Source of the DNA: an uncultured bacterium
Lineage (GTDB): Bacteria > Hinthialibacterota > Hinthialibacteria > Hinthialibacterales > Hinthialibacteraceae
Assembly: GCA_964419335.1 (NCBI GenBank)
Contig: CAYQOX010000007.1
Coordinates: 65,189 to 122,072, forward strand
Direction: 5' to 3'
Length of the DNA stretch: 56,884 bases
A model generated the notes under the pieces. It searched no databases and was not told where the DNA came from. It worked only from the letters and a program-made list of their open reading frames with translations. The position numbers were made by a program, and so were the translations under genes. Of the stretch, positions 1 to 56,884 are shown piece after piece; the first letter of the stretch is position 1; each line of letters starts with the position of its first letter.

Positions 1-274
1 CTACTCCCCAAAAGTTGGATAGTTGATTTAAGAAATTAATTGGCTCATGACTATGGTCATATCTTGGAGGGATTGTATCGGACGCTCGGAAAGTTGGAGC
101 GCGATAACTTTGACCTTGATTGAAATAAAATAAAGATTTTTCGAGCAAAGCCAATAAAGTTAAACACGCCACCCTTCCAATTAATTGTGTATTGACACTC
201 GTTCAAGAATCCAAAATCGTGTAAAATATTTCAGTCTATTTCTTCTCTTATTAAGTTTCATGAGGCTTATCAAT

Positions 275-928
275 ATGAAGTGTATTGCTGTGGGGAACCA
301 GAAGGGAGGAGTCGGAAAATCTACGATCGCAGTTAATCTCGCGTGTGAATTTGCATACCGAAAATATCGTGTAATACTGATCGATGCTGATGAACAAGGT
401 ACGGCCACGAATTGGTTGTCACGTGGGAACTTGCCCATTGATTTTCAATCGATGCCGGTTGAGAACGTATCCAATGCAGAGGATATGATTCGCGCAATCA
501 AAACCTTGGAGCAAGACCTTGTGGTGATTGATTTACCTCCCCACACACGAGAAGCGACAGAAGCGGCCTTGATGATCTGCGATCTTTTCGCAGTACCGAT
601 TACCCCTTCAGGAGCCGATTTTGTTTCGGCTAGGAATGTTCTTGAGTTATCGTACGAGGCTAGACGCATGCGGAATGGGAAACCGAAAAATGTGTTGATT
701 CCCTCGCGTGTGGATCGTCGGACATCGTTTGGGCGAGAGGTGGATCAAGCGCTTCAAGGCTTTAACGAAACGATTAGCCCGAGCATTGGACAGCGCAGCG
801 CATTTGTTGATTGTTTTGGTTTGGGAGATTGGATAGGGCATGCTTACCCACATTCCAAAGCATACATAGAAATACAGGAACTCGCTTCCATGGTGGAGGA
901 TTTATTAGAATGGCACGAAGCAATTTAA
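275..928 (+). CDS. ParA/MinD-family P-loop ATPase (partition-type)
   Basis: ORF 185..928 trimmed to the internal ATG at 275. MKCIAVGNQKGGVGKSTIAVNLA is a deviant Walker A (KGGxGKS) within the first 20 residues. About 217 aa, typical of ParA/Soj. Confidence 0.8.
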   Translation: MKCIAVGNQKGGVGKSTIAVNLACEFAYRKYRVILIDADEQGTATNWLSRGNLPIDFQSMPVENVSNAEDMIRAIKTLEQDLVVIDLPPHTREATEAALMICDLFAVPITPSGADFVSARNVLELSYEARRMRNGKPKNVLIPSRVDRRTSFGREVDQALQGFNETISPSIGQRSAFVDCFGLGDWIGHAYPHSKAYIEIQELASMVEDLLEWHEAI

Positions 929-1476
929 GTACTTTTAGTCGTGTTGCTGAAGAGGAATCACCAAAGATCCCATACCAGCCGAGAGAAGAAACGCAAAAGG
1001 ATGAAAACCGAGAAGAAGATGCAATACATATTGTTAAAAAGAATATGTATTGGTCAATGGGAATCGGGGTGATTCCTTTGCCCTGGCTCAGCATGTTGGG
1101 AACGGGAGGCATGCAGGCTAAAGCCTTGAAAGAATTATCTGATTTGTATGGAATTCCTTTTTCTAAACATAAAGCCAAAAATGTCATCGCTTCCCTGATT
1201 AGTGGATTAGGTACCCCTTTCATGGCCTCCCATTTTATACGTTCGACCTTCTTTCTATTTCCAGTGTTTGGACCGTTGATTTATATGACTGCGACCCCCT
1301 TATCGGCAGGTGCACTGACTTATGCTACAGGAAAGGTTTTTATTCAACATTTTGAGTCAGGCGGTACTTTTCTCGATTTTAATCCTCGCAAGGTACGAGA
1401 ATATTATCGAGAACAATTTGAAGAAGGTTTGTTGCTTTCTTCACAAATCAAGCAGGAGAGAAAAACCTCCTCGTAA
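910..1476 (+). CDS. DUF697 (YcjF-like) small membrane-associated protein, paralog 1
   Basis: ORF 811..1476; ATG at 910 chosen, overlapping the ParA stop by 19 nt. Conserved core (NMYWSMGIGVIPLPW, ELSDLYGIPFSKH, ALTYATGKVFIQHFESGGTF) is shared with the paralog at 43206..43766 and resembles the DUF697 LYG block. Start is uncertain. Confidence 0.55.
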   Translation: MARSNLSTFSRVAEEESPKIPYQPREETQKDENREEDAIHIVKKNMYWSMGIGVIPLPWLSMLGTGGMQAKALKELSDLYGIPFSKHKAKNVIASLISGLGTPFMASHFIRSTFFLFPVFGPLIYMTATPLSAGALTYATGKVFIQHFESGGTFLDFNPRKVREYYREQFEEGLLLSSQIKQERKTSS

Positions 1477-1479
1477 TCC

Positions 1480-2139
1480 ATGACTCTTGTTTTAACAGCA
1501 CGTTTTCATTCTTCCTTGTTGGAAGAACGATGGAATACGTATCTCAGAGATCTCCCCCATTTTCTGAAAGACGAAATTATGCGTTATCGCCGGTGGGAAG
1601 ATCGCCATTGTGTTCTATTTGGGAAACTTTTATTACGCGATGGTTTGAAGCGTTATCGTATTGATCCCAAGGTTATTTCACGTTTACAAAAGAATGCTTA
1701 CGGTAAGCCGTTTATTCCAGGTACTCCTCATTTTTCCATATCGCATTCCGCGCAACATATCATTTGTGCTTTTCATCCAAAGGCAGAAATTGGGGTAGAT
1801 ATAGAACCTATTCGCCCCATTGACTTGACACCTTTCCAATCGTACATGTCCGATCAGGAGTGGCGCGATATTTATCGATATTCACCGCCTGAAGTGGGAT
1901 TTTTCCGTTATTGGGCAATCAAAGAAAGTGTGATTAAGGCTGATGGACGTGGTTTATCCGCTCCGTTGGAGGCGATGGATATTCAGGAAAACGTCGCATT
2001 TTTGCAGGGGCGAAAATGGTTTATTAAAGAGTTGAAGTTATATCCTGGGATGGCTTCTTGGGTGGCAAGTGGGGAGGCTCTTCAAGATTTAGAAATATGT
2101 GAAATTCAGTATTGCGTTGAAAACAAAATTATTGATTGA
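1480..2139 (+). CDS. 4'-phosphopantetheinyl transferase, Sfp-type
   Basis: ATG at 1480 with an AGGAG-like site upstream. Motifs GKPF (P1), FSISHS, GVDIE (P2) and WAIKESVIKADGRGL (P3; W/KES/K). Length about 219 aa. Convergently overlaps the SPFH gene by 11 nt. Confidence 0.85.
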   Translation: MTLVLTARFHSSLLEERWNTYLRDLPHFLKDEIMRYRRWEDRHCVLFGKLLLRDGLKRYRIDPKVISRLQKNAYGKPFIPGTPHFSISHSAQHIICAFHPKAEIGVDIEPIRPIDLTPFQSYMSDQEWRDIYRYSPPEVGFFRYWAIKESVIKADGRGLSAPLEAMDIQENVAFLQGRKWFIKELKLYPGMASWVASGEALQDLEICEIQYCVENKIID

Positions 2140-3232
2140 GATTGTCCTCGAGCAGTTCTTCTTCTATTGGTTGGTTAAATTGATCAAAGGTATCGGTGGC
2201 AGAAGGGGTTGGAATGTTGAAATAATCGGTGGAGTCGAGAATTTCTTGAGCCATGGTGGAGGAATAGGGAATCCCAGAGGTTTGTAGTCCCAATTTGGTG
2301 CTATTCATGATAAGAGGCAGGCCGTCTTCGGGTCCGCCTACAACAATAACCCTGGCGTTGGGTGAAGTCGCCAGGTCGAGAGAAGCCTCGATCCCTTTCC
2401 ATTGTAAAAGTTGTTTGGAGATCCCTTCGGCGACAATGTCTTGAAAATCACGTATTCCCGAGGCCATGATCACTTTGCGTTTTGCTTCTTCTTCTGCTTG
2501 CATTAGGAGATATTGGTATTTTTCGGCGTTGTGCATCTCACGGAGTTTTTCCTCGATGGCTTGCTCAACCAAAGAAGGGAGGGTGATTTTGGTGATAAGA
2601 AGATCATCAAGTTCGATATATCTTTCGGTTAATTGCAATAAAGCCTCGCTCAGGGCGGCATCCAGCATGCCATATTCTGCTCGATAGAGTTCTTCAGGGT
2701 GGTATTTGCCCACGACGAAGCGCAAGGAGGCCTCGATTTCAGGAATGATGACAGTTTCGACATAATCTGGCCCAATATATTTATGTAAATAGTTTAAGTC
2801 GGTACTCTCTCGGCTGGGGTGAAAACGAATAGAAACAGTAAATTTAATATGTAAGCCGTCTTGGGCAAGGATGTTAAATTCTTCCTGCACTTGTTGTTGA
2901 CGGATATTGTAAATGTGGATTCGATCGAAGGGCCAAATGATGTACAGGCCTTCGCCGAGGGGAGGTTTGTCGACCACGGTCCCGCCAAAGCGCCGGTAAT
3001 AGACTCCCCGCTCTCCGGAATGGATGGTGATAACGATGTTATTCCAAAACAAGATGATGAGGAATACAAGGATAAGGCCGAGGATTTCAAACTTCAATCG
3101 GTGGCGTTTGAACCATTGTTTCAAGCGAGTAGAGCATTTGTGTTGAGACGGAGAGGCTTGATTCTCTGGCTGGGATTGTATATAAAAGAACGATTGATCA
3201 TTTGTTTTCATAATGGTTGTATTATATTTCAT
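2129..3232 (-). CDS. SPFH/band-7 (prohibitin/HflC-like) membrane protein, paralog 1
   Basis: ATG at 3230-3232 (cat on +). N-terminal TM helix, then a band-7 core (ITIHSGERGVYYRRFGG, EAEYGMLDAAL, AEKYQYLLMQAEEEAKRKVIMASGIRDFQDIV). Highly similar to 40195..41277. Immediately downstream of ABC exporter 1 on the same strand. Confidence 0.8.
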   Translation of the reverse strand: MKYNTTIMKTNDQSFFYIQSQPENQASPSQHKCSTRLKQWFKRHRLKFEILGLILVFLIILFWNNIVITIHSGERGVYYRRFGGTVVDKPPLGEGLYIIWPFDRIHIYNIRQQQVQEEFNILAQDGLHIKFTVSIRFHPSRESTDLNYLHKYIGPDYVETVIIPEIEASLRFVVGKYHPEELYRAEYGMLDAALSEALLQLTERYIELDDLLITKITLPSLVEQAIEEKLREMHNAEKYQYLLMQAEEEAKRKVIMASGIRDFQDIVAEGISKQLLQWKGIEASLDLATSPNARVIVVGGPEDGLPLIMNSTKLGLQTSGIPYSSTMAQEILDSTDYFNIPTPSATDTFDQFNQPIEEELLEDNLNQ

Positions 3233-3243
3233 TTCCAGGCTTG

Positions 3244-4890
3244 TTAAAAATTCTTATTGATTTCGTGATTCATTGGTTCCAAACGGCCATAATCCATCCG
3301 ATAAATACGATCAGCGAGGCCATAATATTTGTCATCATGGGTAATGGCAATAATCGTCTTGCCTTGTTTCACCAAATTTTGCAGATAGACCTCATAAAAG
3401 TATTTCCTAAAGACTGGGTCTTGGTCGGCCGCCCATTCATCATACACATGGATTTCACGATTTTCTAACTCGGCTAATGTCAGAGCAAGTCTTTTTTTCT
3501 GACCCATCGAAAGGTCTAGGCTGGTAATCGTGCCATCTTTTCGAATTGAGGTTTTATCGTGAATTTGCATTTCTCGCAATAATTGTTGAACCCGATCGGG
3601 ATCAATTTGGTCTATACCGTAAGCCCGATCAAAGAGATGGGGTGATTGAAAAACTGCGGCAAAGTTGGCTCGATAGTGGGCGGGGGGGTGTTCAGTTATG
3701 TCTTGCTGGTTATGGAGGATCGTCCCTTGTTGGAGGGGATAAAGGCCGGTTAACACTTTAATTAAGGTGGTTTTTCCGGCGCCATTACCTCCCATGAGAA
3801 AGATGATTTCCCCGCGATTTACTTCTAGACTAATGGGGCCGATCCCAAACGTTGTTTCGGACACGTGATGATCGTATTGGAAATATACGTTATTCAAGCG
3901 CAAGTTAGCAAACTTCGGGGTAGAAATACGGCTATCAGGAGGGATCAGAGGTTCCTCAGGTAATTGTTGTAAATGTTGGCATATTTGGTTTAAACTTTTG
4001 ACTGAGATATTAGCCCGTTCAATGTAAGGGAATGAGCCGACGATTTCTTGCAACGGTCCGGTCGTTACAAAAAGAAGGATGGTCACTACTTGAATAAGGT
4101 TGTTTTGGGAAATTTGGATGATTTGGGGGAATATAAAGATCATGAATGCGAGAAGCAAGTATGAGAAGATCTGAGCAAAGATAATCGAAAAATTGAGTTT
4201 GGTCGAAGCATGAATTTTTAAGTTCTCAGTTTCATTGGCGGTAGAGAGAATATGGTTTTGAAAGAGATCCTGGTTACGAGGTTCATGGATTTTAATTTCT
4301 TGAAAACCATCAATCATGTGATTGATGTAATCAAAAAACTGGTTTTCTTTTTCTCTTGCTTCGGTTAGGTATCTTTCATGCTCTGATCGTTTAATACGAT
4401 AAAGTTGGATCCCCCCAAGCAAAAGGATGAGAGTAATAAGCAGTGCGTGCAAGGAAACAAAACCAATATATACAAAGGCGATGAGCATCAGGGTTAAAGA
4501 AGAAAGCATATTGGAAATGGAATTGGCGGCTTGAGAAATGAGGAGCATCTCTTGGGTGAGGAGGGTATGAATAGGATGCTGCTCTATCCTTTCAAAGGGA
4601 AGCAGGGGGATGCGTCGAATGAGGTTGGAAAACTGGGTTCGTGTGGAAGCGATCAACGTTTCGATCATTTCACTGGAACGATCCATGGTGTACTTTTGTA
4701 ATCGAACATAGGCAAAGATTGCGACACAAAATAAAAAGAAATATCGGAGTTGGGTATCGATTGTGGCATTGATAGAAAGAATAATTAAAAGTATGATAAC
4801 GAAATTTAATAGTCCAGCGAAGGCGAAATAGGCGAGAAACCGGGGTTCAAAAATACCGGTTTTTTCTTTCAAAAATTGCAAAAATTCCAT
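3244..4890 (-). CDS. Cyclic-peptide ABC exporter, SyrD/YojI family (fused permease + ATPase), paralog 1
   Basis: ATG at 4888-4890. N-terminal six-helix permease. C-terminal NBD with Walker A GGNGAGKTT, atypical signature LSMGQKKRLA, Walker B HVYDEWAADQD and an H-loop AITHDD. This motif set is characteristic of the SyrD-type exporters found in NRPS clusters. Confidence 0.85.
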   Translation of the reverse strand: MEFLQFLKEKTGIFEPRFLAYFAFAGLLNFVIILLIILSINATIDTQLRYFFLFCVAIFAYVRLQKYTMDRSSEMIETLIASTRTQFSNLIRRIPLLPFERIEQHPIHTLLTQEMLLISQAANSISNMLSSLTLMLIAFVYIGFVSLHALLITLILLLGGIQLYRIKRSEHERYLTEAREKENQFFDYINHMIDGFQEIKIHEPRNQDLFQNHILSTANETENLKIHASTKLNFSIIFAQIFSYLLLAFMIFIFPQIIQISQNNLIQVVTILLFVTTGPLQEIVGSFPYIERANISVKSLNQICQHLQQLPEEPLIPPDSRISTPKFANLRLNNVYFQYDHHVSETTFGIGPISLEVNRGEIIFLMGGNGAGKTTLIKVLTGLYPLQQGTILHNQQDITEHPPAHYRANFAAVFQSPHLFDRAYGIDQIDPDRVQQLLREMQIHDKTSIRKDGTITSLDLSMGQKKRLALTLAELENREIHVYDEWAADQDPVFRKYFYEVYLQNLVKQGKTIIAITHDDKYYGLADRIYRMDYGRLEPMNHEINKNF

Positions 4891-5126
4891 CAGGGTTTTA
4901 TCTCACCTTGTCATTTTGAATGGTTTTGGGTCATCCGGATAGAATCGATTCAAAAAAGGTCGAGAAGGATTCACTTAAGGATTCGTGTAATCTCTAACCA
5001 CCTATTTCAAGTCTTTGGCTTTTCTAAAGTAGTTTGGACACATCATAATTACTTCCTTGATAAAAATCTATACTTCGTACAATGATTTCTGCGTAACCAA
5101 ATGAGTTTATGCGGGTATCAGTGTCC

Positions 5127-5148
5127 TTGAAATCTCTATGGATTTCAA
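5127..5148. promoter_or_regulatory. Perfect palindrome TTGAAATC-N6-GATTTCAA in the PKS leader region
   Basis: 5127..5134 and 5141..5148 are exact reverse complements. Lies about 230 nt upstream of the gene A start, within the 484-bp AT-rich divergent intergenic region. Confidence 0.4.
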
Positions 5149-5269
5149 GTGAAAATGAAATTTTTAAAATTTATAAAAAAAATGGCAAAATCTTTCTCTT
5201 TTGATTTTGTAAAAAAAGCGTTTAGTGATATGATAAGTGTGCTTTTCTTAAATTTAAGTCATAATTAAG

Positions 5270-5290
5270 TTTGTAAAATAATATTACAAA
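5270..5290. promoter_or_regulatory. Inverted repeat TTTGTAA-N7-TTACAAA about 90 nt upstream of PKS gene A
   Basis: 5270..5276 and 5284..5290 are exact reverse complements in a very AT-rich stretch. Confidence 0.3.
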
Positions 5291-5380
5291 TAGAGAGATG
5301 TACTATTGATTTGAACTATCTCATAACTACTGGTGCATCATCAATGATATTTTTTAAGCGAGTTACTACGTAAATTGGAT

Positions 5381-8188
5381 ATGATGAATTTATTTAATGA
5401 CCCCATAGCCATTGTTGGAATGGGATGTCGGTATCCAGATGGGGCAAATCTACCTCATTTATTGTGGACGATTCTCAAAGAAAAAAAAGACTGTATTACC
5501 GAGATACCAGAAGAGCGATGGGATTACAGAGATTATCATAATAGCGACAATTCTATTTCAAAATGGGGGGGATTTCTTCAAGGTATAAAACCGGATGAAT
5601 TCGATGCGGCGTTTTTTGGTATCGCCTCAGGTGAAGCCACCTCGCTTGATCCGCAACAGCGTTGGTTATTAGAAGTCTCGTGGGAAGCGTTGGAATATGG
5701 GGGGATCGATCCCCGTGAATTACGGGCTCGGAAGGTCGGCATTTATATCGGGATTAGTACGCATGACTACCTAAACGGGACGATCGCTTCTCAAGATCTC
5801 CAACGTATCTCCCATTATAGTGGAACAGGCTCTTCCTTTAGTACCGCTGCGGGAAGGCTGGCTTACTTTTATGGAACTTATGGGCCCGCACTGTCGCTTG
5901 ATACGGCTTGTTCTTCTTCTCTCGTGGCCTTTCATCAAGCCTGCCAATCATTGCGAATGGGGGAATGTGATATGGCTATCGTCGGGGGTGTTAATGCACT
6001 CTTGACGCCTCATTTGCATGTTTATCTGTCCAAATTAGGGGTGATGTCTCGAAAAGGACGATGCCAGTCTTTTGATCAGAGTGCTGATGGGTATGTGCGA
6101 TCAGAAGGATGCGGGGTGATGGTACTGCAACGATTGGCCGATGCGAGGCGTGAAGGTAGAACGATCTTGGCTCATTGCATTGGTTCTGCTGTGAATCAGG
6201 ATGGTCATGGTGCCAGTTTGACCGCTCCTAATGTATCGGCGCAGGAACAATGTATTCGTCAGGCTTTGCGACAAGCGAAGATTGATGCTCGCGAGGTTGG
6301 ATATATTGAAGCGCATGGTACTGGGAACCCTTTGGGGGATGCGACGGAATTACAAGCACTGGGAAGCGTTTTTGCTTCCGGGAGAGAGACGCCTTTATGG
6401 CTGGGGTCGGTCAAATCCAATATTGGACATCTAGAAGCAGGAGCAGGAGTCGCAGGATTAATCAAAACTGTGCTCATATTTCGTTACGGCATGATTCCCC
6501 CAAATCTTCATTTCAAGCAGCCGTGTGATGCATTTACTTCCTTGGATCAAGTATTTCGAATACCAAAAAACACTGTGGCTTGGGAGAGAAATAAGATTCC
6601 TAGGCGTGCGGGGATTAGTTCGTTTGGGTTTAGCGGAACGAATGCGCATGTCATCTTAGAAGAGCCGCATGATGAGGTTGAGAATAGAAAGCCATCGAAA
6701 AATTTCGAGGATCGACCGGTACATATCCTTACTTTCTCGGGAAAAAGTAAAAATGCTTTACACGAATCTGTATCTCAGGGACTGACATTTCTTGAAAAAC
6801 ACAATTGTTCACTCGCGGATGTGGGTTACACATTGAATGCCGGGCGGGCTCATTTTGCCCACCGGTTTGCAGTATGGGGGAATAGTGTAAATGATGTTAT
6901 TTCACAACTGAAAAATCGGTTATGGGAACAAACAGAGGTGGATCTTGCCAAAGAACTGGTTTTTACTTTCACTCCTTTAACCAAGCGCGATAAAGAAGGC
7001 GTGAAAGAATTCCTTCGTACGAGTCCTGTTTTCTATACAGAGTTCAAAAAATGGGATGATGTTACGCAATCAAAGGGGTTGAAATCTCTGTTCTTATATA
7101 TACAAAACGACGGAGATGCAGGCGGTTTGGAAGAAGAGTTCGTTCTTCAAACTTCACTGTTGTGTATATTGTTTTTACTGTGGAATTCGTGGGGGGTTGT
7201 ATCCAAAAAATTGATTGCTCAGCCCTCAACCTTACTTGCAGCACTGTACTGCAGTGAAATTATTACCATGGAAGAAACGGTGGAACTTTCTTGTTTTCTT
7301 TCTCAAGAAAACAAGCCCTTGTCAGATGAAAAACTCGCTTCAATTGGGCAAAGAAGTTCGCAGTTGACATTATTTTTTGATACACAGAAGGAATGTAATT
7401 TTAATCGGGCATGGTTAACAACACTGAAAGATCGTTTTACTCTTGATTTACAGCATTCACCTCATTTTCATAAAGAAGTTCATTTTGATTTACGCCTTGG
7501 CATGTGGAGTAAAGATGAAGTTTTGAGTTGGAATCTGATATCTAAAACGTTATGTGCGTTGTCAATGCAAGGTTGGGATATTAACTGGAAGGCTTTTGAT
7601 TCGCCTTATGAGCGCAACGTACTATGTGAAATGCCTACCTACCCATTTCAACGAAAAAAATATTACATCAATCCTATGGAGCCTTTATTGCAAAAGATTG
7701 TTAAACCGGTCAATCCAAAAAGAAACCTTGAAACGCAGGATATTCAAGAAAGGTTGTGTTCATGCATTAAAGGGAAGCGAGGTGAATATTTGAAAACTTG
7801 TATTCATGATACGGCCCTACATATTTTGGGGGATGTCACCTCGTTGGAATATGAACGTCCATTGGTCGAACAGGGATTTGATTCACTCACGGCGGTAGAA
7901 TTACGCAACCGCTTAGCGAAAGACTTGGAATTATCCTTACCGGTGACCCTGCTGTTTAATTATCCTACCATACAGGCCTTAGCGGATTATTTAATGGAAA
8001 TCATTCCATGGGACGATTGGACAAATGAAGGAAAGACAAAGCCGTCTGAGGAACAAGAGGAGTCGAATATGGAATCGATCCCGGATGAGCTTCATAAGAC
8101 TTTAACCGATGAAGAAATGAAACATCTTGATGGGTTGGATGATGAAGAATTAGAACAATGGATCAAAGACGATCTAGAATCAATTTGA
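5381..8188 (+). CDS. Type I PKS module: KS - degenerate AT (AT0) - ACP
   Basis: The ORF track start at 5375 is TTG; the first ATG is 5381. KS motifs: DTACSSS (Cys about 5909), EAHGTGN, NIGHLE. The post-KS region is homologous to a KS-AT linker plus AT, but GQGSQ is replaced by PLTKR and GHSIG by AQPST, and HAFH is absent. This indicates an inactive AT. ACP has GFDSL (Ser about 7883). Acidic C-terminal tail (DEEMKHLDGLDDEELEQWIKDDLESI) resembles a docking element. Confidence 0.9.
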   Translation: MMNLFNDPIAIVGMGCRYPDGANLPHLLWTILKEKKDCITEIPEERWDYRDYHNSDNSISKWGGFLQGIKPDEFDAAFFGIASGEATSLDPQQRWLLEVSWEALEYGGIDPRELRARKVGIYIGISTHDYLNGTIASQDLQRISHYSGTGSSFSTAAGRLAYFYGTYGPALSLDTACSSSLVAFHQACQSLRMGECDMAIVGGVNALLTPHLHVYLSKLGVMSRKGRCQSFDQSADGYVRSEGCGVMVLQRLADARREGRTILAHCIGSAVNQDGHGASLTAPNVSAQEQCIRQALRQAKIDAREVGYIEAHGTGNPLGDATELQALGSVFASGRETPLWLGSVKSNIGHLEAGAGVAGLIKTVLIFRYGMIPPNLHFKQPCDAFTSLDQVFRIPKNTVAWERNKIPRRAGISSFGFSGTNAHVILEEPHDEVENRKPSKNFEDRPVHILTFSGKSKNALHESVSQGLTFLEKHNCSLADVGYTLNAGRAHFAHRFAVWGNSVNDVISQLKNRLWEQTEVDLAKELVFTFTPLTKRDKEGVKEFLRTSPVFYTEFKKWDDVTQSKGLKSLFLYIQNDGDAGGLEEEFVLQTSLLCILFLLWNSWGVVSKKLIAQPSTLLAALYCSEIITMEETVELSCFLSQENKPLSDEKLASIGQRSSQLTLFFDTQKECNFNRAWLTTLKDRFTLDLQHSPHFHKEVHFDLRLGMWSKDEVLSWNLISKTLCALSMQGWDINWKAFDSPYERNVLCEMPTYPFQRKKYYINPMEPLLQKIVKPVNPKRNLETQDIQERLCSCIKGKRGEYLKTCIHDTALHILGDVTSLEYERPLVEQGFDSLTAVELRNRLAKDLELSLPVTLLFNYPTIQALADYLMEIIPWDDWTNEGKTKPSEEQEESNMESIPDELHKTLTDEEMKHLDGLDDEELEQWIKDDLESI
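6700..7640 (+). other. Degenerate acyltransferase (AT0) region inside PKS gene A
   Basis: Aligns block-by-block with the active AT of gene B (linker ILTFSGKSKNAL vs LLPLSARSENAL; VFTFTPLTKR vs VFLFTGQGSQ; IAQPSTLLAA vs VAGHSIGEYAA). The oxyanion-hole and GHSxG motifs are lost. The post-AT linker PTYPFQRKKYY is retained. Confidence 0.7.
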
Positions 8189-8197
8189 GGTGGTTTA

Positions 8198-11100
8198 ATG
8201 AATCAATCCAATGAAAGCCAAGTGCTAAAAAAAACCTATATTGCTTTAAAGAAAACCCAAAAGCGGGTGGAAGAATTAGAAAACGCCCAGCGTGAACCTT
8301 TAGCGATTATTGGCATGGCTTGCCGATTTCCCGGGGGAGGAAATACACCTGAAGCGTTTTGGGATTTGCTGAAGAATGGTGTCGATGCGAGTAGTGAGAT
8401 TCCTGAAGAACGGTGGAAATCACAAACTTTTTATCATCCTGAACCCGATACTCCTGGAACCACCCATGCTCATCGTGCGAACTTTCTAACATTACCAATC
8501 GATGAATTCGACGCTCCTTTTTTCAATATATCCGCCAAAGAAGCCCGGGCCATGGATCCCCAGCAGCGTTTGCTCATGGAAGTCTCTTGGGAAGCCATGG
8601 AAGATGCAGGATTAAATGTAAGTCGCTTAAATGGTAGTCGGACAGGGGTGTATGTGGGGATTTCCAGCGATGATTATTCGCTAGCGCATCGACATTCGGG
8701 AGATTATGGGCAAGTAGATGCCTATTCATTGACAGGAACGTGTTTTGCGCCCGCGGCGGGACGGCTTTCGTATTCCTTTGGTTTTGAGGGACCGTCTATG
8801 GCGGTGGATACAGCTTGTTCTTCCTCGCTGGTGGCATTGCATTTGGCTTGTCGGGGATTGAGAAATCATGAGATGGATATGGCTTTGGTCGGGGGAGTGA
8901 ATTTAATCTTAACTCCATCTTTCCATATTTGTTCAACCAAGTTAGGCACGATTTCACCTGATGGACGGTGTAAAACTTTTGATGCTTCGGCCGATGGCTA
9001 TGGACGCGGTGAAGGCTGCGGAATGGTCGTGATTAAGCGGTTATCAGATGCGGTTCGCGATGAGGATCCTATCCATGCGGTGATTCGTGGTACGGAGGTC
9101 AATCAGGATGGGAAGAGCAATGGCTTAACTGCCCCTAATGGACGTTCCCAAGAAAAAGTGATTCGTAGTGCGTTGGCGAATGCGGGATTATCTCCAGCGG
9201 ATATTAATTATGTTGAAGCCCATGGTACTGGAACCTCGCTGGGGGATCCTATTGAGGTGGAAGCGATTGCTCGCGTGATGGAAGAATCGCACACCCGAGA
9301 GAATCCCGTGTGGATCAGCTCCGTAAAAATCAACATTGGCCATTTGGAGGCCGCAGCGGGGATTTCTGGCTTATTTAAAGTTATTTTATCTATGCGGCAT
9401 GATACCTTGCCTCCACATTTTCACTTCAAAAATCCCAATCCTTATGTTGACTGGGAGCAATTGCCCGTAGAAGTCCCGACACAGCTAACTTCATGGCAAA
9501 GGAATGACAAACCTCGACGTGCTGGGATCAGCTCTTTTGGTTTTAGCGGGACCAATGCCCATGTCGTTGTGGAAGAGCCCCCATCGGTGAAAGAGGAGCA
9601 GGAAGGTCAGCAGCCGATAGAAATTCAAAGCAGGAAAGATCGGTCGTCTTGTCTCTTGCCTTTGTCGGCTCGTAGTGAAAATGCATTAAAAGCATTAGCA
9701 AAGAACTATGTCCGTTTTATAGAGCACAGTGATGTTTCGATTGCCGATATATGTCATACCGCAGGTGTGGGTCGTACCCATTTCAATTACCGTATTTCCG
9801 TAATTGGTAAAGATGCGGATGAAATCAAAACGAACTTGGAGGCGTATACCCAGGGGAAAAAGGCGGCAGGACTCAAGCAAAATGATGGGGTTTTATCTAA
9901 ACCCAAGGTGGTTTTTCTGTTCACTGGTCAGGGCTCACAATATGTAGGGATGGGTAAGGAACTTTATGATACATCGCCGGTCTTTCGAGATGCTATGGAT
10001 GCCTGCGATGCAGGTTTACGTCCCTATCTAAATGAGTCGCTTCTAGAGTTACTCTATAGCGAAGGCGCAGATGATACGCGGTTGACCCAAACTCAGTTTA
10101 CCCAGCCAGCGATCTTTGCCATAGAATATGCGTTAGCACAGCTTTGGATGTCGTGGGGGGTGATACCCGATAAGGTTGCGGGACATAGCATTGGAGAATA
10201 TGCAGCGGCGTGTATCGCGGGAGTTATGAGCTTAGAGGATACACTTCGCCTTGTTGCCGCAAGGGGAAGATTGATGCAATCACTTCCGGGTAATGGAACC
10301 ATGGCGGCAGTGTTTGCCCGGGAAGAAGACTTGCTCGCTCAGTTGGATTTCGAGGGGAAAGAAGTTTCCATCGCTGCTGTGAATGCGCCGGGTTCGGTTG
10401 TCCTTTCAGGAGAACGTGGACAAGTCCAGGAGATGATTGAGGAGTTAAAGAAGCGAGGAATCTCTGCGAAGCAACTTAATGTTTCCCATGCGTTTCATTC
10501 TCCATTAATGGACCCTATTTTGGATGAATTTAGACAGATTGCCAATGAGATCACTTATCATGATCCTGAAATTTCCATCATTTCGACCGTAAGGGGTGGA
10601 GAGATTCAGGATGGGGATTTCACCAGCGCCGAATATTGGACAGAACAAATTCGGAAGCCGGTACGTTTTTGTGAAGCGGGTGAGAGGTTAAGTTTGGATA
10701 GTTCTTCTCTCCTGCTTGAGATCGGGGCAATGCCGATTTTGGCAGGACTCATGAAGCGGATTGTGACAGAGGACACTTGTACCATTTTATATTCAATGAA
10801 AAAAGGCGAAGAGGAATGGAAAAGTTTGCTTCACGCGTTGGGTGAAGTTTATATTCATGGAATTGAAGTTGGTTGGCGGGCCTATGATCAAGCTTATAAA
10901 CGCAAGCGCGTATCCTTACCTTTTTATGCTTTTCAACGCAAAAACTTCTATATGAATCCGGTTCGAGAACAAGGCCCCGCCGGTGGCGGACACGCTTTCA
11001 CAGAGGATAGCCATCCCTATTTAGGTGAACGTATTGATAGTCCCATTATGGGAGAAGATTCTACCTTATTTCAGGCTTTGTTTAGCGAGCCGTGGCCTGA

Positions 11101-14100
11101 CTTTTTACGTCAGCACAAGATTTTTGGGAAGATTATTTCTCCCGGGGCGGCGCATTTGTGTATGGCTTTATCGGCTTGGCGTAATGAAAAGGGGAACGAG
11201 CCTTGTGTTTTAGAAAATGTTGATTTGACGGCTCCTTTGGTGGTCGATGAGGAAGAAAAGCGTAAGGTTCAATTAATTTTGGAAAATAAGCTGGATTCAA
11301 AAGCGGAGTTTCGTCTGTTGAGTAAAGAGGCGGGACAACGAAAAGGAACGTGGATCCTACATTGTAATGGAAATGTTCACAATCTTTTGGAAGACGAAAC
11401 AAACTCTGAGCCGCTGCCGCTGGAAGAAATCCGAACCCGTTGTGATGAGGATATGACGGCGGAAGAATTGTATCAATATATTGAAAATGTGGGGTATAGC
11501 GTCGGCCCGTTATTCCAGTGCGTGCGCGAGATTCATAAGGGAGATAACGAGGCTTTGTGTATTGTGAGGAACGTGCATGAGGTAGATGAAATGGCGGTAT
11601 ATCCCGGATTGGTCGACTCGTTTTTGCAGACAGTTCTGCCTGCGTTGATGAAAAATGATCGCGGTATGCTGGATGGCGAGCATGTCCTGATTCCCCTGCA
11701 TTTTAAAAAGATCCAATTTCAAAAAAGTTTAGATGGAGATTTATATTGTCATACCCAGGTTGCATTGATGGAGGATGCTATCAAAGCCCAAATTCGGATT
11801 GCAGATCCGAGTGGAAACGTGGTTTTGGAAATTGAAGATTTCCTTCTTAAATATACTGATCGCAATACCCTCTACCGCGATTTGCGGGAAGACTTTCATA
11901 AACTCATTTATCTTACCCAGTGGGACGAGATACGCCCTCGAGAGAAAGAACATGTTTCCAGTACGGGACTCTCTTACTCTCTCGTTTTGGATGACGGTCA
12001 TGGTTTTGGACAGACTCTTGTGAATACGATTCGAACCCAAGGTGGGAATTGTATTCATGTTCTTCTTGGGGAGACTTTTGAGCAGAAAGCCAAGGATACT
12101 TATGTAGTCAATGCGAACCAGGAAGATGATCTTTCACAAATTTTCCATGAAGCCATTAAACATAAAGGGGATACACCCATTCACCTTTTGTGTTGCCTGG
12201 GTATCAAAGATGGTCATATTCATGAAATCGATGCCAATGGACTAGAATTCGCAGAGCAAATAATTATTCAGCCTTTGCTATCGGTTTTCCATCAATTGCA
12301 TTCTCAAAATGTAACTGATCATTTTAAACTTTGGTGTTTCACCGAAAAAAGTCAGCGCACTCATCTGGAGGATGGTACGATTCAACTCGCAACTTCTCCC
12401 CTATGGGGATTAGGGCGAACCATGGAAATGGAATTCCCTGAAATGTGGGGGGGGATGATCGATGTCGATGCCAACCTACCGGCAACAGCGTTTGCAACAG
12501 TGCTGGCTCATATCGAAGAACCAAATCACGAAAATCAGATTGCCGTGCGCCAGAATGGGCGGATATATGGTGCGCGCTTAATCCCGATGAAAAAGAGACG
12601 CGAGGAGTCTTCTCGGGAAGAATTGCCGCTGCCCTCCTGTTCGAAAGATGAAGGTATTTATTTGGATACAGGAAATAAAGGGACGCTCGATGAATTGAAC
12701 TTCAAAAAACGCTCACGACGCGAACCGCAAGCGAATGAAGTCGAAGTACACATTTATGCCTCAGGTCTGAATTTTCGTGATGTGCTTAATGTCTTGGGGC
12801 AGTACCCCGGTGACGCGGGATTTATGGGCTATGAGGCGGCAGGAATTGTGACCCGTACCGGATCTCTCGTGAGTGAATTTCGAGAGGGAGACGGGGTGAT
12901 TGTCATGGATGCACCGGGATGCATTTGTGATTACATGACCTGCGATTTGAATTGCGTGATGAAGATCCCCGCGGGGATGAATTTCTATGAAGCCGTTACA
13001 TTACCCGCTACCTTTTTGACGGCTTATTATGCCTTAGAAAAATTGGGACATGTGCGAGAAGGCGATAAAGTGTTGATCCATGCCGGAGCCGGCGGAGTGG
13101 GGATGGCCGCGGTCCAATTATGCCTGGATGCAGGGGCTGAAGTCTTTGCTACGGCAGGTTCGGATAAAAAACGCGCCTTATTGAAAGATATGGGAGTACA
13201 TCATGTGATGAATTCCCGCACACTTGAATTCGCGGATGAGATCCACACGATTACTCAAGGCCAGGGTGTCGATGTGGTGTTGAATTCCTTATCGGGCGAT
13301 TTTATTGAAAAGAGTTTTGAAGTCTTGGCCAAGCATGGACGCTTTTTAGAGATGGGAAAGATCGAGATTTGGAACGAGTCTCAGGTTCGTGCGAAAGATC
13401 CGAGTTATTCGTATTATCCCTTCGATCTCTCTACGGTCTCGCGTGAGAATCCCGGCTATGTCAAAGAATTGTTCCACGAGCTCTTGCCAAGATTTGAAAG
13501 CCAGTCTTTGACTGCCTTGCCCTATACTGTTTTTCCTATGCGACGTGCGAAAGAGGCGTTTCGTTACATGGCTCAAGCCAAGCATATAGGGAAAATTGTG
13601 CTTTCACGTTTGGAGGATATTCGTCGGGATGAAAGAGAAACCTTGGGAGTTGTTCGTTCGGATGCCACTTATTTAATTACCGGTGGTTTGGGGGCGTTAG
13701 GTTTGCAAGCAGCCCGGTGGTTGGCTGAAGAAGGAGCTCAACATATCGTGTTGACTAGTCGCAGTGATCCTAAGCCAGAGGTGGAAGCAATATTGCAATC
13801 GTTGCAGCAACAAGGCATTGAGATTGAGGTTATGCGGGGGGATGTGGCACACGAAGAGGATGTGCAACGTATAATCCAACGCATTCGGACTGAGATGCCC
13901 CCGCTGAAAGGAATTCTTCATGCCGCGGGAGTCTTAGATGATGGGATGTTAGGAGAACAAACTTGGGAACGTTTTAAAAAAGTAATGGCACCGAAGGTAC
14001 GTGGCGCTTGGAATCTGCATCGGGCTACCCGTAATGTGTTGTTGGACTTTTTCGTGATGTATTCTTCGGTGGCCTCGTTGTTAGGGAACTTAGGACAAAG

Positions 14101-14830
14101 TAACTATGCGGCTGCTAATGCCTTTATGGATTCATTAGCACACTATCGTCGTCAGCAAGGTTTACCTGCATTGAGCGTTAATTGGGGGCCCTGGGCTGAA
14201 GCCGGAATGGCAGCGGGTGTATCGAAAGAACGTTTCTCCAGCCAAGGCATACAAAGTCTTAATCCTGAACGCGGAATGCATATTTTGAATACTTTGCTTA
14301 CTGAAGAGATTACCCAACCGTGCGTGATTGATGTGGATTGGGCAAAGTATGCCGAGAGCCGGGCTCTGGATGGGCGGCACGGATTTTTCTCAATGTTATT
14401 AGGAGAATCCAAAGTCAAGAAAAAGACAGATAAATTCGAATCAAAAGAACAGAATCTAATTCTTGATGAGCTCAAGCAATGTTCCGATGGACAGCGGAAG
14501 AATACACTTGTTGCTTTTCTTAAGCAAACGGCGCTGGACGTGCTTGGTTATAGTGAGACGGAGCAAATATCAACCGATCAACCGTTGGTTGATCAAGGCT
14601 TTGATTCCCTTATGAGCGTGGAAATGCGCAATCGTTTAGGTAAAAGTTTGAATCAATCACTACCGGCCTCACTTTTGTTTGACTATCCCACTTTGGAAAA
14701 GATCGCCGAATATTTGCTGGAAGAAGTATTAAAAGTAGAGGAAGAAACCGGTACGAGTGAGGTACAAACGAAAGCAGGTCGCGCTTCCGATGATTTGCTG
14801 AGCGAGATCGATGAATTGGTAAAATCCTAA
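8198..14830 (+). CDS. Type I PKS module: KS-AT(malonyl)-DH-ER-KR-ACP (fully reducing)
   Basis: ATG at 8198 preceded by GAGGTGG. N-terminal coiled-coil docking. KS: DTACSSS, EAHGTGT, NIGHLE. AT: GQGSQ, GHSIGE (about 10181), HAFH (malonyl-type). DH: HPYLGERIDSP (HxxxGxxxxP) and DSFLQ. ER: LIHAGAGGVGMAAVQ (about 13072..13110). KR: TGGLGALG, LDD motif, S..Y..N triad (SNYAAANA about 14101). ACP: GFDSL (14597..14611). Confidence 0.9.
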   Translation: MNQSNESQVLKKTYIALKKTQKRVEELENAQREPLAIIGMACRFPGGGNTPEAFWDLLKNGVDASSEIPEERWKSQTFYHPEPDTPGTTHAHRANFLTLPIDEFDAPFFNISAKEARAMDPQQRLLMEVSWEAMEDAGLNVSRLNGSRTGVYVGISSDDYSLAHRHSGDYGQVDAYSLTGTCFAPAAGRLSYSFGFEGPSMAVDTACSSSLVALHLACRGLRNHEMDMALVGGVNLILTPSFHICSTKLGTISPDGRCKTFDASADGYGRGEGCGMVVIKRLSDAVRDEDPIHAVIRGTEVNQDGKSNGLTAPNGRSQEKVIRSALANAGLSPADINYVEAHGTGTSLGDPIEVEAIARVMEESHTRENPVWISSVKINIGHLEAAAGISGLFKVILSMRHDTLPPHFHFKNPNPYVDWEQLPVEVPTQLTSWQRNDKPRRAGISSFGFSGTNAHVVVEEPPSVKEEQEGQQPIEIQSRKDRSSCLLPLSARSENALKALAKNYVRFIEHSDVSIADICHTAGVGRTHFNYRISVIGKDADEIKTNLEAYTQGKKAAGLKQNDGVLSKPKVVFLFTGQGSQYVGMGKELYDTSPVFRDAMDACDAGLRPYLNESLLELLYSEGADDTRLTQTQFTQPAIFAIEYALAQLWMSWGVIPDKVAGHSIGEYAAACIAGVMSLEDTLRLVAARGRLMQSLPGNGTMAAVFAREEDLLAQLDFEGKEVSIAAVNAPGSVVLSGERGQVQEMIEELKKRGISAKQLNVSHAFHSPLMDPILDEFRQIANEITYHDPEISIISTVRGGEIQDGDFTSAEYWTEQIRKPVRFCEAGERLSLDSSSLLLEIGAMPILAGLMKRIVTEDTCTILYSMKKGEEEWKSLLHALGEVYIHGIEVGWRAYDQAYKRKRVSLPFYAFQRKNFYMNPVREQGPAGGGHAFTEDSHPYLGERIDSPIMGEDSTLFQALFSEPWPDFLRQHKIFGKIISPGAAHLCMALSAWRNEKGNEPCVLENVDLTAPLVVDEEEKRKVQLILENKLDSKAEFRLLSKEAGQRKGTWILHCNGNVHNLLEDETNSEPLPLEEIRTRCDEDMTAEELYQYIENVGYSVGPLFQCVREIHKGDNEALCIVRNVHEVDEMAVYPGLVDSFLQTVLPALMKNDRGMLDGEHVLIPLHFKKIQFQKSLDGDLYCHTQVALMEDAIKAQIRIADPSGNVVLEIEDFLLKYTDRNTLYRDLREDFHKLIYLTQWDEIRPREKEHVSSTGLSYSLVLDDGHGFGQTLVNTIRTQGGNCIHVLLGETFEQKAKDTYVVNANQEDDLSQIFHEAIKHKGDTPIHLLCCLGIKDGHIHEIDANGLEFAEQIIIQPLLSVFHQLHSQNVTDHFKLWCFTEKSQRTHLEDGTIQLATSPLWGLGRTMEMEFPEMWGGMIDVDANLPATAFATVLAHIEEPNHENQIAVRQNGRIYGARLIPMKKRREESSREELPLPSCSKDEGIYLDTGNKGTLDELNFKKRSRREPQANEVEVHIYASGLNFRDVLNVLGQYPGDAGFMGYEAAGIVTRTGSLVSEFREGDGVIVMDAPGCICDYMTCDLNCVMKIPAGMNFYEAVTLPATFLTAYYALEKLGHVREGDKVLIHAGAGGVGMAAVQLCLDAGAEVFATAGSDKKRALLKDMGVHHVMNSRTLEFADEIHTITQGQGVDVVLNSLSGDFIEKSFEVLAKHGRFLEMGKIEIWNESQVRAKDPSYSYYPFDLSTVSRENPGYVKELFHELLPRFESQSLTALPYTVFPMRRAKEAFRYMAQAKHIGKIVLSRLEDIRRDERETLGVVRSDATYLITGGLGALGLQAARWLAEEGAQHIVLTSRSDPKPEVEAILQSLQQQGIEIEVMRGDVAHEEDVQRIIQRIRTEMPPLKGILHAAGVLDDGMLGEQTWERFKKVMAPKVRGAWNLHRATRNVLLDFFVMYSSVASLLGNLGQSNYAAANAFMDSLAHYRRQQGLPALSVNWGPWAEAGMAAGVSKERFSSQGIQSLNPERGMHILNTLLTEEITQPCVIDVDWAKYAESRALDGRHGFFSMLLGESKVKKKTDKFESKEQNLILDELKQCSDGQRKNTLVAFLKQTALDVLGYSETEQISTDQPLVDQGFDSLMSVEMRNRLGKSLNQSLPASLLFDYPTLEKIAEYLLEEVLKVEEETGTSEVQTKAGRASDDLLSEIDELVKS

Positions 14831-14881
14831 TATCGGTTAAAACTGGAATATTTATTATTGGATTGATGGCAGAAGGACATA

Positions 14882-17800
14882 ATGGATTCGATCACAGAAC
14901 AAAAATATAAAGAAACTCTCCGAAAAGCCTCTGAACGAATCAAAGCCCTGACGGTGGAAAATGAGTCGTTAAAGAATCCTGAACCCATTGCTGTGATTGG
15001 TATGGGCTGCCGTTTTCCTGGCGAGGCGAATACACCGGCCTCTTTTTGGGAACTCTTGCGTAATGGGGTGGATGCGGTCGATGAAATTCCCGCGGATCGA
15101 TGGGATGTGGAGGCCTATTATGATCCTGATCGAGAAGCCTTGGGAAAAATGTATACCAAACAGGGGGCGTTTTTATCCGGTGTCGATTTGTTCGATTCTT
15201 CATTTTTCGGCATAACACCTAAAGAAGCAGAATCTATGGATCCCCAGCAACGAATTCTGATGGAAGTGTCGTGGGAAGCCTTTGAGAATGCCAGTTTGAA
15301 TCCCGCCCATTTCCGTGGAAGTCGAAGCGGGGTTTTTGTTGGGCTTTCGAATTATGACTATATTCAGAGCCATATTCATTCAGGAGATGTAGAACGCATA
15401 ACTCCCTATTCAGGAAGCGGAGTCATGTTCAGCACAACGGCGGGGCGGCTTTCATATTTTTACGATTTTCAAGGTCCCTGCTTGACCGTCGACACCGCCT
15501 GTTCATCTTCGCTGGTAACGCTGCATCTGGCCGTTAAAAGTTTGCAAAAGGGAGAGTGTGATTTGGCTTTAACAGGTGGAGTCAACCTCCTCTTGTCGCT
15601 CGATAGTTATATCGCTATGTGCAAGGTTAACGCACTTTCTCCAGATGGGCGATGCCGGACGTTTGATAATGAAGCCCAAGGCTACGGACGAGGTGAAGGC
15701 TGTGGTGTTATTCTGCTTAAACGATTGTCAGAATCTCTTCAAGATGGGGATCGAATCCTCTCTGTTATTCGCGGGACGGCGGTGAATCATGATGGACGCA
15801 GCAACGGACTCACCGCTCCGAATGGACCCTCACAGCAACGGGTGATTCAACAAGCTTTAACCGATGCGCGCTTGAAGCCCGAGGAGGTGGATTATATTGA
15901 AGCGCATGGCACGGGCACCATTTTGGGGGATCCGATAGAAGTTCATGCCTTGGATACGGTTTATGGAAAAGGACGGGATCAAGAAAATCCTTTATTCATT
16001 GGGTCGGTAAAAACCAATATTGGCCATACAGAGGCTTCTGCGGGAATCGCAGGTATTATTAAAGTGATTCTCGCTTTGCAAAATAAAATGATACCTCCCA
16101 GTTTGCATTTTCATTCTCCCAGCCAGCACATAACCTGGGATCAAATTCCCATTCGGGTTGCTTCGCAATTACAGGAGTGGGAGGTGAAAGACAAAAAGCG
16201 GATTGCGGGTGTCAGTTCGTTTGGGTTGAGCGGAACCAATTCGCATATTCTTTTAGAAGAAGCGCCTGTGAATCAAGTTGAAGTTGATCCACAGGATCCA
16301 CGCGATTCTTACACCTTAAAATTATCTGTCCATACAGAAGCAGCGTTGAAACAATCGGCACTCCAATTTTCTGATTTTCTTAAGAATCATCCAGAAGTTA
16401 ATTTGCGGGATTTGTGTTATACCGCGAATACAGGGCGATGTGATTTCGCCCGGCGAATTGCGATCGTTGCCCACACCCGCGAAGAATTCTCCAAGGCTCT
16501 TTCGGCCTATTCTCAAGAACAAAAATCTCCCCACGTTTTTCTTTCGAGATATCAACTTAAAAATAAAGAGGTTGTGTTTCTTTTTACGGGGCAAGGGGCT
16601 ACTTACAAGGGGATGGGAAAAGTCTTGTATGAACATCATCCCGTTTTCCGAGAATCTTTAGAACATTGTGAAGAGATCTTATCACGCTATTGGAATGAGT
16701 CTCTCCTTGATTTGCTTTACCAGGGAGAAGAAACGCGCTTGCTCGAAACCGAAATTACGCAGCCCGTTTTGGTTGCCTTTGAGTATGCCTTAGCCCAGTT
16801 GTGGAAACATTGGGGAATCCAGCCCCGTGTAGTTGTCGGCCATAGCATTGGTGAATATGCCGCAGCAATCACTGCAGGCGTGTTTTCGTTAGAAACGGGA
16901 TTGAAACTGGCGGTGGAGCGTGGACGTCTAATGCAAGCGCTCCCTTCACGAGGCGCGATGGCGGCGGTGTTCGCTTCAGAGGAACATATGACTCCTTTGC
17001 TAGAGGCCTTTACGGGCAAAATTCATATAGCCGCCTGCAATGCACCGGAACGTATGACCTTGTCCGGGGATGCGGATGCTCTGGAAGCATTCCTAGAGGA
17101 ATTGCGAGAAAAGAACATCGAGTTTCGCCGCTTACGTGTCTCGCATGCGTTTCATTCGCATCATATGCAGCCCATGCTTGAGGCGTTTGAACAGAGTGTA
17201 AAACAAGAAAAATGTAACCCTCCCAATCTCCCTTTTTATTCTTCGGTGACGGGGAAACGAGTTGATTCAAAGGAACTTTTGTCCAGCGCTTATTGGACAC
17301 GAGAAATCGCTCAGCCGGTGTTGTTTAAACAAGCAGTGCAAAGCCTTTATGACGATGGGATGAAAATTTTCTTAGAAGTGGGACCGACTGAAACCTTAGC
17401 CCTTTTTGCTCGGCAAACGTGCAGTGAAGGTTTGTTTCTTTCTTCTTTAAAAAAAGGAGTGAGTGATTGGGCGAGACTTCAAACGAGCGCAGCCCAACTC
17501 TACGTTCATGGAATTAATGTAGACTGGCACACTTTTGAGTCTCCTTTTTCTGGTAAACGGATCGATCTTCCAACTTATCCCTTTCAACGAAACCGTTACT
17601 GGTTGGATTTGTGTCCTATACGAAATCAAAAAGGAACGATTGCAAGCCAATCTACGGAACATACACAAGATACCACTCGAAACCTGACTTTACAGAATGA
17701 AACCTCAACTACCAATCAGCAGGTAAAAAAGATGGATATACGAGAAACGATATTAAATGAACTTACCCTTCAATTGGCAGAAGTGGGTGGTTTTCAACAA

Positions 17801-20800
17801 GAAGATATTTCGCCCGAGATTCGATTAATTGAGATGGGATTGGATTCATTAATGCTGGTCAAGATTGGACAAGAGGTTGAACGGCGCTATCAAGTCGAAC
17901 TCACCATGAGCCAGTTCTTTCATGAAATCCAAACCTTGCATGACTTGGTTGATTATTTAATGGAGCATGGAGATCTTCGTGCCGTCAAAGGGCAAGAATC
18001 CGCAGTTGAAGAAACCAAGCCCAATAAAGAAACACGCTCTTCTTTGCCCTCGATTGCTCATGAATCCATCGAGCCTACATCAAACTCCACGGTGCAATTG
18101 ATGCGAGAACAATTGCGTTTGATGGAGCAGGTGAGCAAACAAAGCCAAGAGTCGGTAGAAAAATTAATTCAAGAACAATTGTCGGTTTTACAGAATAGGG
18201 CGAGGGAAGATGGCAAAAACCTTCCTGCTACACCTTCTGCGTCTACGACTCATACTCAACCTGCTCAACCCAAGCCGGCTGAAAAGAAAGAACCGCGCGT
18301 TGGAGGAGCAGAACGCTTTCGTTCGCTTCATTTACAGCGTGGGGGAATGATGAACGAAAAGCAAAAAAAATTCATCGATGAACTCATTCAACGACACATT
18401 CAACGCACCTCAACCTCCAAATCCATGACCCAGGACTCACGGCCGGTCTTGGCGGATTGGAAGCATACCCTTTCCTTTTGGGGGCAGTTGAAGGAAGCGA
18501 AGTATCCCATCATTTCATCGCGTTCCGAAGGTGCACGATTTTGGGATGTGGATGGCAATGAATATATTGATGTGGCCATGGGCATGGGGGTCCATTTTCT
18601 TGGGCATACACCACCTGTGGTTCGCCAGTCCTTGGAGCGTCAATTAAGCGAAGGTATGGAAATTGGCACCCAGTGTGATTTGACCGGTGAGGTGGCGCGT
18701 TTGATTTGTGAGCTGACCGGCAATGAGCGGGTGACCTTTTGTAATACCGGATCGGAAGCAGTGATGGTATGTTTGCGGTTGGCGCGCGCGGTCAGTCAGC
18801 GGGATACGGTAGTTCTTTTCCAAGAGTCATACCATGGAATATTTGACGGCGTGTTGGCAATGGAAGCCGATGGTAAAAAAATCCCTATCGGTCTAGGAAC
18901 CCCGCAAGGGATGATTGAAAATGTTGTCGTTTTGAAATATGGCGATCCTGAATCCTTGGAAAAAATTGAAGAACTCGGAGATGAACTGGCGGCGGTATTG
19001 GTCGAACCGGTACAAAGCCGGAATCCCGATTTGCAGCCACAGAACTTTTTGAAAAAACTACGGCGTATTACACAACAAAACAATGTAGCGTTAATTTTCG
19101 ATGAAATGATCACGGGTTTTCGCATACATCCTGGCGGGGCTCAGCATTGGTTCGGCGTAAATGCGGATCTCTGCGCTTATGGGAAAATCGTGGGCGGGGG
19201 GCTGCCGATTGGGGTGGTCGCAGGCAAATCAAAGTATATGGATTACATCGACGGCGGTGTGTGGAACTATGGGGATGAATCCGGCCCCAGCTCAGCCATG
19301 ATCTTTTTTGGTGGGACCTTTGGACGTAATCCAATGACGATGGCTTCGGCTCATGCTGCCTTGCTTGAATTAAAACGGCAAGGGGCGGAGTTGCAGCAAA
19401 CCGTCAATCGCCGGACCAGGTCTTTTTGTGATCGTTTAAATTATTGGCTTGAAAAGGAACGGGTACCCATGCGGGTAAAATCATTCGCTTCGCAATGGCG
19501 TTTGGTTCCTTTGGGTGACAACGATCGACAGCCCTTAGAGATGGAATTGCTCTATTTGCAATTGATGGTGAAAGGCGTGTATACCTGGGAAAGACGTATC
19601 TGCTTTTTCTCGGCGGCACATGGGGAGGAAGAGATTGATTATATTTTAAAAAGTATAAAAGAGAGCATTCATGAACTGCGTGATGCGGGATTGGCTTTTT
19701 CGATGGAGGGCGATATCCCAAAACGTTTCGTGGCTCCTACCTCGATTCAGCGGCGATTGTATGCGTTGTGCCAACGTCCCGGGGGTGAAAAGCCTTACCA
19801 TCAGCCTTATGCCTATTGGGTGAATGGGGTGCTCGATATTGATCGTTTGGAAGAATGCATGCAGGAAATTATCCTACGGCATGAGGCGCTGCGCTGCAGC
19901 TTCCATGAATTGGAAGGCGACTTAGTTCTACGGATTGAGGACGAACCCCGCTTTTTAATTGAGCGGTATGAAGCGCGTGACGAAGAGGTTGAGGAGATTC
20001 TTACTCGACTCATTCGCCCTTTTGATTTACATACGGCACCATTATTGCGCATGGCTGTAATTCAAATTTCTCCCGAGCGCTATTTACTCTTTAATGATGC
20101 GCACCATATCGTGATTGATGGATTATCCTTTAATACCATCGTGCGTGATTTGATGGATCTGTACGAAGGACGAACCCCACAACCGGTAAAGCATACGTTT
20201 CTTGAATGTGCAGCATTGTTAGAGAAGCGATGCGATGAGAAACGGTTGGCCTTGTTGGATGCATTTTGGGAAAAAGAATTGCATGGACCGCTGCCGGTGT
20301 TGGAATTACCCACGGATTACCCGCGACCGAAAGAGCCGGATTATGAAGGCGAGCATTTGATCTCCACTCTCGATGAGACCAGCCTGCGAAGGATCAAAGA
20401 TTATACCAAGAAGCAAGGGATTTCATTATACATCTTCCTGGCCGCAGCTTATACGACACTCTTACATCGATTAACAGGGCAGGAAGATATCCTTGTCGGA
20501 ACCCCGGTTTCGGGGCGGGATATTCCAGAGGCACAGGATACGGTCGGCATGTTTGTGAATACCAGCGTGCTTCGCAATTATCCTAAAGCCGATACACCTT
20601 TTGAACAATTTCTCCATGAAGTAAAAGAAACATGCGCGTGTGTTTATGATCATCAGGATTATTCCTTTGAGCGTATGGCTAATCGCTATAACAACGGCAG
20701 GCCGCAAAATCGCAATGCTATTTTTGATACCACATTAGCGTATGAGAATGCAAATGATCGAATCTTCACGATTCGAGATTTAACCTTTACCCAGTATCCG

Positions 20801-23800
20801 CTGCATGATAAGTCATCGATGTTTGATTTTCGGCTTGAGGTTATTGAGGAACAAGACTCTTTATCGCTGGATTTTCAATATTCCACCCAACTTTTTTCTC
20901 GTGAATCGATTGAGAGATGGGTGAAGTATTTCCATCAACTTCTCGATGAGATACTACAAGATCCTTCTACTCCATTGGGTGTAATTGATATTTTACCTCT
21001 TAGCGAGAAAGAATGGTTGAAGCAATGTAACCAAACCCAAGCGGATTATCCCCAAAAAACCATTATCGAATTATTTGAAGAGCAAGTGGCCAAAACCCCC
21101 GAGCGAATAGCGCTTGTTTTTCAAGATACTACGCTTACCTACCGTGAACTTGACCGGTGGGTAAATCGAATAGCGAACGCGCTACAGAAGAAGCACTCAA
21201 TTTCTTCCGGTGATCGGGTGGGTGTATTTCTTGAGCGATCCGAATGGGTCATCTGTGCCTTTCTTGCGATCTTGAAGACAGGCGGAGTCTATGTGCCCTT
21301 GGATAGCGAGTATCCACAGGAACGTTTACGTTTTATGATCGAAGATAGTGGATGTTCTGTAATTCTAACCCAAAAGAAGCTTCTTCCTCTACTGCCGGCG
21401 GAAGTACAGCATCTAGCCGAAGAGATAGACGAACTTGATACATACGAAGAAGCAACAATGGATACCTCGATTTCTATTGATAATCCCGCGTATGTAATTT
21501 ATACCTCTGGATCGACAGGGCAGCCAAAAGGGTGTGTTATCACTCATCGCAACGTAGTGCGTTTGGTGAAAAACAAGCGGCATGATTTTGATTTTCATGA
21601 AGAGGATGTTTGGATTTGTACGCATTCATTCTGCTTTGATTTTTCTGTATGGGAAATGTATGGCGCACTATTATATGGCGGCCGGGTTGTCATAGCCAGT
21701 AAGGAAACCACCCGCGATCCACAACGGCTTCTAAACTTACTTCGAGCGCATCGGGTAACTGTGTTGAATCAAACTCCTGCTTCATTTTTGAATTTGATAG
21801 AAGTCGAGAAAAAGCAATCCAAACATTGTTTGGATGAGCATCTGCGCTATGTCATCTTTGGCGGTGATCGTTTGGAGCCGGCGGCGCTAAAACCGTGGGT
21901 TGATCTTTATTCCCTTTCCACAATTGCTTTGATCAATATGTACGGCATTACCGAAACTACGGTGCATGTGACGTTTTATCCCATCAATGAAAGCGATATC
22001 CAATCGACTCGGGGACAAAGCCCTATCGGCCGCCCGATTCCCGAAACCCAGGTTTATGTATGCAATGCGATGATGCAAGAACAGCCAATCGGTGTGGTCG
22101 GAGAAATGTATGTTGGCGGTTCAGGTGTTTGCCAGGGATATTTAAACAGAACGGAATTAACCCAAGAACGTTTTATCCCTTCACCATGGGGTGAAGGAAG
22201 GCTTTATCGCACGGGGGACCTAGCACATCGCCTGGCTGATGGAAACTTGGTGTATCTGGGACGCAATGATCAGCAAGTGCAAATTCGGGGGCACCGGGTT
22301 GAACTGGATGAGATTCATTTCCACCTGCTGCAACATCCGTGTGTTCAAAAAGCATTGATAACAGCGCATACCAACGCCCAGGAACAGCTTGAATTGGTGG
22401 CTTATTACATAACCGAGGGCGTCGTCACGATCCAAGAATTGCGAGATCATCTTGCAGCGCGCATCCCGATGTATATGATTCCATCTTCTTTCGTAACCTT
22501 AGATGAATTCCCTCTGACTCCAAATGGGAAAATGGATCGCCGCGCCTTGCCTGATCCGCAATCGGCCAAAGTAACAAGTGAGGAAAACTTCGTTTACCCC
22601 CGAGATGAGATCGAGAAAACCATTGCCCAGGTATGGAGTGAGATTTTGGGATGCGAACGCGTGGGGATCGAGGATAATTATTTTGTCTTGGGCGGTGATT
22701 CTATCAAAGCCATCCAGATTGTCAGCCGTCTGTTCCAGGCGGGGATCGAGGTGGAAGTTCGTCATATCTTGGAAGCGCAAACCGTGGCGGGTTTGCGTGA
22801 GCATGTAAAAGATTCACGTTCCTATGAAAAAGCAGAAAGCCGCTTTGGGCTGGAACAAGAAGAACTTGATAATGTGCTTCGCTATCTAGGTGTTGAAGCA
22901 AAGCAAGTGGAAAATATTTTACCGCTTTCAACCATGCAAGAGGGCATCTTATATCACTCTATCGCGGATGAAAATTCCAATGCGTATTTCGAACAATTTA
23001 CATACCGCATACGTGGAGAACTTCATAAGCAATCTTTTGAGCAAAGCTGGAATGAGTTAGCCAAACGCCATAGCGCTTTACGTACTTCCATTGTGTATGA
23101 TCAATCCCGTGAGCCAATCCAAGTGGTTTTGCGGGATCGTCCCGTACCCTTTTATTATGAGGATTGGCGTTCATTCTCTCGTGAAGAACAGAATCAAAAA
23201 CTAGAAGAATATCAACAACGGGATCGGGAACATTCTTTTGATTTGTCTCATGAGCCGTTGATGCGAATTTCGGTTTTACGCATGGAAGAGAATGTTTATG
23301 AGGTGATTTGGAGCCATCATCATATTATTTTGGATGGATGGTCAATGGGGATTTTAGTTGAAGAGTTTATGAAGATCTATGATTCTCTTCGCGCGAATAA
23401 ACCAATCCAATTGCCTTGTGCACCTTCTTATTCTTCTTATATCGAATGGCTAATAGCCAAAGACCGGGAGGAATCCCTTTCCTTTTGGGAACAATTTCTA
23501 TGTCACTATGAAAAACCAGTATCAATACCCAAAACCAAGAACGAAAATGCCATTCAAGATTATAAGCTAAATGAGCATGTGTTCTACTTGGATGAATCCA
23601 CCACGCAGAACTTACAACAAAAAGCCCGTGAACAACACGTAACTTTGAATACAATGATGCAATCGATCTGGGCTTATATCTTGGGAACCTACAATGACTC
23701 TCGGGATGTGGTCTTTGGCGTTGTGGTTTCGGGACGTCCACCGCAGCTTGAGGGTGTGGAAAAGATGGTAGGATTGTTTTTGCAGTCGATCCCAATGCGG

Positions 23801-26800
23801 GTCCAATGGGATGCTTCCACAAAGTTTACTCAATTGGTGCAGCAAGTGCAGCGGGTTTTCTCCGAATGTGAGTCTCACCATGTTTGTTCCATGGGAGAAA
23901 TCTTATCACTCACCCCGCATAAACAAAATCTTCTCGATCATCTTTTTGTGTTTGAAAATTATCCCATGCTGGAGGCTGATTGGCGAGAAACGCTCGGCTT
24001 TAGCGTGGAGGACATTCGCAGCTATGAGCAGATGAACTATCACTTTGGGATCGTGATTCATCCTGGAAATGGACTGGAGGTGAAGTTTAGCTACAACGAA
24101 AACGTGCATACGACTGAACAGATGCGAAAGATTGAGAAGGACATTCGTTCTGTTATACAAACGATGTTGAGGGACGAGTCAGTTTCTCTCAATGAAATAA
24201 TGATCGGAGATGATTCGCGTAAACACTCAGTGCAAGTGCTAGAAGATTCCCTCTCATGGTGGAAGCGTGATCTAACCGTCCTTGATCTATTCGAAGAGCA
24301 AGTTATGAACACTCCTGATCATGTAGCGGTGGAAGGTGCATCGCGGACCCTAACGTATGTTCAATTGAACCAAGAAGCGAATGCGTTGGCGCATGCTCTA
24401 CTCCAGGCAAACGTAGGCCGCGATCGCATGGTTGGAATCTACATGGGAAATGGTATTGATTATGTGGTTAGTATGATCGCCGTACAAAAAGCCGGGGGAG
24501 TGTTTGTTCCCATTGATCCAGAGACTCCCCGAAAACGTTTGGAAACGATACTTCAAAAAATCGAAGCCACAGTAGTAATCACTCAAGCGAGCTATGTTCA
24601 ATCCTTAAAAGAATCTCTCCATGATTTTTATTCCATTGTCCAACCGGAGCATTTTTTCTTTATCGATGATTCAAACACATGGCGGCATCTATCCATGAAC
24701 AACGGTGAATCAGATTCACCGATTCCCATGATCACAGAGCCTCTACGGGATCGCCCCATGGTAACAGATAGTATGTACGTCGTTTTTACTTCGGGTTCGA
24801 CAGGCGAACCCAAGGCGATACTGGGTGGTCATAATGGCCTATCTCACTTTATCCAATGGGAGTCGTATGAATTTGATGTGGATGAGACAGTACGCACATC
24901 GAATTTGGCACCGGTGATGTTTGATGTGAGTTTACGTGATCTTTTCCTGCCATTGGTTAATGGGGGGAGCGTCATCATTCCGGCTCCCGAGGTTCGTACG
25001 GATTTATCGGCTCTGGCGCAATGGATGGGCGAGAAACAGATTACATTGGTTCACATTGTTCCTAGCATGTTTCGCTTATTGCTCAACGAAGTGGAAGCCT
25101 TATCGCTTTCACCAGAGGTGTTTCAAACCTTGCGCACTGTGATTCTCGCGGGAGAAGCGTTGTATGAAAAGGATATTCAACGCGGGCGGGCGTTATTGGG
25201 TGAGCACATCGAATACGTGAACCTCTATGGACCTTCTGAAACAACGCTGGCTAAGGTTTTCTATCGTATTCCCAAATCGATTGAAGGATCCAATCGTGGG
25301 ATCGTACTGGGCAAAGCGATGGATGGAACCAAGGCTTTTATTGTAAAAAATAATCGTGCCGCAACCGTAGGCGAAATTGGTGAAATTTACATTCAAACCC
25401 CATTCGATTGTAAAGGTTATTATGGTGACCCTGAACGTACAGCAGAGAGTTTTGTTCCCCATCCATTCAAAAATGAATCAAGTGAACAAGTTTACAGGAC
25501 TGGTGATTTGGGACGCTTGACGGCGAATGGCGATATTGAATTTGTTGGGCGTCTTGATCGCCAAGTCAAAGTAAATGGGGTACGGGTAGAGTTGGCTGAA
25601 ATTGACCGGGTACTTGGTCTTGATCCCAACATTGATCAATCCACGGTCATGATCTATTCACGTGCGGATGGAGAAAATGTACTAGTGGCCTATTACACCG
25701 AAAAATATCCTGTGAATGAAGATGCATTACGCTCTATGATGGAGCAGTATCTTCCCGCCGCGATGATTCCCAATTACTTTGTACCGTTGGATGAATTTCC
25801 CTATAACCTCAATGGTAAAATTGATCGTAAGGCTTTACCCAAACCGGAAGATTTAGTCTATGACCGGGTCGATTATGAACCGCCGCGTGATGAAATCGAA
25901 AAGCGCTTAGTTGATATATGGAAGCAGGTATTGGGCGTGAAGAAGATCGGGGTCAACTCGCCCTTCTTGCATGTAGGAGGGAATTCTCTCAAAGCGATCC
26001 GAGTCATCTCTTGGATAAATCGCGAGTTTACGTCGGATCTCAGAATACGTTCGTTCTTTGAATTGGCAACGATCCGCAAGATCGCAGAAGCTATTCGCGT
26101 TAAGAAAGAAGTGGCTGCCGATACAATCGAACCACTTCCCAAGCAGCCAGATTATCCCTTATCCCATGCCCAGCGGCGTTTATGGATATTACACCAGCTG
26201 GAGATCGACGCGCGAGCCTATAATTTACCTTCGGTCTTGCTGTTAGAAGGGTTGTTTGATGTAAACTCATTTTGTCAGGCGATGCAAATCGTGGTGGATC
26301 GCCATGAGTCCTTACGCACGACCTTTCATCAAATTAATAATGAACCCCGCCAAGTTATCCATGATCACATTGCTTTTGATGTTGAGATCGTGGACCTTCG
26401 TGATGAAACAGATGGGTTGAAGACGGCTAAAGAAAGTGTAAGAAAAGATGCGCACCGCTCTTTTGATTTGACTCAAGGTCCATTGATACGCGTGCTTCTT
26501 TATCAAATCGCGGATGAACGCTATGTCTTATTCACAAATTTTCATCACATTGTTTTTGATGGAACTTCGATCTCCGTTTTGATTCGTGATGTCTTGCATC
26601 TCTATCAAGCCTTCGTCAAGAAAGAAGAGCCGAATCTCCCCTCGCTTCGGATTCAGTACAAGGATTTTGCCGCTTGGCAAAACGCGCATCTCGCACAAGA
26701 TACGATGAAAGAGCATCGAGAATACTGGCTTAAGAAATTGGAGGGAGAACTTCCGGTGCTTAATCTTCAAACCGATTTCCCCAGGCCACCGGTGCAAACT

Positions 26801-29800
26801 TTCAACGGAGAAACGCTTTCTTTTGATTTAGATCCCAACTTGTTGACATGGTTTCGCCAATATTGTTTTGAGCATGGCGGCAGTTTATATATGGGGGCTG
26901 TCGCCTTAATAAAAACTCTATTATATCGTTATACCGGCCAGCGTGATCTGCTTGTAGGCAGTGTGATTGCTGGACGTGATCTTGATGAACTGGATGATCA
27001 AGTCGGTTTTTATGTGAATACGCTTGTGCTTCGTGATGAAATAAATCCAGAAAGTCATTTTGCTCAAATTTTTGAATCAATCAAACAAACCATCACAGAA
27101 GCGTTTGAACATCGTGAATATCCCTTTGATCAAATAGTGGATGACCTCGGCTTGGATCGAGACATGAGTCGTCCTCCGTTAACAGAAATCATGGTGGTTT
27201 ATCAAAATATGGAACGACATGATTTCGCGATTGAAGGAGTCGAAATTAAAGAACTGGATATAGATTTTCATTGCAGCAAATTCCCATTGTCGTTCGTGTT
27301 TGAAGAGAAACCTAATGGCACCTTGTCATTGAAAGTCGAATATAATACAGATCTATTTCGGCGAAAACGGATTGAACACATGGTTGGCCATCTTCATGAA
27401 TTGTTGCACAGCATCAAGGCTAACTTCAAACACCCAGTTGGTTCATTGAATATCCTTCCCGACCATGAGCAACGATTGTTGCATCAATGCAATGATACGG
27501 CTTATGATTACCCCGAGGATCAAACGATTGTTGATTTGATCGAGCATCAAGTGGATCAAAATCCTCATGCCAAGGCAGTCGTGTGTGAAAAGGTTGAATG
27601 GACTTACCGAGAACTCAATGCGAAAGCCAATTTGTTAGCCCATCGACTAATTCATACATATAAACTTCAAGCCGGCCATCATGTTGGGGTGTTAATTAGC
27701 CGAAGCGAATGGTTGCCAGTTGCTTTTCTGGGTATCCAAAAAGCGGGTGGCGTTTATGTTCCCATTGATCCCACCTACCCGCATGAACGAGTTTCGTTTA
27801 TGCTACAGGATTGTGGCGCGACGCTGCTTTTAACTGATCGCGAATTCGATCAAACTTTAAAGCAAAAAGCAAAAACGGTTTTGGATATACGGCACTTAAA
27901 TGGCAAGGACCCTAGTAATCCACGAGTGGCGATAACGAGCCGTGATGTGGCTTATGTTATCTATACCTCGGGCTCGACCGGACAGCCTAAAGGGGTATTA
28001 ATCGAACATCAAAGCGCGGTGAACCTTTCTACATATCATCGCCATAGTCTCAAAGTAAATACGAAGGATCGGGTACTGCAATTCGCGCCTGCTTCTTTTG
28101 ATGCCTCGGTGTGGGAAATGATCATGGCGCTGGTACAAGGTGCATGCTTGGTTGTTACTTCGCGTGAATGTGTCTATGATCATAAACAGTTTGAACGATA
28201 CCTTCAAAAAAACCATGTAAGCGTAGCCACCTTGCCGCCATCCTATGTTGCCGAGTTGCCGAAAGAAAGTTTGACCTCACTGCGATTGTTGGTTACCGCC
28301 GGAGAAACTGCGCGGGTGGAAGATGCACTTTCATTAAGTCAATCCATCGAATACATCAACGCATATGGTCCAACAGAATCCACCATATGTGCGACCAGCC
28401 ATCGTGTTGATCCACAAGGAAAATATCAAGATTCAATCCCCATAGGCAAACCAATTCAGAATATGGAAGTCCTTATTTTGGATGAACAAGGACAGCTTAT
28501 GCCAATGGGCTATCCTGGAGAACTCTATTTGGGGGGCGTTGGTGTAGCACGTGGCTATTTACATCGGGAGGCCTTGAATAAAGAAAAATTTGTACAACAC
28601 CCATATCGGCCAGAAGAACGGGTCTATCGTTCGGGGGATATGGGATTTTGGAACTGGAATAAGGAAATCGAATTCCTGGGAAGGATGGATGATCAGGTCA
28701 AGATCCGTGGAAATCGCATTGAACTTGGTGAAGTTGAACATTGTATAAACCAGTCTCCAGAGGTGAATGAAGTGGTTGTAACTACTAGGCAAGAGCAGGG
28801 AAGAGATTTCCTAGCTGCCTATTTCACGTCGGAAAAAGAGATTGTTCCTTCTTCTGTGCGTGAACATGTTGAAAAGCATTTACCCGAATACATGATTCCT
28901 ACTTACTGGGTGCCAATGGATGCAATTCCCACACTTCCCAATGGAAAGGTGGATCGAAAGCAACTGCCAAACCCTGTTGATGCCTCGATAAATTCAGCAC
29001 GTGAGTACATCGCTCCACGTACAGAAAAGGAAACTTGTTTGTGTCATATATGGTCGCGTGTGTTGGGGCTTCATCGGGTTGGAATTTATGATCGGTTTTT
29101 TGAACTCGGGGGTGATTCCATTAAGGCAATTCAGATCGTATCGCATGTGCAAGAAGAGGGGTATAACCTCACGGTCAAAGAAATTTTCCGTTTTCCTACC
29201 ATAGAAACTTTAGCCGCACGACTGAAGAAAAATAAAAACTTACTTTCTACGGATCTATCTAAGGAACCGATTGCTTTTACGCCTATCCAGCATTGGTTTT
29301 TTGAAGAACATCAAGATGATATTCATCATTTTAATCAATCGATCTTACTAAAACCCCAGCATACTCTTTGTATAGATGCGTTGCGACGCGCTCTGAAGGA
29401 ATTGGTGAATTATCATGATAGTTTGCGTCTTATGTTCCCTTTTGAAAACGGTGAACGTCAACAGCGTTATCGGGAAAAGGATTCGCACTTCGACCTCCTT
29501 GTGAAAGATCTCTCGAACTCGGTACATTTTGAAGAGTCTTTGAAGGAACATGCGCAAACAATCCAGCAAAGCATGGATTTACAACGTGGTCCCTTATTTA
29601 AAGCGGTCTTGTATCGACAAAACGAAGAAGAACGACTTTGGCTTGTGGCTCATCATTTCATGGTCGACGGAATAACATGGCGAATCTTGATTGAGGATTT
29701 AACCTTGGCCTATCAACAATCACTCGAAGGAAAGCAAATAACTTTACCTCCTAAGAGTGCTTCTTATCAACAATGGTCACAGGCATTACAGCACTACAGC

Positions 29801-30649
29801 CAAAGCCCTAGTTTACAAAAACAAATCCCCTATTGGCGAGAAGTGGAAAAATACGCCGGTAAAAGTATCCCCGTTGATTTTCAAGGAGAAGGCAATTGTT
29901 ATGGAGAAACTAAGGCCGTTGACTTTACTTTAAGCAACGAAGAAACCCAGGCTCTATTGCGCCAAGTTCATCTTGCCTATAACACAGAAATCAATGATAT
30001 TCTTTTAACGGGTTTGGCTCGTGCATTGTACGGTTGGATGAATGAGGAAACGTGTTTGATTGCACTTGAAGGCCATGGCCGTGAAGTCATCGATGAGACA
30101 ACCCGTGTATATCGTACCGCGGGATGGTTTACCAGTTTGTATCCTTTTGCCTTGCCATTGCATTACAATGAGGTTGGTACCCATATCAAGGAAATCAAAG
30201 AAGCCCTGCGCCGCATTCCCCACAAAGGAATGGGATACGCGATTTTAAAATATCTTACTCCTAATTCAATGAAGCAAGGTCTGACTTTCCAAGCACGACC
30301 GCAAATTGCTTTCAATTATTTAGGACAATTTGATCAGGAATCAAAGCAAGCCTTATTTACACCCGCGTTTGAATCCACAGGTCGGGGAGAAGGCGATTAC
30401 TTACAACGCGTTCATTTGCTCGAATGGGATGGTTATGTATTGCATGGGCAATTGCAATTCACACTAAGGTATAACCACAATTGGCATCGACACGAAACCG
30501 CATTGGAATTGGTACAGCGTTATGAACAATCCTTGAAGACCATACTCGACCATTGCTTACAACGTGAGACGGCAGACCTTACTCCGAGTGATGTCGCCCG
30601 AGTGGATATGAAAATCGACGATTTTGAGAACTTGTTTCAAGATGAATAG
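14882..30649 (+). CDS. Hybrid PKS-NRPS: KS-AT(malonyl)-ACP-AMT(aminotransferase)-C-A(Thr)-PCP-C(DCL-like)-A(?)-PCP-C(LCL)-A(Phe)-PCP-E
   Basis: ATG at 14882 with a GAAGGA site. KS: DTACSSS (about 15501), EAHGTGT, NIGHTE. AT: GHSIGE (about 16838), HAFH. ACP: GLDSL (about 17846). AMT: class-III aminotransferase fold with the PLP-Lys in YGKIVGGGLP (about 19184). C1: AHHIVIDG (20102). A1 code DFWNIGMVHK. PCP1: GGDSI (22700). C2: LSTMQEGILYHS, RHSALRTSI, SHHHIILDGWS (23315). A2 code DVRHIALLAK. PCP2: GGNSL. C3: SHAQRRLWIL, HHIVFDG (26543). A3 code DAWTVAAICK. PCP3: GGDSI (29117). E: PIQHWFF (29282), HHFMVDGITW, EGHGRE, RTAGWFTSLYPF, FNYLGQF. Confidence 0.9.
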   Translation: MDSITEQKYKETLRKASERIKALTVENESLKNPEPIAVIGMGCRFPGEANTPASFWELLRNGVDAVDEIPADRWDVEAYYDPDREALGKMYTKQGAFLSGVDLFDSSFFGITPKEAESMDPQQRILMEVSWEAFENASLNPAHFRGSRSGVFVGLSNYDYIQSHIHSGDVERITPYSGSGVMFSTTAGRLSYFYDFQGPCLTVDTACSSSLVTLHLAVKSLQKGECDLALTGGVNLLLSLDSYIAMCKVNALSPDGRCRTFDNEAQGYGRGEGCGVILLKRLSESLQDGDRILSVIRGTAVNHDGRSNGLTAPNGPSQQRVIQQALTDARLKPEEVDYIEAHGTGTILGDPIEVHALDTVYGKGRDQENPLFIGSVKTNIGHTEASAGIAGIIKVILALQNKMIPPSLHFHSPSQHITWDQIPIRVASQLQEWEVKDKKRIAGVSSFGLSGTNSHILLEEAPVNQVEVDPQDPRDSYTLKLSVHTEAALKQSALQFSDFLKNHPEVNLRDLCYTANTGRCDFARRIAIVAHTREEFSKALSAYSQEQKSPHVFLSRYQLKNKEVVFLFTGQGATYKGMGKVLYEHHPVFRESLEHCEEILSRYWNESLLDLLYQGEETRLLETEITQPVLVAFEYALAQLWKHWGIQPRVVVGHSIGEYAAAITAGVFSLETGLKLAVERGRLMQALPSRGAMAAVFASEEHMTPLLEAFTGKIHIAACNAPERMTLSGDADALEAFLEELREKNIEFRRLRVSHAFHSHHMQPMLEAFEQSVKQEKCNPPNLPFYSSVTGKRVDSKELLSSAYWTREIAQPVLFKQAVQSLYDDGMKIFLEVGPTETLALFARQTCSEGLFLSSLKKGVSDWARLQTSAAQLYVHGINVDWHTFESPFSGKRIDLPTYPFQRNRYWLDLCPIRNQKGTIASQSTEHTQDTTRNLTLQNETSTTNQQVKKMDIRETILNELTLQLAEVGGFQQEDISPEIRLIEMGLDSLMLVKIGQEVERRYQVELTMSQFFHEIQTLHDLVDYLMEHGDLRAVKGQESAVEETKPNKETRSSLPSIAHESIEPTSNSTVQLMREQLRLMEQVSKQSQESVEKLIQEQLSVLQNRAREDGKNLPATPSASTTHTQPAQPKPAEKKEPRVGGAERFRSLHLQRGGMMNEKQKKFIDELIQRHIQRTSTSKSMTQDSRPVLADWKHTLSFWGQLKEAKYPIISSRSEGARFWDVDGNEYIDVAMGMGVHFLGHTPPVVRQSLERQLSEGMEIGTQCDLTGEVARLICELTGNERVTFCNTGSEAVMVCLRLARAVSQRDTVVLFQESYHGIFDGVLAMEADGKKIPIGLGTPQGMIENVVVLKYGDPESLEKIEELGDELAAVLVEPVQSRNPDLQPQNFLKKLRRITQQNNVALIFDEMITGFRIHPGGAQHWFGVNADLCAYGKIVGGGLPIGVVAGKSKYMDYIDGGVWNYGDESGPSSAMIFFGGTFGRNPMTMASAHAALLELKRQGAELQQTVNRRTRSFCDRLNYWLEKERVPMRVKSFASQWRLVPLGDNDRQPLEMELLYLQLMVKGVYTWERRICFFSAAHGEEEIDYILKSIKESIHELRDAGLAFSMEGDIPKRFVAPTSIQRRLYALCQRPGGEKPYHQPYAYWVNGVLDIDRLEECMQEIILRHEALRCSFHELEGDLVLRIEDEPRFLIERYEARDEEVEEILTRLIRPFDLHTAPLLRMAVIQISPERYLLFNDAHHIVIDGLSFNTIVRDLMDLYEGRTPQPVKHTFLECAALLEKRCDEKRLALLDAFWEKELHGPLPVLELPTDYPRPKEPDYEGEHLISTLDETSLRRIKDYTKKQGISLYIFLAAAYTTLLHRLTGQEDILVGTPVSGRDIPEAQDTVGMFVNTSVLRNYPKADTPFEQFLHEVKETCACVYDHQDYSFERMANRYNNGRPQNRNAIFDTTLAYENANDRIFTIRDLTFTQYPLHDKSSMFDFRLEVIEEQDSLSLDFQYSTQLFSRESIERWVKYFHQLLDEILQDPSTPLGVIDILPLSEKEWLKQCNQTQADYPQKTIIELFEEQVAKTPERIALVFQDTTLTYRELDRWVNRIANALQKKHSISSGDRVGVFLERSEWVICAFLAILKTGGVYVPLDSEYPQERLRFMIEDSGCSVILTQKKLLPLLPAEVQHLAEEIDELDTYEEATMDTSISIDNPAYVIYTSGSTGQPKGCVITHRNVVRLVKNKRHDFDFHEEDVWICTHSFCFDFSVWEMYGALLYGGRVVIASKETTRDPQRLLNLLRAHRVTVLNQTPASFLNLIEVEKKQSKHCLDEHLRYVIFGGDRLEPAALKPWVDLYSLSTIALINMYGITETTVHVTFYPINESDIQSTRGQSPIGRPIPETQVYVCNAMMQEQPIGVVGEMYVGGSGVCQGYLNRTELTQERFIPSPWGEGRLYRTGDLAHRLADGNLVYLGRNDQQVQIRGHRVELDEIHFHLLQHPCVQKALITAHTNAQEQLELVAYYITEGVVTIQELRDHLAARIPMYMIPSSFVTLDEFPLTPNGKMDRRALPDPQSAKVTSEENFVYPRDEIEKTIAQVWSEILGCERVGIEDNYFVLGGDSIKAIQIVSRLFQAGIEVEVRHILEAQTVAGLREHVKDSRSYEKAESRFGLEQEELDNVLRYLGVEAKQVENILPLSTMQEGILYHSIADENSNAYFEQFTYRIRGELHKQSFEQSWNELAKRHSALRTSIVYDQSREPIQVVLRDRPVPFYYEDWRSFSREEQNQKLEEYQQRDREHSFDLSHEPLMRISVLRMEENVYEVIWSHHHIILDGWSMGILVEEFMKIYDSLRANKPIQLPCAPSYSSYIEWLIAKDREESLSFWEQFLCHYEKPVSIPKTKNENAIQDYKLNEHVFYLDESTTQNLQQKAREQHVTLNTMMQSIWAYILGTYNDSRDVVFGVVVSGRPPQLEGVEKMVGLFLQSIPMRVQWDASTKFTQLVQQVQRVFSECESHHVCSMGEILSLTPHKQNLLDHLFVFENYPMLEADWRETLGFSVEDIRSYEQMNYHFGIVIHPGNGLEVKFSYNENVHTTEQMRKIEKDIRSVIQTMLRDESVSLNEIMIGDDSRKHSVQVLEDSLSWWKRDLTVLDLFEEQVMNTPDHVAVEGASRTLTYVQLNQEANALAHALLQANVGRDRMVGIYMGNGIDYVVSMIAVQKAGGVFVPIDPETPRKRLETILQKIEATVVITQASYVQSLKESLHDFYSIVQPEHFFFIDDSNTWRHLSMNNGESDSPIPMITEPLRDRPMVTDSMYVVFTSGSTGEPKAILGGHNGLSHFIQWESYEFDVDETVRTSNLAPVMFDVSLRDLFLPLVNGGSVIIPAPEVRTDLSALAQWMGEKQITLVHIVPSMFRLLLNEVEALSLSPEVFQTLRTVILAGEALYEKDIQRGRALLGEHIEYVNLYGPSETTLAKVFYRIPKSIEGSNRGIVLGKAMDGTKAFIVKNNRAATVGEIGEIYIQTPFDCKGYYGDPERTAESFVPHPFKNESSEQVYRTGDLGRLTANGDIEFVGRLDRQVKVNGVRVELAEIDRVLGLDPNIDQSTVMIYSRADGENVLVAYYTEKYPVNEDALRSMMEQYLPAAMIPNYFVPLDEFPYNLNGKIDRKALPKPEDLVYDRVDYEPPRDEIEKRLVDIWKQVLGVKKIGVNSPFLHVGGNSLKAIRVISWINREFTSDLRIRSFFELATIRKIAEAIRVKKEVAADTIEPLPKQPDYPLSHAQRRLWILHQLEIDARAYNLPSVLLLEGLFDVNSFCQAMQIVVDRHESLRTTFHQINNEPRQVIHDHIAFDVEIVDLRDETDGLKTAKESVRKDAHRSFDLTQGPLIRVLLYQIADERYVLFTNFHHIVFDGTSISVLIRDVLHLYQAFVKKEEPNLPSLRIQYKDFAAWQNAHLAQDTMKEHREYWLKKLEGELPVLNLQTDFPRPPVQTFNGETLSFDLDPNLLTWFRQYCFEHGGSLYMGAVALIKTLLYRYTGQRDLLVGSVIAGRDLDELDDQVGFYVNTLVLRDEINPESHFAQIFESIKQTITEAFEHREYPFDQIVDDLGLDRDMSRPPLTEIMVVYQNMERHDFAIEGVEIKELDIDFHCSKFPLSFVFEEKPNGTLSLKVEYNTDLFRRKRIEHMVGHLHELLHSIKANFKHPVGSLNILPDHEQRLLHQCNDTAYDYPEDQTIVDLIEHQVDQNPHAKAVVCEKVEWTYRELNAKANLLAHRLIHTYKLQAGHHVGVLISRSEWLPVAFLGIQKAGGVYVPIDPTYPHERVSFMLQDCGATLLLTDREFDQTLKQKAKTVLDIRHLNGKDPSNPRVAITSRDVAYVIYTSGSTGQPKGVLIEHQSAVNLSTYHRHSLKVNTKDRVLQFAPASFDASVWEMIMALVQGACLVVTSRECVYDHKQFERYLQKNHVSVATLPPSYVAELPKESLTSLRLLVTAGETARVEDALSLSQSIEYINAYGPTESTICATSHRVDPQGKYQDSIPIGKPIQNMEVLILDEQGQLMPMGYPGELYLGGVGVARGYLHREALNKEKFVQHPYRPEERVYRSGDMGFWNWNKEIEFLGRMDDQVKIRGNRIELGEVEHCINQSPEVNEVVVTTRQEQGRDFLAAYFTSEKEIVPSSVREHVEKHLPEYMIPTYWVPMDAIPTLPNGKVDRKQLPNPVDASINSAREYIAPRTEKETCLCHIWSRVLGLHRVGIYDRFFELGGDSIKAIQIVSHVQEEGYNLTVKEIFRFPTIETLAARLKKNKNLLSTDLSKEPIAFTPIQHWFFEEHQDDIHHFNQSILLKPQHTLCIDALRRALKELVNYHDSLRLMFPFENGERQQRYREKDSHFDLLVKDLSNSVHFEESLKEHAQTIQQSMDLQRGPLFKAVLYRQNEEERLWLVAHHFMVDGITWRILIEDLTLAYQQSLEGKQITLPPKSASYQQWSQALQHYSQSPSLQKQIPYWREVEKYAGKSIPVDFQGEGNCYGETKAVDFTLSNEETQALLRQVHLAYNTEINDILLTGLARALYGWMNEETCLIALEGHGREVIDETTRVYRTAGWFTSLYPFALPLHYNEVGTHIKEIKEALRRIPHKGMGYAILKYLTPNSMKQGLTFQARPQIAFNYLGQFDQESKQALFTPAFESTGRGEGDYLQRVHLLEWDGYVLHGQLQFTLRYNHNWHRHETALELVQRYEQSLKTILDHCLQRETADLTPSDVARVDMKIDDFENLFQDE
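18290..19700 (+). other. Integrated class-III (GSA-aminomutase-like) aminotransferase domain (AMT)
   Basis: About 470 aa after the ACP and a low-complexity coiled-coil linker. Motifs include GMGVHFLGH, TGSEAV, LIFDEMITGFR and YGKIVGGGLP (the PLP-lysine context). Its position after KS-AT-ACP matches beta-amination modules. Confidence 0.75.
21040..22560 (+). other. Adenylation domain A1, predicted Thr
   Basis: Hand-extracted Stachelhaus positions from FDFSVWE (D235 F236 W239), LNQTP (N278), VIFGGD (I299 G301), NMYGITETTVH (M322 V330 H331). The code DFWNIGMVHK equals the canonical Thr code. The 517 Lys is assumed from LTPNGKMDRRAL. Confidence 0.7.
24270..25850 (+). other. Adenylation domain A2, non-canonical specificity code
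   Basis: FDVSLRD gives D235 V236 R239. HIVPS gives H278. ILAGEA gives I299 A301. NLYGPSETTLA gives L322 L330 A331. The code is about DVRHIALLAK, with no match to the standard codes I know. Core motifs (FTSGSTGEPK, GRLDRQVKVNGVRVE, NLNGKIDRKAL) are intact. Confidence 0.5.
27500..28970 (+). other. Adenylation domain A3, predicted Phe (aromatic)
   Basis: FDASVWE (D A W), ATLPPS (T278), VTAGET (V299 A301), NAYGPTESTIC (A322 I330 C331). The code DAWTVAAICK is one substitution from the GrsA Phe code DAWTIAAICK. A PCP with GGDSI and a canonical E domain follow. Confidence 0.65.
29270..30646 (+). other. Epimerization domain (C-terminal domain of gene C)
   Basis: E1 PIQHWFF, E2 HHFMVDGITW, E4 EGHGRE, E5 RTAGWFTSLYPF, E6 HKGMGYAIL, E7 FNYLGQF. 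The upstream PCP has the GGDSI signature typical of E-coupled carrier proteins. Confidence 0.8.
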
Positions 30650-33600
30650 GACAACAAACGTCATCACCAAAGAAAGCGTTCAACGCATTTACCCTTTGCG
30701 ACCTATGCAAAAGGGAATGCTTTTTCATTCCTTACACGATTCGGAAAAGGCTTTTTATTTTGAGCAGATCCGTTATCGCTTGAGGGGAAATTTAGATGTT
30801 GCCCTATGTGAGCAAGTTTGGAATGAATTAATGCGGCGCCATGAACTGTTGCGCTCTGTGTTTGTAAGTCAAAAAGTTTCTCAACCCGTTCAGATTGTTT
30901 TGAAGCACCGGCAGGTAGATTTTACGTACAAAGATTTGCGGTATTTATCGGATGAGGAATGCCAATCTTATATTGATGATACATTATTTCATGAAAGACA
31001 ACGTGGTTTCGATCTAAGCCGGGATGCACTAGTGCGTATCTATATTTTTCAATGTGACGATCATACCTATGAGATGGTTTGGAATTATCCCCATATTTTG
31101 CTGGATGGATGGTCGGGATCGATTTTACAATCAGAGTTTATTGAGTTATATGAAGCTTATTGCACTGGAAGAGCACCCGATTTAAACCCTCCAGCAGATT
31201 ATAATGACTATCTGGATTGGTGCGAAAATAACGATCGGCAAGAAGATCTCCGTTACTGGCAGCATCTTTTACAAGGGTATGATTTTGTGGCCACGGTTCC
31301 GCAGTGGAATAAGCAAAACCATGGACAATCGTATGAACCGAGCGAGTATTCTTTTCGTTTTGACCACGATACAACCGAAGCTTTGCTTCGACTTGCGAGG
31401 CGTTTGCAGTGCACCCTGAATGTATTACTCCAAACAATGTGGGGTGTAATCTTAGGGCGCTATAACCAAAGTAGCGACGTGGTTTTTGGAGTCGTCGTTT
31501 CTGGCCGGCCTCCTGAAGTAACAGGCATCGATCGCATGGTGGGGTTATTTATTAATACCTTGCCGCTTCGGGTGCGTGTAGAATCCAATTCAACATTCAA
31601 TGAATTAATTCAAGAAATACAAGAGCAATCTTTAGCGAACCAAGAACATGATTCTTTATCGCTCGCAGAGATTCAAAATGAAATTCAAACGACAGACACT
31701 CTTTTAGATCATCTTTTTGTTTTTGAAAATTATCCCATGGATCAACGTTTGGGAGAGCGAGTCAATCTCTCCACAGTTGGATTTGAAGTGGAATCCACAG
31801 AGATGTTCGAACAAGTAAATTATCCCTTTGGGATGATGGTTTTACCTGGTGAAGAACTACAAATATCCTTTCGCTATGATGAGCAAGTTCACACGTATGA
31901 ACAAATGCGATGGATGGAGGGACATTGGCGTGCTCTAACAGCTCAGATTCTTGAGGATCCAGAATTCACTGTTCAAGAATTGACCATTCTTTCCGAAACT
32001 GAAAATCGCAAGGTATTGTATGAATTTCAAGGAAAGTTTGTGGATTACCCACGATATAAAACATTAGTTGATCTTTGGGAAGAGCAGGTAGCGAAAACCC
32101 CTCAAAATATTGCCCTTCGAATGGATAGGAAGGCCTTGACTTATGTTGAACTGGATCAATTAGCGAATGGGGTAGCGCATAACCTTCGTATCCACCATGG
32201 AATAAAACCGGAAAAGCGGATTGGGGTTTTATTGCCCCGTGGCTTTGATTTCATGATTTCGTTGTTAGGGATTCTCAAAGCAGGAGGCGTTTATGTCCCT
32301 ATGGATCCGAACTATCCGAGCGAAAGAATACAATTCATCGTAGAAGATGCCCAGTGTGAGGTGTTGCTAGTTACAGAGGACTCGGATTTGAACTTAACGG
32401 ACACGAATGTAAGTCAGGTCGTTCCCATTCGTACGCTTATGAAAAAAGTGAAAGCTATACCTGAGCTCTCTCTCTCAAGCGACAACTTGGCATACATGAT
32501 ATATACTTCCGGTTCAACCGGGCAGCCCAAAGGGGTGATGCTCGAACATCGTGGTTTTATCAACATGATCCAAGAGCAAATTTGCGCTTTTGGAGTAAGC
32601 GAAAAGGATCGTGTTTTACAATTCGCTTCCTGTTCATTTGATGCTTCACTTTCAGAAATATTCATGGCGCTTTTAAGCGGGGCATGCTTGGTACTTGTTG
32701 AAGAAGAATTAATCCGCGATGCGAATCGTATGTCGTCCTTTATGGATGAGGAGGGAATCACTGTCGTTACATTCCCACCCTCTTACTTACGGGCTATGGA
32801 GAAAAGGGATTTTCCCTCGCTGCGGGTGATGATTACCGCAGGCGAGTCTTTGCATGAAGAAGATGCGATTTACTATGCCGCCCGTTTACGATATTTCAAT
32901 GCTTATGGCCCGACAGAAACATCCGTGTGCGCTACGTATGTTGAACTTGATCCTGCAAACTTACAGCATCAGCCCGCTTCAATTGGACACCCCATCGCCA
33001 ATACCCAAATACTGATTCTAGATTCATCTCTTCAGCCTGTTCCTTTAGGAGTTGTGGGTGAGATCTGTATCGCAGGAGAGGGTGTGGCGCGGGGATATTG
33101 GAATCGCCCTGATGAAAACGAAAAGAAATTTATTGAGCACCCATTTATTCATGAGGGGAAACTCTATTGTACTGGTGACCTGGGGCGATGGCTTGAAAAT
33201 GGGTGTATTGAGTTTCTTGGGCGTAAAGATTCTCAAGTAAAGCTCCATGGCTACCGTATTGAACTGGGAGAAATTGAAAAACAGATTCAACGTGTATCTG
33301 AGATACAACAAGCGGTTGTGCGGATTATCGAACGGGAAGGGGAGAAGAAAGAACTTATCGCTTATTACGTGGCTAGCCGTGAGATCCAAAAAAATGATCT
33401 TTACGCTGTACTACGTAAATCGCTACCCGCGTATATGATCCCGAGTGATTTTATTTCACTGGGTGAGTTTCCTCTGACGCCAAATCTGAAAATTGATTAT
33501 AAGCGCTTACCCGATCCCCGCGAGAGCGTTCGTCAACTAAAAGAGGTTACCGCCCCTCGAAATTCAAGCGAAGCAGAGATGGTCCAAATATGGGAACAGG

Positions 33601-35069
33601 TTTTGTCACGCAAACCAATTGGCATCCATGACTCATTTTTTGATCATGGGGGGCATTCTCTTCTCGCCATTCAACTTGTGGGACAAATGGGAAAATCGGG
33701 ATTTTCAATACCACTGAAAACCCTTTATGAGTATCCTACCATTGCTCAACTTGCTGAGCATCTTAATGCCATAACAGAAAAGCAATATGATTCGATAGTA
33801 CATGGGCGTTTTAAACTAACGCCAATTCAACGCTGGTTTTTCCAAAGCCGTCGTCATGGCCATCATCATTTCAACCATTATGCTTTGCTAGAAGCCAACA
33901 ATGAGATTGATGTGGAAGTGTTACAACGTGCCTTAAAAAAACTGTGGCTTCATCATGATGGTTTACGTTCACGTTTTGATTTCTGCAATGATGATGTTGA
34001 TCAGATCATTGAAGATGATACATTCTCAATGCCATTCGATGTAGTTGATTTGCGTAAGCACAGTGATGCATGGCCGTATATGATAAATCGCATAGAAGAG
34101 GAACAAACTTCGTTGTGTTTAGAAACAGGGCCTTTGTGCAGACACATTCTGTTTCGTCTATCCGAAGGGGATTATTTCTTTTGGTTAATCCACCATCTTA
34201 TTACGGATGCCATATCTTGGAATATATTGTTCGAGGATCTAGAAGAGGCCTATCATCAGTCTTTCTCCGGTATCCCCATATCCCTTCCACCCAAAACGTC
34301 TTCCTATCAACAATGGGCAGAAGCCTTAAATCAATACGCAGTACATGAAAATGTATTACAAGAAAAACCTTTTTGGCAAAGGATCGAAGAAACCTATGTT
34401 TCTCCTTTGCCTCTGTCCAATTTAAATCCAGATCCTATAAATGTATATGGCGACAGCCATACACTAACATGTTCTTTCCCGCTGGAAAAAATAAATGAGA
34501 CATTTTATGAATCACCCGCATCATATATCTTGAGTGCGATAGGCTATTCTCTTTATGAATGGAGCGGGAATCAAATGTACCGAGTTCTTATGACTCATCA
34601 TGGGCGGGATTCCCCATGGACTTCATTGCAAGTTCATCGAACTGTTGGTTGGTTTACAGTGTATTATCCCTTATTGTTAAATTTATATCCATCCAAGAGA
34701 AAAGATGAGTTATATCAAAAAATACGCGATTGGATGAATCAAGTACCTCACTGTGGGATAGGGTATGGTATTCTTCGTTATCTTAGCCCTATGGAAGATA
34801 CGAACAATATGGAGTGGTCGTCACCTTCCATTTTGTTTAACTATATGGGTGAAATTTTTTCAAAGCGCAGAGAAGGTTTATTTGTTCTTTGCGAAGAGCA
34901 TTCCGGCGCTTCTCTTTCGCCTATAATGGAACGCCCTTTTTTATTAGAAATTGATGCGATGATTCGGGATAATCATATTGATATTCATTTGAGTTACAAT
35001 CAACAAATACATAGTAATGACAGTATTCAAAAAATAAAATGGGGTATAAAAAAGCATTTGCCATATTAA
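30642..35069 (+). CDS. NRPS module: C(DCL-type)-A(Tyr)-PCP-terminal E-like domain; no TE
   Basis: The ORF track start at 30624 is TTG. The ATG at 30642 overlaps the stop of the previous gene (ATGAATAGG), consistent with translational coupling. C: RPMQKGMLFHSL and YPHILLDGWS (first His replaced by Pro). A code DASTIAAVCK. PCP: GGHSL (about 33650). Terminal domain has PIQRWFF (33822), HHLITDAISW, RTVGWFT, GIGYG and FNYMGE, which are E-domain-like motifs. The protein ends at 35069 with no thioesterase. Confidence 0.9.
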   Translation: MNRTTNVITKESVQRIYPLRPMQKGMLFHSLHDSEKAFYFEQIRYRLRGNLDVALCEQVWNELMRRHELLRSVFVSQKVSQPVQIVLKHRQVDFTYKDLRYLSDEECQSYIDDTLFHERQRGFDLSRDALVRIYIFQCDDHTYEMVWNYPHILLDGWSGSILQSEFIELYEAYCTGRAPDLNPPADYNDYLDWCENNDRQEDLRYWQHLLQGYDFVATVPQWNKQNHGQSYEPSEYSFRFDHDTTEALLRLARRLQCTLNVLLQTMWGVILGRYNQSSDVVFGVVVSGRPPEVTGIDRMVGLFINTLPLRVRVESNSTFNELIQEIQEQSLANQEHDSLSLAEIQNEIQTTDTLLDHLFVFENYPMDQRLGERVNLSTVGFEVESTEMFEQVNYPFGMMVLPGEELQISFRYDEQVHTYEQMRWMEGHWRALTAQILEDPEFTVQELTILSETENRKVLYEFQGKFVDYPRYKTLVDLWEEQVAKTPQNIALRMDRKALTYVELDQLANGVAHNLRIHHGIKPEKRIGVLLPRGFDFMISLLGILKAGGVYVPMDPNYPSERIQFIVEDAQCEVLLVTEDSDLNLTDTNVSQVVPIRTLMKKVKAIPELSLSSDNLAYMIYTSGSTGQPKGVMLEHRGFINMIQEQICAFGVSEKDRVLQFASCSFDASLSEIFMALLSGACLVLVEEELIRDANRMSSFMDEEGITVVTFPPSYLRAMEKRDFPSLRVMITAGESLHEEDAIYYAARLRYFNAYGPTETSVCATYVELDPANLQHQPASIGHPIANTQILILDSSLQPVPLGVVGEICIAGEGVARGYWNRPDENEKKFIEHPFIHEGKLYCTGDLGRWLENGCIEFLGRKDSQVKLHGYRIELGEIEKQIQRVSEIQQAVVRIIEREGEKKELIAYYVASREIQKNDLYAVLRKSLPAYMIPSDFISLGEFPLTPNLKIDYKRLPDPRESVRQLKEVTAPRNSSEAEMVQIWEQVLSRKPIGIHDSFFDHGGHSLLAIQLVGQMGKSGFSIPLKTLYEYPTIAQLAEHLNAITEKQYDSIVHGRFKLTPIQRWFFQSRRHGHHHFNHYALLEANNEIDVEVLQRALKKLWLHHDGLRSRFDFCNDDVDQIIEDDTFSMPFDVVDLRKHSDAWPYMINRIEEEQTSLCLETGPLCRHILFRLSEGDYFFWLIHHLITDAISWNILFEDLEEAYHQSFSGIPISLPPKTSSYQQWAEALNQYAVHENVLQEKPFWQRIEETYVSPLPLSNLNPDPINVYGDSHTLTCSFPLEKINETFYESPASYILSAIGYSLYEWSGNQMYRVLMTHHGRDSPWTSLQVHRTVGWFTVYYPLLLNLYPSKRKDELYQKIRDWMNQVPHCGIGYGILRYLSPMEDTNNMEWSSPSILFNYMGEIFSKRREGLFVLCEEHSGASLSPIMERPFLLEIDAMIRDNHIDIHLSYNQQIHSNDSIQKIKWGIKKHLPY
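32030..33520 (+). other. Adenylation domain A4, predicted Tyr
   Basis: FDASLSE (D A S), VTFPPS (T278), ITAGES (I299 A301), NAYGPTETSVC (A322 V330 C331). The code is DASTIAAVCK, which I recall as a Tyr code. Confidence 0.6.
33810..35066 (+). other. Terminal E-like (condensation-superfamily) domain at the end of the assembly line
   Basis: PIQRWFF, HHLITDAISW (same spacing as E2 HHLVVDGISW but with Gly replaced by Ala), THHGRD, RTVGWFT, CGIGYGILRYL, FNYMGE. No downstream C domain or TE. Confidence 0.65.
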
Positions 35070-35144
35070 TTAAAGTTAAAAGTATGTACAATATTTATTT
35101 GTCTTATTATATGGACCATCTTAAATAATGAAGGGAAAAAGCCA

Positions 35145-36728
35145 ATGAAAAAACTTTGTAGGTATGTACTGTGGGGTTCTGTTTTTTTTGTTTTCACAAC
35201 CGTAATGGGGATTGGTTTTGCTTTTGCTAGTTCAAATGCATTGCCTTACAAACCTTTTCCAGCAAAATGGCAAGCGGAAATGCAGCATATAGTGGATGAA
35301 GGTGAGATACCCGGAGCCGTAATCGTGATTAAATCCCCCGAATGGGGGGTCCGGGTTGGTACTGCCGGCCATGCCAATTTAGCCGAAGAAACTCCCATGT
35401 CACCTGATTTACAGTTCCGGGTTGGAAGTGTTACAAAATCATTTACAGCTTTGACGCTTTTACAGATGGAACAAGAAGGATTGATTCAATTGGACGATAC
35501 GGTTGATATGTATTTGACCGGGGATAAATCGTTACAAGAAAATGCTCATATTATCACCATTAAAGATTTACTGCAGATGGAATCAGGACTCGAGGATTAT
35601 GTCGCCCATCCCGAAATCCAATCGATGATGAACGCGAATCCAATGACGGTCTTCTCACCCGTAGATCTTCTAAACTACGCTAATTCAATGCCTACCTTAT
35701 TTGCACCGGGTGATACCTATCCGAATCCCTACCAGGTCATGTTATGGGGTGTTGATGAAAGTGCAGCCGAGCCGCTCCCTTATTGGTACTATACCAATAC
35801 CAACTATCTTTTGCTTGGACTGATCATCGAAGAACTATCGGGGCAATCGCTGGCCGAAGAAATGAATCAGCGAATTATGGAACCCTTGGGACTAGAGGAT
35901 ACTTACTTGGCTGAAGAAGGCAATGTCCCCGATGATTTTATGCGTGGTTATGTTAAAACCGATAAGTTATATAATCCCACCCAGCAATTAGAAGAATGGC
36001 GAGACGTGACTGAAACCCATCCTTCTTATGCCTGGTCTGCGGGAGCCGTTATCTCGACTCCCTGGGATCTTTTGCGCTATCTCGAATCCCAGTTTGAAGA
36101 AGAAATATTGATTAACAAAGGAACGAAAAAGAAATGGCTGAATTTTGTCTCAGCCGATATTAAATGGAGTAATGTGGAGTATGGGGTCGGCGGTTTGATG
36201 CAAAGTCAGCGAACGTATGGTGATTGCCGCGGTCATGGAGGCGCTATCCCCGGATATAAAACCTTATTATATTATTTCCATGATGATGAAACCTCGTTTG
36301 TCCTTAGCGCCAATACTTGGGATGGTCATGCAGAGATCGATTTGCTGGATGCGATTATGCCGATGGTGTTGGATCAACACGCAACCTATCCTCTGCCAGA
36401 AGACCAATCTGCAGATGTCGGTTTTAGCGAGAATGGTGGTGTTGCTCTTTCTTGGCAGCCGGGTACGATCTACGGCGATCAATATCGTGTTTACATCGGC
36501 CTGAATGAAGCGGATGTAGAAGCGGCTGATGAATCCTCTTCCGAAGTAGAACAACTTTTAATTCAAGATGAAACGGAAACCGTCGTTATGGAATTAGAAG
36601 ACAATACGACATACTACTGGCGTGTAGATACCATTTCAAATAATCAGGGTACCTTTCCCGGACCGGTATGGTCTTTCACTACGGGAGAAAAGGAAGGTTC
36701 ACCTGTCGCCCAGTGGAAAGATATGTAA
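35145..36728 (+). CDS. Beta-lactamase/PBP-fold serine hydrolase (PF00144-like) with C-terminal beta-sandwich extension; candidate trans-acting release/cyclase enzyme or esterase
   Basis: ATG at 35145 with AAGGGAAAAAG upstream. The N-terminal hydrophobic segment MKKLCRYVLWGSVFFVFTTVMGIGFAFASS looks like a signal peptide or anchor. SxxK motif in FRVGSVTKSF, YxN in YYTNTNYLL, and a KTG-like GYKT further on. About 150 aa C-terminal extra domain. Only 75 nt downstream of the last NRPS gene, on the same strand. Confidence 0.8.
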   Translation: MKKLCRYVLWGSVFFVFTTVMGIGFAFASSNALPYKPFPAKWQAEMQHIVDEGEIPGAVIVIKSPEWGVRVGTAGHANLAEETPMSPDLQFRVGSVTKSFTALTLLQMEQEGLIQLDDTVDMYLTGDKSLQENAHIITIKDLLQMESGLEDYVAHPEIQSMMNANPMTVFSPVDLLNYANSMPTLFAPGDTYPNPYQVMLWGVDESAAEPLPYWYYTNTNYLLLGLIIEELSGQSLAEEMNQRIMEPLGLEDTYLAEEGNVPDDFMRGYVKTDKLYNPTQQLEEWRDVTETHPSYAWSAGAVISTPWDLLRYLESQFEEEILINKGTKKKWLNFVSADIKWSNVEYGVGGLMQSQRTYGDCRGHGGAIPGYKTLLYYFHDDETSFVLSANTWDGHAEIDLLDAIMPMVLDQHATYPLPEDQSADVGFSENGGVALSWQPGTIYGDQYRVYIGLNEADVEAADESSSEVEQLLIQDETETVVMELEDNTTYYWRVDTISNNQGTFPGPVWSFTTGEKEGSPVAQWKDM

Positions 36729-36750
36729 GATATGGTACGTTCGCTGGTTG

Positions 36751-36785
36751 TTCAGCCCATCGAGAGAGACTCCCGGTGGGCTGAA
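36751..36785. terminator. Hairpin between convergent genes (possible bidirectional terminator)
   Basis: TTCAGCCCA (36751..36759) pairs with TGGGCTGAA (36777..36785), giving a 9-bp stem and a 17-nt loop. It lies exactly between the bla-fold stop (36728) and the asnB stop (36786). No clear U-tract. Confidence 0.3.
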
Positions 36786-38654
36786 TTATGTTAAATCGGG
36801 GATGCTAAATGTCTCGATGAATATTTGAAAGGTAAGGATGATCATTAAAAAATCCAGCTCGAAGGTTGTATTGATGGAAGCACTCTTTTGAGAGTACATG
36901 GTTTTTAGACGTTCGACCGTCTCGGGATGAAAGTATCCTTGCCGCTGGATACGTTCATAAGACAATAAGTCTTGGATCCATTCGATATTTTTCTGTAAAA
37001 GATAAGGACTACCAGGAGCGACGAAGCCGAACTTTTCTCGGCTCATGATGGCCGCGGGAAGGTAACGTTTCGCAACCTGACGCAAAAGATATTTCTCTTG
37101 GGATTGGTGCACCATAAGGTCAGGGGGAATCGATGCCGTATAATCGATGAGGGTGGGATCAAGAAAAGGATAGCGTGCTTCTACAGAATTCGCATAAGCG
37201 ACCCGATCCCCATGATCGGCAACCAAATGATCGGCTAATCGCACTTTAAAATCAACATAGGAACGTTTATGGATAGGATGACGGTTTCGGATTTTCTTAT
37301 GATCTATCAGGGGATGTTGGGTGGAATCAAATTCATCCATGCTTTCGGCTAATTGAGAAGAATACAACGCTGACTTATTTTCACGGAAAGCATAATAATC
37401 ACGTTCATAAAAGAAATTCTCATCACCCCACAGGGTCTCCCGCACTTCGTTTTCCAACATGGCTTCAGCATCGAAAGGATCGATTTCTCTCTCTCGATTT
37501 TGATCCAAACGATACCCAACATACCCTCCGAAGAGCTCATCCGCACCCTCGCCGGTAAGGATTACTTTCAAACCGGTGTTTTTTACCAGTTCCGAAAGGG
37601 CTAAAGAACAAGTGTCATAGGATTCTTTCAGGGGACATTCCGTATAATAAATGACGTCGCGCAATCGCTTAATCATTTCCTCATGATCAAACAAGGTCTC
37701 GTGATGGATCGAACCGACTTGTTCAGCCATAATCTTTTGATAAGGACGTTCGCTGATGTCAGATTGCGGGAACGTAATGGAAAAGGAATGACGCCCTTCA
37801 TTGGGGGAGAGAGAATGAATTTTGGAGGCGATTAAACTTGAATCCATCCCCCCGCTTAAGTAGAAACCTACGGGGACATCCGCTTGTAAACGATGTTGAA
37901 CCGCCTGAGTTATCTTTTCATCCAGATGGTTCACATAGTGCTTTTCTGATTGTGTATCGGGGATCTGAGATAATTCAGGATATTCAATATCCCAATATTC
38001 ACACACTTGCACTTGCCCCTGTTTCATAAGCAAGTAATGCCCTGGCTTGAGTGAGGATACATCACGAAACATGGTAGTAGGACTGACTAATCCGGGAAAA
38101 GTAATGATTTGATCCAGGCCGGTAAGATTAACCCGGCGGCTGACATCAGGATGTACGAGTAGACTCTTTATCTCAGATGCGAAAAGCAGATGATTTTTGG
38201 ATTGTGCATAGAATAGAGGAGCAATCCCTACGTGATCGCGCGCGAGAAGGAGGATTTTGCTTTTTTGATCGTACAGGGCCAATGCAAATTGACCATTTAA
38301 CCGATGGAGGAAATCTGTTCCATACGCTTCATACAAATGAACCAAGACTTCTACATCACATTGTGTACGAAAGCGATGGCCTTTGTTTTCTAGCTCGTTG
38401 CGCAAGCTACGGAAATTATAGATCTCACCATTGCATACCGAGAAAATAGAATGGTCTTCGTTGAAATGAGGTTGATTACCACCCGCCAGATCAATGATTG
38501 CCAAGCGGCTAAAGCCAAAACTTACACCGGGGACCCTATGAAAACCTAAATCATCCGGACCGCGATGAGAGAGGCACTGGGTCATGTTATGGATCAATTC
38601 TGTATCAATAGACTCTCTTTGATGATAATCAACAATGCCTGTTATTCCGCACAT
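36786..38654 (-). CDS. Asparagine synthetase (glutamine-hydrolysing) AsnB-family amidotransferase
   Basis: The ORF track start at 38696 is TTG. The internal ATG at 38652-38654 gives an N-terminus of MCGITGIVDY (Ntn-Cys2 glutaminase). Synthetase domain has SGGMDSS (PP-loop). Convergent with the beta-lactamase-fold gene. Confidence 0.85.
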   Translation of the reverse strand: MCGITGIVDYHQRESIDTELIHNMTQCLSHRGPDDLGFHRVPGVSFGFSRLAIIDLAGGNQPHFNEDHSIFSVCNGEIYNFRSLRNELENKGHRFRTQCDVEVLVHLYEAYGTDFLHRLNGQFALALYDQKSKILLLARDHVGIAPLFYAQSKNHLLFASEIKSLLVHPDVSRRVNLTGLDQIITFPGLVSPTTMFRDVSSLKPGHYLLMKQGQVQVCEYWDIEYPELSQIPDTQSEKHYVNHLDEKITQAVQHRLQADVPVGFYLSGGMDSSLIASKIHSLSPNEGRHSFSITFPQSDISERPYQKIMAEQVGSIHHETLFDHEEMIKRLRDVIYYTECPLKESYDTCSLALSELVKNTGLKVILTGEGADELFGGYVGYRLDQNREREIDPFDAEAMLENEVRETLWGDENFFYERDYYAFRENKSALYSSQLAESMDEFDSTQHPLIDHKKIRNRHPIHKRSYVDFKVRLADHLVADHGDRVAYANSVEARYPFLDPTLIDYTASIPPDLMVHQSQEKYLLRQVAKRYLPAAIMSREKFGFVAPGSPYLLQKNIEWIQDLLSYERIQRQGYFHPETVERLKTMYSQKSASINTTFELDFLMIILTFQIFIETFSIPDLT

Positions 38655-38699
38655 AGGTGTGAATCCTTGTGTTTTTTTCTTGGTGATAGAATCCAATAA

Positions 38700-40151
38700 T
38701 TATTGGTTGGCTTCTTCTTGTGATTCGAGATAAAGTTTCAGGACCTCGACCATAATTTGATTTTTGGTGAGTCCTGAATCAATCGATTCGAGCGTTAGTT
38801 GATAATTAAGAGCCTTGGGTAAATACACAGTGACTGGAATGAGATCATTAAGCGATGGGGTAGATCTTCTTTCTTGAGCTAATCTTTTTCCCCGCAGGTA
38901 GCGTTGTTGAACGACATCTTCTTTTTGCGATTGAATTCCATTTCTTTCGAAATCTATACGATCCATCCTTGGAGCATCCGTGGCGATATCGGCTCGTTTT
39001 TTTTGGCTTATGGCAAAGGACCATAATGCCCGGTAATTTCGCATGGTTTGAGGGGTAACAATACCCCAGAAGGAAACTTCTTCCCAATATTCTTGGTCAC
39101 CAATGTTGTAATTATCGATATCTTTTTGATCGAATAAATTGCTATCTGTTTTTAATATGGGAGTTACTCCCCATAATTCAACGGCCGTCTTTTGTACGTC
39201 GGGAGAAATGCAATAATCTATCCAGTCCATACAAATTTTATATTTTAGAGATTCCTTAGGAACGTTTGAGCAGATTGACCAATGATCAAGCCACGCGGTC
39301 GTCCCTTCTACGGGATCGGAAAATTTCCAATTCATTCCTCTCGCATTGGCGACCTGAACCGCATATCCCCAGGTCGTCGTAAAGGCTAAATCATCCATTT
39401 CATTAATATTTGGAACACTTTGCCAGAATGAATAAGCATTTTTGGCAAGATCATTGAGTTTTGTACGTACTTGATTAATTGACACTTGCTTGAAAAGCTC
39501 ATTCGTCTTGTAAAGCACATCATAATCTGCGCCTAAAGCCAGGGCGGTGATATAAATATTACATTCAGCATAATCAGAACAAATAGAATACATATTCTGA
39601 TATTTCTCTTCCCAAAGCACCTTCCAGGTTTTTGGGTCTTCTTCAACAATGTCCGCGTTATAGGCGAGAGCGTAATTCCCTGTTGCGACGGGGATTCCAT
39701 AAACAAGTTTTTCCTTTTCATTGTTTTTACCTTGTTCGATCTCTTGGACAACAAAATGAGTTTCCTTAAAAGCGGGGAGGATTTGATCATAATTAGATAA
39801 TTGGTGAACTTCCAAGGGGTGGAGATACTGTTCCTCGATTAAAGGCCATAAACCGCTTTTGTACATGTCATGAGAAGGAGTGACAAGATCCGCTTCTTTT
39901 CTTGTGACCTTATCAAAAAGTTCATCCGGGTTGGCGACGATTTCAATTTTGAACGATAGATTCACATTCTCATATTTGTTTTCAATGAGAGTTTTGAAAT
40001 CTTCCATCAAGGGTTCTGCATATCCTTCGTAACATGAAATCCGTAAGGTGATTTGTTGAGGTTCCTGGGCAAAAGAGATAGAGGTTAGTAAAAAAAATAA
40101 GAACCCGAAAAGAAGCCCAGTGAAAGATTGATTTTTATTTTGAAAACTCAT
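38700..40151 (-). CDS. Secreted periplasmic-binding-protein-like protein with C-terminal ribbon-helix-helix-like tail
   Basis: ORF 38700..40331 trimmed to the ATG at 40149-40151, preceded by AGGAG at 8 nt. N-terminal signal peptide MSFQNKNQSFTGLLFGFLFFLLTSISFAQEP. The body is weakly PotD/extracellular solute-binding-like. The last about 50 aa (IPVTVYLPKALNYQLTLESIDSGLTKNQIMVEVLKLYLE) follow a beta-strand then two-helix RHH pattern. Last gene of the ABC2-SPFH2 operon. Confidence 0.5.
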   Translation of the reverse strand: MSFQNKNQSFTGLLFGFLFFLLTSISFAQEPQQITLRISCYEGYAEPLMEDFKTLIENKYENVNLSFKIEIVANPDELFDKVTRKEADLVTPSHDMYKSGLWPLIEEQYLHPLEVHQLSNYDQILPAFKETHFVVQEIEQGKNNEKEKLVYGIPVATGNYALAYNADIVEEDPKTWKVLWEEKYQNMYSICSDYAECNIYITALALGADYDVLYKTNELFKQVSINQVRTKLNDLAKNAYSFWQSVPNINEMDDLAFTTTWGYAVQVANARGMNWKFSDPVEGTTAWLDHWSICSNVPKESLKYKICMDWIDYCISPDVQKTAVELWGVTPILKTDSNLFDQKDIDNYNIGDQEYWEEVSFWGIVTPQTMRNYRALWSFAISQKKRADIATDAPRMDRIDFERNGIQSQKEDVVQQRYLRGKRLAQERRSTPSLNDLIPVTVYLPKALNYQLTLESIDSGLTKNQIMVEVLKLYLESQEEANQ

Positions 40152-40194
40152 AATGGGTTGCTCCTGTCTGTAGTCAAGGATCATTTGAATGCGA

Positions 40195-41277
40195 TTATTG
40201 TTGCATTGTAGGTAAGGTAGAGCGCGTTTGGTCCATGACGTTATTGTTGATCTGATCGAAGAGTCCCGTACTCTGGCTTTCCGAAGTTTGAAAGATCGTG
40301 CTGGGAGAAACCATGGTCTTGCTTGCATCATTGACTTGAACGGGAGAAGAGGCTTTTGATATGTCCGAGGTATTTCCTGTATTCAAAATGAGAGGCAGAC
40401 CTTCTTCAGGACTTCCAATCACCACAACTTTTGGATTCGTTGATCTCGCGAGTACATGAGTGGCTTCGATGCCTCTCCATTTCAAGAGTTCATCGGATAT
40501 CCCTTCTGAGACAATGTCTTGAAAATCGCGGATACCGGTGGCGATAATAACTTTACGTTTTGCTTCTTCTTCTGCCTGCATAAGCAAATACTGATATTTC
40601 TCCGCGTTATGAAATTCCATCAGTTTGTTTTCAATCGATTCCTTAACCAAAGGTGGAAGTTCGATATTGGTTATCAACAAATCATCCAGTTCGACGTAAT
40701 AATCTTCCAATTGGTGTAAGGCTTCTTCTAAAGCCGCATCTAAGAAGCCATACTCGAGTTGATATAATTCTTCAGGTTCATATTTTCCTACAATAAAGCG
40801 TAAGGCCGCCTCTATTTCAGGAACAATGACATTTTGCAAATAATTTGGGCCTAAGTATTCGTGAAGATAATTAAGATCAGTTCCATCCCGGCGCGGGTGA
40901 TGACGGATGGAGATCGTTATATCCACCCGTAAACCATCGCGAGAGAGAACATGGAATGTATGGCGCGTGTGTTGCTGACGAACGTTATAAATATAAATAA
41001 TATCCCATGGAGGAATGATGTGTAATCCTTCATGAAGCGGGGTGGCTTCCAGCACTGTTCCAGTAAAGCGGCGGTACAATACTCCTCGCTCTCCCGATTG
41101 AATGGTAATAAAAATTTTAGGCCAAAGATAGATGGTTAACGCGAGCAGGATTAGTAATAGGATTTCAATCATGAAACGTCTTTTCACAATCCAGCTTCGA
41201 ATCTTCTCTTTCAGAGTTTTTTTGGCCGCCTCTGGACTATGGGGATTTGTCGTCATGTTTGTGGTTGAGTCATTCAT
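40195..41277 (-). CDS. SPFH/band-7 (prohibitin/HflC-like) membrane protein, paralog 2
   Basis: ATG at 41275-41277 overlapping the ABC2 stop by 4 nt. Same core as paralog 1 (ITIQSGERGVLYRRFTG, AEKYQYLLMQAEEEAKRKVIIATGIRDFQDIV). Confidence 0.8.
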   Translation of the reverse strand: MNDSTTNMTTNPHSPEAAKKTLKEKIRSWIVKRRFMIEILLLILLALTIYLWPKIFITIQSGERGVLYRRFTGTVLEATPLHEGLHIIPPWDIIYIYNVRQQHTRHTFHVLSRDGLRVDITISIRHHPRRDGTDLNYLHEYLGPNYLQNVIVPEIEAALRFIVGKYEPEELYQLEYGFLDAALEEALHQLEDYYVELDDLLITNIELPPLVKESIENKLMEFHNAEKYQYLLMQAEEEAKRKVIIATGIRDFQDIVSEGISDELLKWRGIEATHVLARSTNPKVVVIGSPEEGLPLILNTGNTSDISKASSPVQVNDASKTMVSPSTIFQTSESQSTGLFDQINNNVMDQTRSTLPTMQQ

Positions 41278-42902
41278 TTTATTTGAAACAATTTTCCGTA
41301 ATCCATTTTATAGATTCGATCTGCAATGTGATAGTAGGCATCATCGTGAGTGATGGCAATAACCGTTTTTCCTCGTTGTATTAATTCTCGCAAGTAGACT
41401 TCATAAAAATATCTTCGAAAGAGAGGATCTTGATCTGCGGCCCATTCATCATAGACATGAATATCTCTGTTTTCTAAGTCTGAGATCAATAAAGCAAGGC
41501 GTTTTTTTTGCCCCATTGACAACTTCAGAGATGTGATGCTCTTATCTTCGCGAATATCGGTCTTTTCAGCAATTTTCAACCGTTCTAACATCGTATCACA
41601 CCATTCACGGTTAAAGGATTGGATGCCGAGTAAATAATTGAATAAATGCACGTTTTGAAAAATTACCGAAAAGTAGGAACGATATCGTGAAATGTTCTGT
41701 CGGGTGACAAATCGCCCGTTCAATTTCATTTTCCCGGTATCAGGAAAATATAAACCAATGAGCACTTTTAGCAGCGTGGTTTTTCCCGAACCGTTCCCTC
41801 CCATAAAAAAAACAATCTCACCTCGCTGAATTTTTAGATCGATGGGGCCAATTTGAAAAGGTTGACCTTTTTTCGTATGGTTATAGGTAAACACAACTTC
41901 TTTGAGTTCCAAAGTAGAAAAGGGGGTTGTTTTTCTCGTTTCTTCTAGCGTAGGGAGCGAATGATAATCTAATTGATCTAATTTATTTTCCATTTCCCGA
42001 ATGTTAGAAATGGCTGAATTGGCTCGCTCAATAAGTGGCAACGAACCAACAATTTCACGCACGGGTCCAGTGGTTACAAACAAAATAAGCCCTACCACTT
42101 GAATTAACGTGAATTGATCAATGCTTGTAATTTTTGGATAAATAAAAATGAGAATCCCCAACAACAAATAACTAAACACTTGAGCAAGAATTACAGAGTT
42201 ATTGAGTTGATTGGTAGCCGAAATGTTATGATCCTTGGCTTCTCCTGAGAGAGGAATCATGGTGTTATGGTAAAGATCATTATTCTTATGATCATTAAGT
42301 TTTAATTCTTTAAATCCCAAAAGGAGATGTTTCATTGATTCAAAAAATCGATTTTCTTTTTGGCTGGCTTGTGAATATTCTTTTTCGTATTCAGAGATTT
42401 GCTTTTGGTAAAGACGAACTCCATAAAATATGACCAACCCGGTTAGGATTAGCGCCAGGGGAGAGATTAACGTAATATAGAAGCAGGCTACGATCGTCAG
42501 CGCTAAAGAAGAAATAATTCGCGAGATATTCTTCGCGGCTCCGGAAATATCAGTCGTATCTCGGTTAAGAAGCATGAAGAAATCTTCTTGGCGCATAGAT
42601 TCAAAAGAGAGAAGGTCGATTCGTCGAATACGATCGGTTAACCGGATTCGGATTTTAGTAACTATTTTTTCTACGATGCGGCAAGTTTGATCGAGAGAAT
42701 ATTTTTGAATAAAAATAAAACCGAGAATACTAATACATAAAAGGAAAATGGTAAGGTAAGAGGTGTGGGTTTCGATCGTTCCTAGAGAATAGATAATGAT
42801 CGCGATAATTAAAAAATTGAGTAGTCCCGCTAGAGAATAGTACAGTAGCAGAGATGTATCCAATGCCTCCGATTCTTGCTTAATAAAATGGAAGAAGTTC
42901 AT
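41274..42902 (-). CDS. Cyclic-peptide ABC exporter, SyrD/YojI family, paralog 2
   Basis: ATG at 42900-42902. Walker A GGNGSGKTT, LSMGQKKRLA, HVYDEWAADQD, AITHDD. N-terminal six-TM permease. Paralogous to 3244..4890. Confidence 0.85.
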   Translation of the reverse strand: MNFFHFIKQESEALDTSLLLYYSLAGLLNFLIIAIIIYSLGTIETHTSYLTIFLLCISILGFIFIQKYSLDQTCRIVEKIVTKIRIRLTDRIRRIDLLSFESMRQEDFFMLLNRDTTDISGAAKNISRIISSLALTIVACFYITLISPLALILTGLVIFYGVRLYQKQISEYEKEYSQASQKENRFFESMKHLLLGFKELKLNDHKNNDLYHNTMIPLSGEAKDHNISATNQLNNSVILAQVFSYLLLGILIFIYPKITSIDQFTLIQVVGLILFVTTGPVREIVGSLPLIERANSAISNIREMENKLDQLDYHSLPTLEETRKTTPFSTLELKEVVFTYNHTKKGQPFQIGPIDLKIQRGEIVFFMGGNGSGKTTLLKVLIGLYFPDTGKMKLNGRFVTRQNISRYRSYFSVIFQNVHLFNYLLGIQSFNREWCDTMLERLKIAEKTDIREDKSITSLKLSMGQKKRLALLISDLENRDIHVYDEWAADQDPLFRRYFYEVYLRELIQRGKTVIAITHDDAYYHIADRIYKMDYGKLFQIK

Positions 42903-43205
42903 GATGTTTCATGTTATAAAAAAATGAAAAAGAGCAATTCTTGCATTACAAAATCCAAGAATTGCTCTTAGAAGTCTTTCTTCAAGTTTGTATAGAATTA
43001 TCCATCGCTTTTTCGTGCGGGTTCGGATGGGATTAATAGCAATATACCTCCGATGGGGGTGAAAATTAAAGAAGCGATGAGGTATCCCCAAAAACCGAAT
43101 TTTTTATCTTGGCCAAGAAAGCCAATAATCACACACAGTAGAATATAAAGAACCGTATTTAATAGCAATGATCAATGATCCTTTCAAACCATGTCGTAAA
43201 GGGTA

Positions 43206-43766
43206 TTAGGATTTCGGAGTTGTTTTCTTTGTTGCACTTTCGCTTTCTTTTTTGGTTTCTTCTTCGGCTTGTTTTGCCACTTCTATCCCTTCTTTGATTT
43301 GAGAATTGAAATATTCACGTACGTCTTCGGGATGAAAGTTCAAAAAGGTACCGCCGGCTTCAAAGTGTTGAATAAATACTTTACCCAAGGCGTAAGTGAT
43401 GGCACCGGCCATGATCGGCATAGAAACTACACCCGCGGCGGTTCCAATGCCTGGGATTATTTTCGTGACGCTCCAGAAAAGCCCTCCAGCCAAAACCGGT
43501 GTGCTTAATCCACCAAGAAGAGAAGCGAGAATATTCTTCACCAAATGACGATTGAATCGGATTTCATATAAATCAGAAAGTTCTTTGATCGCTTTCAGCT
43601 GAAACCCGGTTACGCCGATGATGTCCACAATCGGAATTGGAATGACTCCGATTCCCATAGCCCAATACATATTTTTTCTTACGATGCTTTTGGCAGCATC
43701 CAGTTTCCCCGAGGGTTGAATTTGGGGTAGATCCATTGTACTTACAGTGGCTTCGGCAGCGTTCAT
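43206..43766 (-). CDS. DUF697 (YcjF-like) small membrane-associated protein, paralog 2
   Basis: ATG at 43764-43766. NMYWAMGIGVIPIPIVD, ELSDLYEIRFNRH, ITYALGKVFIQHFEAGGTF. Clear paralog of 910..1476. First gene upstream of ABC2 on the same strand. Confidence 0.65.
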   Translation of the reverse strand: MNAAEATVSTMDLPQIQPSGKLDAAKSIVRKNMYWAMGIGVIPIPIVDIIGVTGFQLKAIKELSDLYEIRFNRHLVKNILASLLGGLSTPVLAGGLFWSVTKIIPGIGTAAGVVSMPIMAGAITYALGKVFIQHFEAGGTFLNFHPEDVREYFNSQIKEGIEVAKQAEEETKKESESATKKTTPKS

Positions 43767-43861
43767 AACTTTCTCCTTCGTTATTTAACAAAAATGTGTT
43801 ATTGGTTCCCTACAACCTGTTATGTTTATTCATGGAAAACAAAAACGAGATTTAGGATATA

Positions 43862-43894
43862 TTAATACTTTTTTATTCAATAAACAAGTATTAA
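43862..43894. promoter_or_regulatory. Perfect 9-bp inverted repeat TTAATACTT-N15-AAGTATTAA in divergent intergenic region
   Basis: Read directly: 43862..43870 and 43886..43894 are exact reverse complements. Sits between the divergent DUF697-2/ABC2 operon and the lipoprotein gene. Confidence 0.4.
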
Positions 43895-43924
43895 TTTAAA
43901 TATTTTTTGTTAGGTTTCCAATAT

Positions 43925-43953
43925 TGACAAGTTTTTCTTATTTGTGTTAGAGT
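43925..43953 (+). promoter_or_regulatory. Sigma70-like promoter for the lipoprotein gene (TTGACA, 18-nt spacer, TAGAGT)
   Basis: TTGACA at 43925..43930, spacer of 18 nt, TAGAGT at 43948..43953, about 55 nt upstream of the start codon. Sequence match only. Confidence 0.35.
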
Positions 43954-44007
43954 CCCTCATCTTTTTGTGTAATTTCCATAAAAAAGGAGAAAAGGAGAAA
44001 ATAAAAA

Positions 44008-45195
44008 ATGAAACGAAGGGTGATTTCGACGATGTGTGTCTTGTTTAGCGGTTTGTTTTTGATGAATGGATGCGCGATGAGACATTTTTATGACAATTCT
44101 TTTAATAAATTACGTGAAGATACCTCCCAGAGTTATTCACAGCAAGTCGTAGATGTGGTCGTTGATCTGGTGGATAAATCCAACCTTCCCGTTTTTATGA
44201 AAGTTGAAGCAGGCAATGCGGCATGGAATCCCGCGGTAAGGGGGAGTATTGATGCACAAATTCCTGGTCCATGGAACGCCAATACCACAAGTTTAGTGCC
44301 TTCCTTAAGCGGGCAAGATGCTTTAACCAGTAGTATTCAGTTTAATGATTTTAGTACGGCTGCCATGTTACGTATCAATTCTCTCTATGAGTTTCTCTGT
44401 TTTCCCATTGAATTCGACGATGTCTATATGCCCAATGGTACGCTTTATACCACGGTTAGCGTTAAAGATAGTTCAGAAGGACTCTTTTTTGCACGAGAAA
44501 TGAGTGATAGAGGGTACTTAGGGGTTCCACCCGAAAAGAAGGGGGAATTCCTCATGTTTGCTAATGATGTTATTTATTGGAGCCAAAATGCAAATCCTGA
44601 TCCGAAAGATTTACGTTCACCTGCAGGCTTGATTTATCGTTTTTCGGTTGAATACCGAGAATCCTTAATGGATTTGGCGAAAGGGCAAAGAACCCTTATT
44701 GCGTTACAGGAAGACTTACAGAAAATGAAAGAAAATTTAGACGCCCTGGAACAGGACTATGATCAAGCCGAAAAAGAAGCCAAAAACACGGAGTCCAATA
44801 CCAGCGTGATTCAAGACATTTTGAAATTTAAACGTGAAGACTTGCAAGCCGGACGAAAGAGTATGGGGCTAATTAATGATCAAATCGTCTCAACTCAAGT
44901 TACGATCCAATCGAGCCGTGAGAATTTAAAGGAATTAGTTAAAAAAATTAGAATTGTAATGGAACAAGTTCAGGAAAATGATCCTGATTTCCAAGGCGAT
45001 ATCGATACCACCATCGCCATGTTCGAAGGTCATATCGCCCAAGCCATGCAAGGGGATATAAATATATTGGAAGATGTCAAAGGAACAGATCGTCGGGGTA
45101 CAGGGTTGGATGCGACCGAATCGGTTGATGAACTCTATCGTGAACGGTTTGAAGCCTTACCGCAGCGATTTGAAGGTGCTTTTCAGGCTCAGTAA
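44008..45195 (+). CDS. Secreted lipoprotein with coiled-coil region (function unknown)
   Basis: ATG at 44008 preceded by AAAGGAGAAAAGGAG. Signal peptide with lipobox LFLMNGC. Long coiled-coil-like segment (LQEDLQKMKENLDALEQDYDQAEKEAK). Confidence 0.7.
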   Translation: MKRRVISTMCVLFSGLFLMNGCAMRHFYDNSFNKLREDTSQSYSQQVVDVVVDLVDKSNLPVFMKVEAGNAAWNPAVRGSIDAQIPGPWNANTTSLVPSLSGQDALTSSIQFNDFSTAAMLRINSLYEFLCFPIEFDDVYMPNGTLYTTVSVKDSSEGLFFAREMSDRGYLGVPPEKKGEFLMFANDVIYWSQNANPDPKDLRSPAGLIYRFSVEYRESLMDLAKGQRTLIALQEDLQKMKENLDALEQDYDQAEKEAKNTESNTSVIQDILKFKREDLQAGRKSMGLINDQIVSTQVTIQSSRENLKELVKKIRIVMEQVQENDPDFQGDIDTTIAMFEGHIAQAMQGDINILEDVKGTDRRGTGLDATESVDELYRERFEALPQRFEGAFQAQ

Positions 45196-45247
45196 AAAGA
45201 GATTATACAACGATCTAAACGCCGTGAGAGTTTCAAAGAATGGGCTC

Positions 45248-46693
45248 TCACGGCTTATCAGATCGATGGCGTAATAAAATCATGGCTCCATCTTTGCCCG
45301 GATCAAGAATAGGAACCGCTTCGTCCATTACTTTTTCCACCTCATGATTTCTGAAAAGTTGGATAAATTGTTTTAGTTGTACATCGGTTTCGTTCTCGAA
45401 AGTATGAAGGAGTAAAATTTCATTCGATTGGGCATGGTGGGAAGAGGAATGATCAGTTTTCATTCCTGCTGCGTAGGTGTAAAAGGTATAATCTCCATTG
45501 AAATGGAATGTAATTCCTTGAAAATATCGCAGGTTGTAGAAAAGTTGTAGTTCTTCACAAATGGTCTCAAAATCGTATTCCTTGATGGCTTGGGTAATCC
45601 AAGAAGAGATCGAGGTAGAAGCAATCGAGGTTTTGGAGTAGTTCTTTTCATGCTGGATATCGGCGAGTTGAAATTCATTCTCTGTCACTACAATGTCAAA
45701 TTTTTTTTCTGATAGATAATCGATCTGCCCTACAAAAGCATAAATCTTTTCATTTTCGTCCTCTTGGACATGGAAAAAGGATCGCGTGGAGTGGCCAATA
45801 AGTTGGCCATAAGCTTCGACAAAGGCATTATGAATCTTTAAAGGCGGCCAAAATTCTTTCACATAAGCATGGGCTAACTCTTCGTTTGTAGAAAATGGCG
45901 CCCCCTGGATTAATTCGCGATTGATTCGGTTTGTGGCTTCATCAAGCACACAAACCATGGTGTTATACGTATGATTAAGATCTCCAAACTCTCGTATACG
46001 GGAAACCGGCAAAGGCTTGCCTTCTTGCCTATCCTTTGTATAAGTCAAAGCATGATGGAGGTTTTGAATCGGTTTATTGATGAGATAAGAAAGCAGGATT
46101 GCGGCAAACAATCCAACAAATAAAGCAATCACTGCAGCCACAATGTTTTCTTCAATAATAATTCTGCTATTGGCAGCGATGTCAGAAGCGTCTTTTTCGA
46201 TGAAAACGAAAGCGGCAATTTCTTCCCGGCCGTTATAGATAGGAGAAATAGCGGCCATCGTATCGGGTTCGGCCTCATTTTTTCCTAAACGGAGTGGAGA
46301 AACGGTTGCGGGTGGTTTCTTTTTTGTTTGTAATAAGTACTTTTTCATCATCTCCGTGGGGGAATGAAAAGTATCTTCTCCTTGTTCGAAGAGAACGTGA
46401 TGGTTTTCAGCGTTAATGATTTGTAATGAGCGCAACATCCCTTGAGAAAAGATTTCACGTAAAGCGTCAAGTATGTGGTGTTTTTTGGCTTGGGCTGCTT
46501 CATCTTGGGTTCTGTCTTTCAAAACGTAGGGATTAATAAACTCAGCAATTGAAATAGAAAATGCGGTGAGTTCATTCTCTGTAGCCCATCGGTTTTCTTC
46601 CCATTCTGAAATATATTGACTGAATCCGATGATGGCTACCAGAATCATAAAAATGGGAATCAAATAAAGAGCATTTTTGTAAATGAGTTTCAT
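45248..46693 (-). CDS. Membrane sensor: TM - periplasmic domain - TM - HAMP-like - degenerate PP2C/SpoIIE-like C-terminal domain
   Basis: The ORF track start at 46747 is TTG. The ATG at 46691-46693 gives MKLIYKNALYLIPIFMILVAIIG (TM1). The second TM (IVAAVIALFVGLFAAILLSYL) is followed by a HAMP-like linker. The C-terminal domain has only loose matches to PP2C motifs (GQLIGHSTRS; NEILLLHTFENETD), so the function call is tentative. Confidence 0.55.
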   Translation of the reverse strand: MKLIYKNALYLIPIFMILVAIIGFSQYISEWEENRWATENELTAFSISIAEFINPYVLKDRTQDEAAQAKKHHILDALREIFSQGMLRSLQIINAENHHVLFEQGEDTFHSPTEMMKKYLLQTKKKPPATVSPLRLGKNEAEPDTMAAISPIYNGREEIAAFVFIEKDASDIAANSRIIIEENIVAAVIALFVGLFAAILLSYLINKPIQNLHHALTYTKDRQEGKPLPVSRIREFGDLNHTYNTMVCVLDEATNRINRELIQGAPFSTNEELAHAYVKEFWPPLKIHNAFVEAYGQLIGHSTRSFFHVQEDENEKIYAFVGQIDYLSEKKFDIVVTENEFQLADIQHEKNYSKTSIASTSISSWITQAIKEYDFETICEELQLFYNLRYFQGITFHFNGDYTFYTYAAGMKTDHSSSHHAQSNEILLLHTFENETDVQLKQFIQLFRNHEVEKVMDEAVPILDPGKDGAMILLRHRSDKP

Positions 46694-46768
46694 TTTTCTT
46701 TTAGCTATCTTTGTATCAAATGATTTGTTGTTGCTCGTATACGACAATATTTGTTTAAATGGAAGAGT

Positions 46769-47182
46769 TTAATTCCCTTTTGATCGCTGAATATATTGTT
46801 TTTCTTGACTTAAGGTATTTAGGGTGCCTACCAAAAAAAAGGGACATTCATTAACCATCGTAAAAAAATGGCCTTTTCTTATCGTAAGGCACTGAGTTTC
46901 TTGTTCGGGATGAGTCACTAAATCCTGCGCCAGGGGATAATCAAATAAGAGAGAGGAGGTCCCGACAATGGTAGATAAGAGAGTTCCATCTCCCAGATGA
47001 ATGCCTCCCTCAATCACAATAAAAAGACGTGTGATCACAGTTTCAGAGTTAGCGAGGATATAGTTCGCAGGGTAGAAACGCTCTTCTGTGACATCTGCGA
47101 CTAAACCCAGCTCCGAATCTCGCATTTCTGAAAAAGGAAAAATTTCCTTAAGGCAAAAGAGGCGTTCAATAAAATTCATCAT
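46769..47182 (-). CDS. Small cyclic-nucleotide-binding-like domain protein (degenerate, lacks the phosphate-binding Arg motif)
   Basis: ATG at 47180-47182 overlapping the upstream stop by 4 nt. Pattern FPFSEMRDSELGLVADVTEERFYPANYIL...ITRLFIVIEGGIHL fits a cNMP-binding beta-roll, but there is no FGE..RSA signature. Confidence 0.45.
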   Translation of the reverse strand: MMNFIERLFCLKEIFPFSEMRDSELGLVADVTEERFYPANYILANSETVITRLFIVIEGGIHLGDGTLLSTIVGTSSLLFDYPLAQDLVTHPEQETQCLTIRKGHFFTMVNECPFFLVGTLNTLSQEKQYIQRSKGN

Positions 47183-49536
47183 TTCGTCCTCATGAATACA
47201 ATAATATGGTTGTCCTCATTACCCACATTTGTTCCCATATCTACCCAAGTTTGTTTCCATTCATGAAGAATCGTTTGGATCTTTTTTGGATCCTCTGCGA
47301 GAAGATCATGGATGGGGAGTGAATGGATTGCTTCCCTCACCAAAGTTCTACTTCCCAGGAATAGAATTTGCCGTGGGAGTAAGGTATGGGAAAATCGATG
47401 CTCATACAATAATTCCTGACGATGATCTTTATCGATTAGAAAGCCCACAGAAGGTTTCGAATGAGTGTAATAATACAAATGGGAATTATTGTTATTGAAT
47501 AAGGAAAAAGCATGTACATTTTCAGGATGAAGATGACGCATGATGGGAAGCAAAGAATCAAAATCACGACGCGATTCTAACATTTGGTAAGAAAATAGTT
47601 TTATTTCTTGTTGGATTCGTTTAGCGTTTAAGCTCTCTCCTGAATAGGTACCTGTCCATATCATTGAACGATCAAAGATATACTCTCTTCCAGAAATATC
47701 AATTCCATGATTGTGCAAGGCGAATTGTACTGCCTCGTAGGGGGCTTCGCTTTCGAAAGTTGTAGAATGTTCAGGGGTGAGAAAGTGTTCTAGTTTTCTA
47801 ACTGTAGATTTATTGGTCAGTATAATATTGGAACGTATTTTTTCTTTAAAGAATTGTTCCAGCGTTTGACTTAATTGATTGAAGGCATGACAAAGGGATT
47901 GAATTTCTGCGGGTCCTTGGAGAGGGACTTTTTCACCATAATTCCCCGCAGCCACAGTGAGGGTTTTTTCTTTCAAAGCCAGGATGGGACGTAACAACGT
48001 GAGGGTAATTCCATACGCGAGCAAGCCTGCTAGAACTATAGCGACAACCCCAATAAGAATAGTTTTTAAGAGAGCCATTCGGGTCTTGGAAGAAATAATA
48101 GAGACATCAACATCGGCCGCAGCAACCCCGACAACCTCATGATTCGAATCATAAATAGGAGCATAACAGGTCTTGATCAAGCCCCAGTCTTCCCATTCGA
48201 TTACTTTGGATTGGTAAATTCCACCCATATAAATTTTGCCGTAAATATCAACCCCTTGTCCTTCAGGAAAGGAGTCAGGGCTACCAATGGGGGTATGGTC
48301 TTCATCCATGCTCGCATCGAGTATGTAAACAATCGCATCTGCGGAACTATCATGAGGATGAGTGAAGGTGTACAAATAGGTGATATTTAACTTTTGTTTG
48401 ATACGCCGCATCGGGAGTACATAATCAAGATAATCGGGATCAATTTGATTACGATATTCTTTCCACCAGCCTTGTTGCCAGCATTGACCTGTTTCAGGAT
48501 CAATGCTTATTAGCACATTGGCATCGCTGTACAATCGATTTCGTGATGGATCCCAGGTAAGTCCTTGAAGAGTAAGTTCCTCCATAGGGGGAAGATCTTC
48601 TTGCGAAAACGCGTCGGTACGAAGCAAAATCGTTTTAGTTATCTCCTCAACATTCTGGCGGGTTTCTTTGATCCAGTCTGTATTTCCACTGTAGCGGATT
48701 CGTTCGAATTGCATGGCTTGCTGAAATTCTTCTTCATTTAAAGGAAATCCATTGAAATTTTGTTCAGGCTCTTCTTCTTGATCTAATGAAGAGAGTATTG
48801 GAGAGGAAATAAGCGATAAAGCCGTGTTGGAATGTACTTTAGACGTGGCGGGATCTATTGCTATGAGATGATTATCATGGTTTATGAAATACAATAGATT
48901 GTTTGTTGGAATATAAGCGAGACCGGTTGATTCTCCTAAATCCAAGTTCATGAAGGAGGTTATCGTTGCGCTATTAACATCAATGGAGGCGATCGTGTTA
49001 TTGATTCCATAAAGGCGGGATTCTCCTGAATGATAGGCTAAAGCATGAAACCATTGGGATAGAGGGACGCGATGGTCGATAGTTTCGGTTTTTTTATCAA
49101 TGGCAATGAGTTGAGGGGTGGAAGAATCTGTGTCTATCGCAAATAAACGGTCGTGTTCGCTGTCGTAAGCGAATGCCGATAATACAGAATTTTCCAAAGG
49201 AATGTTCTTCGTTATGATTCCCTTTTCAGGATGGATGGCTACAAGATCTTGGTCTCCATGATCGAAACCATAGATACGGTCTTCGCTATTATCATAAGCC
49301 AAATGACGAATATCGCGGCTTTTAAGTAAAGAGTTATGGGTATCACCGTTAATGAAACTACTTAAAACCAGGCTGATAGCGCTAAGTTTTTGGTTGAAGC
49401 CTTCTTCGATTTCATGATAAAGATCGTTTCGAATTTTGATCGCCATGACGAGGGTGATCAACGAAATAATCGCCATCAGAAACAGGAGATAAATGGTCTT
49501 TAAATTCAGAATGAATTTCTTTTGTTTGGATTGCAT
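47179..49536 (-). CDS. Large membrane sensor: TM - periplasmic beta-propeller-like repeat domain - TM - HAMP - degenerate PP2C-like domain
   Basis: ATG at 49534-49536. TM1 is LKTIYLLFLMAIISLITLVMAI. The periplasmic region has repeated ...HDRLFAID.../...ESRLYGIN.../...NLLYFIN... blades. TM2 is LLKTILIGVVAIVLAGLLAYGITL. HAMP is RPILALKEKTLTVAAGNYGEKVPLQGPAEIQSLCHAFNQL. The C-terminal 250 aa has weak PP2C-like motifs (HGIDISGREY; LLPRQILFLGSRTLVRE). Confidence 0.6.
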   Translation of the reverse strand: MQSKQKKFILNLKTIYLLFLMAIISLITLVMAIKIRNDLYHEIEEGFNQKLSAISLVLSSFINGDTHNSLLKSRDIRHLAYDNSEDRIYGFDHGDQDLVAIHPEKGIITKNIPLENSVLSAFAYDSEHDRLFAIDTDSSTPQLIAIDKKTETIDHRVPLSQWFHALAYHSGESRLYGINNTIASIDVNSATITSFMNLDLGESTGLAYIPTNNLLYFINHDNHLIAIDPATSKVHSNTALSLISSPILSSLDQEEEPEQNFNGFPLNEEEFQQAMQFERIRYSGNTDWIKETRQNVEEITKTILLRTDAFSQEDLPPMEELTLQGLTWDPSRNRLYSDANVLISIDPETGQCWQQGWWKEYRNQIDPDYLDYVLPMRRIKQKLNITYLYTFTHPHDSSADAIVYILDASMDEDHTPIGSPDSFPEGQGVDIYGKIYMGGIYQSKVIEWEDWGLIKTCYAPIYDSNHEVVGVAAADVDVSIISSKTRMALLKTILIGVVAIVLAGLLAYGITLTLLRPILALKEKTLTVAAGNYGEKVPLQGPAEIQSLCHAFNQLSQTLEQFFKEKIRSNIILTNKSTVRKLEHFLTPEHSTTFESEAPYEAVQFALHNHGIDISGREYIFDRSMIWTGTYSGESLNAKRIQQEIKLFSYQMLESRRDFDSLLPIMRHLHPENVHAFSLFNNNNSHLYYYTHSKPSVGFLIDKDHRQELLYEHRFSHTLLPRQILFLGSRTLVREAIHSLPIHDLLAEDPKKIQTILHEWKQTWVDMGTNVGNEDNHIIVFMRTK

Positions 49537-49542
49537 GGTCTT

Positions 49543-52500
49543 TTATAGGTTCAACCCTTTATTGAGTAAAGCAATAGAAATATGCGGTTTAATTTTTGCG
49601 CATTGGATTAAGTAGTCATTATCGATGCGGTAGGCTTGTCCTTGCTCCTTTGTTATGGCGTGATGGCTTCGGGTCGATTGACCTGTAAATAATTCGATGC
49701 CAAAGGCTCTACCACGTTGATATGTAGATCGAGAACCGTTGGAGAGTTCGACGGCGCCCTTCTTAATAATATAGATACATGTTGCCGCATCCCCAGTACG
49801 GTAAATTTCCTCGCCTTCTTCAAAAATGATACATTCAGCCCCATCAGCGATTGTAGAAATCTCGGTTGTGTTGATCTCCTCGAATACATGCGTTTGGGCG
49901 AAGAGATGGATGCGTTCAATGATGGTATCCTGCGAGTTATTCGTACTTTTATGAAACAATAAAGCAAAGATGGTTTCCTTAACGAATTTTTGTTGTTCAC
50001 TCAGGTTCTGACAAAGTTGTTCCATGGTCGATGTGTAGAGGTTCTCTTTCTCGGTAGAATCGAGATCTTCATGATTCTCTTGGTTGAGAATATTCCATTT
50101 TGCTTGGGCGGCTGCGGCTTTTTCCAGTTCCATCGAGCTGTTCCATGCGTGATCGATCACTTCTGTTAACGTGACTTTTTTGACTTTAAACTGTTTTTGA
50201 TAAAAATGGATTTTATCTTCGAGGGAGCGGTTATCCACTAAGGGGAGAATAATCTTAAATAAACGCCAGTTCACCGCTTGTTCAATGGTTTCAATGGCAT
50301 TTCCCCGCACCTTGGGATTGCTTGAGCGAAGAGAAGCCGCGATCATCTCGTGAGCCGGTAGCTGACCTCCGAGCGTTAATAACTCTAACACAAACTCGAG
50401 AGTGGTGATTTGTTCATCGCGGTAATATCGAGAAAGAACTTGAGTTCCTGGCGTTGGGGTTTGCTTGCTTTCCAATATCGTGTGGTAATAGAGCATTCGG
50501 TAGGCTTGCGGCAATTCTCGTGAAATGAGTTCTGGAATCAACGATTGTAGTTGGGGCAGAGCTAAATGGGCTAAGGAACGGGCTGCAATGGAACGCGCGG
50601 CATAAGAATAGGATTCATCCTTGACAATCTGGACGATCGCAGGGATACCGCGAAGCTCCATGCTTAAAATAACCTGATTCACTTGTCTTCGTTCATAAGG
50701 AGTAAATTGGGGCGCCATGGAGAGTAAGGGAGGAATACAATTCGAATCATTCATTTTCATTAACGCATGAAATGCGCGTGTACGAATATCACTATCGCTC
50801 TCCCGAATGATAACCAAGACTTGGTCTAAAAGATGAATGCACTCATGATCAACCAAGTTACAAATAGCAACTTTGGCTGCCTGTTGAATCTTCGGAGAGG
50901 GATCCTTTAAAAATTGAACGAGATAGGGAGCGTAATGATTTTTCCCTGAGAGTCCCAAGGTTTGAATTCCCGCGATTTTAGAGGCTTCATCTCCGCTCAG
51001 TAAAGAATGAAGGGTGGACATTGCATAGTAACCATGAGCAATGTTCCAATGGTTCCATAAAATATTACTGGCGGCGCCGCGTACTTGGGCATTTTGATCT
51101 TCCAAGAGATTCACCAAACCCTCTGTTTGCATCAAATTAAATTGGCTTATCTCTCGTAGGATAAGGATCTTTTCATCCTCTTTATGATTCAGCATCCATT
51201 CGATGATGATGCGAATGATGGTGTTGTCTTTGCTTGCAAGCATCTCAAGGAGAAGCGGACGCGCGATTTCTATATGGCTCAAAGCTTCGCGATCAATGAA
51301 ATTAAGGAGCAGGTTCACCGCTTTGGCTCGATCGTTATACCAAAGAATACGCACCACGGTGAGTAATTTGTCATCCGTGCTTTGATAGAATTGATTGTAC
51401 AGCTGATCAATTTGTTTCGAATGGAGACCCGAGAATATATCTTCTTCTCGCCTAGAAAAATCCAGCCATTCTTTACGCAGGTTTTGAATCATTTCACCTA
51501 CATAGTAATGACGCAGGGCGAAGACCACGAGCAAATAAGTAAGTGAGGCCGCTGTCATAAAGATCGAGATTTCTAAAAAATTCAATTCAAAATAATTCGA
51601 GAGTATAATTAAGTTCAAACCAGCGAAAGCGGTTGCGAATGGATCCACCACGCCTTCGGCGAAAGTGCGAAAAGAGGCTTTGTTATGCTGGGCAATCGGG
51701 TTAATTAAAAAATTCCAATTATTATCCTCAATGGTTTTATGGAGACTGTTAAAGGCAAAAAATCCAAATAAACCCGCGTAGAATAAGAGTTCGCTGAAAT
51801 CATGAAAGGCGATATAAGCAGTGAATGAAAGAGAGTAAGTGATGGGTTGAATAAGGGCGGTGTTGCGAATGCCAAGGATAGAAATAATGCGATTCAAGAA
51901 GAAAAAGGTGATCAGTGTATTAAATAAATTGATGAAGAGATGAAGATGGCCAAAAAGTTGAGCCAATTCTTTTTCTGTATTAAAACGCTGTTCGAATATA
52001 TTCATATATTGGAATTCACAGACATGCGCGAGAAACGTTCCAAAAAAAGCGGTGAGGGTAAGAAATACGATATATCGTGAGGTTTTGAAAGCCTGTTTTA
52101 AGTTTCTTTGTTGGTTGAATAGGGTGATCTTATCTGCTTCTTTTTCCTCGGTGATTGGGTTGTATTTGCGCCGTAAGAAAATCGAAGGTAAAAAGGCAAG
52201 CAAAGCGAGTAATGCCCATATGAGAAACAAGATGCTAATATTTAACTCGAATTCCATAAAAAGAGTGACGAGATAGGACCCGAGCATGATCCCGATGGAT
52301 TTAATGCCCGCTAAAAAAGGAAAGAGTCGTTTCGCGCTAATTATGTCGAAATAGGAATCTACACAATTCCAATAGATGCTATAAAGAACAAAATACCATA
52401 AACTGGTGTAAATCTTGATAATAAAGTAAAACCAGGAGGGATCGATAGGAAACGTGTCGATAGCCTCTAAAACAAGAAAACTACTTACTCCACCTAGAAC

Positions 52501-52773
52501 TAATATTGTGCATGCGGCTCCATTGGTGAAAAACATGCCTAAACGATCCATGGAATAGGTCAGGATCGGAGTGATGATGACCATGATGAAGGGAAGTATA
52601 AAGTAGACATAGGGCAACATCCCGGCGCCTAAATTCGTTAGGAAGAGCGCGTCTGCCCCGACAAAACCCATGGTGAATCCTGCATCGAGCAAGATACCCA
52701 GCACAGAAAAATGAAAAACTTTTTTCCCTTCGCCGGCATGGATATTAACCAATTTCAACACATTATTCATCAT
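49543..52773 (-). CDS. Polytopic transporter (MFS/TLC nucleotide-antiporter-like) fused to HEAT-repeat region and C-terminal cNMP-binding domain
   Basis: The ORF track start at 52803 is TTG; ATGs at 52771-52773 and 52768-52770 (MMNNVLKL) are preferred. About 430 aa with 10 to 12 hydrophobic helices, then about 450 aa of HEAT/PBS-lyase-type repeats (NAQVRGAASNIL, DPSPKIQQAAKVAICNL, SDIRTRAFHALMKM, SNPKVRGNAIETIEQ). The C-terminus has a canonical cNMP-binding signature (IFEEGEEIYRTGDAATCIYIIKKGAVEL...GRAFGIELFTGQSTRSHHAIT). Confidence 0.65.
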   Translation of the reverse strand: MMNNVLKLVNIHAGEGKKVFHFSVLGILLDAGFTMGFVGADALFLTNLGAGMLPYVYFILPFIMVIITPILTYSMDRLGMFFTNGAACTILVLGGVSSFLVLEAIDTFPIDPSWFYFIIKIYTSLWYFVLYSIYWNCVDSYFDIISAKRLFPFLAGIKSIGIMLGSYLVTLFMEFELNISILFLIWALLALLAFLPSIFLRRKYNPITEEKEADKITLFNQQRNLKQAFKTSRYIVFLTLTAFFGTFLAHVCEFQYMNIFEQRFNTEKELAQLFGHLHLFINLFNTLITFFFLNRIISILGIRNTALIQPITYSLSFTAYIAFHDFSELLFYAGLFGFFAFNSLHKTIEDNNWNFLINPIAQHNKASFRTFAEGVVDPFATAFAGLNLIILSNYFELNFLEISIFMTAASLTYLLVVFALRHYYVGEMIQNLRKEWLDFSRREEDIFSGLHSKQIDQLYNQFYQSTDDKLLTVVRILWYNDRAKAVNLLLNFIDREALSHIEIARPLLLEMLASKDNTIIRIIIEWMLNHKEDEKILILREISQFNLMQTEGLVNLLEDQNAQVRGAASNILWNHWNIAHGYYAMSTLHSLLSGDEASKIAGIQTLGLSGKNHYAPYLVQFLKDPSPKIQQAAKVAICNLVDHECIHLLDQVLVIIRESDSDIRTRAFHALMKMNDSNCIPPLLSMAPQFTPYERRQVNQVILSMELRGIPAIVQIVKDESYSYAARSIAARSLAHLALPQLQSLIPELISRELPQAYRMLYYHTILESKQTPTPGTQVLSRYYRDEQITTLEFVLELLTLGGQLPAHEMIAASLRSSNPKVRGNAIETIEQAVNWRLFKIILPLVDNRSLEDKIHFYQKQFKVKKVTLTEVIDHAWNSSMELEKAAAAQAKWNILNQENHEDLDSTEKENLYTSTMEQLCQNLSEQQKFVKETIFALLFHKSTNNSQDTIIERIHLFAQTHVFEEINTTEISTIADGAECIIFEEGEEIYRTGDAATCIYIIKKGAVELSNGSRSTYQRGRAFGIELFTGQSTRSHHAITKEQGQAYRIDNDYLIQCAKIKPHISIALLNKGLNL

Positions 52774-52885
52774 AAAGGAATATGGGTTCGTTTGGGTTTT
52801 CAATCAATATTATCTTCAAATACAGAACATAAACGATACACGGATGGAATACAATTAACATGTTGATATTTATTTACTTACGGAT

Positions 52886-53671
52886 TTAAAAATAATATCC
52901 TAGGCTCATTGTAAAGAACCATTCATCTTCTTCATTGACCGTGTCTTCGTAAGACCATTGATATCCCACCGCAGGAGTGAAATAGAGCTGTTTCCATTCA
53001 AAGGTCGTAGACACATTATATGTGGAATGGCTCCAGCTGGATTTTGAACCATAAACTCCATCATTGTACGTAATATCCCAACTTAACGAGAGGTATTGTT
53101 CTTCTTGTTCCGGAATAAGCGCAGGGAAGGGAATATCATACGCCAAACCGAATAGATGAAACCATCCGTTATCTAAATGGTCTGAACTTTGAATCCCATC
53201 CCAATCATAGGCGATGGTATAGGAGGGAACGAGAGTACCGGGACCTAAAGGGAGGAGATTTGGCATAGAGAGAATTAGCATGATTTCCTGAGCATCTTCA
53301 AGACTTGCCATTTTGGGATAATCGAAATAAGTGTATGAAATATTTGTAGATAGAGCATATTGATCTTCTTCAAAAAAAGTGTGCTCGTAACCAACATAGT
53401 AATCTAACTCGGTCCCATCCTCGAATCCGGAGGCTGTAGGCCAGGCCCCCCAAACACCCAAATAAGCTCCTTTGTAGTCCAGTGTAATACTTGGCTGAAA
53501 AGCTCCGTGATCATCGTAGTAATCATACCCCCGCCACAAATATTTTGACGCATAAGTGAAATCGAGGTTGATTCCCACAGGGATCGTCTTTTCTTCTTGA
53601 GACCAACTTTTAAAAGTGCATAAAAAAAAGAAGACTACAAGTAAATATTTCAGAAAGTGTTTTTTCTCCAT
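52886..53671 (-). CDS. Outer-membrane beta-barrel protein (small OMP; C-terminal Phe)
   Basis: ORF 52886..53749 trimmed to the ATG at 53669-53671, preceded by AAGGAG. Signal peptide MEKKHFLKYLLVVFFFLCTFKSWSQEE. Alternating amphipathic strands rich in Y/W/G, ending in the SLGYYF-COOH typical of OMP C-terminal signals. Confidence 0.65.
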   Translation of the reverse strand: MEKKHFLKYLLVVFFFLCTFKSWSQEEKTIPVGINLDFTYASKYLWRGYDYYDDHGAFQPSITLDYKGAYLGVWGAWPTASGFEDGTELDYYVGYEHTFFEEDQYALSTNISYTYFDYPKMASLEDAQEIMLILSMPNLLPLGPGTLVPSYTIAYDWDGIQSSDHLDNGWFHLFGLAYDIPFPALIPEQEEQYLSLSWDITYNDGVYGSKSSWSHSTYNVSTTFEWKQLYFTPAVGYQWSYEDTVNEEDEWFFTMSLGYYF

Positions 53672-53997
53672 GTCTATTTCTCCTTCTCTTTCAATGAAAT
53701 TATGATTGAATAGCTTTATAAGTTTGAACGATATGGGCAAAAACCTCAATACCTTGCTTCAAAAAAATGCTTTAATGTAGCGATATGGCCTTAATCAAAA
53801 TCGTATAACAACGATAAGTTTAATGGAACAATTACATAGACTTGGGAGACAATCCATACAATGATCTCATTTCGCTCGTTTTATTTTTTGACTTGCAATG
53901 TTATGTTATCCCAAAAGAGGTCCTAGACTTTTCGTAAATGTCTTTTGGATGATGATGAAAGAAGTGTCGCATTAATATTTATATCAAGAACAGAATA

Positions 53998-54822
53998 ATG
54001 AACATGTATAATAATCAGATAGAACGTTTTATTCAAGAAATAAAAACCGAATGCGGGATTCCAGAGTTAAAAATTGCATCGAAAGATGTGGAACGCTTCA
54101 TTCATGCCTGCGGTAATGACATTGAACGTTTACGCCGTTACATCAAAAGGCGAATAAACGGAGAACCTTTGGAATATATTTTAGGATACGAGGAATTTCG
54201 AGGGAATTATTTCTATGTAGACCGTCGGGCGTATATCACGGATCCCGAAACTTCCTACCTTGTCGATGAGGTGATCGAATGTGCAAAACAGATGTATGAT
54301 GAATTGTTACGCCCAATATACGTTCTTGAATTGGGAGTAGGTTGTGGCAGCTTGGCCATATCAGTGAAGAAAGAGTTAGGAAATGTGGTTTGGGTTCAAG
54401 GTTTGGATATTGATCACGCAGCGCTTGAACTTGCCCATAAAAATTGTGAATACCACCAAGTTGAAATTCAATTAATCGAAAGCGACTTGTTACGTTCTTA
54501 CCCCCAAAACATGATTCCCGATATTTTGTTTGGCGATCCACCCTGGGGGGATAAAAACTCGATCTATGATGAAGAACGTCCTTGGGAACATTACCAAGCG
54601 ATGCCGCCCATGTCGGTTTTACCCATTGGGGGAATTACGCAAATTCATGAACAAATCCTCAAGGAGGTTCATGATCGCAAGTGGACATCGCAAATTTTTC
54701 TAAATACTGGAACTCTCTCGGAAACTCACCTTCAACGTTTGGGAAAACTTGTTTCGTCTTATAAAATTTTGAGGCCGGCCAGAGATCTTACTATCTTTTA
54801 CGTCGATGATTTGTTTAAATAA
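53998..54822 (+). CDS. HemK/PrmC-like SAM-dependent methyltransferase with DPPW motif
   Basis: ATG at 53998. GEPLEYILGYEEFRGNYFYVDRRAYITDPETSYLVDEV (HemK N-terminal region), LELGVGCGSLAIS (motif I) and GDPPWGD (motif IV, DPPW variant of NPPY). The 3' end overlaps the SET gene by 25 nt on the opposite strand. Confidence 0.65.
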   Translation: MNMYNNQIERFIQEIKTECGIPELKIASKDVERFIHACGNDIERLRRYIKRRINGEPLEYILGYEEFRGNYFYVDRRAYITDPETSYLVDEVIECAKQMYDELLRPIYVLELGVGCGSLAISVKKELGNVVWVQGLDIDHAALELAHKNCEYHQVEIQLIESDLLRSYPQNMIPDILFGDPPWGDKNSIYDEERPWEHYQAMPPMSVLPIGGITQIHEQILKEVHDRKWTSQIFLNTGTLSETHLQRLGKLVSSYKILRPARDLTIFYVDDLFK

Positions 54823-55268
54823 GGCACTATGGGAGAAAGCATTTTCCGCTTTAATCGACCTACAATCCGCAGGCGGCAATGCTTGGCATCGCAATAACAA
54901 TCGAATTCTTTGAAGAGTACGTCTTCGGTTTTCTCATAGTCGATAGTGACCAAATCGCCGGGATGTATTGGTTTAATAGCATAAAGATATTGTTCTTGCA
55001 TATTCACTTCACAATTGGGATCACAGTGGTGGAGTGTTTTTCCCATAAAAAAGGGATCATGAATATGCTGAGTTGGACTAATTTGTAGAGAATATTGAGT
55101 TGTTGTGGGATTAGGAATTCCTTGAAAAGCGAAGACAATTTCCCCTATTGAAAACGATTTTAGCGCACGAATTCCTTCTCCTCTTCGTTCATCAATCCAT
55201 TCAATCGAAAAATCTTCCATCGAGGGTTCATGTTCAAAGGGTGGAATATCATTGGGATAAAATCTCAT
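54798..55268 (-). CDS. SET-domain protein (putative protein-lysine methyltransferase)
   Basis: ATG at 55266-55268 overlapping the upstream stop by 4 nt. GEGIRALKSFSIGEIVFAF, HHCDPNCEV (NHSCDPN-like), LVTIDY (ELTxDY-like), and a CYCDAKHC post-SET Cys cluster. 156 aa. Confidence 0.7.
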   Translation of the reverse strand: MRFYPNDIPPFEHEPSMEDFSIEWIDERRGEGIRALKSFSIGEIVFAFQGIPNPTTTQYSLQISPTQHIHDPFFMGKTLHHCDPNCEVNMQEQYLYAIKPIHPGDLVTIDYEKTEDVLFKEFDCYCDAKHCRLRIVGRLKRKMLSPIVPYLNKSST

Positions 55269-55648
55269 TTTCGCAATAATACCTCATGCTCCTCATATTC
55301 GGGAGCGAAACATTCATGAACATAATCAAGGGCGGTTTGTGGATTAAAATCCTTACAACTAAAAATATCAAGATATAAATCCCGAGCTCCATCGTTGGTA
55401 TGAATTGTAATCGCGCTGGTTTCGATCAATTGCACGCCGGATATTCCAATCTCGATTCCCTGTCCAAAACGTTCTACTAAAGGTTCACCAAAAGCGATCA
55501 TATCAATTTTCTTTGTAAGGCGACGCAAAAAAGAGGCAAGGTACTCTTTGCTTAATACGTTTTCATTACATCGCTTCAATGATGCAATAAGGTGCTTCCC
55601 ATAATAATATTCGTTATCAACAACAATGCGGCGATATTCTTTCATCAT
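55265..55648 (-). CDS. S-adenosylmethionine decarboxylase-like (SpeH/class-1 small AdoMetDC proenzyme fold)
   Basis: ATG at 55646-55648. GKHLIASLKRC...SGVQLIETSAITIHTNDGARDLYLDIFSC matches the GxHL..C...SGV..ISESHLTIHT.......D.F.C pattern of SpeH proenzymes. The Ser in ETS would be the pyruvoyl precursor. 127 aa. Translationally coupled to the SET gene. Confidence 0.55.
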   Translation of the reverse strand: MMKEYRRIVVDNEYYYGKHLIASLKRCNENVLSKEYLASFLRRLTKKIDMIAFGEPLVERFGQGIEIGISGVQLIETSAITIHTNDGARDLYLDIFSCKDFNPQTALDYVHECFAPEYEEHEVLLRK

Positions 55649-55772
55649 TTTCGTTTACCACTTTTCAAAATAATTAACCAAATATTTCTGAATTTGGGTG
55701 TAAACATGTATTACAACTTGGTTTTATCAAAAAATCTTTCCAAGATCGTCTTTTTTCTTTCCTGATTCGAAT

Positions 55773-56346
55773 TTATCGATACCTTTCCGAAATATTATTG
55801 CATTGCTCCAATTGAACAAGTGATTGGTCTTTGAATAAGGGATCTCTTCTTATATTTTTTACGTATCCTCCTTTCAAATTATGACCGGTAAAAGCATGTC
55901 TCGGTTCATCCCGATATATTGACTCCGGGGCCGAAACCTGAATATTATCAACCATTATCGCAGTAACATGGGCTACCGACAAAAAAGAAGGAACCGAAGC
56001 AAACTTGGTGTCACGATCATCCTTATAAGTTCGTCTTCTACCAACCGCTTTTTTTTCGGTTGCGAATATCATCTTTCCAATCCGATCGTATAATAATATT
56101 CTGTATGGTTTAATTTTCAATGGGACTTTTCGGCATTCCTTGGATTAAGATTCTACTTCCATTATGTATCAAAATATCACGAAAGACAATATCCCGGATG
56201 GGGCCGATAGGGGAATCTTCATGACGTTTTTCAATATCCATAAAAATGGGGAATATATCCATATCGTAAGGATGCTGCTGGCACCGTTTGGAAATTGACC
56301 CAGGGCAACGTTTGGTTTTTTGAACACTTACATTAGAAAAAAACAA
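55773..56346 (-). pseudogene. Possible frameshifted remnant of a parallel beta-helix (glycoside-hydrolase/pectate-lyase-like) gene
   Basis: Two overlapping minus-strand ORFs in different frames (56110..56346 and 55773..56120). Repeated x-I-x-F-x-[DN]-I-x-I pattern (IRDIVFRDILIHNGSRILIQG; YRILLYDRIG). No intact start/RBS pairing. Low confidence. Confidence 0.25.
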
Positions 56347-56350
56347 GCGT

Positions 56351-56659
56351 ATGACGACGCAAAATGGTGGGATGCTTCATTTTATACGGAAGGTGTTTCG
56401 GATTGGCAAGTATAAAATCAGCCGATCTTTGGAAAAAGCCTGGAAATCATTGGATTGCACCGTGGAAGAAGGGATCAAAGAACTCAGTTCGATTTGTTCC
56501 GTTGAAGTTGATATGAAGAACGTAAAAATTCAATCTGTCCCCCAGCCTCGCCCTTTTGGGAAAGAGTTGTTAAAATCGATAAATCTGACTCTTCCTGACG
56601 CGGTTTCTTCGCGAGGTGTCCAAGTAGACACTAGGAAAAAACTTATACGCCACGATTAA
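56351..56659 (+). CDS. Hypothetical protein (102 aa), no recognisable motif
   Basis: Only the ORF is seen (ATG at 56351). Basic, no TM. Confidence 0.3.
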   Translation: MTTQNGGMLHFIRKVFRIGKYKISRSLEKAWKSLDCTVEEGIKELSSICSVEVDMKNVKIQSVPQPRPFGKELLKSINLTLPDAVSSRGVQVDTRKKLIRHD

Positions 56660-56884
56660 GCACCTGATATGAATAGGTTTACGCACTATAATAGTACAGG
56701 CCATTTCTGGAAGAACCGTTATAAAGAGGCTACTAAAACATGGATAACAGATAGTACGAACAATCAAAAAAAGGTAGGCCACCATCTTAACTCACCCTCT
56801 TTTTTGTCCAAATAATGGGGTACACCTCAGTACCTCATCCGACTGAAGCGGGACACCCTCCCCTTGCGACCCAATTTTGTGGAC

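Follow-up and report, generated by a model that had tools for sequence, protein, structure and literature searches.

The second adenylation domain (A2) of a hybrid PKS/NRPS encoded in the window, the whole stretch of 56,884 nucleotides that was analysed, carries the specificity code DVRHIALLAK and, judged by its sequence, is a member of a large, conserved and uncharacterised A-domain clade with the signature D-[VAPL]-R-H-x-A-x-L-A-K. Modules of this clade, here called R-H modules for their Arg239 and His278, recur beside genes for a distinct clade of AsnB-family glutamine amidotransferases, one of which lies in the window. From the code, its conservation and this gene linkage, we infer which substrate is used, when amidation takes place and how the residue is linked. 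The explanation that we tentatively prefer is that A2 selects Asp and that the AsnB-like enzyme amidates the free carboxylate, with activation through the β-carboxyl group favoured.

The A2 domain, its code and its clade

The A2 domain (module 2; Pfam AMP-binding) spans positions 24269–25852 on the forward strand, as do all features below unless stated otherwise, and corresponds to amino acids 3130–3657 of a 5255-aa hybrid PKS/NRPS open reading frame (14882–30649); the original prediction had placed it at 24270–25850, which is off frame by one base. The core motifs were located along the domain from A1 to A10, including A1 (LTYVQL), A3 (FTSGSTGEPK), A4 (FDVS), A5 (NLYGPSE), A7 (YRTGD), A8 (GRLDRQVKVNGVRVE) and A10 (NGKIDR), and an inactive or skipped domain was ruled out because all of them are intact. 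A2 scores 360.5 bits against TIGR01733 (cut-off, 317.4) and has the features of an NRPS adenylation domain, including D235 and K517; it is of normal length (527 aa), with no inserted extra domain of the kind that marks AMDH-type Asn modules. No specific NCBIfam model matches A2 or its homologues, and among its PDB matches SlgN1 (4GR4/4GR5) is a distant one (E 5e-63, about 24th listed).

Specificity codes were aligned to GrsA using a GrsA-PheA reference, for which the control read-out at positions 235–517 was DAWTIAAICK. A MAFFT alignment and an independent profile-HMM alignment both yielded DVRHIALLAK for A2, the same code that had previously been read by hand, and exactly reproduced the hand-read codes of A1 (DFWNIGMVHK), A3 (DAWTVAAICK) and A4 (DASTIAAVCK). 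Mis-registration of the FDVSLRD and HIVPS segments, a possible error raised in the original prediction, was not borne out, as there is no relative indel versus GrsA and the register is sound. The A4 motif FDVSLRD (24923–24937) supplies D235 (24923–24925), V236 and Arg239 (24935–24937); alignment to GrsA places the clade-invariant His278 of HIVPS at 25052–25054, the pocket residues I299, A301, L322, L330 and A331 map to codons within 25142–25252, and K517 is encoded at 25817–25819 by alignment and by its position in the A10 motif NGKIDRK. Because I299, A301, L322, L330 and A331 are bulky and hydrophobic, the pocket is predicted to be shallow.

The oddity of this code, which had drawn attention to the domain, is real, but the code is not unique to the locus and instead defines a large clade. 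The form D-V-R-H-[LMAF]-A-[LIV]-L-A-K was found in about 214 species genomes and in the 120 best protein matches, among which Arg239 and His278 are invariant at just 40–55% identity. Both residues are also invariant in the 86 family A domains of 78 genome loci, while none of the 134 other A domains of the same loci (0/134) carries the pair, and the code is beyond chance occurrence. Exact, unspaced strings of the A2 code or its variants had no match in the main text of the full-text papers searched. Canonical Asn modules (DLTK[IV]GE[VI]GK) coexist with R-H modules at loci L025, L027, L042, L046, L048 and L070, and canonical Asp-code domains occur separately in related assembly lines.

The A2 pocket departs from the known code classes. 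It shares only D235, I299 and K517 with the canonical Asp code DLTKVGHIGK (T239, K278, H322), and it differs from the canonical Asn codes DATKVGEVGK and DLTKIGEVGK (K278, E322). The nearest canonical pocket is that of Ser (DVWHLSLIDK), which matches A2 at 5/10 positions and the clade consensus at 6/10; in place of the W239, S301 and D331 of the Ser code, however, the substitutions W239R, S301A and D331A are invariant across the R-H clade. Ser domains of Ralstonia and Mycetohabitans are ~38% identical over the pocket region, and these plasmid matches were rejected as a link to known lipopeptides because they are ordinary Ser domains. The VinN-type A domains that activate β-amino acids have a β13–β14 loop that is one residue shorter, K330 and R331 that bind the extra carboxylate, and a bulky residue at position 236 (PMC11253843). 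Neither the shorter loop nor K330/R331 was found when these hallmarks were sought in A2: the YGPSETTLAK region is not shortened against GrsA, A1 or A3, and positions 330 and 331 are Leu and Ala. A2 does have V236, which is not diagnostic. A one-residue deletion in this loop region was identified only in two Magnetomorum relatives.

The gene cluster and the linked amidotransferase

Two PKS genes (KS-ACP and KS-AT-DH-ER-KR-ACP; 5375–14830), the predicted builders of a fatty chain, are followed by the megasynthase gene (14882–30649), with the order KS-AT-ACP-aminotransferase-C-A1(Thr)-PCP-C-A2-PCP-C-A3(Phe-like)-PCP-E. Upstream of A2, the condensation domain C2 (22916–24250; LPLSTMQEGILYHS...HHHIILDGWS) was classed as a D-donor or dual E/C domain from its motifs, compared with C1 of GrsB, and from its 39% identity to C4, which follows an E domain. 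Downstream lie the carrier domain PCP2 (25883–26101; Pfam PP-binding), with its serine in GGNSL by motif position, and the condensation domain C3 (26141–27475), whose motif (LSHAQRRLWILHQL...HHIVFDG) indicates an L-donor type and whose best matches are the C domains located after R-H A-PCP units in other loci (40–48% identity). The downstream C domains of racemase-containing actinomycete clusters are too degenerate for L-/D-donor typing. The last NRPS (30624–35069) comprises C-A4(Tyr-like)-PCP and ends in a condensation/epimerisation-like domain (HHLITDA). No thioesterase domain was identified among the genes of the cluster, and the adjoining gene encodes a protein of the β-lactamase/PBP fold (35145–36728; Pfam Beta-lactamase) that is likely the off-loading cyclase; its best NCBIfam match, a D-aminopeptidase, falls far under the cut-off, and its identity to the counterparts that occupy the equivalent position in orthologous clusters is 44–49%.

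The putative partner of A2, an AsnB-family class II glutamine amidotransferase (Pfam GATase_6/7 and Asn_synthase), is encoded on the reverse strand at 36786–38654. Its actual N terminus reads MCGITG, which supplies the Cys nucleophile, and the protein has the other class II features as well, namely the GATase and Asn_synthase domains, the PP-loop and the catalytic Glu; it scores 477.8 bits against TIGR01536 (asparagine synthase; cut-off, 267.1). Residues E369, D372 and E373 do not vary among 120 members of its clade, and because Cys2 and these E/D/E synthetase residues are kept, the enzyme should turn a carboxylate into an amide (PMC6748925). A lactam- or lasso-type cyclase was ruled out, as the protein still has the glutaminase Cys together with the R/N-G-E/D residues. 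Genuine AsnB conserves D384 and R387 in the synthetase site (E. coli numbering; D400 and R403 in human) (PMC6748925); in a gapless alignment anchored on DR...VEAR, their equivalents here are L/V478 and H481, inside an invariant DHGDR that may be clade-specific, the comparison covering E. coli and human AsnB.

The window's AsnB-like protein is 48–61% identical to proteins encoded immediately upstream of R-H A domains, and its clade is distinct, with other plasmid-borne asnB genes at ≤34% identity. A gene of this clade lies within 10 kb of the R-H A domain in 32 of the 78 genome loci, often 14–100 nt upstream of that domain and between the upstream C and A coding regions; at about 40% of the 78 loci, none was seen within 10 kb. 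Four of 72,556 plasmids carry the clade (44–53% identity), and all four do so beside D-A-R-H type A domains. One member of the clade (64% identical) is without an NRPS neighbour. Orthologous clusters that repeat the Thr/DVRH/Phe/Tyr series of codes contain or adjoin the AsnB-like gene in Magnetospirillum molischianum and in an uncultured bacterium, and a third cluster has the same layout of megasynthase, PBP-like and AsnB-like genes, with matching Phe-like and Tyr-like codes in the portion examined.

Other neighbours also recur. Aspartate-racemase-type genes (TIGR00035) adjoin the amidotransferase gene in Streptomyces, Kitasatospora, Desulfatitalea and Anammoxibacter, and no racemase homologue was found in the window; these racemases were assigned to the aspartate-racemase subfamily of a Pfam family that also covers Glu racemases. 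One neighbouring racemase reaches 188.7 bits against the cysteate racemase model (cut-off, 190). Hydroxylases of the TauD, CmlA-like and PhyH types, some with a methyltransferase, recur beside the R-H module; such enzymes typically act on Asp or Asn. No hydroxylase, mutase or methyltransferase gene was identified in the window or its orthologous clusters. In Colwellia, a B12-radical-SAM gene and a PLP-enzyme gene adjoin the R-H module.

Substrate and fate of residue 2

An acidic residue is what the basic Arg239/His278 pocket suggests, a view whose support comes from the genomic context. The original prediction of an acidic or non-proteinogenic residue at position 2 is thus in keeping, as far as an acidic substrate is concerned, with the amidotransferase, racemase and hydroxylase neighbours; in the final peptide, residue 2 would probably be an amide of the Asn or isoAsn kind rather than a free acid, since the putative partner amidotransferase is encoded in the window itself. 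Asp fits better than Glu because the pocket is shallow and nearest to the Ser type. Moreover, because canonical Asn and Asp modules share these assembly lines, the residue would be neither plain Asn nor plain α-Asp.

In the proposed pathway, the PKS-derived fatty chain would be converted to a β-amino acid by the aminotransferase domain. In A2, Asp235 would grip the amino group of the substrate, with Arg239 and His278 binding whichever carboxylate is left unactivated, and Asp would be loaded on PCP2. The AsnB-like enzyme would adenylate the free carboxylate and convert it to a carboxamide, either while the residue is bound to PCP2 or once it has been built into the peptide. If activation proceeded through the side-chain (β) carboxyl, the residue would be β-linked, and amidation of the α-carboxyl would make position 2 an isoasparagine. 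A cluster-encoded aspartate racemase could supply the aspartate in some lineages. The predicted product is a cyclic lipopentapeptide, β-amino fatty acid-(D-)Thr-X-D-Phe-Tyr, with the ring closed by the PBP-like enzyme. Against the preferred reading as a whole stand the loci at which no amidotransferase gene was seen within 10 kb, the clade member that has no NRPS neighbour and the lack of a racemase homologue in the window. The linkage may run through the side-chain carboxyl to give isoasparagine, but two findings count against activation of the β-carboxyl: the nearest canonical pocket serves an α-amino acid (Ser), and the structural hallmarks of the VinN type are missing from A2.

The same findings bear on the foremost alternative, which we consider rather unlikely, in which A2 activates the α-carboxyl of L-Asp, Arg239 and His278 bind the side chain, and the AsnB-like enzyme amidates the β-carboxyl, on the carrier or after release, to give α-linked Asn. 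W239R is the main departure of the A2 pocket from the Ser code and an easy route to an α-Asp pocket; the loop has the length found in α-amino-acid A domains, C3 is of the L-donor type, and the β-carboxylate chemistry of AsnB would stay conserved, with the E/D/E residues kept. Streptolydigin also offers a precedent, in which SlgN1 loads 3-methyl-Asp as an α-amino acid and a separate enzyme, SlgZ, is implicated in forming the tetramic-acid amide (PMC11253843, PMC5357945). On the other hand, making Asn on the assembly line looks pointless when canonical Asn modules share the R-H assembly lines, the racemase association would be needless since E domains readily give D-Asn, and the whole clade has other residues where genuine AsnB has D384 and R387.

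Activation of Asp is also weighed against other anionic substrates, such as Glu (α or γ), 3-methyl- or 3-hydroxy-Asp, 2-aminoadipate or cysteate, since the R-H pair implies merely an anion. The hydroxylases of other loci, the neighbours of the R-H module in Colwellia, the racemase near the cysteate racemase cut-off and the kinship of the neighbouring racemases to Glu racemases would all suit such a substrate. We regard it as improbable, however: the missing hydroxylase, mutase and methyltransferase genes in the window and its orthologues lead one to expect a primary metabolite, the pocket is filled by Leu/Ala/Leu/Leu/Ala, like the small Ser pocket, the racemases belong to the aspartate-racemase subfamily and, to our knowledge, AsnB chemistry cannot amidate a sulfonate.

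Somewhat less probable still is that A2 activates free L-Asn (or Gln), with Arg239 and His278 hydrogen-bonding the carboxamide and the AsnB-like gene merely supplying Asn or Gln. A free Asn pool is missing in many bacteria, and the protein lies above the asparagine synthase cut-off of TIGR01536 and retains the binding residues for the aspartyl amino group. This supply role is at odds with the ordinary Asn-type A domains of the same clusters, the divergence of the amidotransferase clade from other asnB genes (≤34% identity), the racemase neighbours, which indicate D-Asp rather than Asn, and the R-H modules that have no nearby amidotransferase; insertion of the gene between C and A coding regions suggests a module-specific role instead. 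Least probable is a small neutral (Ser-like or Dap-like) substrate or unknown building block, with the AsnB-like enzyme acting elsewhere in the pathway: the shared Ser-code positions and the Ser assignment of the nearest annotated pockets speak for it, but W239R is invariant, the amidotransferase pairing is tight across very different cluster architectures and the racemases are linked.

Taken beyond this cluster, the preferred reading, Asp activation followed by amidation, would describe a widespread and previously undescribed type of NRPS module that builds (D-)isoasparagine on an assembly line, with an R239/H278 domain that loads Asp by its side-chain carboxyl and a dedicated amidotransferase that caps the free α-carboxyl; we offer this broader generalisation as a speculative one. 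Such a module would be the NRPS parallel of the route to D-isoAsn cross-bridges in peptidoglycan, and the window would then encode a new family of cyclic β-amino-acid lipopentapeptides that spans phyla, with release by a PBP-like cyclase.

Implications and likeness to known systems

Specificity codes are the route by which genome miners proceed from NRPS genes to predicted structures, and a conserved R-H code for which no published or curated assignment was found is a recurring blind spot. The linkage offers a concrete, testable assignment, in which an R-H pocket is paired with an AsnB-family amidotransferase, often together with an aspartate racemase or β-hydroxylase. If true, it would give predictors a new building-block rule and bind a trans-acting amidation step to a specific module. 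It would also mark as isolation priorities the orphan lipopeptide clusters common to Magnetospirillum, Tahibacter and related Lysobacterales, Thermoanaerobaculia and the window's organism.

A2 carries the D235-x-R239-H278 signature of the McyB2/NdaA (D-erythro-β-methyl-isoAsp) and McyE/NdaF (D-isoGlu) type and shares D235, R239, H278 and K517 with these domains, whose reference codes (DARHVGIFVK for McyB2 and DPRHSGVVGK for McyE) motivate the proposed iso-linkage; the rest of the pocket differs, being LALLA here versus VGIFV in McyB2 or SGVVG in McyE. Searches of full-text papers for the McyB2 and McyE code strings returned nothing relevant. As in the window, a PKS aminotransferase module stands ahead of the NRPS part in the microcystin and nodularin synthetases, and nodularin has a Thr-derived residue before its iso-Asp residue, as Thr precedes X here; we know of no amidotransferase in the mcy and nda systems, in which free carboxylates are retained. 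In microcystin, MeAsp is joined via its β-carboxyl (PMC2174460), and the cluster includes an aspartate-racemase-type gene, McyF (PMC6562525). PDB entry 8HLK appears to be module 1 of McyB, because a McyB1 C-A bidomain is among the purified constructs (bioRxiv 10.1101/2023.11.13.566838).

The proposed pathway shares a three-part logic of racemase (in some lineages), β-activation and amidation with the formation of D-isoAsn in peptidoglycan. In the cross-bridge of Lactococcus and Enterococcus, the RacD racemase, the AslA/Aslfm D-aspartate ligase and the AsnH amidotransferase act together: the β-carboxyl of D-Asp is activated, AsnH (AsnB-family) amidates the α-carboxyl after incorporation, and the ligase rejects D-Asn and D-isoAsn as substrates (PMC4155827). 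That system, however, uses an ATP-grasp ligase, via an acyl phosphate, on a lipid-linked cell-wall precursor, whereas an A domain and a carrier would here serve a secondary metabolite.

Three further systems each resemble the window in part. In streptolydigin, an A domain loads 3-methyl-Asp and the separate SlgZ is implicated in the tetramic-acid amide moiety (PMC11253843, PMC5357945), but SlgZ is asparaginyl-tRNA-synthetase-like, unlike the AsnB-like enzyme of the window (PMC5357945). In the fungal chrysogine pathway, the NRPS ftChyA activates the γ-carboxyl of Glu, and ftChyD, a class II AsnB-type enzyme with an intact Cys2, amidates a peptide carboxylate with Gln or ammonium (PMC9622831); in that case amidation targets the anthranilate carboxyl once the peptide has been released, rather than the carboxyl of the acidic residue, and no conserved pair of A-domain and amidotransferase genes has been described. 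CysH and AlbIV of the cystobactamid and albicidin pathways form an (iso)asparagine building block on the carrier protein of an NRPS module (PMC7966384). There, an Asn-specific A domain loads Asn and an inserted cis AMDH domain isomerises or dehydrates it, whereas A2 lacks such an insertion and has as its putative partner a free-standing glutamine amidotransferase.

Specificity code and spread of the A2 family

The second adenylation domain of the assembly line (A2) extends in frame over 24269-25852 on the plus strand (aa 3130-3657), the originally given coordinates being one base out of frame; every adenylation core motif is intact. Specificity codes were read against a GrsA-PheA reference sequence, which was verified by its own code (DAWTIAAICK over residues 235-517). 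Alignment with MAFFT gave DFWNIGMVHK for A1, DVRHIALLAK for A2, DAWTVAAICK for A3 and DASTIAAVCK for A4, and a profile-HMM alignment returned the same four codes, which agree exactly with those originally predicted, including that of A2, then given as approximate. Between FDVSLRD and HIVPS, where a mis-registered reading had been allowed for, A2 has no indel relative to GrsA, and the register of Arg239 and His278 is therefore correct. As also noted originally, no standard substrate could be matched to the code; the nearest canonical pockets are those of Ser domains (DVWHLSLIDK). In the main text of the full-text papers searched, no exact-string match was found to the A2 code written without spaces, and NCBIfam holds no model specific to A2.

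The best 120 protein homologues of A2 show 35–45% identity across the whole domain; all 120 keep Arg239 and His278 (R-H), 113 keep Ala331 and 87 have the code DVRHLA[LIV]LAK, while codes of the DARH, DPRH or DGRH type occur in more distant relatives. A scan of one genome per species with the pocket-region patterns YGPSETTLA and FDVSLRD[IL]F identified 214 relatives, and 78 loci were fetched, spanning Desulfobacterota, Bacteroidota, Acidobacteriota, Alpha-, Beta- and Gammaproteobacteria, Planctomycetota and others. R-H is present in 86 of the 86 family A domains at these loci, and both residues occur together in none of the 134 non-family A domains. Some clusters of Bacteroidota (Chitinophaga L002 and L003; Flavobacteriaceae L040, L056, L070 and L078; Chryseolinea L052) contain three to four successive A-PCP-C proteins, all with a DVRH-type code, a repetition which implies that the product may contain oligomers of one same residue; glycosyltransferases, an esterase and an ABC transporter are encoded nearby.

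The assembly line and its accessory genes

The plus-strand assembly line comprises a KS-ACP protein (5375-8188), a fully reducing PKS (KS-AT-DH-ER-KR-ACP; 8198-14830), a megasynthase of 5255 aa (KS-AT-ACP-aminotransferase-C-A1-PCP-C-A2-PCP-C-A3-PCP-E; 14882-30649) and a C-A4-PCP protein with a terminal condensation-like domain (30624-35069), followed by a conserved beta-lactamase/PBP-fold protein of 527 aa (35145-36728), a homologue of which is fused to the NRPS C-terminus in Iodobacter (L021). In the KS-ACP protein, Pfam matches only these two domains, about 300 aa between them being without assignment; no AT match was obtained, and the Magnetospirillum molischianum counterpart does have one. 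No thioesterase domain was found in the assembly line, and neither an MbtH-like gene nor a racemase homologue within the window. The cluster is predicted to make a cyclic beta-amino-acyl lipopentapeptide with the order beta-amino fatty acid - Thr - X - D-Phe - Tyr, in which X would be loaded by A2. The motifs of C2 and C4 are alike and of the D-donor or dual E/C kind, whereas C3 is of the L-donor type, so that the residue at position 1 may be D-Thr. At the corresponding point, an additional condensation-family (E-like) domain is present in a Desulfonema relative. The active-site motif of C4 is YPHILLDG, with Pro in place of the first His of HHxxxDG, and the terminal condensation/epimerisation-like domain has HHLITDA where HHxxxDG would be expected.

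Near-duplicate accessory sets occupy both flanks of the cluster (185-4890 and 38700-43766), with paired genes for an ABC ATPase (3244-4890 and 41274-42902), an SPFH/Band_7 protein (2129-3232 and 40195-41277) and a DUF697 protein (811-1476 and 43206-43766), together with a ParA-like ATPase, a PPTase and an SBP_bac_8 protein. Most of this set is also found with orthologous clusters from other phyla (L085, L094). A protein of 1086 aa (49543-52803, minus strand) with MFS transporter, HEAT-repeat and cyclic-nucleotide-binding domains appears unrelated to the A2 finding.

Linkage of an AsnB-like amidotransferase to R-H modules

The gene directly after the PBP-like gene is on the minus strand (36786-38654) and encodes an AsnB-family enzyme with GATase and Asn_synthase domains, which scores above the TIGR01536 cut-off. 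A mechanically listed start at TTG 38696 was rejected in favor of ATG 38654, since homologue alignments begin at residue 15 and an N-terminal Cys is required; the real N-terminus is MCGITG, and the glutaminase Cys is thus present.

Full-length homologues with 47–61% identity lie within 10 kb of an R-H A domain at 32 of the 78 loci, usually 14–100 nt upstream of it on the same strand. At these loci the protein upstream has a C-terminal condensation domain, which indicates that the module is split at the C/A junction, its two halves flanking the amidotransferase gene. The code series Thr, DVRH, Phe-like, Tyr-like with the PBP-like gene recurs in orthologous clusters of Magnetospirillum, Tahibacter and related Lysobacterales, Thermoanaerobaculia and uncultured bacteria. 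The AsnB-like homologue of M. molischianum is located within the cluster, between the PBP-like and PKS genes; in two further genomes it and the PBP-like gene are convergent, exactly as they are in the window, and the window's ParA, DUF697, PPTase and ABC accessory set recurs there, with Band_7 genes nearby and, in one of the two (L094), an SBP_bac_8 gene as well. Among 72,556 annotated plasmids, the AsnB-like clade is present in only four (44–53% identity), all four members adjoining D-A-R-H type A domains, and other plasmid asnB genes, including those of Bacillus, show at most 34% identity. The clade is not exclusively NRPS-linked, since a 64%-identical homologue in Omnitrophota (L093) has no NRPS within 8 kb; its neighbors are transporter and regulator genes. 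In proteobacterial and Kapaibacterium loci (L068, L069, L081, L095), a DUF481 protein is repeatedly encoded beside the NRPS or the AsnB-like gene.

Proposed substrate and orientation

The Glu/Asp/Glu residues with which human ASNS binds the aspartyl amino group (PMC6748925) are retained in the AsnB-like enzyme. Aspartate-racemase-type genes (PF01177/TIGR00035) adjoin the amidotransferase in Streptomyces, Kitasatospora, Desulfatitalea and Anammoxibacter, and TauD, CmlA-like diiron and PhyH beta-hydroxylases recur beside R-H modules (L027, L025, L056, L081, L092), in some loci with a methyltransferase, which at L027-type loci is directly upstream of the A domain and recalls the cystobactamid hydroxylase/O-methyltransferase pair. 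Besides Arg and His, the A2 pocket (Leu/Ala/Leu/Leu/Ala) resembles the small Ser pocket. Taken together, the racemases, hydroxylases, pocket shape and Glu/Asp/Glu residues point to aspartate (D-Asp where a racemase is present), one carboxylate of which would be amidated later; the substrate is probably an acid of the Asp type that the partner enzyme amidates. The acidic residue originally considered for position 2, besides a non-proteinogenic one, would thereby be aspartate, probably amidated in the finished peptide. Canonical Asn and Asp modules are present in the same assembly lines, so the R-H residue is probably other than plain alpha-Asn or alpha-Asp.

The Streptomyces racemase beside an asnB/A-PCP cassette (L087:15448-16218) scores 188.7 bits on the cysteate racemase (CuyB) model, just short of the cut-off of 190, and the adjacent protein has a condensation domain together with a QueC-like (PP-loop) match that is weak and does not reach Pfam's cut-off. 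In Colwellia (L001:11885-14890), three genes follow the asnB and A-PCP pair, one for a PLP-dependent (PALP) enzyme, one with a faint B12-binding match and one with a clear radical-SAM match, which suggests that the loaded residue may be further modified.

Which carboxyl A2 activates bears on the linkage. Activation of the side-chain carboxyl would yield isoAsn after amidation, and this iso-linked version is tentatively favored. The iso-linked amide is the sole kind not obtainable from the free amino-acid pool, and the R239/H278 pair is not otherwise known except in those domains of microcystin and nodularin synthesis that handle the iso-linked residues MeAsp and Glu. In microcystin, the beta-carboxyl linkage is followed by an L-type C domain (PMC2174460). 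A serious alternative is that A2 is alpha-oriented, with Asp converted to Asn in an ordinary alpha linkage; this is consistent with the closest canonical pocket (Ser), which binds an alpha-amino acid, and with the absence from A2 of the beta-amino-acid hallmarks of VinN-type domains (PMC11253843).

Both the A domain and the amidotransferase fall within known superfamilies. NRPS products amidated by AsnB-type enzymes have been described (PMC9622831), and cystobactamid obtains its isoAsn by a different route (PMC7966384). In the full-text papers searched, no prior description was found of this conserved specificity clade with its module-linked amidotransferase. The remaining ground for iso-linkage is that the triad proposed for R-H modules is that of peptidoglycan biosynthesis, in which a racemase and a beta-carboxyl-activating ligase are combined with AsnH, whose amidation of the alpha-carboxyl follows incorporation (PMC4155827).

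Follow-up and report, generated by a model that had tools for sequence, protein, structure and literature searches.

How is the peptide released from a PKS–NRPS assembly line that has no thioesterase, and what does the serine hydrolase encoded directly behind it do? In the window (the whole 57-kb stretch of DNA analysed here), the PKS–NRPS genes span positions 5375–35069, with the domain orders KS-(degenerate AT)-ACP (gene 1), KS-AT-DH-ER-KR-ACP (gene 2), KS-AT-ACP-aminotransferase-(C-A-T)x3-E (gene 3) and C-A-T-E-like (gene 4), so that the line ends in a T domain and an epimerase-like domain (E*). A first-pass annotation had reported that none of the four genes contains a thioesterase. Our Pfam search agrees, giving no thioesterase or alpha/beta-hydrolase match in these genes or in the rest of the window, and no thioesterase or other hydrolase candidate for release was found within the 57 kb (a trans-acting thioesterase may be encoded elsewhere in the genome, beyond the window). 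The domains that shape the end of the peptide are:

27542–28561, forward strand: A domain of module 3, Stachelhaus code DAWTVAAICK (Phe)
29270–30589, forward strand: canonical E domain at the end of gene 3, after the Phe module (HHFMVDG at 29651–29671, EGHGRE at 30068–30085)
32079–33488, forward strand: A domain of the last module, code DASTIAAVCK (Tyr)
33579–33764, forward strand: last carrier (T/PCP) domain, gene 4 residues 986–1047 (PF00550, E = 1.8e-14)
33789–35069, forward strand: terminal E-like domain (E*), gene 4 residues ~1056–1481, with motifs E1, E2, E5, E6 and E7 kept

The module 3 code is Phe-type in 25 of 27 readable loci (Tyr-type in the remaining two) and, given that a canonical E domain follows this module, the penultimate residue is predicted to be D-Phe. 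The code of the last module is Tyr-type in all 29 loci. The peptide end is thus predicted to be a conserved D-Phe-Tyr, and the product a beta-aminoacyl-Thr-X-D-Phe-Tyr.

E* resembles an epimerisation domain without its catalytic glutamate. The E-domain motifs listed in the first-pass annotation (PIQRWFF, HHLITDA at 34191–34211, RTVGWFT, GIGYG and FNYMG) all lie where it placed them; what it overlooked is the E4 motif, where EGHGRE is replaced by THHGRD (34593–34610) and the catalytic Glu is gone. The top PDB matches of E* are true E domains (BacC, TycB, GrsA and TycA; E = 1e-67 to 1e-59), to which it is 30–36% identical over the full length, sharing E1, E2 (HHxxxD), E5, E6 and E7. Unlike these domains, E* closes the line, no C domain coming after it, and has Thr in place of the catalytic Glu (GrsA E892, TycA E882). 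The Glu is replaced by Ser, Thr, Ala or Met in 25/25 orthologues, which keep the His, and the DG of the HHxxxDG motif has become DA in 24/25; 63 of 65 unrelated ordinary E domains retain the Glu (replaced in two). By sequence, E* is a distinct variant of the E domain. Retention of the HHxxxD His, common to C and E domains, with loss of the epimerase-specific Glu suggests a C-like release activity, and we infer that E* probably releases the chain from the last T domain, which would occur by hydrolysis or by attack of the free beta-amine. The reported loss of activity in GrsA E892A was only about 6-fold (PMC8905534), so E* may still be an active epimerase and D-Tyr may be the last residue of the peptide.

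The hydrolase open reading frame (35145–36728; 527 amino acids; PBP fold; PF00144 Beta-lactamase, E = 2.5e-47) starts exactly 75 nt after gene 4 (gap at 35070–35144), with GAAGGG 9 nt upstream of its ATG and no terminator in the gap. Its features are:

35145–35231, forward strand: Sec-type signal peptide (MKKLCR, hydrophobic core, AFA↓SS)
35232–36383, forward strand: S12/PBP-fold catalytic domain of the R61/alkaline D-peptidase type (PF00144, PDB matches, motif alignment and AF2 model)
35427–35438, forward strand: S95-V-T-K98
35715–35732, forward strand: family-specific TYPNPY insertion
35790–35798, forward strand: Y216-T-N218
36234–36242, forward strand: H364-G-G366
36384–36689, forward strand: C-terminal fibronectin type III (FN3) domain (weak Pfam matches, PF16656 and PF00041)

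The earlier description of this protein (75-nt gap, SVTK, YTN, N-terminal hydrophobic leader and C-terminal beta-sandwich) holds, except that GYKT had been taken for the third box. The true box is H364-G-G366, which aligns with R61 H298-T-G and alkaline D-peptidase HGG and in which H364 and G366 are family-invariant; GYKT lies six residues after it and is not equivalent to a KTG box. The AF2 model has a pLDDT of 92.9. The FN3 domain was also modelled separately (pLDDT 83.8), its best 50 Foldseek PDB matches were all FN3 domains, and the orthologues have precomputed matches to both PF16656 and PF00041.

The leader (residues 2–26) is modelled as an isolated, low-confidence helix, and 76 of 84 full-length relatives passed a signal-peptide heuristic (n-region plus h-region), those that failed mostly looking like mis-called starts. 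A conserved mature start, ASNALPY(K/R)PFPxxWQ, follows the leader in the relatives, and no internal Met is conserved downstream of the leader; Tat-like motifs and lipoboxes were each present in 2/84. The FN3 fold is typical of extracytoplasmic bacterial proteins. The hydrolase is thus predicted to be exported through its Sec signal peptide, with the active site outside the cytoplasm, presumably in the periplasm by extrapolation from the diderm hosts of the orthologues. An enzyme so placed cannot take a peptide off a cytoplasmic carrier domain.

This location bears directly on the headline proposal of the first-pass annotation, a SurE/MppK-type enzyme, in which a cytoplasmic stand-alone cyclase would off-load a D-ended peptide from the last T domain as a head-to-tail ring. 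PBP-type thioesterases (SurE, PenA, Ulm16, WolJ and FlkO) are also stand-alone PBP-fold proteins encoded beside thioesterase-less NRPSs that end in a T domain and an E-type domain, as here; their catalytic residue types are the same, the Ser/Lys/Tyr-Asn/His set of the hydrolase is intact, and SurE is detectable as a distant relative. However, the signal peptide is a conserved trait of the hydrolase family, the hydrolase carries FN3 where PBP-type thioesterases are defined by a lipocalin-like eight-stranded domain (PMC11735501), and the catalytic Glu is lost in all E* orthologues, which weakens the case for the required C-terminal D-residue. Searches of the PDB with the sequence ranked D-peptidases first (Bacillus cereus ADP (4y7p) 3e-35, dHy1 6e-29, 3wwx 5e-28 and R61 2e-26), with SurE (1.9e-9) and ClbP (6e-8) far behind, the SurE match being 26 orders of magnitude weaker than that of ADP. 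Foldseek likewise placed R61, 3wwx and ADP on top (TM 0.86–0.89, 27–28% identity), with SurE at rank 22, superposing on the catalytic domain only (TM 0.60, r.m.s.d. 19 Å), and ClbP at rank 29. Signal peptide, FN3 domain and D-peptidase placement therefore speak against an off-loading cyclase, which we regard as largely refuted and very unlikely. Two of the three observations that the first-pass annotation had itself named as counting against it, grouping with secreted DD-peptidases and a conserved signal peptide, were made here computationally; the evidence favours the fallback offered there, in which the protein works in the periplasm as a peptidase or in self-resistance, and the terminal condensation-like domain releases the chain.

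On the basis of these searches and the model, we assign the hydrolase to MEROPS S12, in the branch of R61 DD-peptidase and Bacillus alkaline D-peptidase, with an added FN3 domain. Its SxxK, YxN and HxG motifs are conserved in the family and match those of ADP (4Y7P), Streptomyces R61 (1CEF/3PTE) and the Streptomyces sp. 82F2 amidohydrolase (3WWX) residue for residue. All three are secreted and act at the acyl side of D-residues; D-Phe is the residue preferred by ADP and 3WWX. The hydrolase differs from them in its low identity (only about 27–28%), the FN3 domain, a 22-residue insertion containing TYPNPY before YxN, a family-specific, invariant Arg (R362) before HGG and its obligate link to an NRPS.

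That link recurs in several diderm phyla: across about 30 orthologous loci the hydrolase gene comes immediately behind the last NRPS gene, often by 9–60 nt and at the closest by 9–23 nt. Homologues at 45–70% identity lie directly 3' of the terminal NRPS gene in 8/8 contexts. A species-level genome scan gave the same adjacency wherever an orthologous locus had 1.5 kb or more of upstream sequence, among others in Inquilinus, Tahibacter, Magnetospirillum, Sphingomonas, Bryobacterales and Thermoanaerobaculia, bearing out the first-pass claim that the hydrolase belongs to the pathway. None of the orthologues found lies outside a PKS–NRPS cluster. Among 53 relatives below 37% identity, five have NRPS-like sequence nearby (L065, L066, L067, L073 and L074) and the remainder have none. 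The synteny marks the hydrolase as dedicated to this pathway, a conserved PKS–NRPS system without a thioesterase. On its other side lies a further conserved gene:

36786–38657, reverse strand: AsnB-type glutamine-dependent amidotransferase (Pfam GATase_7 and Asn_synthase)

The amidotransferase adjoins the hydrolase gene in all orthologous loci with enough flank. Its presence, together with the R61-like fold of the hydrolase, could be read as a housekeeping cell-wall DD-peptidase or beta-lactamase that is merely a neighbour of the cluster or, in a variant, as a partner in a beta-lactam pathway with an AsnB/beta-lactam-synthetase-like enzyme. NRPS synteny across several phyla, with no orthologue found in another context, makes the former scarcely credible, and the variant fares no better: the AsnB homologue (true start MCGITG) retains the glutaminase Cys nucleophile and passes the asparagine-synthase model (TIGR01536, 477.8 bits against a cut-off of 267), features that beta-lactam synthetases are not known to share, and the carboxyl group of the beta-amino acid is used in the bond to Thr, leaving no beta-lactam to be made from it.

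We consider it somewhat better than an even chance that the hydrolase is an exported D-stereospecific peptidase that trims the exported peptide at the D-Phe–Tyr bond, rather than an enzyme of intracellular release or cyclisation. The peptide would be exported, probably by the ABC, SPFH and solute-binding components of the cluster (the solute-binding protein has a signal peptide). Ser95 would then attack the carbonyl of D-Phe, the single certain D-residue, Tyr would depart and the acyl-enzyme would be hydrolysed. The scissile bond is proposed by analogy with relatives at about 28% identity, and the purpose of cleavage may be maturation or activation, by a logic like that of ClbP, or protection of the producer, as for TriF and BogQ; we favour maturation, by roughly two to one over self-protection. 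Trimming needs a rationale for a Tyr that is built only to be removed, and the same data also fit a resistance or transpeptidase role.

ClbP (colibactin) and XcnG (xenocoumacin) are likewise periplasmic S12 peptidases from PKS–NRPS clusters, which act once the product is exported, cutting off a biosynthetic handle at a D-residue, and ClbP is a detectable structural relative of the hydrolase. However, ClbP has three C-terminal transmembrane helices, where the hydrolase has none and carries FN3 instead, and it recognises an N-terminal N-acyl-D-Asn from a C-A(Asn)-T-E starter module, whereas the line here begins with PKS modules, has no Asn code and yields a peptide with a predicted cut near its C terminus.

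TriF (tridecaptin), BogQ (bogorol), Lip3 and Lip7 are exported S12 peptidases that act on non-ribosomal (lipo)peptides at D-residues, to which we liken the hydrolase by their descriptions rather than by direct sequence comparison. The genes for TriF and BogQ, like that for the hydrolase, sit inside the NRPS cluster of the producer, and the TriF cleavage site lies on the C-terminal side of a D-aromatic residue (PMC8127968). Lip3 and Lip7 are made with Sec signal peptides, bear an additional C-terminal beta-rich domain and strip C-terminal residues after lipopeptide D-residues (PMC12903863). All four are from Firmicutes, in contrast to the diderm phyla of the hydrolase family, and Lip3 and Lip7 differ in motif III (KGG) and in the C-terminal domain (about 150 residues). 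A rival reading is a self-resistance role, in which a TriF/BogQ-type peptidase would destroy the producer's own active peptide near its envelope and be dispensable for making the final compound. The enzyme family, export and placement in a D-residue NRPS cluster agree with it, as does cleavage after a D-aromatic residue by TriF (PMC8127968, PMC12903863); S12 genes beside NRPS genes recur in the Firmicutes loci L066, L067, L073 and L074, and the closest solved relatives are hydrolases. Against it, although not decisively, each orthologue stands immediately after the last NRPS gene and none was seen outside the cluster, and the invariant Tyr module (29/29) beside D-Phe resembles a built-in handle more than an accidental site. 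DRP-type genes, by contrast with the hydrolase orthologues, reportedly spread independently (Li et al. 2018 are said to have found this). We hold self-resistance to be a real but distinctly less probable role.

Less probable still is an extracytoplasmic macrocyclase of the transpeptidase type, in which an acyl-enzyme would form at D-Phe, (D/L)-Tyr would be expelled as a sacrificial leaving group, and the acyl group would pass to the peptide's own beta-amino group, closing the ring extracellularly without ATP, much as DD-transpeptidases cross-link peptidoglycan. The nearest fold to the hydrolase is indeed the R61 DD-carboxypeptidase/transpeptidase, ADP-family enzymes perform aminolysis, the aminotransferase domain supplies a free N-terminal beta-amine, and an invariant terminal residue is placed after the D-residue; the scheme would also account for the signal peptide and for so strict a coupling with the last module. 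Residual epimerase activity of E* (PMC8905534) would give a D-D dipeptide end like D-Ala-D-Ala, but without the Glu a D-Tyr end is doubtful. Moreover, no precedent is known for an exported S12 enzyme that cyclises an NRPS product, the sequence features fit aminolysis and hydrolysis alike, and the ring (one beta-amino acid and three alpha-amino acids) would be a strained, 13-membered one.

The hybrid PKS-NRPS assembly line of the window comprises four genes, all on the + strand:

5375-8188 (+): gene1, with a KS, a degenerate AT region and an ACP
8198-14830 (+): gene2, KS-AT-DH-ER-KR-ACP
14882-30649 (+): gene3, KS-AT-ACP-aminotransferase, three C-A-T modules and a C-terminal condensation-family domain
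30624-35069 (+): gene4, C-A-T and then a second C-terminal condensation-family domain

The line ends in a T domain and an E-like domain (E*, 33789-35069) and is TE-less. Pfam scans found no thioesterase in gene1-gene4, as the first-pass annotation had claimed, and no alpha/beta-hydrolase family there; neither was found in the other window ORFs of at least 150 aa, which speaks against a hidden thioesterase or hydrolase among those ORFs; a conserved 395-aa ORF (44008-45195) was likewise rejected as a hydrolase, being coiled-coil-like with neither a Pfam match nor a hydrolase signal. Every motif listed in that annotation was found in place, and the 75 nt that it counted between gene4 and the gene for a PBP-fold family S12 protein (ORF 35145-36728, +; 527 aa; hereafter the hydrolase) were confirmed. 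At the start of the line, the gene1 KS is intact and is not a KSQ, given that its motif reads DTACSSS. The gene1 AT region (aa 515-815) has no Pfam AT match, and the Magnetospirillum orthologue (locus L008, 11824-15021) retains Acyl_transf_1; the AT may have decayed, or the module may be a starter that is loaded in trans. With gene4 starting at the listed TTG, gene3 and gene4 overlap by 26 nt (30624-30649); an alternative ATG at 30642 gives an 8-nt overlap, typical of translational coupling of NRPS subunits.

The hydrolase matches PF00144 (Beta-lactamase; E 2.5e-47). A sequence search of the PDB returned Bacillus cereus alkaline D-peptidase (ADP; 3e-35), a D-stereospecific hydrolase (6e-29), a Streptomyces S12 D-amidohydrolase (3WWX; 5e-28), Streptomyces R61 DD-peptidase (R61; 2e-26) and D-amino acid amidase (2e-21), with SurE at 1.9e-9 and ClbP at 6e-8. 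Structural comparison using Foldseek gave the same picture: the top matches to the hydrolase model were R61, 3WWX and 4Y7P (ADP), with E of ~1e-29, TM of 0.86-0.89 on the target and 27-28% identity. SurE ranked 22nd and ClbP 29th, and a TM of 0.60 with an rmsd of 19 A indicates that SurE fits over the catalytic domain only. By these similarities, we assign the hydrolase to the D-peptidase/DD-peptidase branch of family S12. In the HMMER alignment with R61, S95-V-T-K98 aligns with S62-x-x-K65, Y216-T-N218 with Y159-S-N161 and H364-G-G366 with H298-T-G300; S95/K98, Y216/N218 and H364 are conserved across 41 relatives, with H364 and G366 invariant. Box III is thus HGG, on the basis of both the alignment and this invariance, and displaces the GYKT that had been taken for the third motif box, which sits six residues further on. 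Near the active site, the family has two features of its own that ADP and R61 lack. One is an insertion of 22 residues, located immediately ahead of YxN and containing a conserved TYPNPY (35715-35732, aa 191-196); the other is R362 (36228-36230), two residues before H364, which occurs in 91 of 93 relatives and is a candidate binder of a substrate carboxylate. The C-terminal ~110-120 aa, modelled separately (pLDDT 83.8), matched fibronectin type III (FN3) domains in all 50 of the top 50 Foldseek PDB matches, an assignment with which weak PF16656 and PF00041 matches agree.

The hydrolase is predicted to be exported by means of a Sec-type leader. Its ORF is preceded by GAAGGG at -9 and begins with MKKLCR, ~20 hydrophobic residues and then AFA|SS; the mature protein starts SNALPYKPFPAKWQ. 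Residues 2-26 of the AF2 model (mean pLDDT 92.9) make up a helix of lower confidence that stands apart from the rest; no hydrophobic stretch follows aa 30, and the C terminus is a soluble FN3 domain. Among the 94 closest relatives, the leaders diverge and the start of the mature protein is conserved, with a Pro/Ala-rich linker inserted behind the leader in alphaproteobacterial hydrolases. A signal-peptide heuristic (net positive n-region and a 12-residue window with mean Kyte-Doolittle of at least 1.6) was passed by 76 of 84 full-length relatives, and most of the failures look like mis-called starts. A twin-arginine motif was present in 2 of these 84 sequences, which argues against Tat export of a pre-folded enzyme, and a lipobox in 2. 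A cytoplasmic isoform made from an internal start is also unlikely, because no Met past the leader is conserved among the orthologues.

These features bear directly on the initial proposal that the hydrolase is a SurE-type off-loading cyclase. Two features define PBP-type thioesterases: the C-terminal domain is lipocalin-like, with eight antiparallel strands, and the enzyme acts in trans on the NRPS (PMC11735501); as stand-alone enzymes working in trans on a carrier domain, they are expected to be cytoplasmic and to lack an export signal (PMC11735501). The hydrolase shares with the SurE family the PBP/S12 domain and the Ser-Lys-(Tyr)Asn-His catalytic set, but it carries a Sec-type leader that is conserved in 76/84 full-length relatives, and its C terminus is FN3 rather than lipocalin-like. 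Members of the SurE family also catalyse head-to-tail macrolactamisation and work with an NRPS that has no TE and whose terminal, active E domain leaves a D-residue at the C terminus; the line of the window has the TE-less T plus E-like end, the catalytic Glu of its last domain is missing in 25/25 orthologues, and GrsA E892A keeps part of its activity (PMC8905534). Together with the distant similarity to SurE, the signal peptide and the FN3 domain speak against a SurE-type off-loader, and we do not retain that proposal. A second comparison is ClbP, an S12 peptidase that works in the periplasm, where it cuts off a biosynthetic handle. The hydrolase is likewise a predicted exported S12 domain encoded within a PKS-NRPS cluster, but it lacks the three C-terminal transmembrane helices of ClbP-type enzymes, and whereas a ClbP-type line starts with C-A(Asn)-T-E to give an N-acyl-D-Asn handle, the line of the window starts with three PKS modules, and its A codes read Thr, unassigned, Phe and Tyr. 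The hydrolase is therefore not a ClbP-type prodrug peptidase in the strict sense and, given that defining features of both families were looked for and are absent, stands outside both.

TriF and BogQ are S12 peptidases as well; they are encoded within their clusters, are exported and cut behind D-residues (PMC8127968). Lip3 and Lip7, S12 enzymes exported by the Sec route, shorten lipopeptides by taking off the C-terminal residues that follow D-residues (PMC12903863). The hydrolase shares with ADP, TriF and BogQ its predicted export, SxxK and YxN motifs and a nearest match to D-/DD-peptidases, and, like TriF and BogQ, it is encoded in an NRPS cluster, here one with a predicted D-residue product. 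We regard the exported S12 D-peptidases of non-ribosomal peptides—TriF and BogQ (set beside it by description), ClbP, and Lip3 and Lip7—as functionally nearest. The hydrolase family is set apart by its FN3 fusion, its HGG box with an R61/ADP-like core, its occurrence in diderm phyla, its strict placement after a terminal E domain without the catalytic Glu and its AsnB partner. Our search of the accessible literature found nothing specific on this cluster type or on PBP-type enzymes that are exported and go together with a terminal E domain.

Gene order ties the hydrolase to the assembly line. In all eight contexts of homologues with 45-70% identity (including those of Magnetospirillum molischianum and an Omnitrophota MAG), an orthologous C-A-T-E* gene directly precedes the hydrolase gene and an AsnB-type gene adjoins. 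A species-level scan (one genome per species) added 24 orthologous loci at 41-51% identity, the synteny holding in ~30 loci, with hosts that include Inquilinus, Tahibacter, Magnetospirillum, Duganella, Sphingomonas, Bryobacterales, Thermoanaerobaculia and Lysobacterales. Wherever a scanned orthologous locus offers at least 1.5 kb upstream, E* lies immediately upstream of the hydrolase gene, and AsnB is present in every one with enough downstream sequence. The gaps between the NRPS and hydrolase genes go down to 9-23 nt, and no terminator-like site was found within the 75-nt gap of the window. Past the orthologous loci, identity falls abruptly below 37%, and 5 of 53 such relatives lie near NRPS-like sequence: one in a Sphingobacteriales MAG (L065) and four in Firmicutes (L066, L067, L073 and L074). 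Those four, from Ruminococcaceae, Anaerosporobacter, Eubacteriales and Paenibacillaceae, respectively, encode S12 relatives of <30% identity, directly after a terminal condensation-family domain in L074, and probably represent the known D-stereospecific resistance peptidase arrangement. By this synteny, the hydrolase gene is a pathway gene, tied genetically to the final module of a line without a TE.

The order of the partners varies. AsnB lies between the NRPS and hydrolase genes on the same strand in one homologous locus (L002, 7990-11563), follows the hydrolase gene on the same strand in Alpha- and Gammaproteobacteria, and is convergent with it in the window (35145-38696); despite these changes, the genes for the Glu-less E*, the hydrolase and AsnB are always together. 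The AsnB homologue of the window starts with MCGITG and scores 477.8 bits on TIGR01536, and is a genuine glutamine-dependent amidotransferase; it may supply Asn, amidate the peptide carboxylate or provide an amide starter unit. A beta-lactam pathway with a cognate beta-lactamase was rejected, given that this homologue retains the glutaminase Cys and that the carboxyl of the beta-amino acid is used in a peptide bond. The mechanically called AsnB ORF (36786-38696, -) starts too far upstream; the real ATG is at 38657 (MCGITG), giving 623 aa as in the orthologues. The adjacent solute-binding protein ORF (38700-40331, -) is also over-extended; its start is probably close to 40151 (MSFQNKNQ..., signal peptide ...SFA|QE), and from there it would no longer seem to overlap the SPFH gene. 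A conserved accessory set flanks the PKS-NRPS and occupies the following regions in the window and in two other loci carrying hydrolase homologues (L005 and L007):

185-4890 and 38700-45195: window
13580-21575: L005
13628-20184: L007

The set comprises a ParA/MinD-like ATPase, two DUF697 proteins, a PPTase, two SPFH(Band7) and fused-ABC pairs, the solute-binding protein (which has its own signal peptide) and the 395-aa coiled-coil ORF without a family. Recurrence of these genes in distant orthologous clusters suggests envelope-associated export or handling machinery.

The terminal domain is itself unusual. The C-terminal 429 residues of gene4 align over their full length with the solved E domains of BacC, TycB, GrsA and TycA (E 1e-67 to 1e-59), their best similarity being to E domains, and carry E-type motifs. 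HHLITDA stands where the solved domains have HHLVVDG, with the catalytic His kept, and the E4 motif reads M-T-H-H-G-R-D in place of L-E-G-H-G-R-E; the Glu of GrsA (E892) and TycA (E882) is therefore Thr (T1324) in E*. This position is S, T, A or M in 25/25 orthologues, and DG has become DA in 24/25, whereas 63 of 65 ordinary E-domain homologues (from a homologue search with E*, mostly short fragments) retain the Glu, the Gly after Asp being variable in this background. Loss of the Glu is thus a fixed trait of E*. At the end of gene3, the E domain has the canonical motifs (HHFMVDG, EGHGRE). In E*, the catalytic His and motifs E1, E5, E6 and E7 stay under selection. Because GrsA E892A lost activity only ~6-fold, with H753A dead (PMC8905534), residual epimerase activity is possible. 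The motif pattern would equally fit an E-derived domain that now catalyses a C-like reaction, in which the His would assist attack on the thioester by water or by a free beta-amine, and we infer that E* may release the chain. A thioesterase acting in trans from elsewhere in the genome is a conceivable alternative.

The substrate of these enzymes can be predicted from the A domains. Stachelhaus codes were read by alignment to GrsA; the GrsA sequence used gave the known DAWTIAAICK code, which served as a register check:

A1: DFWNIGMVHK, Thr
A2 (~24270-25400, NRPS module 2): DVRHIALLAK
A3: DAWTVAAICK, Phe, followed by a canonical E domain
A4: DASTIAAVCK, Tyr

D-Phe is predicted because of the canonical E domain after A3. 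A3 is Phe-type in 25 of 27 loci and Tyr-type in the other 2, and A4 is Tyr-type in all 29 of 29. The A2 code, DVRH[IFL]A[LI]LAK, is conserved among orthologues, including L005 and L007; we know of no matching Stachelhaus code, and its Arg at position 239 hints that the substrate is acidic or unusual in some other way. The aminotransferase domain points to a beta-aminoacyl start, and the expected product is beta-aminoacyl-Thr-X-D-Phe-Tyr, whose beta-amine should stay free at least up to release.

On this peptide, the hydrolase would act after export: Ser95 would be acylated at the D-Phe carbonyl and Tyr would depart, with a D-aromatic residue at P1, as in ADP, 3WWX and TriF. We lean towards maturation rather than producer protection as the role of this cleavage, since the terminal Tyr module does not vary and the genes are coupled in an operon-like way. 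The same invariant Tyr and R61-like character could be read differently, with the hydrolase as a periplasmic transpeptidase-type macrocyclase and, in parallel, the Glu-less E-like domain as a new bacterial epimerase-derived release domain. The Tyr appended by the NRPS after D-Phe would then be a sacrificial leaving group, the D-Phe acyl-enzyme would be resolved by the beta-amino group of the peptide itself, and ring closure would be powered outside the cell, as in peptidoglycan cross-linking; we consider such cyclisation improbable. Release of the chain by E* would in itself be a new function for the epimerase clade.

A PBP-fold gene beside a TE-less NRPS ending in T-E thus does not automatically encode a SurE-type cyclase, and genome miners can separate the two look-alikes: a signal peptide, an FN3 domain and R61/ADP affinity mark a different, exported class. 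The trio of a Glu-less terminal E-like domain, an exported S12-FN3 peptidase and an AsnB-type amidotransferase is widespread (Alpha-, Beta- and Gammaproteobacteria, Acidobacteriota and Omnitrophota-like MAGs) and surrounds a strongly conserved predicted peptide, beta-aa-Thr-X-D-Phe-Tyr, the product of which pathway appears to be undescribed. Culturable hosts—Magnetospirillum molischianum, M. fulvum, Inquilinus ginsengisoli, Tahibacter aquaticus, Duganella vulcania and Sphingomonas sp. BK036—allow testing. If the peptidase matures the compound, ClbP-style post-export activation would extend to a C-terminal handle.
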